From positions 180,001-212,000 of the forward strand of contig NC_022093.1 of the NCBI RefSeq assembly GCF_000446015.1: DNA of 32,000 nucleotides, read 5' to 3'. This document shows, one piece after another, positions 1-32,000 of the stretch. Numbering within the stretch: the stretch's first letter is position 1; each line of letters begins with the position of its first letter. The notes under the pieces are model-generated. The model searched no databases. It saw only the letters and a list, made by a program, of their open reading frames with translations, and was not told the origin of the DNA. The position numbers and the translations under genes were made by a program. Origin of the DNA: Thermofilum adornatum. GTDB taxonomy: Archaea; Thermoproteota; Thermoprotei; Thermofilales; Thermofilaceae.

Positions 1-295
1 AAACCCTCAGTTTTTGAGAGAGGCTAGTGGCGGGGATGGAACAAACTGGGACATTTAGAATGTTCAAGCCGTATTGCTGAAGGGCCAGCTTCAGATTCGA
101 GGTCACAGTGTCTGCGGCAGATTTTTGCTGGTCATTCAGATATACGTAGACTAGTGCGGTCGCAGGGCAGTTCTCTGGCGGCGTGCCCGGTGTGCCGGGT
201 AGTGCTGGTGGTTTTTTGTAGACAAGTAGCACTCCTAGGATGATGCCAAAGATCAGTACGGCGAATGTTAGGCCATAGACTAGTTTACGATTCAT
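1..295 (-). CDS. Hypothetical membrane-anchored protein, N-terminal part only (gene runs off the left edge)
   Basis: Absent from the ORF track because it has no stop in the window. The reverse-strand ATG at 293-295 gives MNRKLVYGLTFAVLIFGIILGVLLVYKKPPALPGTPGTPPENCPATALVYVYLNDQ..., open to position 1. It has an N-terminal hydrophobic helix followed by a P/G/T linker. Confidence 0.45.
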   Translation of the reverse strand, partial: MNRKLVYGLTFAVLIFGIILGVLLVYKKPPALPGTPGTPPENCPATALVYVYLNDQQKSAADTVTSNLKLALQQYGLNILNVPVCSIPATSLSQKLRV

Positions 296-414
296 TTATT
301 TCGCCGATGCCACTATGTATGCTTAGAAATAAACTTGTCTATAAAGAAGACACATCCCTGGAAAGTAAGTCATCAAATAAAAATATTTAAACATGTCCTG
401 GAAAAAATTTAGAC

Positions 415-1614
415 GTGAGTAAAATAAAAATTTCGGAGAGAATAGAGAGGCTAGACTACCCAATAAGGAAATACAATGCCCTGGCTAGAAGCCTTGAGGA
501 AAAAGGAGAAAAAGTAATATACCTTAATATTGGGGACCCGCTCAAATACGACTTTCAGCCCCCTAGGGAACTCATCGAGGAGGCTTGTAGAGCACTGCAG
601 GAGGGCCACCACTATTATTCTTCTTCCGAGGGCTTGAAGGAGCTGAGGGAGGCAATAGCCTACAAAGAAAAGACATGGAACAAGGTGGATATTGACCCGA
701 AAAACATCTTGGTCACAAACGGTGTGTCGGAGGGCATAAACACCTTATACGCAGCGCTGGTCAACGAGGGCGACGAAGTGCTAATACCTGACCCGAGCTA
801 CCCACTATACATAAACTTTGCCGACTTCTATGACGCAAGGAAAGTTTTCTACAGGACAATAGAGGAGGAAGGCTGGATACCAGATATAGACGATATGAGG
901 AAGAAAATCACCGAGAAAACAAGGTTTATAGTTGTAAACAACCCGCACAACCCAACGGGTGCAGTTTATCCAAAGAAAGTTCTCCAAGATATCCTAGACT
1001 TGGCCGCCGAATACAAGCTACCCGTAGTCTCAGACGAAATATACGACGCCATGGTGTTCAACACAGAGTTCCACAGCGTTGCTTCCCTTGCAAAGAGCGA
1101 CAACATAGTTATAGGTATGAACGGCTTCTCCAAGACATATCTAGCCACTGGATGGAGACTCGGCTACATATACCTTAAGGGGCCAGAAGAAGAAATATCA
1201 AACATGAGGACAGCATTCCTCGGATTCCTAATGACAAGACTCTCAGCAGTAACACCCCTGCAAGTCGCTGTTGCGAGAGCAGTCTACAAGACGGGCAGCC
1301 ACCTAAAGGAGCTTGTAAGCAAGCTAGATGAAAGGAGAAGATACTCGGCTAAACGGCTCCGAGAAATACCTGGCTTCAGCTTGCCCGTGGAGCCCAAGGG
1401 AGCCTTCTATGTGTTTCCACGTGTAGACCTAAAAATGAACGATGAAGAATTTGCTAGACAGCTACTTTTAGACGAGAAGGTCTTTGTCGTATACGGCTCT
1501 GGTTTCGGACCCCTAGGCACAAACCATGTGAGACTAGTTTTCCTGCCGCCAGTAGATGTCTTAGAGGAGGCCTTCACGCGAATAGAAAGATTTATGCGAA
1601 AAATTTCTAGCTAA
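415..1614 (+). CDS. Class I/II PLP-dependent aminotransferase (aspartate/alanine aminotransferase-like)
   Basis: 399 aa ORF with a GTG start. It carries the NNPHNPTG motif and the SKTYLATGWRLGY PLP-lysine region typical of fold-type I aminotransferases. Confidence 0.9.
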   Translation: MSKIKISERIERLDYPIRKYNALARSLEEKGEKVIYLNIGDPLKYDFQPPRELIEEACRALQEGHHYYSSSEGLKELREAIAYKEKTWNKVDIDPKNILVTNGVSEGINTLYAALVNEGDEVLIPDPSYPLYINFADFYDARKVFYRTIEEEGWIPDIDDMRKKITEKTRFIVVNNPHNPTGAVYPKKVLQDILDLAAEYKLPVVSDEIYDAMVFNTEFHSVASLAKSDNIVIGMNGFSKTYLATGWRLGYIYLKGPEEEISNMRTAFLGFLMTRLSAVTPLQVAVARAVYKTGSHLKELVSKLDERRRYSAKRLREIPGFSLPVEPKGAFYVFPRVDLKMNDEEFARQLLLDEKVFVVYGSGFGPLGTNHVRLVFLPPVDVLEEAFTRIERFMRKISS

Positions 1615-2030
1615 GGAGCTGTAGGAATTCCTCTTTTTCTCGCTATTTCTTTCAACTCGTCGTCGTAAGTTGCAAGGGTGGCCCCCATTCTTTGTGCGAG
1701 GACAAGTATAATGTAGTCGTTGATCATGGTGGGGTCGGCACCGTCCTCTTTCATCATGTCAAGTGCCCCCATGAAGACCTCGCTGTTTTCGCTGATATAG
1801 ATGAAGCGAGCATCGCTGAAATATTCCTCTAGTTTTTCTCTAACGTTCTCGACATCTATTCGGAACTTCGTGAGTAGAAGCCAGAGGTATTCGTGTATCG
1901 TAATAGAAGCTATGTAGACCCTGTCTGCCTCGTCCAGCAACTGGGCCGCTTCTGCATGTTTCTCGCTGTCCTCAAAGGTGTCGTGAAGCAGTACATCTGT
2001 GTCCACTACCAGTCTTGCTACGTCTCCCAT
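1611..2030 (-). CDS. vapC: PIN-domain ribonuclease, VapC-type toxin
   Basis: 139 aa ORF with N-terminal VVDTDVLLHD (PIN acidic residue context). It overlaps the upstream small antitoxin ORF by 13 nt. Confidence 0.8.
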   Translation of the reverse strand: MGDVARLVVDTDVLLHDTFEDSEKHAEAAQLLDEADRVYIASITIHEYLWLLLTKFRIDVENVREKLEEYFSDARFIYISENSEVFMGALDMMKEDGADPTMINDYIILVLAQRMGATLATYDDELKEIARKRGIPTAP

Positions 2031-2272
2031 CTTGCCACCACCAGTTCATCTAACGCCTCCTTGATTAGTTTTTCCATCTCCTGGGTCTTTATTTGCCTCC
2101 CAAGACGCAACGGAGATCTCTTAGTCCTGAACCTAAGTGTCAAAGAGCTCCCCTCCCGAAAAATACTTACATAGGCCGGGAGATCTATCCCCATCTCTTT
2201 AAGAAGCACTAATGGCAACTTGATGTTGCCCTCTTCATCTACACGGACAATATATCTCTTTTTCCCAGGCAT
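2018..2272 (-). CDS. vapB: AbrB/SpoVT-type antitoxin, VapB
   Basis: 84 aa ORF. The stretch VRVDEEGNIKLPLVLLKEMGIDLPAYV resembles the swapped-hairpin AbrB/MazE fold. It sits immediately upstream of, and overlaps, the PIN gene. Confidence 0.75.
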   Translation of the reverse strand: MPGKKRYIVRVDEEGNIKLPLVLLKEMGIDLPAYVSIFREGSSLTLRFRTKRSPLRLGRQIKTQEMEKLIKEALDELVVARWET

Positions 2273-2382
2273 AGATAAACATTAGTTAAAAACAAATATA
2301 TCGTTTACGTGTTTCCTCTTAAGTAGAATGGTGATAAGGTATCGAGGCAAGAAAACAAGTAATAAACGGCATCACCTTCATA

Positions 2383-2721
2383 TTGCTTGAAAACTTCAGC
2401 GAGATACCACAGGCGCTAAAAGCAGTCCCCCAGGGAAGCAGATGGGACATTCTAGCTATAGACGAATTCATGACCGCGGAAATCGTCTACACGGGCAAGG
2501 AACTCCTCCTCGGCATGTACGCTGAGGTTGCCGGCTCACTTCCACAAAAGCTAGAAATACCAGATCCAGAAATCCAAGTCGAAGAAAGAGACAACAAAAT
2601 TTATCTACGCGCACTAGTATCCTATCCCGTGCAAGGAAGTTTAGTCTACAAGGCAATGATTCAGAAAATAAATACTTTTAGGAAGTTTCTCGGAATTTTG
2701 CTTCAAACGCTACAACAATAG
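2383..2721 (+). CDS. Hypothetical protein
   Basis: 112 aa ORF with a TTG start and no recognisable motif. A TATA-like AAGTAATAAAC lies about 20 nt upstream. Confidence 0.4.
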   Translation: MLENFSEIPQALKAVPQGSRWDILAIDEFMTAEIVYTGKELLLGMYAEVAGSLPQKLEIPDPEIQVEERDNKIYLRALVSYPVQGSLVYKAMIQKINTFRKFLGILLQTLQQ

Positions 2722-2992
2722 ATTCTTGTAACACTTGTGAATCCTTTTGCTCTCGAGAGGCTAGCTTAGCATCTATTTTTAAACAATTAGAATGAAAATT
2801 TCGCTCCACATATTTACGATTCAACTCTTTCTGTAAGATAAAATCTTCTTTAATTCTTACTAAATTTTGTTTTTGTTGACAGAAAGTTTTACACAAAATT
2901 CTATATCGTAGAATAAAGGAGTATATCCAGTGAGAGCAGCTTGCGCCTAGCAGCTATAAACATATTTGTTACATACCTGCACAGAACACGTC

Positions 2993-3385
2993 ATGGCCAA
3001 GTTAAGATACGAGAGAGATCCCGATACCGAGAAGCTCGTTAGGAAAATAGTTGTATGTCTAAGACTGGACTGGATCGATCCTAGCAGGGTCTATGTTGTT
3101 AAGAGCAGAAAGTCAGCTTCAAATGCTATTGCCAGGATATATGGTCTCCCCAAGGTCTTCCAAGTTTCTCTAGGATTGGAACCCTGCTACGTCATTGAAC
3201 TTATTTCTGAGAAGTTCGACAGGCTTCCAGAGGAGGAAAAAATAAAGGTTCTCCTACACGAGCTCATGCATATACCTAAAACTTTTTCAGGCGGCTTAAG
3301 ACCCCACGGGCGGTACACTTCTAAGCGGACAATAGACAAGCTGTATGCTATGCTTCGAGATGCTAAGAAAAGCGGTAGCTGTTAG
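2993..3385 (+). CDS. Predicted zinc metallopeptidase (HExxH)
   Basis: The ORF track gives 2966..3385, but I prefer the ATG at 2993 (MAKLRYERDP), which has a GCTATAAAC TATA box about 35 nt upstream. It carries the HELMH motif in LLHELMHIPKTFSGGLRPHG, typical of small archaeal predicted metallopeptidases. Confidence 0.65.
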   Translation: MAKLRYERDPDTEKLVRKIVVCLRLDWIDPSRVYVVKSRKSASNAIARIYGLPKVFQVSLGLEPCYVIELISEKFDRLPEEEKIKVLLHELMHIPKTFSGGLRPHGRYTSKRTIDKLYAMLRDAKKSGSC

Positions 3386-3430
3386 GCTGGCAACGATTTT
3401 TTGCTCTCCTAAGGGGCGTTGTAGCTGAAA

Positions 3431-3946
3431 TTGGGAAAATATATTTACCCCTTAGGCATTACTAGATATGTGCAGAGAACAGACCTTATTAAGACCCTCG
3501 AAGAGGCTGTGAAGCTTGAGCAAAGAAATGCGGAGGAACTAGAAAAAGGCGTTGGAAAACTCAAAAGCGAAGTCATCAAGAGTATTCTCGGAAGCATAGC
3601 AAATGACTCAAGGAAACACGCAAAGATATATGAGGGAATACTCCGTATACTTCGAGAAGTGGGTCCCGCAATAAGCGAAGACGACTTTGCAATGCTCGAA
3701 AAGATTGTAAGGACACACATTAAAATGGAGGAAGAGATGATCTCGACACTCAATAAATTATTCGGTGAGGTGGACGACAAGAGGATAACTTATCTTTTCA
3801 AGTATATTCTCGACGACGAGGTCAAGCACCATAAATTGCTACTAAACATACTTGACCTAATCGTAAAGAAAGAAGTGCTTACCGAGAAAGACGTCTGGGA
3901 CTATTTGTGGAAAGAGGTACCCTTCCACGGAACACCAGGAGGCTAG
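3431..3946 (+). CDS. Ferritin-like/rubrerythrin-like four-helix protein
   Basis: 171 aa ORF with a TTG start. Paired E...(E/D)xxH-like motifs (EQRNAEELE ... DSRKHAKIY; MEEEMI ... DDEVKHHKLL) suggest a di-iron ferritin-like fold. Confidence 0.55.
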   Translation: MGKYIYPLGITRYVQRTDLIKTLEEAVKLEQRNAEELEKGVGKLKSEVIKSILGSIANDSRKHAKIYEGILRILREVGPAISEDDFAMLEKIVRTHIKMEEEMISTLNKLFGEVDDKRITYLFKYILDDEVKHHKLLLNILDLIVKKEVLTEKDVWDYLWKEVPFHGTPGG

Positions 3947-4380
3947 GTTTGGAGTATAGTCTCCTCGCGGCCGTATATTATCTCTTGAAAACTTGAAAAG
4001 TATTTTTCTAGAACCTCTACTGTTTTTTCGAGATATTTATGTAAGTCTTCTATACTCGTTATAGGTGGATATTCAAAGACAAGACCAGACAGCTCACTTG
4101 TGAAAGACAACAGATAGACCTTGATTCCCTGAAGTAGTAAGTCTTTTCCCAACTCTTCCAAACTTTGAATCCCTGGCTTCGAGGAAATCTCTACAGGTAA
4201 CATGAATAGGGAATATTCCTCTTCGAGAGTAATAGTTAAAGGAAGAATTCTGCCAGAAGTTGTCTTCATATAAGTTATGATCGACCTTGAGTCTTCTGAA
4301 ATTATGTTGTCAACGCCTTTCTTGTTCAGCTCCGAGCTAATTTCTGACACGAGATCCTCGATTCTTCCAACGGGCCTCAT
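3943..4380 (-). CDS. Hypothetical protein
   Basis: 145 aa ORF with protein-like composition and no recognised motif. Confidence 0.5.
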   Translation of the reverse strand: MRPVGRIEDLVSEISSELNKKGVDNIISEDSRSIITYMKTTSGRILPLTITLEEEYSLFMLPVEISSKPGIQSLEELGKDLLLQGIKVYLLSFTSELSGLVFEYPPITSIEDLHKYLEKTVEVLEKYFSSFQEIIYGREETILQT

Positions 4381-4420
4381 ACATGTTTTTTGAGCTTTTG
4401 TTATTAATAAATGTTATTAT

Positions 4421-5503
4421 TTATTTCTCCTCAAATTTTATCCTTTGAAACGATGGGTCTGGATGTTCACTATTCTCTTTATAGTACTTAACGGCGTCCT
4501 GTGTGAGCCATTCAAAGTTCCACGACTTTTCGACGAGGAGGATGCCGATTGGCATTTCGACATTTACTTTGGATAAAACCGTGTAGAATATTGGTTCCAC
4601 ATAGCTTGGGGGTTGCCCCACTACGAGGCCTGTATCCTCGCTGTATAATCCTTCTAGGAAAAATGGAGCCTCAACAAGGGTTCTCGTTATTACTTTGCTG
4701 TGGGGACCCTTAAATATGTAGATTTTTTCTGGGACAGAAGTCTTGGGTAGCTCGTAGCTGACAGAATTGTAGGTCCATAGTGGCGCGACGTGGGATCTGT
4801 AGTGGTAGCTCATGAGCTGCCTGCTTGGAGGGTCTATGCCGAAGACTCTTCTAATGGAGCTGTGGACTTCGCTTAGCTTGGTATACGCATACTTCATCTT
4901 GAAGTAGACTATGAGTAGGTCTATCCAGTCTATCCATTTTCTTTCTTGCCTAATTATTGGGCTCATCGATGTGAGAATCGCATCGTCAATATTTTCGATG
5001 TCTGGTACCACTACTCCTAGAGCTGTGTCATAGCGGGTGAGTTTGCCATTTGGGGTCCAGTGCTTATACTCTTCCCCGACAATTTGGAATTCTGGCTGCA
5101 TGCCGAAGCTTTTAACATAGTTTGAGACCTGGGACTCTGGTACTAGTCCGAGGACGCCTGTATACAGGCCTGTTATCCCTGGGAATATTTGTTTACCAAT
5201 TAGCCTATAGATCCTCAATGTGTAGAGTGGGTACTCACGGAAAGGTGGTCCTGGGAAAAGTAGAAAGACATATTTTAGCCCCATCAGGCCTAGATTCGGG
5301 ACAAAATGCATGGAAATCTTGCTTTCCTGAAGTCTCCTAATAATGTCAATCACTGTGCTGTATGGTAGTTTGGCCTGTTCAGAAATCTTGGATAGAGTAT
5401 TAGAGGTGGGAGCATAGTACAGGACTTTCCACTCGTTTAGGCTTAGCTTTAGAGATATCCCGCAGTTCAAAACTTCTGGAGGCATAATGTTTCCTTCTGT
5501 CAA
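4421..5503 (-). CDS. Hypothetical protein with probable N-terminal helix-turn-helix
   Basis: 360 aa ORF. The segment TLSKISEQAKLPYSTVIDIIRRLQESKI looks like a wHTH recognition region. The remainder is unrecognised. Confidence 0.6.
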   Translation of the reverse strand: MTEGNIMPPEVLNCGISLKLSLNEWKVLYYAPTSNTLSKISEQAKLPYSTVIDIIRRLQESKISMHFVPNLGLMGLKYVFLLFPGPPFREYPLYTLRIYRLIGKQIFPGITGLYTGVLGLVPESQVSNYVKSFGMQPEFQIVGEEYKHWTPNGKLTRYDTALGVVVPDIENIDDAILTSMSPIIRQERKWIDWIDLLIVYFKMKYAYTKLSEVHSSIRRVFGIDPPSRQLMSYHYRSHVAPLWTYNSVSYELPKTSVPEKIYIFKGPHSKVITRTLVEAPFFLEGLYSEDTGLVVGQPPSYVEPIFYTVLSKVNVEMPIGILLVEKSWNFEWLTQDAVKYYKENSEHPDPSFQRIKFEEK

Positions 5504-5550
5504 ATATAATCCCTAAGCTAGAGACACCACGGAAAATTATATGTTTAACG

Positions 5551-5907
5551 TTGAATCCAGAAACTTGCTCGAGATTTGAAAAAGAAAGATTTAGAAAATT
5601 CTACGTCTCTATTTATTGGGTTGGTTTGGTGTCGGGGTCTAGGGCCACTTGCGAGAAGGGATATTATTCTAGGAGGGTAGCAGAGGTTATACTGCGCAAC
5701 GCCACATTGGAAGAGATAAAGAACCTCTCCCTTGAAATACTCATAGCAGAGGTATCATTAAAGATGCGTAGTTGCAACATGACTGATGAAGAGAAAAAGG
5801 AGCTACAAATCCTATTGGAAGACCTGGAAAATGCTAAAAAACTGCTCTACAAGGCATATCTTGTCGAATCGTCCAGAAAGAAAAAAAGGGTGGTTCGGTG
5901 GATTTGA
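5551..5907 (+). CDS. Hypothetical protein (weak call)
   Basis: 118 aa ORF with a TTG start. Only the C-terminal half looks protein-like (helical, charged), so the true start may be internal. Confidence 0.3.
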   Translation: MNPETCSRFEKERFRKFYVSIYWVGLVSGSRATCEKGYYSRRVAEVILRNATLEEIKNLSLEILIAEVSLKMRSCNMTDEEKKELQILLEDLENAKKLLYKAYLVESSRKKKRVVRWI

Positions 5908-6326
5908 GAAGTGATCTTTCCAAGCTGATAGAGGAGGTATCAAAGAACGCCAAAACGGGGCTAGTTGACCCGCAAGAAATACAAAACTTAGGAATGGTGT
6001 TTCTATCTGTAGCCCTGCTCACAGGCGAGGACTACTTCTTTGTACTGAGCAACACTATGTACACGCTCGCTGATTCTCTGTCTTCTTTTCTCAAGGTGTC
6101 AACTATGCCTCTCTCAATGGAGTATCGAAACAAGACGGAGAGCTTGACAGAAGAGATGCGTAGTGGCATTTCTCACACACTACAAGCGATAAGCAACGCT
6201 ATTAGCCAGGGAGACAAGTGTAGTGCGCTGTCTGCCTCTGCAGAGCTGTTGAGGCTGTCCTACAAGGTGAACATGCTTACCGAAAGTCTTAAGAACGTGG
6301 TGGTTCTTGGTTCTCAAGGAGAATAA
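5898..6326 (+). CDS. Hypothetical protein
   Basis: 142 aa ORF with a GTG start. It abuts the CYTH gene, whose start at 6326 overlaps its stop codon by 1 nt, suggesting an operon. Confidence 0.45.
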   Translation: MDLRSDLSKLIEEVSKNAKTGLVDPQEIQNLGMVFLSVALLTGEDYFFVLSNTMYTLADSLSSFLKVSTMPLSMEYRNKTESLTEEMRSGISHTLQAISNAISQGDKCSALSASAELLRLSYKVNMLTESLKNVVVLGSQGE

Positions 6327-6853
6327 TGCACCGGGAAGTAGAGGTCAAGTTTTCTATTAGCGAGCCAAGCCGTATACGAGAAAAGTTGCTGGAGCTTGGA
6401 GCAACCTATGTAGATACAGTCGACCAGGTAGACATCTATTACCAGCATCCCTGCAAGAATTTTGCCGAGACGGATGAGGCGCTTAGGCTACGCGAGAACA
6501 ACTCTAAAAGTGGTAAAAGCATAGAGCTGACATACAAGGGTCCCAAGAGAGGGGGATGGGCTAAAGACAGGGTAGAAATAGTCTCGAGGGTTGTAGACTC
6601 TATGGAGATGCAGGAGATCCTAGAAATGCTCGGCTTCAAAACAGTTGCAAGGCTCCTGAAGCATAGGGAATTCTACATGATTAAAGGTGTCGAGGTGTCA
6701 ATCGATAAGGTGGAGGGCCTCGGTGACTTTGTGGAGATAGAGGATAAGGGTGGCGGGCTTGAAGCAGTACGGGAGATAGCTAGTCTACTTGGGCTGGGTG
6801 AACCTGTTCCAAAAACGTATCTCGAACTATACTTGGAAAAGTTTAGGAAGTGA
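6326..6853 (+). CDS. CYTH-domain triphosphate tunnel metalloenzyme (CyaB-like class IV adenylyl cyclase / triphosphatase)
   Basis: 175 aa ORF with the N-terminal EVEVKF (ExExK signature). Size and the beta-rich pattern match CYTH. Confidence 0.85.
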   Translation: MHREVEVKFSISEPSRIREKLLELGATYVDTVDQVDIYYQHPCKNFAETDEALRLRENNSKSGKSIELTYKGPKRGGWAKDRVEIVSRVVDSMEMQEILEMLGFKTVARLLKHREFYMIKGVEVSIDKVEGLGDFVEIEDKGGGLEAVREIASLLGLGEPVPKTYLELYLEKFRK

Positions 6854-7280
6854 TTGCCTTTATTACTTGGTAAACGATGACAGAGCCCGTGACTACGAAG
6901 ACTGAATTGTATATTGTGCTTGAGACATTGTGCTCGAAGTACCAGGTTAAAATCTGGAAGAGGACTCCGTGGAGACCTACGTAGAGGACAGCTAGAGAGA
7001 TAAGCCTCAAGCCCCATTTAAGCGACCCACCTATTTTCTGGGAGTTCAGCCTAAATCTAAGAGAGACCTCGTTGGAGAGGGGGCTTGCAAGTTCCTCTGC
7101 TTTCAATGCGAAGATAAAAGCAATAACAGCCACAAAAATGTTTCCAATGTATATCTCCCGGTATATCCTTATAGGTATAAAGAGGCTTGTCGAGAAAAGC
7201 CAAAGTAGCACAAGGAGTATGACCAGTGCTGAGACAACTCTGATAGCCACTGTTTTCGACGACACTACTTCTGCAGGCAT
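6843..7280 (-). CDS. Integral membrane protein, unknown function
   Basis: 145 aa ORF with about four hydrophobic segments. Confidence 0.55.
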   Translation of the reverse strand: MPAEVVSSKTVAIRVVSALVILLVLLWLFSTSLFIPIRIYREIYIGNIFVAVIAFIFALKAEELASPLSNEVSLRFRLNSQKIGGSLKWGLRLISLAVLYVGLHGVLFQILTWYFEHNVSSTIYNSVFVVTGSVIVYQVIKAITS

Positions 7281-7352
7281 AGGTTAACAGAAAGAAACTC
7301 GAGATTAAAAACCCTTTTATTGAGGTCCCACAGCTATATGATGTGATCAAGT

Positions 7353-8360
7353 ATGAAGAAGTATGACGTAATAATTGTGGGTGCAGGTATAGCGGGGCTA
7401 ACAGCAGCCCTATACGCGGCCCGCCAGAAACTATCTACGCTAGTTATAAGTGCAGATCTAGGCGGACAGCTCCTTTTGACAAACGAGATACAAAACTTTC
7501 CAGGCTTTATGTCCATAAGCGGGCTGGAGCTCATAAGAAAAGTCGAGGAGCAAGCCAAGACATACGGTGCAGAAATACTCTTCGACGAGGTCACTAGCAT
7601 CGCCGAGCAGGAAAACCTTTTCACAGTGAAAACAGCTTCTGGCAATGAGTTCCAGGCAGAGGCAGTTGTCCTCGCCTTCGGCAAGAGCCCCAAGGAGATG
7701 GGTGTACCAGGGGAAAAAGAGCTAAAGGGAAGAGGAGTCTCATATTGCGTCATATGTGATGCCCCGCTCTACAGGGGTAAAAAAGTCGTCCTTGTAGGCT
7801 GGGGGCTACATAACTACGAGAACATTGTCCGGCTAAGAGACTATGCAAGTAAAGTCTACTGGGTTTTCCCAGGCGAAAAACCCCTAGAGGAAGAGGAACT
7901 ACTTAATGAGGCCATGTCTAAGGGAAACGTCGAGCTAGTTCCCTTCTCGGAGCCCGTAGAGGTTAAAGGCGATAAAAGAGTCCGAGCACTAGTTGTAAGG
8001 AACAAGAAGACCGGAGAGCTAAAAACTCTAGAGGTTGATGGGGTATTCGTCGAGATGGGCTATGTTACAAAGACAGACTTTCTAAAGGGTCTAGTGCAGC
8101 TAAACGAGAGGGGAGAAATCGTTGTAGACAAGATGTGCAGGACAAGCAAGCCCGGAATCTTTGCTGCGGGCGACGTCTCAGAGATGCCCCACAAGCAGGC
8201 AGTGATAGCCGCTGGGATGGGCGCGTGCGCCGCGCTAAGTGCATATGCATATGTAATGGAAAAGAGGGGGAGAAAAGTCGGACAAGTTGCCGATTGGAGA
8301 CATGTAGAAATCCCAGGAAAGAGAAAAGAGGGTGCAGGGCTAAGCATAAAGCTCCGTTAA
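7353..8360 (+). CDS. trxB: Thioredoxin-disulfide reductase
   Basis: 335 aa ORF with the FAD-binding motif DVIIVGAGIAGLTAA, the redox-active CVICDA (CxxC) and GDV near the C-terminus. It has a basic C-terminal extension. Confidence 0.9.
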   Translation: MKKYDVIIVGAGIAGLTAALYAARQKLSTLVISADLGGQLLLTNEIQNFPGFMSISGLELIRKVEEQAKTYGAEILFDEVTSIAEQENLFTVKTASGNEFQAEAVVLAFGKSPKEMGVPGEKELKGRGVSYCVICDAPLYRGKKVVLVGWGLHNYENIVRLRDYASKVYWVFPGEKPLEEEELLNEAMSKGNVELVPFSEPVEVKGDKRVRALVVRNKKTGELKTLEVDGVFVEMGYVTKTDFLKGLVQLNERGEIVVDKMCRTSKPGIFAAGDVSEMPHKQAVIAAGMGACAALSAYAYVMEKRGRKVGQVADWRHVEIPGKRKEGAGLSIKLR

Positions 8361-9469
8361 TAGAAGAAGTTGTCCCAGTATCTTTTTCTGTATGTTCCCT
8401 TTATGTCTATTTTTGTTCCGCAGACAGGGCACCTGTTGTCCTCGGTAAGGTTCCACTTAGTAATAAAGAAGCCCTTCCTCTCTATGACCTTGGTTCCACA
8501 CTTGGGGCAATAGGTGTTTTCTAGGGGGTGCCCCCAGACATTGCCGATATAAACGTATTTGAGCCCTGCTTCCTTGGCGATGCTTGCCATGTCCTCTAGT
8601 GTTGATACATCTGTTGGGGGATAGTCTATCATTTTATAGTGTGGATAAAACCTCAATATGTGGAGTGGAACCTCGTCTCCTAGGTTCTCTAGGATCCAGG
8701 CGACTAGTTGCCTAAATTTTTCCTCGTCGTCGCCCACGTTTGGCACTATTAGGTCGGTTATCTCGATGTGTACACCCTTCTTCTTAAGCTCTACCAGTGT
8801 CTGTTTTATGGGTTCAGGGTCTGGCACCCCCATATACTTCCTATAAAACTCTGGATCCCCAGAGGCCTTGAAGTCTACAGTTGCGGCGTCTAGGTATGGG
8901 TAAAATTCCTCGAGAGCTTCAGGCGTCATGTAGCCATTTGTCACTATAGTGTTGAATAGGCCATCCTTCCTTGCCAGACGGCTGACGTCATACATGTACT
9001 CGTAGAAGATTGTCGGCTCGTTGTATGTATACGAGATGCCATCTGCCCGGAGCCGCTTAGCCTCCCTGACAACCTCCTCTGGAGGATAATATTCGCCATA
9101 AAGACCACTCTCGAGCCTGCTCTGGCTTATCTCCCAGTTCTGGCAAAACTGACAGTAAAAGTTGCAGCCCGGGGTCGATATCGAGAAGACAGCGCTCCCC
9201 GGATTAAAATGTGAGAGAGGCTTCTTCTCTATGGGGTCGAGGTTTGCCGCCGTTAGCAATCCATACACATACGTGTAGAGCTTTCCCTCAATGTTTCTCC
9301 TGACACCGCACACGCCGAACTTGCCAGGTGCAATAACGCATCTCCTGCTACAAAGGTTGCACTGGACGTATCCTGGCTTTCCAGGTATGGTGGCCCAGAA
9401 CTTTGCCTCCTTGATATATGGTTTTCCCTTGATAGACTCGCTCATCCTATTTACAAGAAAGCCATGCAT
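8357..9469 (-). CDS. amrS: AmmeMemoRadiSam-system radical SAM enzyme (PFL-activase-like)
   Basis: 370 aa ORF. It carries CNFYCQFCQNWEISQ (Cx3Cx2C), the N-terminal CNLCSRRC...CGVR cluster, DPIEKKPLSHFNPGS, and a C-terminal CPKCG...CPVCG zinc ribbon. Its stop overlaps the trxB stop by 4 nt (TTAA). Confidence 0.85.
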   Translation of the reverse strand: MHGFLVNRMSESIKGKPYIKEAKFWATIPGKPGYVQCNLCSRRCVIAPGKFGVCGVRRNIEGKLYTYVYGLLTAANLDPIEKKPLSHFNPGSAVFSISTPGCNFYCQFCQNWEISQSRLESGLYGEYYPPEEVVREAKRLRADGISYTYNEPTIFYEYMYDVSRLARKDGLFNTIVTNGYMTPEALEEFYPYLDAATVDFKASGDPEFYRKYMGVPDPEPIKQTLVELKKKGVHIEITDLIVPNVGDDEEKFRQLVAWILENLGDEVPLHILRFYPHYKMIDYPPTDVSTLEDMASIAKEAGLKYVYIGNVWGHPLENTYCPKCGTKVIERKGFFITKWNLTEDNRCPVCGTKIDIKGTYRKRYWDNFFY

Positions 9470-9485
9470 ATCTTTAAACTTTTGG

Positions 9486-10496
9486 CTAGAACTCTTCTAC
9501 TGCCTCAACCCTCATCTTTGTTACCTCCTCTAGTGCCTCTGCCTTCTCATAAAATCGATCGAAATCAACTTCCTCGTGCATGTAGCCGTTTATCTTCACG
9601 ACGAGTTTATCGTTAGCCATCTCAGTTCCCACATATATCCCTTCACCCTTGTAGGCATTCTTAAAGGAGTCTGCAAGACGCACCGTAGCCGCAATGACTA
9701 GAGCCTTGACTCCCATTGAGGCAAGCTCTTGATCCTCTGTAATTCTGGTCTTCCTCCTGTGATACAAGATGGTCTTTGAGACAATGTCCAAGTCTACTTT
9801 GTCTCCTAGAAAACCAGTTTTCTTAACGTATTCGGCCCCAATAATGTGGTGGTCTTCCTCTCGTCCCCATACACGTCCAATATCATGCAGGAGACCCGCA
9901 ACATAGGTGTTTAGCCTGTCTTGAGCGGTGAAGCGGTACTTGTCCTGAAGAGCATCTAGTACGTCGAGAGCAACACCTGCAACTGTTGAGGCATGGTCAA
10001 GGTAGCCCCAATAGCCAGTCTTTTCGACTTCTTCAAGTAACCTCTTCAGGAATGGCAGATCAGTTATTTTGATGGCGCGGAAGAACCACCTGAGAGCTAG
10101 ACCTTGTGATATTGTTTCGTTAACGTAGCCAAGCGACCTGAGCCTTCCCAGAATCGTGTTGGGCGACGCATTGTCTCTCAGTGCCAGAAGCATACCCACC
10201 GTGCTACCACTCCTCCCAATCCCGCCATAGCAGTGGATCAAGACTCCTTTCCCACTGCGCAGGGCCTCCAAGGCTGGGAGCACGGCCTTGTAGAGTACGC
10301 CCTCGAAAGCCCTAAACGAAAAGTCAGGTATGGGGTAGCTGATTTTCTCTACTGTGCTGGGCAACTCATATTTACACTCGTTCTCAGTTAAATCTACAAC
10401 AAGGCCTAGCCCCCTCTTTGCTAGTTGCCTTAGAGTCTCCGTGTCCGGGCACGAGGACCAGTAGAGACCACCATTCAGGTCGCGTAGCCGAGCCAT
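9486..10496 (-). CDS. Fusion protein: dual-specificity/tyrosine phosphatase domain plus HD-domain phosphohydrolase
   Basis: 336 aa ORF. The N-terminal half has the P-loop HCYGGIGRSGS (HCx5R[ST]). The C-terminal half has H...LLHDIGR...HH...H, the HD signature. Confidence 0.75.
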   Translation of the reverse strand: MARLRDLNGGLYWSSCPDTETLRQLAKRGLGLVVDLTENECKYELPSTVEKISYPIPDFSFRAFEGVLYKAVLPALEALRSGKGVLIHCYGGIGRSGSTVGMLLALRDNASPNTILGRLRSLGYVNETISQGLALRWFFRAIKITDLPFLKRLLEEVEKTGYWGYLDHASTVAGVALDVLDALQDKYRFTAQDRLNTYVAGLLHDIGRVWGREEDHHIIGAEYVKKTGFLGDKVDLDIVSKTILYHRRKTRITEDQELASMGVKALVIAATVRLADSFKNAYKGEGIYVGTEMANDKLVVKINGYMHEEVDFDRFYEKAEALEEVTKMRVEAVEEF

Positions 10497-10576
10497 AGTC
10501 CTTCTCCACCATCAAAGTTTATACTGTTATTGATTACGGCGCTAAAAATTTGTATATGCATGTTGCATGTTAAACG

Positions 10577-11968
10577 ATGCATGAAGACATAGCCCAGATT
10601 CTATTTGAAAAAGCGGGCCACCTGGGAGCCAGTTTTGCCGAGGTAAGATTTGAGGACACGACTAGAGAGTTCATCTCCTATGTAAACGGACGCATCACTT
10701 CTCTCGGGAACCAGAAGACCAAGGGTGCAAGTATAAGAGTGATCTACGAGGGGGGACTTGGATTCGCCTCGACATACGACTTGAGCAGAGACGGTCTTCT
10801 CAAGGCCTTGGAAGAGGCCGTAAAAATTGCTAGATCCCTCTCTGGCTCTGGCAAAAAACTAGCGACAGTAGAGCCATACAAGAAGAGCTTCAAGATTGAA
10901 AACGTGAAGAACCACCCCTCCCAAGCAGAATTAACTGAAAAAATTGGGCTTGTAAAGAGGATATACAGCTACCTAAGCGAGAGAAAGGTGTCCTCTTCTA
11001 TAGCGAGGTACGGCTCCTACTATGGCGTTATAGAGGTCTACACAAGCGACGGGCTACACGTGTCAGCAGAGAGGCTCGTGACAGGAATATCTGCAACCGC
11101 CGTAATCAGGGAAAATGGCAAAGTAGGAGACAGCACAGAAACCTACGGCGCGTCGCTTGGACTGGAGGCTTTTACAGGCGAAAACTCCCCTGAAAACATA
11201 GCCGAGAAGGCCTACGAGAACGCAAGGCTAGCATTAAAGGCATCGCGGCCCCCTGCAGGCCTCCAGACAGTAATCACTCGTCCAGAGCTCACGGGCGTCT
11301 TTGCGCACGAGAGCTTTGGACACCTAACAGAGGGCGACGGCATATTTGCTGGTTCAAGCCCCCTGGTAGGAAGACTTGGCGAAAAATTGGCCAGCGAGCA
11401 AGTTACGATTGTCGATTCTGGCTACGACGAGAGGGGAGGCTACGTGTTTCTCGCAGACGACGAGGGGGTACCCACTAGGAGAACGGTCCTGGTCGAGAAG
11501 GGAATACTTAAGGGCTACCTGCATAGCAGGGAAAGCGCTGCACTCACTGGTATGGAGCCTACGGGAAACGGGAGGGCCCAAAGTTTTGAGCATGACGTTA
11601 TTGTTAGGATGAGGAATACCTTCTTTGAGGCTGGCAACTGGAAAGAAGAAGAGATAATTGCCGACACAAAGAACGGGCTTCTACTAGACAAGCCGGCCGG
11701 TGGACAGGTCGAGGAAGACGGCACCTTCACATTTAACGCTAGGATAGGATTCATAATAGAGAATGGGGAGATAAAGGAACCAGTTAGGGACGTTGTCCTT
11801 GCAGGCAACATACTTGAAATGCTGAGATATATCGACGCTGTAGGCAAAAACGTTGAAATATCTACGAGCCCCTTCGGTGGCTGTGGAAAATGGGGCCAAT
11901 GGGTGCACGTCGGCGATGGTGGTCCTACGCTTAGAGTATCCAGGCTTCTTGTGGGTGGTGAAAAATGA
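10577..11968 (+). CDS. tldD: TldD-family metalloprotease
   Basis: 463 aa ORF with the HESFGH (HExxxH) motif, a GGxxE-rich C-terminal region, and an ATGA overlap with the pmbA-like gene. Confidence 0.9.
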   Translation: MHEDIAQILFEKAGHLGASFAEVRFEDTTREFISYVNGRITSLGNQKTKGASIRVIYEGGLGFASTYDLSRDGLLKALEEAVKIARSLSGSGKKLATVEPYKKSFKIENVKNHPSQAELTEKIGLVKRIYSYLSERKVSSSIARYGSYYGVIEVYTSDGLHVSAERLVTGISATAVIRENGKVGDSTETYGASLGLEAFTGENSPENIAEKAYENARLALKASRPPAGLQTVITRPELTGVFAHESFGHLTEGDGIFAGSSPLVGRLGEKLASEQVTIVDSGYDERGGYVFLADDEGVPTRRTVLVEKGILKGYLHSRESAALTGMEPTGNGRAQSFEHDVIVRMRNTFFEAGNWKEEEIIADTKNGLLLDKPAGGQVEEDGTFTFNARIGFIIENGEIKEPVRDVVLAGNILEMLRYIDAVGKNVEISTSPFGGCGKWGQWVHVGDGGPTLRVSRLLVGGEK

Positions 11969-13293
11969 GAGAAGAGTTTCAATCTATTGCTGAGTGGATA
12001 CTGAAACGCGCATTAGAGCTCGGCGCGGACGAAGCAGAAGTAAGCCTCACTGTTTCGACCTCTAGGCTTGTAAAAAGCGAGGGAGTCTATCCAAAGGCTC
12101 TCTCCAGGGCATCTATCGACGTGTGGATCAGGGTGGCAAAAGGCAAAAGGGTAGCAATAGCTACTGCCTCTACTCTTGAAAGAGATGCCCTGGCAAGCAC
12201 GGTCGAGAAAGCCGTTCAGCTTGCACGCGTGTCCGAAGAAGACCCCCACTGGAACGGTTTGCCGGATCCAGAGAAGCCTACACATAGCTGGGTAGGCTTC
12301 GACGAGGGCATAGTAAGCCTCGAGGCAGGATGGCTTCTAGACCAAGTCCGCTCCCTGATAAGCGAGGTTCCCAAGAGATATAGGGACGTTAAGGTAACTG
12401 CCTCAGGAGGAACACTTGCCTATGGCTACAGCTACGTGGCGAACACTAGGGGCCTCTCAGCAGAGCAGAGAGGCACCTACATGTCCATGTCGCTATCGAC
12501 AAAAGCGACACACTCGGGGAACGAGGGGACTGGCTTTGCGTTTCTAGAGTCCCGAAGCCTAGTCCTAGACTTCGACAACCTAATAGACAGGGCCTGCAAG
12601 ATGGCCCTCGACTCGGCAATGGGCGAGAAACTTGGATCGACAATAAGTGGCAATGTGGCCTTTAAGCCTCTACCGCTCGGAGAGCTACTTGAGTACCTAC
12701 TTGTCCCAGCCTTCAACGCAATGAATGTTCTAGAGGGGCTCAGCCCTCTAAGGGACAAGACCGGCCAAAAAGTCTTCGGGAAGCTGACCCTCGTAGACGA
12801 CGGCTCTCTGCCTGGAGGACTAGAAACAGCACTATTCGACGCTGAAGGCGTCCCGCGCAGGAAAACTGTCCTCGTAGAAGACGGCGTCGTAAAGGGCTTC
12901 CTCCACAACACATATACAGCTAGGAGAATGGGCGTCAAAAGCACTGGAAACGCCGCGAAAGCCAGGGGATCCTATGCCGTATCCCGGTCAAACATGATTA
13001 TACAAGGAGGCGAGCTATCCGAGGAAGAGCTAATAGAAAACGTGCAAGTGGTTGTCGACGGCACCCTGCTAAGCGTCCACACAGTAAACTATGTCACAGG
13101 AAACTTTAGTGTCGTAGCGACGAACCCCTACCTAGTGAAAAATGGCGAACTAAAGCCTCTCAAGCCAGTCAGCGTTGCCGGGAACATATACCAGTCGGCA
13201 GAAACACTCGAATTCTCGAGGAAAATAATCAACACTTATACAGGCTTCTACCTTCCCTTGACCCTTGCCGGAAAAATAACAGTGACCGGATAA
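11965..13293 (+). CDS. pmbA: PmbA/TldE-family protein (TldD partner)
   Basis: 442 aa paralogous fold lacking HExxxH, translationally coupled to tldD. Confidence 0.85.
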   Translation: MREEFQSIAEWILKRALELGADEAEVSLTVSTSRLVKSEGVYPKALSRASIDVWIRVAKGKRVAIATASTLERDALASTVEKAVQLARVSEEDPHWNGLPDPEKPTHSWVGFDEGIVSLEAGWLLDQVRSLISEVPKRYRDVKVTASGGTLAYGYSYVANTRGLSAEQRGTYMSMSLSTKATHSGNEGTGFAFLESRSLVLDFDNLIDRACKMALDSAMGEKLGSTISGNVAFKPLPLGELLEYLLVPAFNAMNVLEGLSPLRDKTGQKVFGKLTLVDDGSLPGGLETALFDAEGVPRRKTVLVEDGVVKGFLHNTYTARRMGVKSTGNAAKARGSYAVSRSNMIIQGGELSEEELIENVQVVVDGTLLSVHTVNYVTGNFSVVATNPYLVKNGELKPLKPVSVAGNIYQSAETLEFSRKIINTYTGFYLPLTLAGKITVTG

Positions 13294-13301
13294 AAAATTA
13301 T

Positions 13302-14132
13302 CTATTTTTGTCCGCTCGCCAAGAGATCCAGTCTAAAAGACCAGATATCGTAGAGAGACCTGGGGATATTTGTGCCGACTTTTCTCTCGTCTACAATTTT
13401 CCAGTAACCGCCACACTTGTAGCAGGCCATCAACCTAAACTTGTCCTCGCCCTTCACAGGTATCTCTATAATAGATTCACTCTCCTCGTTTCCACAGTAT
13501 GGACACTTTCCCTCTGGGTAGCTCCACTCTGCGCCGCAAAACTGGCACTTAAGGTGGGAATGTCCCTCCTCATCTATAAATTCCAGCCTAGACGGCCCCC
13601 CACATACGGGGCACCTCCCGCTTTTCCAAGAAGAGAAGTCTGTCTCGCCGCTTAATGCGCGAGAAAAAGCCTCAAATATTGGCTGGATTGACCAGGCGAG
13701 GATTGCCTCTAGAACCTCTGGGTCGACCTGGATTTTTTCCGCGGCTTCGTGCACTTGTTCCTCGTTTCCGGCAAATAGTGCGTCTGAGAGCTCTGAGAGC
13801 TTTATCTCGCCACTTTCACGGGAAGCCTCTATCTTGTCTATTGGCTCTACTGTCTCGGGAATGTTCTCCCTTAGGAAACTAATTATTGCTTTGTATGAGG
13901 CTAGAAGGTCTTCTTCCTCTATCTTTAGGGGCACAGAGAGGTAGGCCGGCTTTCCCTCTGCGAAGCCTTTCTGGATCTCCTCAAGGGGCAACTGTTTGAA
14001 CTTGTCGCTGAACTGGAGGCTTGTATTGTACTGGACGTCTAGAAGTTCGACATATTTAAGGAGAGAATCTTCGTCTATAGGAATGTCGGGCTTAATGTCT
14101 TTTAACTTGTCCTTCAGAGAGACTTTATCCAT
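13302..14132 (-). CDS. FdhE-like multi-zinc-ribbon protein
   Basis: 276 aa ORF with four CxxC pairs (CPVCGG, CQFCGAEW, CPYCGN, CYKCGGYWK) arranged as in FdhE. No formate dehydrogenase gene is present in the window. Confidence 0.7.
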   Translation of the reverse strand: MDKVSLKDKLKDIKPDIPIDEDSLLKYVELLDVQYNTSLQFSDKFKQLPLEEIQKGFAEGKPAYLSVPLKIEEEDLLASYKAIISFLRENIPETVEPIDKIEASRESGEIKLSELSDALFAGNEEQVHEAAEKIQVDPEVLEAILAWSIQPIFEAFSRALSGETDFSSWKSGRCPVCGGPSRLEFIDEEGHSHLKCQFCGAEWSYPEGKCPYCGNEESESIIEIPVKGEDKFRLMACYKCGGYWKIVDERKVGTNIPRSLYDIWSFRLDLLASGQK

Positions 14133-14209
14133 TTAAACCATCTCGGACAAATATCCTTAGCAGGCCATCATTAAAAAATGTAGCGTCCAAGGGAAAAACA
14201 AGGGAAAAA

Positions 14210-15100
14210 CTAAACCGCGTTCTGCATGGCCGGAGGGCCTTTGAGGAAGAAAGCTGCCGCCTCACCAACATTCACGTTTGAAGCCCTGGCTATTGGTCCA
14301 CACTTAGCCATCAACAGGACAAAAACGTTTGCGGCTGGCTGGGCATACATGAAGGACTCGAAGTTCGCCATCCCCTTGGATATAACGATGTCTGCCCATT
14401 CCAAGGCCTTGACAGCCTCCTCGGAAACATGGCCCGGAACGATGCCGGGAAAATCTGTCCCAGTACTCACGAGCTCGCCGTACTCCTGGAGCCCCAGCCT
14501 CAATGCCTCCTGGTATGTAATATCGTTCTGGTAAGGCTCGCCCCTAACTATGATCTTTAGCTTCAAGCCCATCCTCCTCAAGTCACGTATAACCATGGAG
14601 TCAAAAACAGCCTCCCCACAATTGTCGAGAACATAGGTTACCTTAGAGCTCTGGAGCAACAACAAGTAGAGCCTATCAGTCTCATCGCGGCCAAACCTAA
14701 TTTGAGAAGCCTTCTCCCAGAAAACCTCTGGATCCAGGCCATTTGGCGAGCCCGGGTCGAGAAGGTTGGCCGCAACACTTAGACCAACAAGGTACCTAAA
14801 CCTCTCGTAGCCGCTCAGCTCCTCCAATTTCCCCTCAATGCTCCTAGCTAGTTCAAGAGCTATCCTATGGCTCCTCTCCTTGTATTCCCTGTATGGGTCA
14901 GTTTCCCTTAGTAGCTCCTTTACTTTTATGAACCCCTTCCATGCAACAATAACAGTGGAGGAATCATCAATCAAGTCGCCATAATATTTTGTAAAGTCCC
15001 TGAGAAGCCTGAGCTTTTCGTCATCCGGCAAACTCGAAGCCAAAATCTCGCTGGTCCTAGTCCTATAAATGCACGGTACACATTCAGGTGACAACTTCAT
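14210..15100 (-). CDS. DUF89 (ARMT1-like damage-control phosphatase) family protein
   Basis: The ORF track gives 14210..15166, but I prefer the internal ATG at 15100 (MKLSPECVPC...), the usual N-terminus for this family. The protein contains VLDNCGEAVFD and a GMANFE-like region. Confidence 0.8.
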   Translation of the reverse strand: MKLSPECVPCIYRTRTSEILASSLPDDEKLRLLRDFTKYYGDLIDDSSTVIVAWKGFIKVKELLRETDPYREYKERSHRIALELARSIEGKLEELSGYERFRYLVGLSVAANLLDPGSPNGLDPEVFWEKASQIRFGRDETDRLYLLLLQSSKVTYVLDNCGEAVFDSMVIRDLRRMGLKLKIIVRGEPYQNDITYQEALRLGLQEYGELVSTGTDFPGIVPGHVSEEAVKALEWADIVISKGMANFESFMYAQPAANVFVLLMAKCGPIARASNVNVGEAAAFFLKGPPAMQNAV

Positions 15101-15340
15101 GTCAGATCCCCAACCAAATATTAAGCCACTATAATAACCTTTACATCCCCCAGCAACAGTAACCATCTACCCGTTAAACTCAACAAGCATCAAAATGCCG
15201 GGAAACTTGGACTAGGCCCAAAAGGCTTAGGACGCCAAAGCACCTTTGTAGCGTTGCCGGAGACTATAGAAAGAATAAAACGCATAACGCATTGCTCCAG
15301 AGGGATACTTTTATGAATGGTATAAATCATTCATACATGC

Positions 15341-15781
15341 ATGACGAGTCCTGGTGAGCCGCGGATAAATAAAGAGTACGTTCTCAGCGTAGTAGCAGAA
15401 GCCAGGGACTCTATATCATTTGTAAAGAAAGTTTCCCAGAAGCCTTTCGATTCTCTGTCAGATGCTGAGAAATATGCTATAAGGTATCACTTAATTATAA
15501 TTGCAGAGGCTTTAGCATCAATAGCTCTTCACCTCTGCAGAAACATGTTAAGTCAGAGACCAGAAACTCCGTCGCATGCTGTCAGACTCCTTGCTGACAA
15601 TAACATTATCCCTGGCGAAGTTGCCGAAGACATTTTGAGATTTCTGAGAATGAGAAACCTGCTTGTACACAGGTACTGGACTGTTGACGACAGGAAAATC
15701 TATGAGAACATTAAGAGCGACTTTAATTCTATAGAGAATTTTCTAGAGGTGGTTCTCGAAATTGTCAGAGGAGAGATATAG
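15341..15781 (+). CDS. hepT: HepT-like HEPN (DUF86) toxin
   Basis: 146 aa ORF with the Rx4HxY motif as RNLLVHRY, adjacent to a minimal nucleotidyltransferase. Confidence 0.8.
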   Translation: MTSPGEPRINKEYVLSVVAEARDSISFVKKVSQKPFDSLSDAEKYAIRYHLIIIAEALASIALHLCRNMLSQRPETPSHAVRLLADNNIIPGEVAEDILRFLRMRNLLVHRYWTVDDRKIYENIKSDFNSIENFLEVVLEIVRGEI

Positions 15782-15791
15782 ATACTATACA

Positions 15792-16178
15792 ATGTCTGAA
15801 GAAGAGAGAAAAAAAGTCCTAGACAGACTCAGAGAGATTCTAGCTAAACACGGCGTCGAGCTAGCAATTGTCTTTGGGAGCTTTACATATGCAGAAGAGT
15901 TCAGAGACATCGATATAGCTGTGTATTCAAAAAAGATGACCTTCCAAGACCTGCTAAGGCTTGGAGTAGACCTCGAGCTAGAGCTGGGATTGCCAGTTGA
16001 TGTTGCCCCTCTAGACCAGCTCCCTCCAAGATTCCGGCTTAACGTCCTATTAAGAGGCATAGTCCTGCTAGAAAAACCTGGGCTCTACGAGTGCCTCTAC
16101 ATGCAGACCCAGGACGAACTTATGCAAGCCGAGACCTCAACGAAAAGACAAAGGTTAACAGACACACTGAGGGTCTAA
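15792..16178 (+). CDS. mntA: Minimal nucleotidyltransferase (MNT) antitoxin
   Basis: The ORF track gives 15762..16178, but I prefer the ATG at 15792 (MSEEERKKVL). It has the GS...DxD motif as GSFTYAEEFRDIDIAV. Gene order here is hepT then mnt. Confidence 0.8.
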   Translation: MSEEERKKVLDRLREILAKHGVELAIVFGSFTYAEEFRDIDIAVYSKKMTFQDLLRLGVDLELELGLPVDVAPLDQLPPRFRLNVLLRGIVLLEKPGLYECLYMQTQDELMQAETSTKRQRLTDTLRV

Positions 16179-16292
16179 TGCAAGGCAGACGTTTCAACCA
16201 GCAGTCAGCTTTTTATCTTGCAATGCATGAGACGATGCCCTCAAAGAGAGACCTAAATAAAATGTAACGCTTTGTTTCCTTGAAGGATTTAA

Positions 16293-17080
16293 ATAAGAGC
16301 GCGCGCGCTCAGCGATGCAGCGGCCGACATTACCGGTGTAACGAGCCTCAAGCTTGTAACAATTGTAATTGACCTCGTAAAGGAGCTGGTCAGGCTTGGT
16401 AAAAAGAAGGTTGCCGTCTTAATGGATGAGGCGTTCCAATCGATAGGGCTCGAAAAATCAGCGGTCTATGTTAAGAGCCTTCTAAGCCTTATATAGTACC
16501 CCAGAAGCTACGAGAGCATTGTGGCTGTAGCCACTACTAGTGAGGGATTAACGAGGTCTGAGATAGGTAGACACAGGTGGGCATATATTGCGCCACTATG
16601 GAACTTGTCTCGAGAGGGCTTTATGGAGCTATACGAGCAGGAAAAACTGGGAAAGGGGAGGCTATCCTCCACCCCCTGGTTTCACGGCAGAAGACGCATG
16701 GCTTATAACGGGAGGAAACCCCTACATGATTGCGAACCTCGCTGAAACAGGGTGGTCCCCCCAAAAAGGCCGCAGAAAGAATTGTCAGCTTGAGGAAGCT
16801 CCTGTATTTTGTAAACTCTCTAAGCATGGATGAGAAGAAATGGTTATCAGAGGCCGTAGAGGACCCTGACACGCTCTTTACTAGGGAACGAATCCCGCTA
16901 CTCGACAAGCTAGTAGAACGAAACCTTGTCGTGGACGACATTCCGCCTCGAAGCCCAGACTTATGGATAGATACCCCTCCACCCGAGAAGGATACAGAGC
17001 TCGGGATAGGAAAGCATGTCGCGTGGAAAACACTTCTCCACCGTAAAGCTGTAAAGCTCGCCTTAAAAGCATCCACGTAG
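16293..17080 (+). pseudogene. Decayed archaeal AAA+ ATPase (Arch_ATPase/DUF234-like): 5' truncated, one in-frame stop, at least two frameshifts
   Basis: The frame opens at 16293 with no start codon and reads ...VIDLVKELVRLGKKKVAVLMDEAFQ (Walker B-like). An in-frame TAG lies at 16494-16496. The sense continues through three track ORFs in three frames (16521.., 16588.., 16730..), for example PPGFTAEDAWLITGGNPYMIANLAETGW then PKKAAERIVSLRKLLYFVNSLSMDEKKWL. No Walker A region is present. Confidence 0.65.
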
Positions 17081-17114
17081 CATCTTTATAGGCAGAAAGA
17101 GATCCATGCTATAG

Positions 17115-17579
17115 GTGAACATAGTGGGCACGAGTAAATACGTGCCTCAAAAGAAAGAGACGCCAACTGTTGGCCACCCTACTCTGAACCCCGAAATCAA
17201 GAAGCACCTAGACCTGGCGCTAAGCTTCCTCGAGGAAGGCAAAAGCTTCGTAGAGAAGAATCCTGTCCAAGCCTCTGAAAAACTCTACAAAGCCGCAGTA
17301 GAGTCTGTAAAGCTACTTGCCCTCTACCTAGGCGTCTCGGATGTGCTCGCACAAGTAAGGCAGAGAAACAGGTGGACAGTAACAGACCTCGAAAAAGCTG
17401 TCGAAGCAATTAGCCAGAAACTGGGAGACTGGTTCATGGCCTCCTGGGACACTGCATGGGCGCTTCACGTCTGGGGGTTCCACGAGGCAAAATTCGACTC
17501 AGAAGCAGTTAAGATTAGGCTACCTTACATTGAGAAAATAGTCGAGGAAGCAAAGAAAATAGTATCTGGGGAGGAATAG
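17115..17579 (+). CDS. PaREP1-family protein
   Basis: 154 aa ORF with a GTG start. The pattern LEEGKSFVEKNPVQASEKLYKAAVESVKLLA ... WALHVWGFHEAKF matches my recollection of the crenarchaeal PaREP1 family. Confidence 0.65.
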   Translation: MNIVGTSKYVPQKKETPTVGHPTLNPEIKKHLDLALSFLEEGKSFVEKNPVQASEKLYKAAVESVKLLALYLGVSDVLAQVRQRNRWTVTDLEKAVEAISQKLGDWFMASWDTAWALHVWGFHEAKFDSEAVKIRLPYIEKIVEEAKKIVSGEE

Positions 17580-17601
17580 ACAGTTGTCTTAAGCTAGACA
17601 T

Positions 17602-18135
17602 CTAGAAGGATCCTTTATGTTTCAAGGAGACTAGAGAGCACACTTTGTCCGCTAGCTCCTCGACACTCTCGTAGAACCTCAGCTCCGCCAGCCTCCTCGA
17701 ATCAACGTATGGCTCATAGACCCTCATCTTGTCTGACGAGAGGCCCGTCCCTCCCAAGACAAATACGGGCTTGCCTTCTAAATATGCGGTAACAATCTCC
17801 ATAATCGTGCCGGCCTCCCCGCCCACAGCGACCAACACGTCCGCCGTCCTAACGAGCACGACACTTCTACCCCTAAAACCCATGCCAGTCCTTACAACTA
17901 TGGCTCCCTCTGGGAAACTCTCGTCCTCCCGCTCTAGTGGCGGGAAAATAAGGACACCCAAGCCCCTCCCCAAAGCCTCGTCGACAACAACCCTCATGAG
18001 GCCCCAGTAGCCACCAACAGCAACTACGAGGCTTGTTCCACACCTCTCAGCCAGCAGGCCTACAAGCCTCCTAGCCTTATCCGCAAGGCCGGCAGGGGCT
18101 TCCGTCCCCAGTGCGGCTATCCCCACGACCTTCAC
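17602..18135 (-). CDS. TIGR00725-family (LOG/SLOG-like Rossmann) protein
   Basis: 177 aa ORF with VVAVGGYWGLMRVVVDEA and VAVGGEAGTIMEI...GKPVFVL, the paired GG motifs of the LOG/TIGR00725 clade. Confidence 0.75.
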   Translation of the reverse strand: MKVVGIAALGTEAPAGLADKARRLVGLLAERCGTSLVVAVGGYWGLMRVVVDEALGRGLGVLIFPPLEREDESFPEGAIVVRTGMGFRGRSVVLVRTADVLVAVGGEAGTIMEIVTAYLEGKPVFVLGGTGLSSDKMRVYEPYVDSRRLAELRFYESVEELADKVCSLVSLKHKGSF

Positions 18136-18139
18136 TTGT

Positions 18140-18484
18140 TCACCCCTTTGCTAGGTCCTCCATGAGCCTCTTGACCTCGTAGTAGACAGCACCGAGAGGC
18201 ATGTCCCTGTACAAGACGAAAACCTGCTTCCCAAAGCCGTACTTGGCATAGGCAATACCCGAGCCACTACCCTCGGCTATAAGTATCCTCACACCCATAT
18301 TCCTAGCCTTCCTCAAAAGCTCGGTAGAAAAAGAAAACGTGTCGAGAATGAGGGGAAGCTTCTCCCTGTCAACCTCGCCCACAATCCAGGTCTTCCCATC
18401 CTCCACTGCAACAATGCCCCTAAACCCCCTAACCCTCGCTAATGCAGAGCGAAGCTTCTCCTCGACCCCATCCATGCCTATCAC
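18140..18484 (-). CDS. Roadblock/LC7-like small protein (divergent)
   Basis: 114 aa ORF that aligns by eye along its length with the clearer Roadblock protein at 24552..24923 (VEE..., ...DG..., GSGI.Y...G....FVLY.D.PLG..YY.VK.L). It lies 4 nt upstream of the TIGR00725 gene. Confidence 0.55.
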   Translation of the reverse strand: MIGMDGVEEKLRSALARVRGFRGIVAVEDGKTWIVGEVDREKLPLILDTFSFSTELLRKARNMGVRILIAEGSGSGIAYAKYGFGKQVFVLYRDMPLGAVYYEVKRLMEDLAKG

Positions 18485-18596
18485 CTAGTATTTTTCCCAC
18501 AGCGTGGAAGCTTATCCAAGGACGCTAGACACACAATTAACCTCCATTCCTCCAGAAATCCCTCACCCTCTTATAAAGACTATCACCCGAGAACAA

Positions 18597-18654
18597 GTAC
18601 TTCAGCCAATCAAGCTCTCCTCACCGCTCAGAACCAGAAACCATCATCAGCACC
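18597..18654 (-). ncRNA. Candidate C/D box sRNA (2'-O-methylation guide)
   Basis: The reverse strand reads gc-TGATGA-(12 nt)-CTGA-gcgg-TGAGGA-(12 nt)-CTGA. That is C box 18644-18649, D' 18628-18631, C' 18618-18623 and D 18602-18605, with canonical 12-nt guide spacers. A TTTTTATATG box (18671-18680) lies 22 nt upstream of the C box. The locus is intergenic. Confidence 0.55.
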
Positions 18655-18766
18655 TTTACATGGTAAATCCCATATAAAAACCTTCATCGCGGCAAAACCT
18701 AAACACATCTACTATGTTCAGAAAGACGAGGCGATAAAAAACTTGAAAAGTCATCGTGTATTACCC

Positions 18767-18997
18767 ATGTGCATGAAGAAAATAACGGTAAGCGACGAAG
18801 TATACAAGAAGCTCTTAGCACTCAAAGGAGAAAAAACCTTCACAGAAATAATCGACGAACTCATAAGAGAAAACGTGAAAAAACGTGCCGAAATGATAAT
18901 CTCCTTGTCAACAAAAAGCCCGCCAGAAGAATATGAAGAAGCAATTAAATTCGTAAAGGAAGGTTTACGGGCCAGACACATCGAAAAAGATACTTGA
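18767..18997 (+). CDS. VapB-like antitoxin (PF02697/DUF217-type), apparently orphan
   Basis: The ORF track gives 18743..18997 (TTG), but I prefer the ATG at 18767 or 18773. KKITVSDEVYKKLLALKGEKTFTEIIDELI is the typical N-terminus of this archaeal antitoxin family. No intact PIN gene follows. Confidence 0.7.
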   Translation: MCMKKITVSDEVYKKLLALKGEKTFTEIIDELIRENVKKRAEMIISLSTKSPPEEYEEAIKFVKEGLRARHIEKDT

Positions 18998-19105
18998 AGC
19001 ATCTTTCCTCTCAGAGGCAAAGATAGGAAAAGTCGAAGTAAAATCGGAAACAAGACAAGAATGCTTCAAGCATTTGGACAAAGGTTTCAACGGGACGCAT
19101 CATGG

Positions 19106-19123
19106 GAAAAATTGAACTAAATT
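19106..19123 (+). promoter_or_regulatory. Shared promoter-proximal motif copy A (GAAAAATTGAACTAAATT) abutting a TATA-like box
   Basis: This 18-mer is identical to the reverse complement of 26949-26966 and matches 25519-25536 at 17/18 positions. It is followed by TCTTTTAAAC (19124-19133) and then the ORF start at 19156 (GTG) or 19165 (ATG). Confidence 0.6.
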
Positions 19124-19155
19124 TCTTTTAAACCCGCAAGACATTCTCTTTCTCG

Positions 19156-19398
19156 GTGAGACACATGGCTGGCAACATAAAGCTAGAAATAACATTCGGG
19201 AACAGTGACCCCCTCAAAGTACAGATACAGGACGGGCAACCCCTCGAGCTACTCCTAGAAAACAATAGCGACGCCACTGTAAGTTACGAAGTGTTACTCA
19301 AAAAGCTAGAGGGGTACCTGACCTATACAATACTCAAACTAGAGCTGGACGGTAAGACGGCCTACCTGGCAGAAGCACAAAGCCGGGAAAAATACTAG
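19156..19398 (+). CDS. Hypothetical small beta-rich protein (possibly truncated by a frameshift)
   Basis: 80 aa ORF behind the motif-bearing promoter. A protein-like reading frame continues in the -1 frame to 19562 (see findings). Confidence 0.5.
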   Translation: MRHMAGNIKLEITFGNSDPLKVQIQDGQPLELLLENNSDATVSYEVLLKKLEGYLTYTILKLELDGKTAYLAEAQSREKY

Positions 19399-19568
19399 AA
19401 AAAGCCCTGCCGCCACGCCAAAGCACGACCCTAAGGCTTAGCGTCCTCTCCCCAAAGACAGTCGAAGACAGCGCAGAGATATCAATAGAGGTAAATGCAA
19501 AACCAGTAGTCGTTCCAAGCGTCCCCATAACAATATTTGAAGAAGTAGAAATAGAGAACTAGAAAAAA

Positions 19569-20927
19569 CTAGCTTCCGTTTCTTCTAGGCTTATACATCA
19601 CTAGCCCCAGAAGGGCAACAATTATAGTGCTAAGCCATACAATCCAGTCCCCAAAGCTTAGGGCAACAAAGAAAACAATCAACACGTTCGCAAGCACGGG
19701 CAAAAGCGGAAAGTCGCCAATATTCAGCGGAACCCTAAAGTGCCTCTTAAGGTCTTTTCTCCTCCTCAACGCAACGACGGAAGAGTTCACGAGCAGGAAG
19801 GCCAGGAGAACCGCTAGGCTCGCAGTCTTCCCGACAAGGTCTATCACCTGGTACTCCTGCCCACCGAAGCTCAGCCTCCACCCAGTTACACTCGGCAGAT
19901 AGTCCGTGAGGAATATCAGCAGTATAGCCAGCGCCCCCGAAAGAGCCACAGCAACGTAGGGCGTCCTCCTCCACTTATCAACTTTGGCGAGCCCGCCCCA
20001 CGCAACCCCCTCCTCCGCGAGCCCATACGCTAGGCGGGAAGAAGACACGAGAAAGCCGAGAACAGTGTTAGTCGTGGCGAATAGGGCTATAACCATAAGC
20101 AACAGGAACGAGCCCGGCCAAGCCCTAGAAGCCGCATCAGCCATAGGGGCCTTGCTCGCTCCTAGCTCCTCCCAGCCCATAAGCCTCACGACAGACACGC
20201 TTACAAGAAGGTAGATAAGAGTCGTAACGCTCACAGCAAGCACGATGGACTTAGGCACAACCCTCTCAGGGTTAAGGGTCTCCTCGCTAAGCGTAGGCTG
20301 GTACTCGAAACCAGTATACGCAAAATAGAAAACCGCGGCCCCAACCAGCACAGCCAGCACGGGGTCAGCAGAGGGGTTAAAAGACAAGTAGCCTGGACTC
20401 CTCTGCGGGAACAACAGGCCAAGCAGGGAAACAAACAGCAGGCCCCCAGCCTCTATAACAGTGAAGACGGCACTCAGCGCCGCGGACTCCTTTATACCCC
20501 ACCAGTTCAGAAAAGACAAGGCAATGAGGAGCACAAACGTCACAGGCACAATCCACGAGTCGCCCAGCCAAAAAAGCCTAGCAAAATAGCTCGAGAAACC
20601 TAGACCAGCAGTCGCGGCCCCAGCAACACCCCCGAAAAACAGCATCCACGCCGCCATGAAGGCTACAAGCCTGCTCTTCGGGAAAGCCTCAGCCACATAC
20701 GTATACGTGCTCGCCGCAGTCGTGAAAATCGAGGAGAGCTCCGCATAGGAAAACGCTGTAGCCACAGCTATCACAGCCGAGAAGGCGACACTCATCCACA
20801 CAGCGTCACCAACAATCCCAGCGGCCCTACCAATCAACACATAGATGCCAGCGCCAAGTATAAGCCCAACACCGAACAGCGTCGCGTAGCCCAGCCCAAG
20901 CTCCCTCTTAAGCTCCGACATACACAT
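19569..20927 (-). CDS. APC-superfamily amino acid/polyamine permease
   Basis: 452 aa ORF with about 12 hydrophobic segments and the N-terminal pattern LGLGYATLFGVGLILGAGIYVLIG typical of the APC family. Confidence 0.9.
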   Translation of the reverse strand: MCMSELKRELGLGYATLFGVGLILGAGIYVLIGRAAGIVGDAVWMSVAFSAVIAVATAFSYAELSSIFTTAASTYTYVAEAFPKSRLVAFMAAWMLFFGGVAGAATAGLGFSSYFARLFWLGDSWIVPVTFVLLIALSFLNWWGIKESAALSAVFTVIEAGGLLFVSLLGLLFPQRSPGYLSFNPSADPVLAVLVGAAVFYFAYTGFEYQPTLSEETLNPERVVPKSIVLAVSVTTLIYLLVSVSVVRLMGWEELGASKAPMADAASRAWPGSFLLLMVIALFATTNTVLGFLVSSSRLAYGLAEEGVAWGGLAKVDKWRRTPYVAVALSGALAILLIFLTDYLPSVTGWRLSFGGQEYQVIDLVGKTASLAVLLAFLLVNSSVVALRRRKDLKRHFRVPLNIGDFPLLPVLANVLIVFFVALSFGDWIVWLSTIIVALLGLVMYKPRRNGS

Positions 20928-20960
20928 AGAAAAAAGAGAAAAACTAAAAAACCTTTACCC

Positions 20961-21278
20961 TTACTCCTTCAGCTCCGCCGAAACCTCGCCCTCAAGCGCC
21001 CCAGAAGCCTGCCATATCTGGATATCCCTAGCAACGATCCTCACTGGCTTCCCGTTCTCAACATAGACAGCAATCTTCCCAGTAATCAGCTTGTTGCTAC
21101 CAATCTTGTCCTCGATAGCAAAGCCAAGACGCTGAACAAGCCTCGCAAGGACACGCCTATGCTCCTGCAACACGGCCCTGTTCCTAGCGCCAACCGCGCC
21201 CCAAACATAGCGGATAAAGCTGCTACCCGTCGGGTTAACCGGCCTAACTAGCTCAAACTCTATCGTCTCACTCATCAA
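20961..21278 (-). CDS. Hypothetical protein
   Basis: 105 aa ORF with protein-like composition and no motif recognised. Confidence 0.55.
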   Translation of the reverse strand: MMSETIEFELVRPVNPTGSSFIRYVWGAVGARNRAVLQEHRRVLARLVQRLGFAIEDKIGSNKLITGKIAVYVENGKPVRIVARDIQIWQASGALEGEVSAELKE

Positions 21279-21350
21279 GCCAAAAAAACAAGCAACAAAT
21301 AAATATACTTAGCGCAGAAAAACAAAGCAAAAAATCGTTTATCCAAGAGT

Positions 21351-21764
21351 TTAACTCTTCTTGTAGACCTGTAGGATTATGAGTTTTGGATAGTCTTTTC
21401 CGCTAGCAGTGTGAAGCTTTATCTCGAGACTAACACCAGGAGTAACAGTAAATTGAGAAGGGGCGTTCTGGAAATACAGAATTAGTGGTGTCTGATTGCC
21501 AGGTTTTAGAGGTATTGGGAAGTTGACGTCTGTGCCACTAACTTTCACCTTTAACCCTGTTGCACTAGATGGAAAAACATTTACGTATATGTCTGTTATT
21601 GTTGCAGTGGATGTTCCAGTGTTCTGAACAATGACGTAGATGCCGTTAGTGTCATCGTATATAGATGTTATTTGGAGCTGCTCGAAGCCCGTGAAGAGCC
21701 CAACGATTCCTGTCATCCAGAAGGCTACCGCTATCGCCACTGCGATTGCAACGCGCGCTACCAC
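21351..21764 (-). pseudogene. Archaeal type IV pilin-like gene, N-terminally damaged paralogue
   Basis: This is a paralogue of 22821..23294. The in-frame ORF can only start at a GTG within the hydrophobic helix (VVARVAIAVAIAVAFWMTG) and lacks the basic-Gly processing site. An ATG-CGT-GGT (M-R-G) lies at 21767-21759 but out of frame, consistent with a non-3n deletion of the signal-peptide region. Confidence 0.6.
21583..21748. repeat. 166-bp near-identical segment shared by the two pilin paralogues (copy 1)
   Basis: Matches 23071-23236 at a constant offset of 1488 bp, with 2 mismatches (21586, 21631). Homology breaks abruptly at 21749. Confidence 0.9.
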
Positions 21765-22471
21765 GCATGAGCTTCAAAGAAGGGCTAGGCATCTCTTTCT
21801 TAATGCAACGGAATTCTTCTTAATTGCATGCTTCCTTATCTACATCAGAGATCTCAAAGCTGAGACTGCACACGCACCGTGTTGCCCCGCCTTGTCTCGG
21901 AGTTATGAGTTCTTTCTTCTCTCGCAATAGCTCGATACGACTTTCAGCGAACGCGCTGAACATTTATTCCACCCATTCGCTTTCAAGGAGTCTGATAGCA
22001 GGTCCTACTGGACGCCGCAGTCTCAAAAGCTCCTTGGCTTTTTGAGCAAGTGCATGCATCACTTCGGGCAGACACGCATCCACCCCAAAGTACAAAGGGT
22101 GTGCTCTGAGCTCGGTTCTGACGATGACAGGGCAGAGCTCTTGCCTTCTCTCATCCTTTTGCTTTTCCAGCGGCATGTCTTAGAGCTTATGAGGTTAGCA
22201 AAAAGTGTTTCGCGTGTTGATGCACCCCCGCTCCACACCTATTCTTCAAGCAACCCGAGAAAAGTGTGATGATTCACACCCGAGGCTTCCGCAAGGCAAT
22301 GCCAGGCTCGGAAGACGCGACCACAGGGCCGCCTTAAACATCAAGAAAATGGTGGGGAGGCTAGGAGAGCCTCGTCAGCAAACAGTCTGTTATAGGCGCT
22401 CCCAGAGCCCTCTTTATAACTGAAAGAATACATAAACCCGTGAAGAGCGCTAGCCGCACGACTCACTGTGT

Positions 22472-22531
22472 CAGGGTCAGCTACGGCCGCTCTCCTCACC
22501 GCTCAGCGACGGAATTGCACATCATCAAAGC
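22472..22531 (-). ncRNA. Candidate C/D box sRNA, paralogue of the 18.6 kb locus
   Basis: The reverse strand reads ttTGATGA-(15 nt, or TGATGT + 12 nt)-CTGA-gcgg-TGAGGA-(12 nt)-CTGA. That is C 22522-22527, D' 22503-22506, C' 22493-22498 and D 22477-22480. The 18-nt core CTGAGCGGTGAGGAGAGC is identical to the 18.6 kb locus while the guide spacers differ. Confidence 0.45.
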
Positions 22532-22820
22532 CCTCGGCACAACACGTGCTAAAAGCAACCCATGTACTAGGAATAGCGGAGGAGCCCCCTGCACCTAGCA
22601 CGCTCAGCATAGCAATAATGAAGCCAAAGCCGCTGAACGCCCAACAAGCTCGCGCTGTCGCTCTGATACAGAGCCATATTCCTTATACACTGCCAGACCT
22701 AGATGTAACGGATAAATCTGCTACACACCGAGTTAACAGCCTAACAAGCTTAACCTTCACTGTTTCACAATTAAATAGAATATATAAGAAGATAAAAAAA
22801 TATTTTTAACATGCCTCTGC

Positions 22821-23294
22821 TTATCCGCCAGTTCGATATGCCTGTAGGACTATTAGCTTGGGATAGTCTTTACCACCAGCTGTGTGCAGCTTTATCTCAA
22901 GGCTAACGCCTGGCCGAACTGTAAAGGGAGGATTATTCAAAGTGATGTGTAGAGTCGCTGACGAACCTGCTGGAAATGTTATTCCACCAGTTGCTAAGTC
23001 ACCCTGCACGTTGCCTTGAATATTTTGTAATTCAACCTGTAATCCGACCTGAGTGCTGGGGAGCCCGTTCACGAATATGTCTGTTATTGTTGCAGTGGAT
23101 GTTCCAGTGTTCTGAACAGTGACGTAGATGCCGTTAGTGTCATCGTATATAGATGTTATTTGGAGCTGCTCGAAGCCCGTGAAGAGCCCAACGATTCCTG
23201 TCATCCAGAAGGCTACCGCTATCGCCACTGCGATTGTGACTGCAACGATGATGACGGTCGCTATTACGGGGCTTATACCCCTTCTTTTCTGCAT
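22821..23294 (-). CDS. Archaeal type IV pilin-like protein (class III signal peptide)
   Basis: 157 aa ORF. MQKRRG/ISPVIATVIIVAVTIAVAIAVAFW is a basic-Gly prepilin peptidase site followed by a hydrophobic helix, then a beta-rich domain. A CTTTATAAGG box lies about 35 nt upstream. Confidence 0.8.
   Translation of the reverse strand: MQKRRGISPVIATVIIVAVTIAVAIAVAFWMTGIVGLFTGFEQLQITSIYDDTNGIYVTVQNTGTSTATITDIFVNGLPSTQVGLQVELQNIQGNVQGDLATGGITFPAGSSATLHITLNNPPFTVRPGVSLEIKLHTAGGKDYPKLIVLQAYRTGG
23071..23236. repeat. 166-bp near-identical segment shared by the two pilin paralogues (copy 2)
   Basis: Matches 21583-21748 with 2 mismatches. Confidence 0.9.
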
Positions 23295-23546
23295 AGTTTA
23301 TCATGTATTTTTCTTTTTTTTCCTTATAAAGCTTTTGGCTACCTGGCTTGGAAACAGTTCCCGGGAATAGCTTTTGCCAGCTTATATATACGGCAGGCTT
23401 TCCTACGTGCCTTGTTTGGGCAAACACCACTTTGGGAAACTCTCGAACAATATGCCTCTCACGTAACTAGTTTATTGCCGTTATGTTTCAATTTGTCATG
23501 ATAAATAATGCGCAAACTTATTATTAACCAGCGGTAATAATTAGTT

Positions 23547-23687
23547 ATGCTCGCTTCTAAGGAGCTAGACAAGAAGGAAAAGCTGAGAATACACGAGTCA
23601 GACAAGGTAATCATTATACACAGCGAAGAGTCAGACTGGGCAAAGAGGCTAGCAGAGGGGCTAAAGAGGGAGCTAGGCCTAGAATAA
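23547..23687 (+). CDS. Possible small protein (46 aa)
   Basis: Below the ORF-track cutoff. It reads MLASKELDKKEKLRIHESDKVIIIHSEESDWAKRLAEGLKRELGLE, and an A/T-rich box lies about 25 nt upstream. There is no homology evidence. Confidence 0.3.
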   Translation: MLASKELDKKEKLRIHESDKVIIIHSEESDWAKRLAEGLKRELGLE

Positions 23688-23830
23688 AAAGAAAAAACAA
23701 ATAGACCGGCAACTCCCAGGACTCATCAAACGCGTAAATATGGCACCACTAAACACATGAGGATACCCTGTATTCTAGTTTCAAAAGGGGAGCGGGTGCG
23801 GACTGGGAACCGTGTCGGCCCGCAGGGGAA

Positions 23831-23840
23831 GATTTAAATC
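23831..23840 (+). promoter_or_regulatory. TATA box of the tRNA-Gln gene
   Basis: GATTTAAATC lies about 35 nt upstream of the mature tRNA 5' end, consistent with a short leader. Confidence 0.5.
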
Positions 23841-23871
23841 TGGGCCCTTTACAATATTCATGTCGCACCGG

Positions 23872-23948
23872 AGCCCGGTGGTGTAGCGGCCAAGCATGGC
23901 GGGCTTTGGACCCGCAGATCCGGGGTTCGAATCCCCGCCGGGCTACCA
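23872..23948 (+). tRNA. tRNA-Gln: tRNA-Gln (anticodon UUG), CCA encoded
   Basis: Folded by hand: acceptor AGCCCGG/CCGGGCT, anticodon stem GCGGG/CCCGC, loop CTTTGGA (anticodon TTG), T arm CGGGG-TTCGAAT-CCCCG, discriminator A, then CCA. The A1-U72 pair is typical of archaeal tRNA-Gln. No intron. Confidence 0.93.
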
Positions 23949-23999
23949 GCCTATGTTTCTGGATTTTCTTGAAGCCTAAAGAACAAGGCGCGACCATCT

Positions 24000-24362
24000 C
24001 TATGGAACGTTTACAAACAAGCTGTACTCTTTTCCCGTAGATGTGACAAACGTTACTTGTAGTGTCTGCGCGCTGGTCTCTGTTTCTAGGGTGTGAGTGG
24101 AGGTTTCTCCGGGATTTATGGTTGCCTGGAATTCTAGAGGCTGGCCGTTTATCTTTGCAAGTATGATCGTAGCGGGCTTTGTTCCCCTGTTTTTGATGTA
24201 TGCCGTGACTGTGACTTTTGTGCCTTGGCGCTGTGCCTGTAGCTTTATGTCTAGGAGCTCTATGTCTGTGTGCATAGTGGCGATGTTGCTCAGCCAGAAG
24301 ACTGCAGCTATAGAAACAGCGATTACGACAGCGATTATAATCAGGTTCTCGAAGGTTTCCAT
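24000..24362 (-). CDS. Pilin-like membrane-anchored protein lacking a canonical processing site
   Basis: 120 aa ORF. It starts METFENLIIIAVVIAVSIAAVFWL, followed by a beta-rich domain with the same layout as the pilin paralogues (..V.V...N.G...ATI....NG.P...PG.S....T..GK.Y). There is no basic-Gly motif, and an in-frame stop lies directly upstream of the ATG. Confidence 0.6.
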   Translation of the reverse strand: METFENLIIIAVVIAVSIAAVFWLSNIATMHTDIELLDIKLQAQRQGTKVTVTAYIKNRGTKPATIILAKINGQPLEFQATINPGETSTHTLETETSAQTLQVTFVTSTGKEYSLFVNVP

Positions 24363-24551
24363 AGCCTATATACTGCCTCCCATGGTTTTAAGCTTTATCC
24401 AGGGGGCTCTCTAAAGACGCCCCGAGGGCGTTAACGCCTGCATCCTAGACACGCAATCTCTTCTATATACGTTGGGCAGGCTAAAACCTTAGATAACTCT
24501 AATGAAGTTATTCAAATAGCGAGAAAAATCACACAGAAAAATAGCCCGGTT

Positions 24552-24923
24552 CTAGTGTGTTGTTTCTAGTTTTTTCTTTATGTCTCTTAGTGTGTATAGT
24601 AGTACTCCTAGACGTGTATCTTTGTTGAATAGGACTGCTAGGTATCCTATTTGGCCTAGCCTTGTGTAAATTATCCCCGAGCCGTCTGGGGCGTTGACTG
24701 TTATCCATTCCGCCTCGCCCTTTCCCAGCTCCGTGCTAGCCCTGTTGCCCACCTCGCTCAACACAGCCGTCAAAGCGGCGACCTTCTCCTCCAGCTCCTT
24801 GTCAGCAAGACTACTAAACAACGGCAAACCATCACTACTCGAAACAACAAACCCCTCAACACCACCAACCCTGGCCACACCTTCAACAACACGCCTAACC
24901 TCCTCAACACTCATCCCGACCAC
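24552..24923 (-). CDS. Roadblock/LC7 (MglB-like) domain protein
   Basis: 123 aa ORF. The pattern VGGVEGFVVSSSDGLPLFS...AALTAVL...G..I.....GYLAVLF..DTRLG is typical of Robl_LC7. The start lies 3 nt after the stop of the upstream globin-like gene. Confidence 0.8.
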   Translation of the reverse strand: MVGMSVEEVRRVVEGVARVGGVEGFVVSSSDGLPLFSSLADKELEEKVAALTAVLSEVGNRASTELGKGEAEWITVNAPDGSGIIYTRLGQIGYLAVLFNKDTRLGVLLYTLRDIKKKLETTH

Positions 24924-24926
24924 CCC

Positions 24927-25490
24927 TTACTTTACGCCTAGCTCTTTCATTATGTCTTTTAGTGTGACTGCCTGTAGCCTCTTGTAGACTCCCTCGTTTA
25001 TCCCTAGGACTTTGTCGAAGAGCCTCTGCCTCATGACGTCGTAGCCGAGGACGATTATCCTCAGGCTCCAGTGGACAGACTTGAGGACGGGGGCAAGGTA
25101 TGGGCTGTCCTTGGGGATACGGCTTATAACTTGATGCGTGACGAACGCGAGCTTCGATAGTAGTGTCGGCAAGGGTATCCCGGCACCCGCAAAGGTGAAG
25201 CCCATCTTCGAGATAGCCATGCAGTGATCCATGTCATAGTTGCCGTAAAAGATGGCTGTCATCCATTGCCCGAGCATCGCCTTCACGTTGTCTAGCCCTA
25301 GACTCTGCAAGAGGTTTGCCCCTTCGGGATCCTTCTGCAACCCCTCAATAATCTCTGCCACGATTTTGTCCTTCTGTGGAAGCACAAACTGCGACGCCTC
25401 GCGGAGCCTCTGCTTGTCCTCCTCGCCTAGACCCACGTATCGGGAGATCTCTGCACAGCCCTTTGAAATTAGATCCTGCATATGGGTCAA
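24927..25490 (-). CDS. Protoglobin/globin-coupled-sensor-like domain protein, apparently without the proximal His
   Basis: 187 aa ORF. It matches the protoglobin layout: YVGLGEEDKQRLREA..., ...AEIIEGL..DPE...L, ...GNYDMDH..., SKMGFTFAGAGIPLPTLL. At the position of the RIGxxHxRIGL histidine it has F. Confidence 0.7.
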   Translation of the reverse strand: MTHMQDLISKGCAEISRYVGLGEEDKQRLREASQFVLPQKDKIVAEIIEGLQKDPEGANLLQSLGLDNVKAMLGQWMTAIFYGNYDMDHCMAISKMGFTFAGAGIPLPTLLSKLAFVTHQVISRIPKDSPYLAPVLKSVHWSLRIIVLGYDVMRQRLFDKVLGINEGVYKRLQAVTLKDIMKELGVK

Positions 25491-25518
25491 GCCGGTAGCG
25501 GACCCTTGGTTTATAAAA

Positions 25519-25536
25519 AATTTAGTTCAATTTTTG
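25519..25536 (-). promoter_or_regulatory. Shared promoter-proximal motif copy C (CAAAAATTGAACTAAATT on the reverse strand)
   Basis: Matches copies A and B at 17/18 positions. It abuts the TTTTTATAAA box (25510-19), and the start codon at 25490 is about 20 nt downstream. Confidence 0.6.
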
Positions 25537-25688
25537 ATGAGCATTTCTCTCTTTTATTTTTAAAAATTATACTTTTCCTTCTCATGATAAAACTACAATA
25601 TATCAATAAAATTTTTGCAGAATAAAAGTTGCATAAATCATTGAATTGATATAAAGGCTTTATCAAAATAGGAGCCCCTAGAATATGA

Positions 25689-26273
25689 CTATCTTAGCTC
25701 TTGGGATATTTCCTGGGCGAGCTCCCTAGCATATATCCTTATCAGCCTATTATACACGTCCTCGTTTATCCCCGTCGCCCTCTCGAAGATCCTCTGTCTC
25801 ACAACCTCGTAGCCAAGCATAACAACAGTCAGGTTCCACCTCAAAGCCTTCAACACGACTGGGAAAAGATGGCCGGCTACTACATGCCTCGAAATAACCT
25901 CCGTCACAGTAGCAAGCTTCGCGAGGACAAAGCCTGGAGGCAAGCCGTGGGCGGCAAGCGTCAAGCCTATCTTTGACACCTCTAGACACATTTTTTCACC
26001 ATAGTCCCCCTGAAAAGCCGCAACGAGCCAGCCCCTAAGCATGCCCTCCAACGCTTCCCTAGTGAGCCCAGCCTCCTGAAAGATCCTGGCCGCCTCGGGG
26101 TCACGGAAAAGCTCCCCAAGTATCTCGCCGACAATCTCTCCGCCCTTTTCGATGACGCCATGCGAGGCCTTGTGCAGGAGCTCTACCTCGGCCTGTCCCA
26201 TCCCAAGAAACTCTGCTATCTGGCTACAGTTATTTGCTAGAATCTCCCTTAAAGGAGCCCTATGGTTAGGCAT
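25689..26273 (-). CDS. Protoglobin/globin-coupled-sensor-like domain protein, paralogue 2
   Basis: 194 aa paralogue of 24927..25490 (FLGMGQAEVELLHKA..., GDYGEKMCLEVSKIGLTLAAHGLPPGFVL). It has a His three residues away from the canonical F8 position. Confidence 0.7.
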   Translation of the reverse strand: MPNHRAPLREILANNCSQIAEFLGMGQAEVELLHKASHGVIEKGGEIVGEILGELFRDPEAARIFQEAGLTREALEGMLRGWLVAAFQGDYGEKMCLEVSKIGLTLAAHGLPPGFVLAKLATVTEVISRHVVAGHLFPVVLKALRWNLTVVMLGYEVVRQRIFERATGINEDVYNRLIRIYARELAQEISQELR

Positions 26274-26373
26274 GGTTATTCCACCCTTGATACCTATATC
26301 CTTCCAAATATTTGTTGTTTTTATGAATAAAAAATCTATGTAGCCAACATAACCAAAAGCCTAAGGAAACTGG

Positions 26374-26916
26374 CTACTTCGCCTGGGGCCTCGACTCCTG
26401 TCTCTTCTTTGTTTCTGCCTTTTTCTTAGCAATTGGATATGCAAATATGCACTGGCCGTCTTCCTGCTTTGCTGGCATTTCTCCTCTCTCCATGTCGTAT
26501 CTCTCCTTTAGCTTGAGCAGACCTAGCCCTTCTAGGTAGCCCTTAACGAAGCCTATTAATGGGCATGCAGTCAAAGGCGACTCCAGCCCACCCGTGTCCC
26601 TCGGGCATATCCTGCAAGACTCCCTGTCAAGCCTCACCTCCACGCTACCCCCTCTCTGCTCGACCACTAGCTCGTCTGTAAAGCCCATTAAGTCGTTGAG
26701 GAACTGTAATGCCTCCTCTGCGCTCTCAAAGCTCAGCCCGTGGACCGAGACGTACTCAGCCATACAGCGGCCAGTATGCTCCGAGGCCTCCCTTAACACG
26801 TTTAGACCTAGTACACCTGTTTCCATTAGCCTTGCCAGCATACATGCAATATACACGTGGTACGCGTTTGCATTTACCTTTAAGGCCCTCTCAACGTCCC
26901 ACGCCATCTTCATCAC
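26374..26916 (-). CDS. V4R (4-vinyl reductase-like) domain protein with a basic C-terminal tail
   Basis: 180 aa ORF. ESCRICPRDTGGLESPLTACPLIGFVKGYLEGLG resembles the CxxC...C.P..G...G core of V4R domains. The K/R-rich tail is KKKAETKKRQESRPQAK. Confidence 0.65.
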   Translation of the reverse strand: MMKMAWDVERALKVNANAYHVYIACMLARLMETGVLGLNVLREASEHTGRCMAEYVSVHGLSFESAEEALQFLNDLMGFTDELVVEQRGGSVEVRLDRESCRICPRDTGGLESPLTACPLIGFVKGYLEGLGLLKLKERYDMERGEMPAKQEDGQCIFAYPIAKKKAETKKRQESRPQAK

Positions 26917-26948
26917 GGGGCAACAAACGAGGAGGACGCCTTATAAGG

Positions 26949-26966
26949 AATTTAGTTCAATTTTTC
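26949..26966 (-). promoter_or_regulatory. Shared promoter-proximal motif copy B (GAAAAATTGAACTAAATT on the reverse strand)
   Basis: Exact reverse complement of 19106-19123. It abuts the CCTTATAAGG box (26939-48), and the V4R start at 26916 is 22 nt downstream. Confidence 0.6.
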
Positions 26967-27178
26967 CCCGGTTTCTTCCCAGAGAAAGCTTTAAGAATTG
27001 TATGTACTCATTAGCTTTGCGTGGTAGTGGCTCCGGGGATATCCTTGCCTTTGGCCTTTTTTCCATCCTGACGTCTTCCTGTATGGGTGGAGCCCTTGCC
27101 GGGGAGGGGCTGGCGAAGGGTGGCAGGGGACCTGTGCAGTTTTGCATCTACAAAACAGTCCCAAGCGTCGCGCCAAAA

Positions 27179-27255
27179 ACCCAGGGAAAAATCCCGGCAA
27201 AAAACACCCGGCAAAAACAACAATCCCCCCGGCCAAAACCCCGGCCGCAAAAACC
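27179..27255. repeat. Five degenerate tandem units of CCC(G/A)GG(C)-A4-6
   Basis: The units are cccagggaaaaat / cccggcaaaaaaca / cccggcaaaaacaacaat / ccccccggccaaaa / ccccggccgcaaaaacc, within an A+C-rich, stop-free stretch. Confidence 0.7.
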
Positions 27256-27433
27256 ATTTAACAAGCAAATCTTCAACACAACATTTCAAAAAGCCTAGCG
27301 AAACATGGATCAGCCCAATGTCTCTACAACCACAGGGGATAGCCACACAGCCCTCCATGCGGAACCATGGACAAAAATACGTGAGCATATTTATTTAGCC
27401 ACGTTACAATATATTGGGAGAAAGTGGATCGGC

Positions 27434-28426
27434 ATGGAGGCTAGAGCCAGGCAGGAAAAATATATACCGATGAGGCTGGTAACGAGGGAAGAGTACCTAG
27501 AATACATCAAGACACATAGAACCGTACGCATAGAGGACGAGGAGATCCCCATTGGGAAACCCCACAGGATCGAGAAGTACGCGCCAGACGACTCCGCCCT
27601 CGAGACCACGACCGTGTGGTCCTTCCCGGACAGGGGCGACTGGGCAACGCACAGGGGCGACTATAGGGGGAACTGGGCCCCACAGATACCGAGAAACCTC
27701 ATACTTAGATACAGCAGGCCCGGGGAGACAGTCCTCGACCAGATGTGTGGAAGCGGGACAACACTAGTCGAAAGCAAGCTCCTTGGGAGAAACGCCATAG
27801 GCGTAGACATAAACTACGAGGCAGTCATGCTCACCATGGACCGTCTCAACTTCAGCTATAGGCCCCTCGACCCAGACTACAGGGAGCCAGAGATAAGGGT
27901 CTATCATGGCGACGCCCGGAACCTGAACCTCATCGAAGATGAATCCATAGACCTTATAGCGACTCATCCTCCCTACGCAAACATAATCTCGTACTCTAAA
28001 GCCAAGAGAATTGAGGGAGACCTATCACAAGTCTACAGCCTGGAGGAGTACCTGCAGGGAATAAGGGAAGTAGCCAAGGAGAGCTTCAGAGTCCTGAAGC
28101 CCGGCAGGTACTGCGCGATACTCATAGGCGACACCAGGAGGCACAGGCACTACGTACCCATAGCATTCAGAGTCATGCAACAGTTTCTCGAGGTTGGATT
28201 CATACTGAGGGAAGACATCATCAAGATACAGTGGAACACAAAGACAACCGAAAAGAAGTGGGCCCGGCTAGCGAAGACAAGCGAAGAAAACTGGATAGAC
28301 AAGCCAGAAAACAAAAAACACTGGACAGACTTCTACCTAATAGCACATGAGCACTTATTCGTTTTTAGAAAGCCAGCCGAAGGCGAGGACATAGAAAAGT
28401 ACAGAGACAGCATGAAGTGGTGGTGA
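27434..28426 (+). CDS. Type II DNA methyltransferase (N6-adenine or N4-cytosine), motif I before motif IV
   Basis: The ORF track gives 27305..28426. The first 43 codons lie in the stop-free low-complexity region, so I prefer the ATG at 27434 (an ATATTTATTTA box lies about 40 nt upstream). It has the SAM motif VLDQMCGSGTT and the catalytic-type motif DLIATHPPY. Its end overlaps the endonuclease start by 10 nt. Confidence 0.85.
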   Translation: MEARARQEKYIPMRLVTREEYLEYIKTHRTVRIEDEEIPIGKPHRIEKYAPDDSALETTTVWSFPDRGDWATHRGDYRGNWAPQIPRNLILRYSRPGETVLDQMCGSGTTLVESKLLGRNAIGVDINYEAVMLTMDRLNFSYRPLDPDYREPEIRVYHGDARNLNLIEDESIDLIATHPPYANIISYSKAKRIEGDLSQVYSLEEYLQGIREVAKESFRVLKPGRYCAILIGDTRRHRHYVPIAFRVMQQFLEVGFILREDIIKIQWNTKTTEKKWARLAKTSEENWIDKPENKKHWTDFYLIAHEHLFVFRKPAEGEDIEKYRDSMKWW

Positions 28427-29331
28427 AACTGGTAAGATACCAGCTCCTAGGCTTCAATACAGAGGAAGAGTATCTAAAGCATTTCCTAGACACACTCCTC
28501 GAGACAAACTGGACATACGAATACTTCGTGGACTGGGACAAGGTCAGAAGCAACGTAAAGAGCTATGTCAAGGAAATCTGCCTCCTAAACGCCTTGACAA
28601 AGATAGAAAAAGAGAAAAGAGAAAGCGAGCTCAAAGATATATTCCTAAGATACCCCGAAACAATCAAGGTCATACCCCTACTTATCGCTGTCCGAGAAAA
28701 CAGCATACCCATCCTAGAGATAAGCGAAAAAGCCATCTACAAAGTATTTGACTTTAAAGAACGCAAGCTAAGCCCCAAAGAAGCCGAGGAGCTCGTCCAC
28801 TTCTGCAGGAACATAGGCATCTTAGACCTTTTCGCGGAAATAAGTGACCTATACGCCTACCTACTAGGAGTAGAAGTCGGACTAGACACAAATGCGCGAA
28901 AAAACCGTAGCGGGAAGATATTCGAGAACTTGGTCGAGTTGCTACTAAATAGGAAACTAGCAGGAATCAAAGACCTTAGGATTAAAAAGAACGACAAGAG
29001 CGTTAAAATTTCTAGGAGCAAGAACGCTGACTTTGTCATATACTATAAGGGAGAACCCAAAGTAATCATCGAATGCAGTTTTTACAGCGAAACAGGAAGC
29101 AAACCCATCGAAACGGCAAACTCATACATAGACCTACAAAAGAAAATCCAACAAAAGAACATATACTTCATCTGGATAACCGACGGCAGGGCATGGAAAT
29201 CAATGGAAAACACAATCAACCAAGTCGCCAAGGAAATCGACTTCCTATTGAACTACAACATTGCCAGCGAAAAAATAGACAAGCTAATCGAGCACATTTT
29301 ATCTGACAAGAACAATTCTCGACAGCCCTAG
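28417..29331 (+). CDS. DpnII/MboI-family type II restriction endonuclease (probably GATC-specific)
   Basis: 304 aa ORF with a GTG start. The blocks YPETIKVIPLLIAVR, GVEVGLDTNARKNRSG, SFYSETGSKPIETANSY and WITDGRAW match my recollection of conserved DpnII blocks. Confidence 0.85.
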   Translation: MVVKLVRYQLLGFNTEEEYLKHFLDTLLETNWTYEYFVDWDKVRSNVKSYVKEICLLNALTKIEKEKRESELKDIFLRYPETIKVIPLLIAVRENSIPILEISEKAIYKVFDFKERKLSPKEAEELVHFCRNIGILDLFAEISDLYAYLLGVEVGLDTNARKNRSGKIFENLVELLLNRKLAGIKDLRIKKNDKSVKISRSKNADFVIYYKGEPKVIIECSFYSETGSKPIETANSYIDLQKKIQQKNIYFIWITDGRAWKSMENTINQVAKEIDFLLNYNIASEKIDKLIEHILSDKNNSRQP

Positions 29332-30071
29332 CCAAGCCAACCGGCCGGAATCCCCCGCTGCTCGTCCACCACGCGCTGGCCAGCCTTGTCCACTACGCCA
29401 AGGACATAGCTCCAAGCCCTAGACACCCTCTCCCTCACGCCCTGCCCCGCCAAGGACTGCGGCACAAACACCCTCCCAATGCTCGCCCGCGAAAAAAGCC
29501 ACGCAGAAAAGAATCCCTCGCCAAGCCCCTCGACCATTGTCCTCGAGGGAGCCTCTCCAAACAGCCAGTATAGGTCCCGGGCAAAGTTGCCCGCAATGTT
29601 CCTCAGCAGGTCCCTCTCCAGCTCCGGGAAGACGCTTGGCCCAAGCCTCTCAGCAACGTATTTCGGGAAGCTTCCGCCTTCCGGAACAAAATACGCGCCA
29701 CTGGCAGACATAAGGTAAGCCTCAGACCCCAAAATTATGGACGGATCCCCAGCCAGGTACACGGCAGACGCCACAGTGAAAGAGTGGTAAATGCTCTTGA
29801 GTAGCCGGGCGTAGGCCTCCTCCAGGCTTTCAACATAGATCCTGCCCTCTGCAACGAGAGACTTGACCTCGTCGTCCTCAAAGTACCCCTGCAACACGAC
29901 CCTGCCGTCTATGGAGAAAGCTGGCACACCGAATACGCCCTTCTCTAGGGCATGGAAGGGGGCCTTCTCGACATTTAGAAAATTTATCCGGCCCAGCAGT
30001 CCCTCCGCCTTTAAGATTGTGTACACGTGGTATGACTCAGAGCACCTTGGGTGAACATATACTTCAAGCAT
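29328..30071 (-). CDS. Thioredoxin-fold protein (monothiol CSES instead of CxxC) with an unknown C-terminal domain
   Basis: The ORF track gives 29328..30143, but I prefer the ATG at 30071 (MLEVYVHPRCSESY...), which has a GATTTATTCC box about 35 nt upstream. GVPAF (cis-Pro loop) and the beta-alpha-beta layout suggest a glutaredoxin/thioredoxin fold. Confidence 0.6.
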   Translation of the reverse strand: MLEVYVHPRCSESYHVYTILKAEGLLGRINFLNVEKAPFHALEKGVFGVPAFSIDGRVVLQGYFEDDEVKSLVAEGRIYVESLEEAYARLLKSIYHSFTVASAVYLAGDPSIILGSEAYLMSASGAYFVPEGGSFPKYVAERLGPSVFPELERDLLRNIAGNFARDLYWLFGEAPSRTMVEGLGEGFFSAWLFSRASIGRVFVPQSLAGQGVRERVSRAWSYVLGVVDKAGQRVVDEQRGIPAGWLG

Positions 30072-30419
30072 ACATAAGGCAGATAAGTTGAGGAATAAAT
30101 CTGTTTCGCGTGCGGGGAAAATGTGCATTGAACAAAGGAGCAATTAGGAAGGTCACATAGTTTGATGCACAACACGGCTAGGTCTAGAAGCACCACTTAA
30201 AGACACAAGGAACCAATATAGATGGGTTAAACCATGCAACCGCCCCTGCGAATAGATGAACCGGAGTGTGGGTATGGGAAATGGAGCGCTAGCGGGAGCA
30301 TAGATAATAAATATGGTGTAGATAACTTATCTCGCAATTGAGAAGGTACCCAAGAGAATGGTTTAGAAATTTGCTTCGACTTTTGGTCTTTGTTGGAGAA
30401 CTCAACGAACTGGAGCAAA

Positions 30420-30903
30420 ATTATCCTTGTCCAGGAGCTTTTCCAATGTGTTGGTAAATTTTCTTCCTTTATTTAGCTATTTTAAATTATGTGTTATGTT
30501 ATAATTCTTCTGTAATTCGTATTACGGATTACAGTATACGATTTATGATATCTGTCGTATGAGTTTTGTGTTACGGGTTCTCCGTTACTGACTTTCTCAC
30601 CTTGTTTTGATATTCATTGAGGGTTATGTTTTGTTCGCTCCATTTGTAAAATTACTTTTGTTATTTAAAAGGCTAACATTTAAGATAAAAGGAGGCTTCG
30701 TTATTTTAAACAATACGTTTATTTAAACATGTAAGGTTTTTTGGAAACGTTATTTTTAAAAAGAAGAGTGTTATAATAATCTTTGAGCCTTTTTTTGATT
30801 TTAATGCCTATGTGTCTTGGATTAGTTAAACATTTATGTAGCTAATTATGTAATAATTTTTGTGATGAATCCTGAGGCATTAATGAATGCTTTGAGGGAA
30901 TAA
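30420..30903. other. AT-rich non-coding region marking a composition boundary
   Basis: About 480 bp without a credible ORF, very A/T-rich. It contains four copies of a (C/T)GTT(T)ATTT(T)AAA motif at 30657-30762. Confidence 0.7.
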
Positions 30904-31335
30904 GTGGAGAAGGTAGATGAGACTCAGATCCCCTTTGAGATAGTCAATATGATGTCCATTCTTAGGGAGATTTCTAGAGCGACGGAGCCTAGACAACTCA
31001 TTGTCAACTTAGTTGAAATGAATGAATATACGGAAAGGTTGTTTAAGATCTGGATAGAGGGTGAGGAGTATGGTGAGAATGATTTTATTGTCCGTTTTAA
31101 GTACATAGGCAGGGTAGCAGAGTTAGATTGGGATCTTTTTCGTAAAGAGGGACAAGTTGTTTATCATTACAAGGATGAAGGTGAAAGGACTATTATTGAG
31201 ATTTCTGGAAGTCTGGACGAAGTGCGGAGATATGTTGTCGCCATTTTGTACTTTCTTGTTCGTTCCTTGAACTTTGTACATTTTTATGACCGCGAAAAAG
31301 CGGTTATGTTGAGTCGTTTGGTTTGGGAAAAATAG
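30904..31335 (+). CDS. Hypothetical protein with atypical codon style
   Basis: 143 aa ORF with a GTG start. T/G-ending codons dominate, unlike the C/G-ending preference of the genes to the left. No motif recognised. Confidence 0.55.
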   Translation: MEKVDETQIPFEIVNMMSILREISRATEPRQLIVNLVEMNEYTERLFKIWIEGEEYGENDFIVRFKYIGRVAELDWDLFRKEGQVVYHYKDEGERTIIEISGSLDEVRRYVVAILYFLVRSLNFVHFYDREKAVMLSRLVWEK

Positions 31336-31687
31336 TTTTTCTTCATACCAGGTGTTTCCGGTATAGCGCGCGCTAATTCTGCTCGACATGCCTGGGTTGG
31401 CGTGTTTTGCTTTGAATATTTCGGGGTCATTATTTGTTGTTGAATTTATGGGAGAAAGGGTGAGACTTAGCTACGGGCCTGGTGAGCCGGACTAGATTGT
31501 TGTATACTCTGGGAACTCGACAGTGGTAGATGTAGGGAAGAAGTGGAAGGTTAAGTCTTAAAGTATTTTTCTTTTTGGGCTTTAGGGCTTGGATAAATTA
31601 AAAACATTTTCTTGTTTTGTTTATGTTTTTTGATTATCTTGTTGGGGAAAGCAAAAAATTTATAGTTGTTTTTGTTATGCTGTAGTT

Positions 31688-32000
31688 GTGAGCGGTGAGG
31701 AAAAGGAGACTATTCCGGAGGAGTGGCTTGATAAGTTTATTAGCGAGATGATCGAGGGCGATGAGGCTTTAAAGACAATGTCTGAGCGTTTCAAGATTAC
31801 AAGGAACCTAGGGGAGGCGCTTGATTTTGCTGTTTCTCTGCTTGACAAGTATACTGCTGTTTCGATTAGTGGTTTTCCCCGGGAGGTTATCGTTGTTAGG
31901 CTTTGGGTTGTCGAGGCTAGGCGGACTAGCGGGGAGGAGGTTGTGAGGAGCAACCGTGATATTGGGTACTATGTTGTTTACCGGTACGGTATGCCTTGGG
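31688..32000 (+). CDS. Hypothetical protein, 5' part (runs off the right edge)
   Basis: Absent from the ORF track because it has no stop in the window. GTG at 31688 gives VSGEEKETIPEEWLDKFISEMIEGDEALKTMSERFKITRNLGEALDFAVSLLDKYTAV..., open to 32000. The opposite-strand track ORF 31675..31953 is S/T-rich low complexity and looks like its shadow. Confidence 0.5.
   Translation, partial: MSGEEKETIPEEWLDKFISEMIEGDEALKTMSERFKITRNLGEALDFAVSLLDKYTAVSISGFPREVIVVRLWVVEARRTSGEEVVRSNRDIGYYVVYRYGMPW

Follow-up and report, generated by a model that had tools for sequence, protein, structure and literature searches.

Three promoters in a 32-kb stretch of the Thermofilum adornatum genome (the window) share an almost identical 18-nt box directly in front of the TATA element. 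What is this box, and does it join the genes behind it into one regulon? Thermofilum is an archaeon of hot springs. The window is ~98% identical to Thermofilum CP007493.

Three copies of the box in the window

Copy 1, GAAAAATTGAACTAAATT, is located at 19106-19123 on the forward strand. The same 18-mer is found exactly at 26949-26966 on the reverse strand (copy 2), and copy 3, CAAAAATTGAACTAAATT, located at 25519-25536 on the reverse strand, differs from it by one mismatch. The three sites match the initial annotation, which had listed two exact copies and one of 17/18. Only 0.03 copies are expected from 100 dinucleotide shuffles, none of which (0/100) contained three or more. No further match with up to three mismatches exists in the 32-kb window. 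A PWM scan of the window is bimodal, with three sites above 30 bits and a runner-up at 14.7, and degenerate copies were not found there.

The invariant core GAACTAAA occupies 19114-19121 in copy 1, 26958-26951 in copy 2 and 25528-25521 in copy 3. The 8-mer without the rest of the box is seen in a single case at 13147. Apart from this bare 8-mer, neither coding sequence nor other promoters of the window (32 kb) and of locus L222 (20 kb) contain the motif; the lack of copies in genes there argues against the gene-internal or dispersed repeat that the initial annotation had named as a way to be wrong.

The conserved core of the box reads TTGAACTAAAYY and is preceded on its 5' side by a purine/A tract, GGGAAAAA, in T. 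adornatum. The core is asymmetric, and dyad symmetry, which dimeric regulators usually but not necessarily require, was not detected in it. A partial palindrome, AAATT-N6-AATTT, is confined to the T. adornatum lineage and lost in GC-rich relatives; its left arm reads GAGGAGTT or CAGCAATC in the relatives. Copies 1 and 2 are alike over 52 nt (79%). Copy 3 has only the box and the TATA element in common with them.

No Rfam family was found at the box sites, the region from 18 to 28 kb giving a tRNA-Gln and two sub-threshold C/D-box hits. As the box lies upstream of TATA, it is not transcribed from this promoter. The single viral-contig match to the box was nothing beyond chance.

Spacing to the TATA box and BRE register

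In promoter 1 the TATA box TTTTAAAC lies at 19126-19133 (+), with TTTTAAA at 19126-19132. In promoters 2 and 3 the hexamer TTATAA is located at 26941-26946 (-) and 25511-25516 (-), respectively. Two variable nucleotides separate the box from the TATA-like box in all three window promoters, and the orientation is constant. The earlier view that the geometry is conserved and not just the sequence thus holds. The arrangement of core end, 2 nt and TTWTAAA recurs in all four promoter classes (the fourth is described below) and their orthologues, and box and TATA are the sole features common to these classes. The distance from TATA to the start codon is 23-33 nt across all box copies.

The ACTAAA of the box fits RNWAAW, which we take to be the crenarchaeal BRE pattern, and a register shift of 4 nt would turn it into a good BRE. 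A BRE comprises 6-7 nt, is purine-rich and directly 5' of TATA, with key positions at -3 and -6 (PMC5512572); the Pyrococcus consensus is VRAAA (PMC5937170). Counted from TTWTAAA, the Thermofilum promoters have A at -6, T at -3 and variable bases at -2/-1. The TATA-adjoining positions are pyrimidine-rich or variable, unlike a purine-rich good BRE. Since the core ends 2 nt 5' of TATA, its 3' half sits on the usual BRE position, and its 5' half extends ~6-12 bp further upstream. Other promoters in the window show an AAAAG-type sequence 5' of TATA and lack TTGAACTAAA. The conserved block measures 12-18 nt.

Genes behind the box

Translation starts had been placed at 19156, 26916 and 25490, about 20 nt past the TATA box. 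These are the GTG/TTG codons of the longest ORFs. Orthologues point instead to ATG codons at 19165, 26907 and 25481, so that 33, 33 and 29 nt, respectively, separate the TATA hexamer from the start.

In promoter 1 the ATG at 19165 is preceded by a Shine-Dalgarno-like GGTGA (19155-19159). According to orthologue comparison it opens a gene for a 132-aa beta-sandwich-like protein (19165-19562, +) with weak Cupredoxin_1 similarity. A 1-nt deletion near 19367-19369 breaks the gene in the window, and it is intact in L001 and L123. The ORF of 80 aa reported initially is really the 5' part of this split gene.

The first gene of the promoter-2 unit (26374-26907, -) encodes a 177-aa protein, assigned by precomputed Pfam to the MJ0207 family (PF27343). 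It had been described as a V4R gene, but its product has no PF02830 (V4R) match. The label comes from the PF27343 assignment and a weak fold match: the AF2 model (pLDDT 68.6) reaches TM 0.40-0.45 to Bet3/TRAPPC3, H-NOX and PoxR/MopR sensor domains at E 1e-3 to 1e-1. Six cysteines are invariant (C24, C50, C100, C103, C117, C155); V4R-type domains hold a Cys cluster for Zn (PMC10933270). The model gives a weak indication of a V4R/TRAPPC3/H-NOX-like fold, and we call the protein V4R-like below. Between its gene and the Pgb1 promoter lies the gene for the protoglobin paralogue Pgb2 (194 aa; 25689-26273, -). Its own upstream region has no box. It is probably co-transcribed with the V4R-like gene from promoter 2; in L130 the Pgb2 orthologue follows 10 nt after that gene.

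Promoter 3 precedes the gene for the protoglobin paralogue Pgb1 (184 aa; 24927-25481, -; PF11563, E 6.6e-12), which is 37% identical to Pgb2. Located 12 nt past Pgb1 is the last gene of this unit, encoding a Roadblock/LC7 protein of 120 aa (24552-24914, -; PF03259, E 1.5e-11); L001 and L123 have it as a called gene, too. For two promoter classes the downstream genes are unrelated to those of the other classes. No regulator gene is linked to the box loci and no HTH gene is conserved beside them; the sole case is an HTH_10 gene that adjoins the gene of the V4R-like protein in a single GC-rich lineage.

Conservation in related Thermofilum loci

All conservation figures are based on orthologous promoters retrieved by protein and not by motif; the metagenome loci L137-L216 were picked by motif and are not usable as conservation evidence. 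Over seven orthologous MJ0207-family promoters, including those of distant orthologues with 54-65% protein identity, the 12-nt core shows a mean pairwise identity of 91%. Identity in the same promoters is 31-32% for the 30 nt further 5', for the 2-nt spacer and for the 30 nt past TATA. The comparison of related genomes proposed in the initial annotation hence came out in favour of the box.

Copy 1 is kept in L001, L123 and L136 (fetched by protein), copy 2 ahead of the MJ0207-family orthologues in L124, L125, L130, L134, L227, L133 and L131, and copy 3 in L002 and L123-L127. The box stays with the orthologous gene despite a differing neighbourhood (L131, L227, L228). Natural rearrangements have put three contexts without mutual relation upstream of the 132-aa gene; they meet at GGGAAAAATTGAAC, which marks the 5' edge of the box. 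In one of them, L144, the deletion of a VapB-like gene ends 2 nt 5' of the 18-mer. A tandem duplication in L228/L229 leaves ACTAAATTAC beside TATA and shifts the full box 13 nt upstream. Moreover the copies recombine, as seen from a deletion between two direct copies (L128/L129) and a hybrid junction within the box (L134). In related species a single box promoter drives the genes for the V4R-like protein, Pgb2 and Roadblock; in T. adornatum a second one precedes the extra paralogue Pgb1.

Further copies had been suspected and, with none more in the window, a fourth promoter class of the same build was indeed found elsewhere in Thermofilum genomes. A motif search of metagenomes first revealed it (L152, L168, L192, L196), and it was confirmed in the Thermofilum genome assemblies L222-L225, fetched through protein. 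The gene product has 147 aa (106 aa in isolates) and may also be V4R-like. Orthologous promoters, fixed spacing and this fourth promoter support the earlier proposal of one regulon with a shared putative factor site, of which the common motif shows the units to be putative members.

Possible functions of the box

We favour, as rather likely, an operator function of the box for a dedicated sequence-specific Thermofilum transcription factor acting at a weak BRE, with activation the likelier mode. The factor would bind in fixed orientation and help to bring TFB/TBP to a core promoter that is weak by itself. It would switch at least four transcription units together: the V4R-like gene with Pgb2, Pgb1 with Roadblock, the 132-aa beta-sandwich protein and, elsewhere, the 147-aa protein. 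Activators mostly bind right upstream of BRE/TATA where the BRE is weak (PMC5937170, PMC5512572). The TATA-adjoining positions do not look like a good BRE, and activation seems most likely. We infer protein binding, the sign of regulation and the transcription starts. A gas or small ligand as the signal is our guess from the globin and V4R/H-NOX-like content. Several observations count against an operator: an asymmetric core is unusual for dimeric archaeal regulators, no HTH gene is conserved beside the loci, and the copies within the genome are nearer identical than typical degenerate operator sets.

The same box could serve a repressor, which would sit on the BRE position and sterically keep TFB/TBP away until it is released by a ligand. 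With its 3' half the core comes within ~7 bp of TATA, the zone where repressors generally compete with TFB/TBP (PMC5937170, PMC5512572), and the TATA boxes look good (TTWTAAA), so that basal transcription could be strong unaided. However, the strongest conservation (TTGAAC) runs upstream, away from TATA, with none downstream of it, and pyrimidine-rich or variable positions directly 5' of TATA are the mark of activator-dependent promoters. We thus regard repression as unlikely; a decision on the sign cannot be made from sequence alone. That no separate regulator exists at all, the box being an extended or alternative BRE for a particular TFB or TBP/TFB pair in a sigma-like class, appears improbable to us. 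The asymmetry, the single orientation and the constant 2-nt gap would suit such an element, as would the L228/L229 duplication with its remnant beside TATA, and the haloarchaeal hsp5 promoter, directed by general transcription factors through BRE/TATA alone, provides a precedent (PMC2396416). Yet 12 nt, or 18 within the species, is about twice the 6-7 nt of a BRE (PMC5512572), and with TTWTAAA as TATA the key positions -3/-2 are T and N.

The likeness of the promoters might also be purely historical, a good core promoter having been spread by duplication or gene conversion along with paralogues and without a dedicated factor. The similarity of copies 1 and 2 over 52 nt, the paralogy of Pgb1 and Pgb2, the second box promoter going with the extra paralogue and the recombination between copies all fit. 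The duplicated cassette considered in the initial annotation holds in part as history, but the core was kept at ~91% while proteins fell to 54-65% identity and the flanks were randomised, and classes whose genes are unrelated to the rest share box and TATA alone. Since neutral copies would have decayed like the flanks, we judge this account very unlikely. Least of all do we expect a dispersed repeat, a mobile-element end, an att site or a structured RNA that lies near promoters by accident. One inverted and two direct copies within 8 kb, close to a tRNA-Gln gene, and the observed recombination could be read in this way; the absence of gene-internal and degenerate copies from the 32-kb window, the constant orientation to TATA box and start codon, and the retention of the box with its orthologous gene in changed neighbourhoods (L131, L227, L228) make it extremely improbable.

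Comparison with known systems

The kind of element is familiar; the motif and the regulon are new. Among the closest systems, the ara-box of Sulfolobus solfataricus is palindromic, unlike the asymmetric Thermofilum core. Its regulon concerns sugar catabolism instead of globin, V4R-like and Roadblock proteins, sequence and organism differ, and induction of ara-box promoters was shown experimentally, whereas the Thermofilum box is known from its sequence. The ara-box is likewise a short consensus from comparing co-regulated crenarchaeal promoters, directly 5' of BRE/TATA at a weak BRE, with the binding factor still to be found at the time of description (PMC5512572). TFB-RF1 (PF1088) of Pyrococcus furiosus also binds directly 5' of TATA and a weak BRE, has a very small regulon of two promoters and activates by TFB recruitment (PMC5937170). 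Its site is a palindrome, TCTG-N5-CAGA, and its gene belongs to the operon that it regulates. In contrast, Thermofilum has an asymmetric core, lying partly on the BRE position, and no regulator gene linked to it.

The EarA sites of the fla promoter in Methanococcus maripaludis and Pyrococcus furiosus are likewise short non-palindromic consensus sequences that abut BRE/TATA on the upstream side (PMC5512572, PMC10665913), and a poor BRE makes them necessary (PMC5512572). They form four 6-bp repeats at one promoter, whereas Thermofilum has a single box of 12-18 bp at four promoters. Regulation of hsp5 in Halobacterium (TFB2/TFBb) lies wholly within the BRE/TATA region in strict orientation (PMC2396416); it needs nothing outside, while the Thermofilum block reaches ~6-12 bp past the BRE. 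CorQR of Thermococcus onnurineus resembles the regulon in content, not in the box. There, a stand-alone V4R-domain protein and a DNA-binding partner sense a gas, CO (PMC6557876); the Thermofilum regulon has one or two V4R-like proteins with haem-type protoglobins, and neither a LysR-type partner nor a CODH cluster was seen near its loci. This analogy is only a lead. One may picture a self-contained gas or small-ligand module of Thermofilum, in which protoglobins, one or two V4R/H-NOX-like proteins and Roadblock would be co-induced via a BRE-overlapping element, read by a dedicated TFB paralogue or by a new monomeric regulator with sensor feedback as in CorQR. We consider this improbable. If true, the TFB-paralogue reading would imply that a crenarchaeon sets apart a class of promoters much as sigma factors do.

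Meaning of the box

To our knowledge, very few cis-elements are known for Thermofilaceae, and the physiological roles of protoglobins, V4R/TRAPPC3-like and Roadblock/LC7 proteins in archaea are mostly still to be worked out. These proteins (the V4R type as stand-alone forms) are widespread in archaea, and the signalling and trafficking modules of eukaryotes are discussed as having descended from them (PMC10933270). The worth of the finding lies mainly in an experimental handle: the box may serve as bait to purify its regulator by DNA affinity, as a ready reporter to find the inducing signal (O2, NO, CO or redox being guesses) and as a clean natural test case for how a crenarchaeal regulator works from a site next to the BRE or partly on it.

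Three copies of the box in the window

The 18-mer GAAAAATTGAACTAAATT occurs exactly at 19106-19123 (+) and 26949-26966 (-). A third copy at 25519-25536 (-) has a single mismatch, a C replacing the first G. No further site was found in the window at up to 3 mismatches, and dinucleotide-preserving shuffles gave a mean of 0.03 matches and never reached three. Each copy is followed by 2 variable nt and a TATA-like box, TTTTAAA for copy 1 and TTATAA for copies 2 and 3. A window scan with a position weight matrix built from independent sites scored all three above 30 bits, the runner-up position reaching 14.7 bits. Degenerate copies, sought in the window with shorter sub-patterns, were not found. 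Given these near-exact matches, the shuffle expectation and the gap in matrix scores, the initial annotation of one motif placed before three TATA boxes holds. The look-alikes GAAAAGTCGAAGTAAAAT at 19027-19044 (+) and CAAAAGTCGAAGCAAATT at 30368-30385 (-) score 11.8 and 14.7 bits and form a 24-nt inverted repeat (79%). The first is also kept in the related loci L001 and L123. The pair is probably a chance match.

Starts and downstream genes

Comparison of orthologues points to ATG 19165, ATG 26907 and ATG 25481 as probable starts, 33, 33 and 29 nt behind the respective TATA hexamers. The distance of about 20 nt noted initially is therefore approximate only, as longest-ORF starts had been used. 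Position 19165 is ATG or GTG depending on the strain, with GGTGA 5 nt upstream. At 26907 the orthologue N-termini read M-(A/V)-W-(D/N)-V and GGTGR lies 6-8 nt upstream.

Copy 2 precedes the V4R-like gene (26374-26907 (-), 177 aa; precomputed Pfam PF27343 ‘MJ0207’), which is followed by the protoglobin Pgb2 (25689-26273 (-)). Copy 3 is followed by another protoglobin gene, Pgb1 (24927-25481 (-)), and by the gene of a Roadblock/LC7 protein (24552-24914 (-)). Modelled with AlphaFold from eight homologues (pLDDT 68.6), the V4R-like protein resembles TRAPPC3/Bet3, H-NOX and the V4R sensor domains in PoxR/MopR/DmpR at TM 0.40-0.45, the structural neighbourhood described for archaeal V4R/TRAPPC3 proteins (PMC10933270). 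These predicted fold matches lend the V4R label weak support.

The window shares ~98% identity with Thermofilum CP007493.1. In this alignment the 80-aa ORF behind copy 1, described initially as unrelated-looking, turns out to be the front of a frameshifted 132-aa gene (19165-19562 (+)). Relative to CP007493 and metagenome copies the gene has lost 1 nt from a G-run near 19367-19369, and its reading frame runs on to a stop at 19560-19562. Either the gene is a pseudogene in the window strain or the disruption is a sequencing error; a 1.75-Mb contig, which encodes a protein 100% identical to the V4R-like one, is recorded with a 77-aa product (P0019). The intact protein shows a faint cupredoxin-like, beta-sandwich signal only. 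Its similarity to the operon’s 120-aa pilin-like protein is not significant. Encoded close to box copy 1 (18140-18484 (-)), but with no box before its gene, a 114-aa protein without Pfam match is distantly paralogous to Roadblock of the operon (123 aa aligned at 29% identity, pairwise E 2e-4).

Conservation in orthologous promoters

Promoters for footprinting were fetched through their proteins, independently of the motif. Relatives of the V4R-like protein show 54-65% identity, and several are named Thermofilum sp. Upstream of the orthologues the 18-mer is exact in L130 and L134 and reads GAAAAATTGAACTAAACT in L124, GGAATTGAACTAAATT in L227, GAGGAGTTGAACTAAATT in L133 and CAATCGAACTAAACC in L131/L132, in each case directly preceding a TATA box. 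Over seven such promoters, anchored on the core, the 12-nt core TTGAACTAAAYY has a mean pairwise identity of 0.91 and the TATA octamer of 0.65, compared to 0.31-0.32 in the spacer of 2 nt and in the 30-nt stretches upstream of the core and past the TATA box. Related populations likewise keep the box ahead of Pgb1 and of the 132-aa gene (L123-L127, L001, L136). This long-term retention of the core shows that the box is under selection.

A fourth promoter class

Scanning metagenome contigs for box plus TATA yielded 85 loci, of which ~55 are AT-rich chance matches and were dropped at GC <0.42. The Thermofilum-like remainder (GC 0.43-0.55) was selected by motif and thus served for finding new contexts only, without weight as conservation evidence. 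It comprises the three known promoter classes and a new one (L152, L168, L192, L196), in which 23 nt separate GGGAAAAATTGAACTAAATT-AC-TTTTAAA from the start ATG of a 147-aa protein. This TATA-to-start distance corresponds to a leaderless geometry. The cluster of the 147-aa protein includes the 106-aa T. adornatum isolate proteins AGT34430.1 and AJB42159.1, and the same promoter is present in the Thermofilum assemblies L222-L225, fetched through the 106/147-aa protein. It lies outside the window and brings the putative regulon to at least four promoters; that more copies might exist had been noted initially. The 147-aa and V4R-like proteins have an ACPLxG motif in common and resemble each other in the order of their secondary-structure elements, so the two may be related. 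A comparison of the 147-aa protein with the MJ0207 family by hhalign gave 2% probability, and its AF2 model (pLDDT 46) was too poor for a fold search.

Boundaries and history of the box

What the four classes have in common is limited to AAAAATTGAACTAAATT, the spacer and YTTWTAAA. The 132-aa promoter occurs in three unrelated upstream contexts which converge at GGGAAAAATTGAAC; in one of them (L144) a VapB-like gene is deleted, with the junction 2 nt before the 18-mer. In L128/L129 the V4R-like gene and Pgb2 are absent, deleted between two direct box copies. The hybrid promoter left there resembles copy 2 in its upstream part and copy 3 in its downstream part, so the two copies have recombined. 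L134 likewise carries a hybrid promoter with the junction inside the box, and in L196 and L228/L229 tandem duplications of 12-13 nt separate box and TATA. GRGAMG, found ~8 nt upstream of the 18-mer in several promoters, is a tentative second box; the variants L144 and L150 lack it, and its distance from the 18-mer is not constant.

L130 shows the order box promoter, V4R-like gene, protoglobin and Roadblock, the first two genes being 10 nt apart. Its protoglobin is the orthologue of Pgb2 (63% identity versus 42% to Pgb1). Pgb1 is an extra paralogue in T. adornatum, inserted before Roadblock and preceded by a box promoter copy of its own. The duplicated cassette proposed initially is therefore apt in part as history.

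In the 52 kb of Thermofilum sequence chosen independently of the motif, the box is not a dispersed repeat; the bare 8-mer GAACTAAA has a single further occurrence there, inside a gene at 13147. No Rfam family was found at the box sites, and the box lies upstream of TATA and is therefore not transcribed by these promoters. A scan of viral contigs gave one match in a 501-kb contig, which we take as chance. In genome contigs the bare 17-mer gave at least 120 chance matches in AT-rich bacteria, with no Thermofilum among the matches listed. Also among these, numerous genomes of Atopobium, Lancefieldella and Collinsella contain it exactly (loci including L013, L016, L027, L036, L044, L058 and L062; further L077, L082, L091, L092, L096, L102 and others), which suggests a conserved sequence in these bacteria, unrelated to the archaeal box.

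Neighbouring features

A tRNA-Gln(TTG) lies at 23872-23948 (+); the 82-aa ORF overlapping it (23749-23997 (-)) is spurious. Two sub-threshold matches resembling C/D-box sRNAs (18600-18654 (-) and 22475-22529 (-)) score 26-31 bits, against gathering scores of 36-45. They fall on a pair of 39-nt direct repeats with 74% identity and may be unannotated C/D-box guide RNAs. Small pilin-like paralogues at 21351-21764 (-) and 22821-23294 (-) have 169 nt in common at 98% identity, and this region is ~1.1 kb longer than in strain CP007493, implying recent duplication or gene conversion. At 27305-29331 (+) a restriction-modification pair, consisting of an N6_N4 DNA methylase and a DpnII-like endonuclease, separates a conserved 247-aa gene from the V4R-like operon. 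Three related metagenome loci (L124, L125, L128) lack this pair, which is hence a strain-variable insertion. The ~0.8 kb at 30100-30900 are AT-rich (GC ~0.37), without convincing genes, and contain a palindrome (30510-30534, CTGTAATTCGTA/TACGGATTACAG) and several short repeats. Toxin-antitoxin parts are a VapB-like antitoxin without adjacent PIN toxin (18767-18997 (+), the gene deleted in L144), a PIN-domain gene (1611-2030 (-)) and a HepT-like/nucleotidyltransferase pair (15341-16178 (+)).

Putative mode of action

The core stops 2 nt short of the TATA box. Its 3’ half is located where a 6-7-nt BRE would be expected, the 5’ half reaching past that position, and the bases immediately beside TATA are T/C or variable rather than purine-rich. 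According to the literature (PMC5937170, PMC5512572), activators as a rule occupy sites immediately upstream of BRE/TATA in promoters whose BRE or TATA is weak, and the sites of repressors overlap with BRE/TATA or with the start site. On these grounds we favour, with some reserve, the box as the operator of a dedicated regulator. This would more likely be an activator, which would bind the box and recruit TFB/TBP to a weak-BRE promoter. The main alternative is a repressor operator; the core’s 3’ half in the BRE position would agree with the known repressor sites, but given the TATA-proximal bases and the reach of the 5’ half we consider it rather unlikely. Less probable still seems a specialised BRE that a paralogue of TFB would recognise, for which the haloarchaeal hsp5 promoter is a precedent (PMC2396416).

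The core is asymmetric, and the partial palindrome of T. adornatum is not conserved in relatives. This asymmetry would fit the strict orientation, yet be unusual for dimeric regulators. Pfam and NCBIfam revealed no HTH protein among ~40 window ORFs, nor was a regulator gene found linked to the loci; the conserved 247-aa upstream neighbour (ORF 29328-30143, inferred start 30071) gave faint thioredoxin-like matches only. The only transcription-factor-like neighbour seen is a 129-aa HTH_10 (Bat-type) gene of L228 (10573-10962 (-)) and L229 (2084-2473 (-)), convergent to the V4R-like gene in one GC-rich lineage only, and no homologue was found in the Thermofilum loci examined.

Comparison with known systems

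Among the closest analogues of the box are the TFB-RF1 sites of Pyrococcus (PMC5937170) and the EarA sites (PMC5512572). Similarly, the ara-box of Sulfolobus solfataricus is located immediately upstream of BRE/TATA in weak-BRE promoters, and its factor was not yet known when it was described (PMC5512572). Within the literature that can be searched, the motif string matched only unrelated primers and sequences. Hence the kind of element is already known, while motif, organism and regulon appear undescribed. Judged from sequence, the putative regulon would unite protoglobins, V4R-like proteins, Roadblock and a beta-sandwich protein. Its signal can be guessed by analogy from the haem-type globins and the H-NOX/V4R-like fold, for which the V4R-containing CO sensor CorQR may serve as a loose precedent (PMC6557876).

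Follow-up and report, generated by a model that had tools for sequence, protein, structure and literature searches.

Globin and Roadblock/LC7 domains have been described together in one protein, HGbRL of Methylacidiphilum infernorum, a fusion of the two that has been crystallised (PDB 3WFW/3WFX) and whose authors propose that the globin passes a conformational change on to the Roadblock domain (PMC4476040). Other described systems share single components with the locus examined here. Roadblock/LC7 proteins occur with a sensor component in the MglA/MglB systems and in the actinobacterial conservons (CvnA-D). Orphan Roadblock/MglB genes, with no adjacent GTPase, are common (328 of 749, or 44%), and no orphan MglB had been characterised (PMC4316618). 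The globins of the RsbR stressosome proteins have lost the proximal His and form the haem-free sensory part of a multiprotein assembly (PMC4476040; PMC8717448). Prokaryotic V4R proteins are described in the literature as being without clear function.

The present locus lies in a 32,000-nucleotide stretch of DNA from Thermofilum adornatum (hereafter the window) and encodes a V4R-like protein, two globin-like proteins, termed G1 and G2, and a Roadblock/LC7 protein. A preliminary description of the window held that no described system combines these three folds. The trio with the V4R-like protein was indeed not found in the literature searched, but the globin-Roadblock combination has a published precedent in HGbRL. 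As in HGbRL, a globin-fold input would be linked to a Roadblock/LC7 output in a thermophile protein, and there is no adjacent GTPase (PMC4476040). HGbRL, however, is a single polypeptide of bacterial origin (Verrucomicrobia) that has no V4R-like partner, whereas the window module comes from the Thermoproteota and its globin and Roadblock genes are separate, 12 nt apart. The HGbRL globin is moreover a haem globin of the FHb/HGbI type with His F8 and Tyr B10, while G1 and G2 are of the protoglobin/globin-coupled sensor (GCS) type and lack both residues.

Results

Gene content of the window

The four cluster proteins are exact matches to GenBank proteins of T. adornatum, and all four reverse-strand open reading frames of the preliminary description were present in the list of open reading frames (Table 1). 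The V4R-like frame matched its GenBank protein at 100%; the GenBank start is at 26913, and the ATG at 26907 (MAWDV...) is favoured by homologues. The true start of G2 is probably the ATG at 25481, which gives 184 aa and an exact match to the GenBank protein. The Roadblock protein probably starts at the ATG at 24914, which is preceded by GGGGTG and gives 120 aa, again an exact match. This start lies 12 nt past the G2 stop, against the 3 nt noted earlier. A Pfam scan of all open reading frames of at least 110 aa in the window turned up neither a GTPase nor a histidine kinase or MCP, as had been claimed, and no output domain or partner was identified in Pfam scans of its reading frames. The N186 locus tags of the cluster are not listed in the proteomics supplement of the T. 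adornatum species description.

Table 1. Features of the cluster and related elements in the window
Feature	Coordinates	Strand	Basis
V4R-like protein, PF27343 'MJ0207', basic C-terminal tail	26374..26916	-	N186_01185, ORF and AGT34633.1 match
Promoter element copy 1, 5' of V4R-like gene	26941..26963	-	sequence
G1, His-less sensor-globin-like protein, 194 aa	25689..26273	-	N186_01180, Pfam Protoglobin
Promoter element copy 2, G1-G2 spacer	25511..25533	-	sequence
G2, His-less sensor-globin-like paralog	24927..25490	-	N186_01175, Pfam Protoglobin, AGT34631.1
Roadblock/LC7 (MglB-like) protein	24552..24923	-	N186_01170, Pfam Robl_LC7, AGT34630.1
Pilin-like / CARDB-like 120-aa protein	24000..24362	-	N186_01165, weak CARDB and choice-of-anchor-D matches
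Promoter element copy 3 and frameshifted small gene	19109..19563	+	motif search, orthologue in L001

Protoglobin-like proteins G1 and G2

Both globins matched Pfam Protoglobin (PF11563) above the gathering thresholds, G1 at 1.9e-12 (47.9 bits) and G2 at 6.6e-12 (46.1 bits) against a cutoff of 25, and with 37% identity (E=8e-46) they are the paralogs that they had been taken for. RefSeq labels both as 'protoglobin domain-containing'. The G1 model (pLDDT 89.8) matched 8H17, 2W31, 5OHF, 1OR4 and 3ZJH in Foldseek at TMt 0.62-0.83, and MaPgb was also matched; an extra C-terminal helix in G1 comprises residues 171-193. The likeness to GCS proteins and protoglobins (HemAT, GsGCS, AfGcHK, MaPgb and T. 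elongatus 8H17) thus covers the fold, the Pfam family, TM scores of up to 0.83, the R/K-I-G-x-x-[F8] block and a C-terminal helix running on from helix H. G1 and G2 differ from these proteins in lacking the F8 His, the B10 Tyr and a linked output domain. They also carry a C-terminal W146/Y155/R176 signature that is common to the G1/G2 clade and a tier of ~190-aa stand-alone proteins containing the His.

In the profile alignment, the F8 His of GsGCS (2W31) and 8H17 aligned with Leu106 in G1 and with Phe in G2. The earlier observation by eye, that one globin has Phe at F8 and the other a His moved by three residues, was therefore correct. This His109 of G1 (+3 from F8) is variable in the family (H/Y/R/A), and the profile alignment of the G1/G2 family contains no invariant His. 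On the distal side, the canonical FY pair at B9-B10 of GCS proteins is IL in G1 (B10 = Leu52) and II in G2, an aliphatic residue replacing Tyr B10 in both. Judged from these alignments, the canonical haem ligands are lost in G1 and G2, and we infer that the two proteins may be haem-free and sensory.

An exhaustive profile search yielded 89 representatives, among which the F8 His is missing only in the closest clade. Almost all members of this clade carry a Cys at position 96 of G1, which is conserved in G2 and is rare outside the clade; one member (P0050/P0118) has Thr instead. The paralog P0116 has both the Cys and the His, which suggests a transition series from His only, through His plus Cys, to Cys only. 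Because G1 and G2 group with GCS/protoglobin domains in both sequence and structure, the loss of the His is independent of that in RsbR. The window module further differs from RsbR in having no STAS domain and no RsbS/RsbT neighbours, and the cluster proteins gave no Pfam match to the Rsbr_N, STAS or phycobilisome families.

The V4R-like protein

The product of the first gene had been described as a V4R-domain protein. Neither Pfam V4R (PF02830) nor Bet3 (PF04051) matched any of the 11 family members scanned at E<=10, and no V4R structure in the PDB was found from the sequence profile. Precomputed matches assign the protein's cluster and all homologues to PF27343 (MJ0207 family), and UniRef labels the protein '4-vinyl reductase 4VR domain-containing'. 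Its AlphaFold model, of medium confidence (pLDDT 65.8), matched TRAPPC3/Bet3, 7YH3 Thor-TRAPPC3, H-NOX, BcsD/CeSD and YslB in Foldseek at low TM scores (0.4-0.47). In the family alignment C101-x2-C104, C118 and C156 are all invariant, as are G122-x3-G126 and G49-x3-A53, and at the level of sequence the Cys4 and glycine motifs match the published Zn site and glycine pairs of V4R/Bet3 proteins (PMC10933270; PMC2253512). The matches to Bet3/H-NOX-like folds, the Cys4 pattern and the Gly-x3-Gly motif favour the V4R designation, but at the level of the Pfam family the protein belongs to PF27343 rather than V4R.

Judging from the medium-confidence model, the protein may have a two-layer alpha/beta fold similar to that of the N-domains of PoxR/DmpR and of TRAPPC3 (7YH3). 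The Cys4 pattern resembles the Zn site of PoxR and Thor-TRAPPC3, and the G-x3-G motifs would lie in helices equivalent to alpha2 and alpha5. The protein nevertheless falls outside the Pfam V4R/Bet3 HMMs in a separate family, is stand-alone or globin-fused rather than joined to AAA+/HTH domains as in PoxR/DmpR, and, in contrast to TRAPP, has no known TRAPP-like longin partners. The basic C-terminal tail (KKKAETKKRQESRPQAK) reported earlier was confirmed.

The Roadblock/LC7 protein and selection on the cluster

The identity of the Roadblock/LC7 protein was upheld by Pfam (Robl_LC7, PF03259; 1.5e-11, 44.3 bits, cutoff 23) and by relatives in the PDB: 7F8M (1.1e-12), 9JUE_D (8.5e-9), 7F8F and the conservon protein CvnB5 (3LEQ, 3.6e-3). 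Unlike the MglA/MglB systems and the conservons, the locus has no GTPase (within ~4 genes), DUF742 protein or sensor kinase, and its Roadblock protein fits the 'orphan MglB' category (PMC4316618). Amino acid identity of the Roadblock protein is 95-99% across loci whose globins are at only 63-70%; G2 orthologues in L008 and L009 are at 91-93%. The Roadblock gene is under very strong purifying selection (dN/dS 0.02-0.11) and evolves more slowly than the globin genes (0.22-0.39 overall; G1 0.29-0.39, G2 0.22-0.32), with the V4R-like gene at ~0.17-0.2. Such extreme conservation implies a conserved partner.

Conservation of the locus

The window was compared with 18 related loci (numbered with the prefix L). 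A globin gene is followed by a Roadblock gene in eight genomic contexts (the window, L001/L002, L004, L008, L009, L011, L012 and L014), with ~10-15 nt between the called genes; the most distant of these loci, L012, is at ~28% identity. Their flanks differ, comprising DpnII restriction-modification (RM), aminotransferase/ribosomal, Rad50-Mre11, TauE and toxin-antitoxin genes. Gene adjacency had been named beforehand as a point on which the grouping could fail; it recurs in these eight contexts, and a fusion of the V4R-like protein to a globin exists. The fusions (P0114 and P0115) fall into two distinct 90% clusters, and in L011 the Roadblock gene comes next.

In most contexts the V4R-like gene sits 5' of the globin-Roadblock pair. 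It is absent from the pairs in L009 and L012 and occurs solo in L005-L007, so that a three-way complex is not obligatory. Of the sensory module proposed earlier, a conserved core of one or more globins followed by Roadblock therefore stands, with the V4R-like gene as a frequent but dispensable accessory. The two-globin arrangement of the window is one variant among others that have a single globin or a fusion. Distant His-less globins without Roadblock were found in L010. Decayed copies, with a truncated globin and no Roadblock in L003/L018, an in-frame TAG in G1 of L008 and pseudogenes in L014, indicate that the module is dispensable. Its distribution is narrow, covering Thermofilum and close relatives in hot-spring metagenomes.

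A pilin-like gene (N186_01165), paralogous to a type IV pilin-like open reading frame at 22821-23294, had been put forward as a co-regulated follower of the cluster. It is a same-strand neighbour, but it lies 3' of Roadblock only in the syntenic subset of the window, L001, L002 and L011, and not in L004, L008, L009 or L012. Two T5 tracts directly 3' of the Roadblock stop codon argue against its co-transcription, and it is probably not part of the module.

A shared promoter element

The suggestion of a shared promoter motif proved real. The 15-nt element AAATTGAACTAAATT occurs 5' of the V4R-like gene (26963-26949), 2 nt before a TATA-like TTATAA (26946-26941), and again in the AT-rich, 198-nt G1-G2 spacer (25533-25519), 2 nt before another TTATAA (25516-25511) and ~30 nt upstream of the G2 ATG. 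Three exact copies are present in the window against 0.10 expected. Among the relatives, the element is kept upstream of every V4R-like gene in L001-L005, L008, L011, L014-16 and L018 and is also found upstream of the G2-type genes in L008 and L009. The third copy (19109-19123, + strand) precedes a small gene that runs from an ATG at 19166 to ~19563 and is frameshifted in the window; an intact 132-aa orthologue with the same element upstream was found at L001:10373-10771(-). The small gene is a possible member of the regulon.

Discussion

The explanation of the cluster that we favour, with moderate confidence, is a haem-independent cytoplasmic sensory/adaptor complex in which the V4R-like protein and the globins provide the input, the Roadblock protein provides the output, and the partner is encoded elsewhere. 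One or two globins and Roadblock would form the conserved core of a complex built from stand-alone domains, with G2 and Roadblock probably co-transcribed from their own promoter. The globins are sensor-globin-fold proteins in which His(F8), on the proximal side, and Tyr(B10), on the distal side, have been lost and a Cys particular to the clade has been acquired. Onto a globin the V4R/Bet3-like protein, with its Cys4 (probably Zn) site, may dock; the joint of the V4R-like::globin fusion in some relatives would correspond to the basic tail region here. This protein would supply a second input, probably a small hydrophobic ligand. Together with the globins it would make up the faster-evolving input side, with Roadblock as the nearly invariant output side that would relay the state of the complex to a conserved partner. 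By analogy with MglB, CvnB and LAMTOR, this partner would most plausibly be an NTPase or small GTPase. The operator-like element just upstream of the TATA boxes of the V4R-like gene and of the G2-Roadblock unit would place the two under common control.

An unlikely reading, which overlaps the sensory/adaptor complex but specifies control of a GTPase's nucleotide state as the output, is that the Bet3-like and Roadblock proteins act together as a GEF/GAP scaffold of the TRAPP or Ragulator kind. They would serve an unlinked archaeal small GTPase (e.g. a crenarchaeal Rup/Arf-like protein), with the globins as regulatory parts. Roadblock/MglB proteins serve small GTPases as GAPs or platforms, Bet3-family proteins are joined with longin/roadblock-type subunits in TRAPP, and genes for TRAPPC3-like and RB proteins are present in Asgard archaea (PMC10933270; PMC4476040). 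Group 2 Rup GTPases are found in Crenarchaeota alone (PMC4316618), TRAPP core subunits were among the Foldseek matches of the V4R-like model, and the conserved partner implied by Roadblock could be such a GTPase. However, neither the reading frames of the window nor the genes called in the 18 related loci include a GTPase, orphans account for 44% of MglB homologues (PMC4316618), and some loci do without the V4R-like gene. In its full form, in which a TACK-archaeal Bet3-like and Roadblock complex, gated by haem-less globins, would determine which nucleotide an unlinked archaeal small GTPase carries or where it is localised, the idea is slightly less probable still. If true, it would provide a prokaryotic functional counterpart of TRAPP/Ragulator-type platforms and the first assigned function for 'orphan' archaeal Roadblock and stand-alone V4R-like proteins.

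It is likewise doubtful that the globins are thiol/redox or other-cofactor sensors, binding haem through a Cys thiolate, another tetrapyrrole or a fatty acid, or using Cys96 as a redox switch. In this last version they would report oxidative stress in a strict anaerobe. The near invariance of Cys96 in the His-less clade, its rarity elsewhere and the Cys and His of P0116 agree with such a role, as do reports that non-haem globins bind bilins or potentially fatty acids (PMC8717448) and the obligately anaerobic life of T. adornatum (PMC6965361). Cys96, however, sits 10 residues N-terminal of F8 in the same predicted helix. Helix geometry would, by our estimate, put it ~15 A away from the canonical proximal site and not on the face of that site, so that its thiolate is unlikely to ligate a haem in the canonical position. 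The position is Thr in P0050/P0118, no Pfam Rsbr_N or phycobilisome match was obtained, and phycocyanin gave a weak structural match to the G1 model (TM 0.43).

That the cluster is island cargo (for instance a cassette regulating conflict/defence or a surface appendage such as the pilus) instead of a housekeeping sensor seems very unlikely. The flanks are indeed rich in RM (DpnII M+R), toxin-antitoxin (PIN, MazE, HepT/MNT), PaREP1 and SLOG genes, the locus is often duplicated, pseudogenised or rearranged, pilin-like genes come next in four loci, and type IV pilus polarity is under MglB control in bacteria (PMC4476040). Yet none of the five cluster proteins matched a PADLOC defence model at E<=0.1, the module contains no effector (nuclease, protease or pore), half of the contexts have no pilin neighbour, and arms-race genes do not typically show purifying selection as strong as that on Roadblock. 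Finally, ordinary haem protoglobins or O2-NO sensors that adjoin the Roadblock and V4R-like genes by chance, as the Pfam and RefSeq labels and the protoglobins of strict anaerobes such as M. acetivorans, with structures among the fold matches, might suggest, are strongly disfavoured by two independent profile alignments that show aliphatic or aromatic residues where F8 His and B10 Tyr would be expected, by Roadblock adjacency in eight contexts and by the V4R-like fusion.

The significance of the proposed sensory/adaptor complex is limited by the narrow distribution and evident dispensability of the module. Stand-alone V4R-like proteins of archaea and Roadblock/MglB orphans are nonetheless widespread and have repeatedly been invoked for the origin of eukaryotic trafficking and GTPase platforms. 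The locus offers a genetically linked set of small, thermostable partners, and the fusion, the predicted co-transcribed globin-Roadblock pair and the shared promoter element make interaction, ligand and output directly testable. The independent loss of the haem ligands within the sensor-globin (protoglobin/GCS) lineage also adds to the three non-haem globin families recognised to date (PMC8717448).

Gene identities and the V4R-like protein

The four reverse-strand open reading frames lie where the preliminary description had placed them. The V4R-like frame is N186_01185 at 100% identity, the window being from Thermofilum adornatum, and the two globin-like frames (G1 and G2) and the Roadblock frame match AGT34632.1, AGT34631.1 and AGT34630.1 exactly, given their likely true starts. 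All four proteins are labelled hypothetical in GenBank; public database labels agree gene by gene ('protoglobin/globin-sensor domain', 'Roadblock/LAMTOR2', '4-vinyl reductase 4VR domain'). As proposed, G1 and G2, which are 37% identical, matched Pfam Protoglobin (1.9e-12 and 6.6e-12) and the last frame matched Robl_LC7 (1.5e-11), all above gathering thresholds. The cluster locus tags are absent from the proteomics supplement that accompanies the description of T. adornatum, and an Rfam search gave no structured RNA within the cluster.

The assignment of the first gene to V4R stood at the level of the superfamily but not of the Pfam model. Neither the V4R nor the Bet3 model matched any of 11 family members at E<=10, and precomputed annotation places the protein in the recent Pfam family PF27343 (MJ0207), for which no literature match was found. 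A PDB search with the family profile returned nothing meaningful and no solved relative by sequence; a single-sequence match to smURFP (E about 3e-3) was lost in the profile search and was judged to be chance. The AlphaFold model, of medium confidence (pLDDT 65.8), matched TRAPPC3/Bet3 subunits, Thorarchaeota TRAPPC3, H-NOX, BcsD/CeSD and YslB with TM-scores of only 0.4-0.47; TRAPPC3, H-NOX and CeSD are among the reported structural neighbours of V4R/TRAPPC3 proteins (PMC10933270). C101-x2-C104, C118 and C156 are invariant in the family alignment, as are G122-x3-G126 and G49-x3-A53. The cysteines correspond to the Cys4 Zn site known from PoxR and Thor-TRAPPC3 (PMC10933270), and the other two to the paired-glycine motifs of V4R/Bet3 (PMC2253512). 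Because fold neighbours and Cys4 and glycine motifs agree while Pfam V4R/Bet3 is unmatched, the protein is assigned to the MJ0207 family within the V4R superfamily (Bet3/H-NOX-like), and not to V4R in the strict Pfam sense.

Coordinates of the cluster genes, related globin genes and flanking features.
Feature	Location	Strand	Remark
V4R-like, N186_01185	window 26374-26916	-
G1, N186_01180	window 25689-26273	-
G2, N186_01175	window 24927-25490	-
Roadblock, N186_01170	window 24552-24923	-
Tails compared, G1 vs G2	window 25689-25760 vs 24927-24990		alignment A1/A4
G1 of L008	L008:4024-4620		in-frame TAG in place of invariant Glu60
Two frameshifted globin pseudogenes	L014:4387-5622; L014-L017		upstream of V4R-like gene
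Broken globin	L003:5959-6448; L018:5887-6376		no Roadblock
P0116, third globin paralog, 210 aa	L009:8001-8633; L014:1794-2426
DpnII-type restriction-modification pair	window 27305-29331	+	divergent, adjoining cluster
tRNA-Gln (anticodon TTG)	window 23872-23948	+	opposite strand, between two pilin-like genes
C/D-box sRNA candidate	window 22475-22529	-	sub-threshold, best match Rfam sR47
Three paralogous pilin-like/CARDB-like small proteins	window 21351-21764, 22821-23294, 24000-24362	-
Island-like content	window 1611-2030, 15341-16178, 17115-18135		PIN toxin, HepT/MNT (HEPN-nucleotidyltransferase) pair, PaREP1, SLOG (LDcluster4)
Third exact promoter element copy and small beta-rich gene	window 19109-19563	+
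Counterpart of the above	L001:10373-10824	-

Globins without the canonical haem ligands

A profile of 14 family members was aligned to solved sensor globins. The globin block K/R-I-G-L-T-[L/F]-A-A-x-G-L aligned with KIGHAHVRVGL of Geobacter GCS (2W31) and with KIGLVHVRIGI of the T. elongatus globin (8H17). The lack of a proximal (F8) His, first noticed by eye, was borne out, as the F8 His of both structures falls opposite Leu106 in G1 and a Phe in G2; the shifted His of one globin (G1 His109) is variable (H/Y/R/A), and no His is invariant in the family. In place of the 'FY' pair that holds the distal Tyr B10, G1 has Ile-Leu and G2 has Ile-Ile. The predicted G1 structure was confident (pLDDT 89.8), with one additional C-terminal helix, and matched the sensor-globin domains of 8H17, 2W31, AfGcHK, HemAT, BpeGReg, MaPgb and ApPgb at TM-scores up to 0.83. 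No literature match was found for Tlr1989.

When 1.84 billion representatives were searched exhaustively with a profile, 89 matched, and these fell into three tiers once aligned. The first is the His-less clade, with L/F/Y at F8, an aliphatic residue at B10 and, ten residues upstream of F8, a Cys that hardly varies (G1 Cys96). Stand-alone proteins of ~190 aa form the second, in which the F8 His is kept and Tyr B10 is already gone; a C-terminal W146/Y155/R176 signature is common to these two tiers. The third consists of multidomain globin-coupled sensors of the canonical kind, which have both FY and His. The paralog P0116 has the F8 His plus the clade-specific Cys (HCLEVARIGLAH), and from its sequence looks like an intermediate state that may be a haem-binding form. 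Its gene adjoins a 2-hydroxyacid dehydrogenase gene and precedes the globin-Roadblock unit by a few kb.

Conservation, duplication and decay of the cluster

The neighbourhood was surveyed in 18 loci by exact-protein look-ups and HMM scans; Podar et al. 2008 gave no neighbourhood data. The adjacency might have been unique to this genome, but globin followed by Roadblock recurs in eight contexts with different flanks.

Gene orders at the cluster and related loci.
Locus	Gene order
window	V4R-like, G1, G2-Roadblock, pilin-like
L001/L002	V4R-like, G-Roadblock, pilin-like
L004	V4R-like, G-Roadblock, then aminotransferase and ribosomal genes
L008	V4R-like, G1 (in-frame TAG), G2-Roadblock, Rad50/Mre11
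L009	toxin-antitoxin, G1, G2-Roadblock, Rad50/Mre11; without V4R-like gene
L011	V4R-like::globin fusion-Roadblock, then pilin-like
L012 (only about 28% identical)	TauE, globin, globin-Roadblock
L014-16	two globin pseudogenes, V4R-like, G-Roadblock

V4R-like::globin fusions occur in two separate 90% clusters (P0114, 3 members; P0115, 4 members), joined at the segment corresponding to the basic tail of the window V4R-like protein. In L005-L007, V4R-like genes of greater divergence (52-54% identity) are solitary, as is a distant His-less globin in L010; the core is therefore globin(s) plus Roadblock, and the V4R-like protein is a frequent, physically linkable accessory. Among species-representative genome contigs, profile scans gave no relative for the globin alignment and, for the V4R-like alignment, only a solo gene in one Thermofilales MAG, so that breadth at this level is poorly sampled.

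The G1 and G2 types are each kept at about 90% in L008 and L009, and single-globin loci are closer to G1 (about 70% identity) than to G2 (about 44%); the duplication is therefore old. A recent tandem duplication was rejected on the 37% identity and the ~90% conservation of both types. Globin paralogs show birth-and-death across related loci. In its C-terminal tail (NRLIRIYARELAQEISQELR), G1 resembles the distant P0116, P0032 and L010 types. G2 and all single-copy globins end in another tail, KRLQAV.LK.IMKELGVK, which immediately precedes Roadblock. As read from the alignment, these tails suggest either past paralog recombination or importance of the tail for Roadblock coupling.

By Nei-Gojobori estimates, dN/dS was 0.02-0.11 for Roadblock, about 0.17-0.2 for the V4R-like gene, 0.29-0.39 for G1 and 0.22-0.32 for G2, and all four genes are maintained. 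Roadblock retains 95-99% amino-acid identity across loci where V4R-like and globin proteins are at 63-70%; the pattern is one of fast-evolving inputs and a nearly invariant adaptor. Several copies have decayed, which shows the module to be dispensable and subject to turnover. T. adornatum 1505 encodes a second Roadblock protein elsewhere (124 aa, same 90%-identity cluster; TCARB_1039 vs TCARB_1320), and this component may thus be duplicated outside the cluster locus.

Promoter element and flanking genes

The proposed shared promoter motif was recovered as a 15-mer, TTGAACTAAATT, with three exact copies in the window vs 0.10 expected. Upstream of the V4R-like gene and G2 the order is AAATTGAACTAAATT, 2 nt, TTATAA, about 30-40 nt before the likely starts. 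The element core is kept upstream of every V4R-like gene examined, the solo L005 gene included, and of G2 in L008 and L009. The small gene behind the third copy (AAATTGAACTAAATT plus TATA-like box) is frameshifted in the window (80-aa ORF with other-frame continuation), and its L001 counterpart is an intact 132-aa ORF; judging by the shared element, this gene may belong to the same regulon. Roadblock starts 12 nt past the G2 stop with GGGGTG in front, and two T5 tracts come after it, an arrangement that fits a G2-Roadblock transcript ending before the pilin-like gene. Membership of the latter in the operon was rejected given these T-tracts and only partial synteny.

The N-terminus of the 157-aa pilin-like protein is that of a canonical archaeal type IV pilin (RG/ISPVIATVI; TIGR02537 at 3.9e-7), and the 120-aa protein is without the basic-Gly cleavage motif. 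In the DpnII pair, which also borders the cluster in L001, L003 and L018, the gene for an N6/N4 DNA methylase (373 aa) overlaps that for the endonuclease (304 aa). The sR47 match scored 31 bits vs a gathering score of 40 (E=2.6e-4). Several of the island-like genes also occur in L001.

Proposed mechanism and known systems

The best-supported reading is that the cluster encodes a haem-independent sensory/adaptor complex. The V4R-like protein, predicted to be Zn-stabilised and to have a small-ligand pocket, and the His-less globin(s) would provide the input, and Roadblock would provide the output by engaging a conserved partner encoded elsewhere. Complex formation, haem loss, ligand and partner are what we infer for these proteins. 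Pfam scans of window ORFs of at least 110 aa found no GTPase, kinase or MCP, as had been claimed; this is not unusual, since orphans make up 328 of 749 MglB homologues and none of these orphans had been characterised (PMC4316618).

Among rival readings, a TRAPP/Ragulator-like GTPase platform would accommodate the TRAPPC3 fold neighbours and, like the complex, would need a partner from outside the window. A redox sensor based on Cys or an alternative cofactor would suit T. adornatum as a strict anaerobe. Island cargo tied to defence or pili would be in keeping with the flanking genes, but PADLOC was negative for anti-phage defence systems. Ordinary haem protoglobins share the fold and are disfavoured by the replaced F8 and B10 residues.

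The closest published precedent is the HGbRL protein of Methylacidiphilum, in which an FHb-type globin that binds haem is joined to a Roadblock domain of unknown output (PMC4476040). The cluster differs in its split genes, predicted haem-less sensor globins and extra V4R/Bet3-like putative partner. For haem-free globin sensors the precedent is the RsbR-type globins; three non-haem globin families are recognised in a 2021 survey, which mentions neither Roadblock nor V4R (PMC8717448), and the combination of protoglobin and Roadblock was not found in the literature searched. Given HGbRL and the RsbR-type globins, the cluster is thus read as a version of the globin-Roadblock kind of sensor, seen so far only in Thermofilum-like hot-spring archaea.
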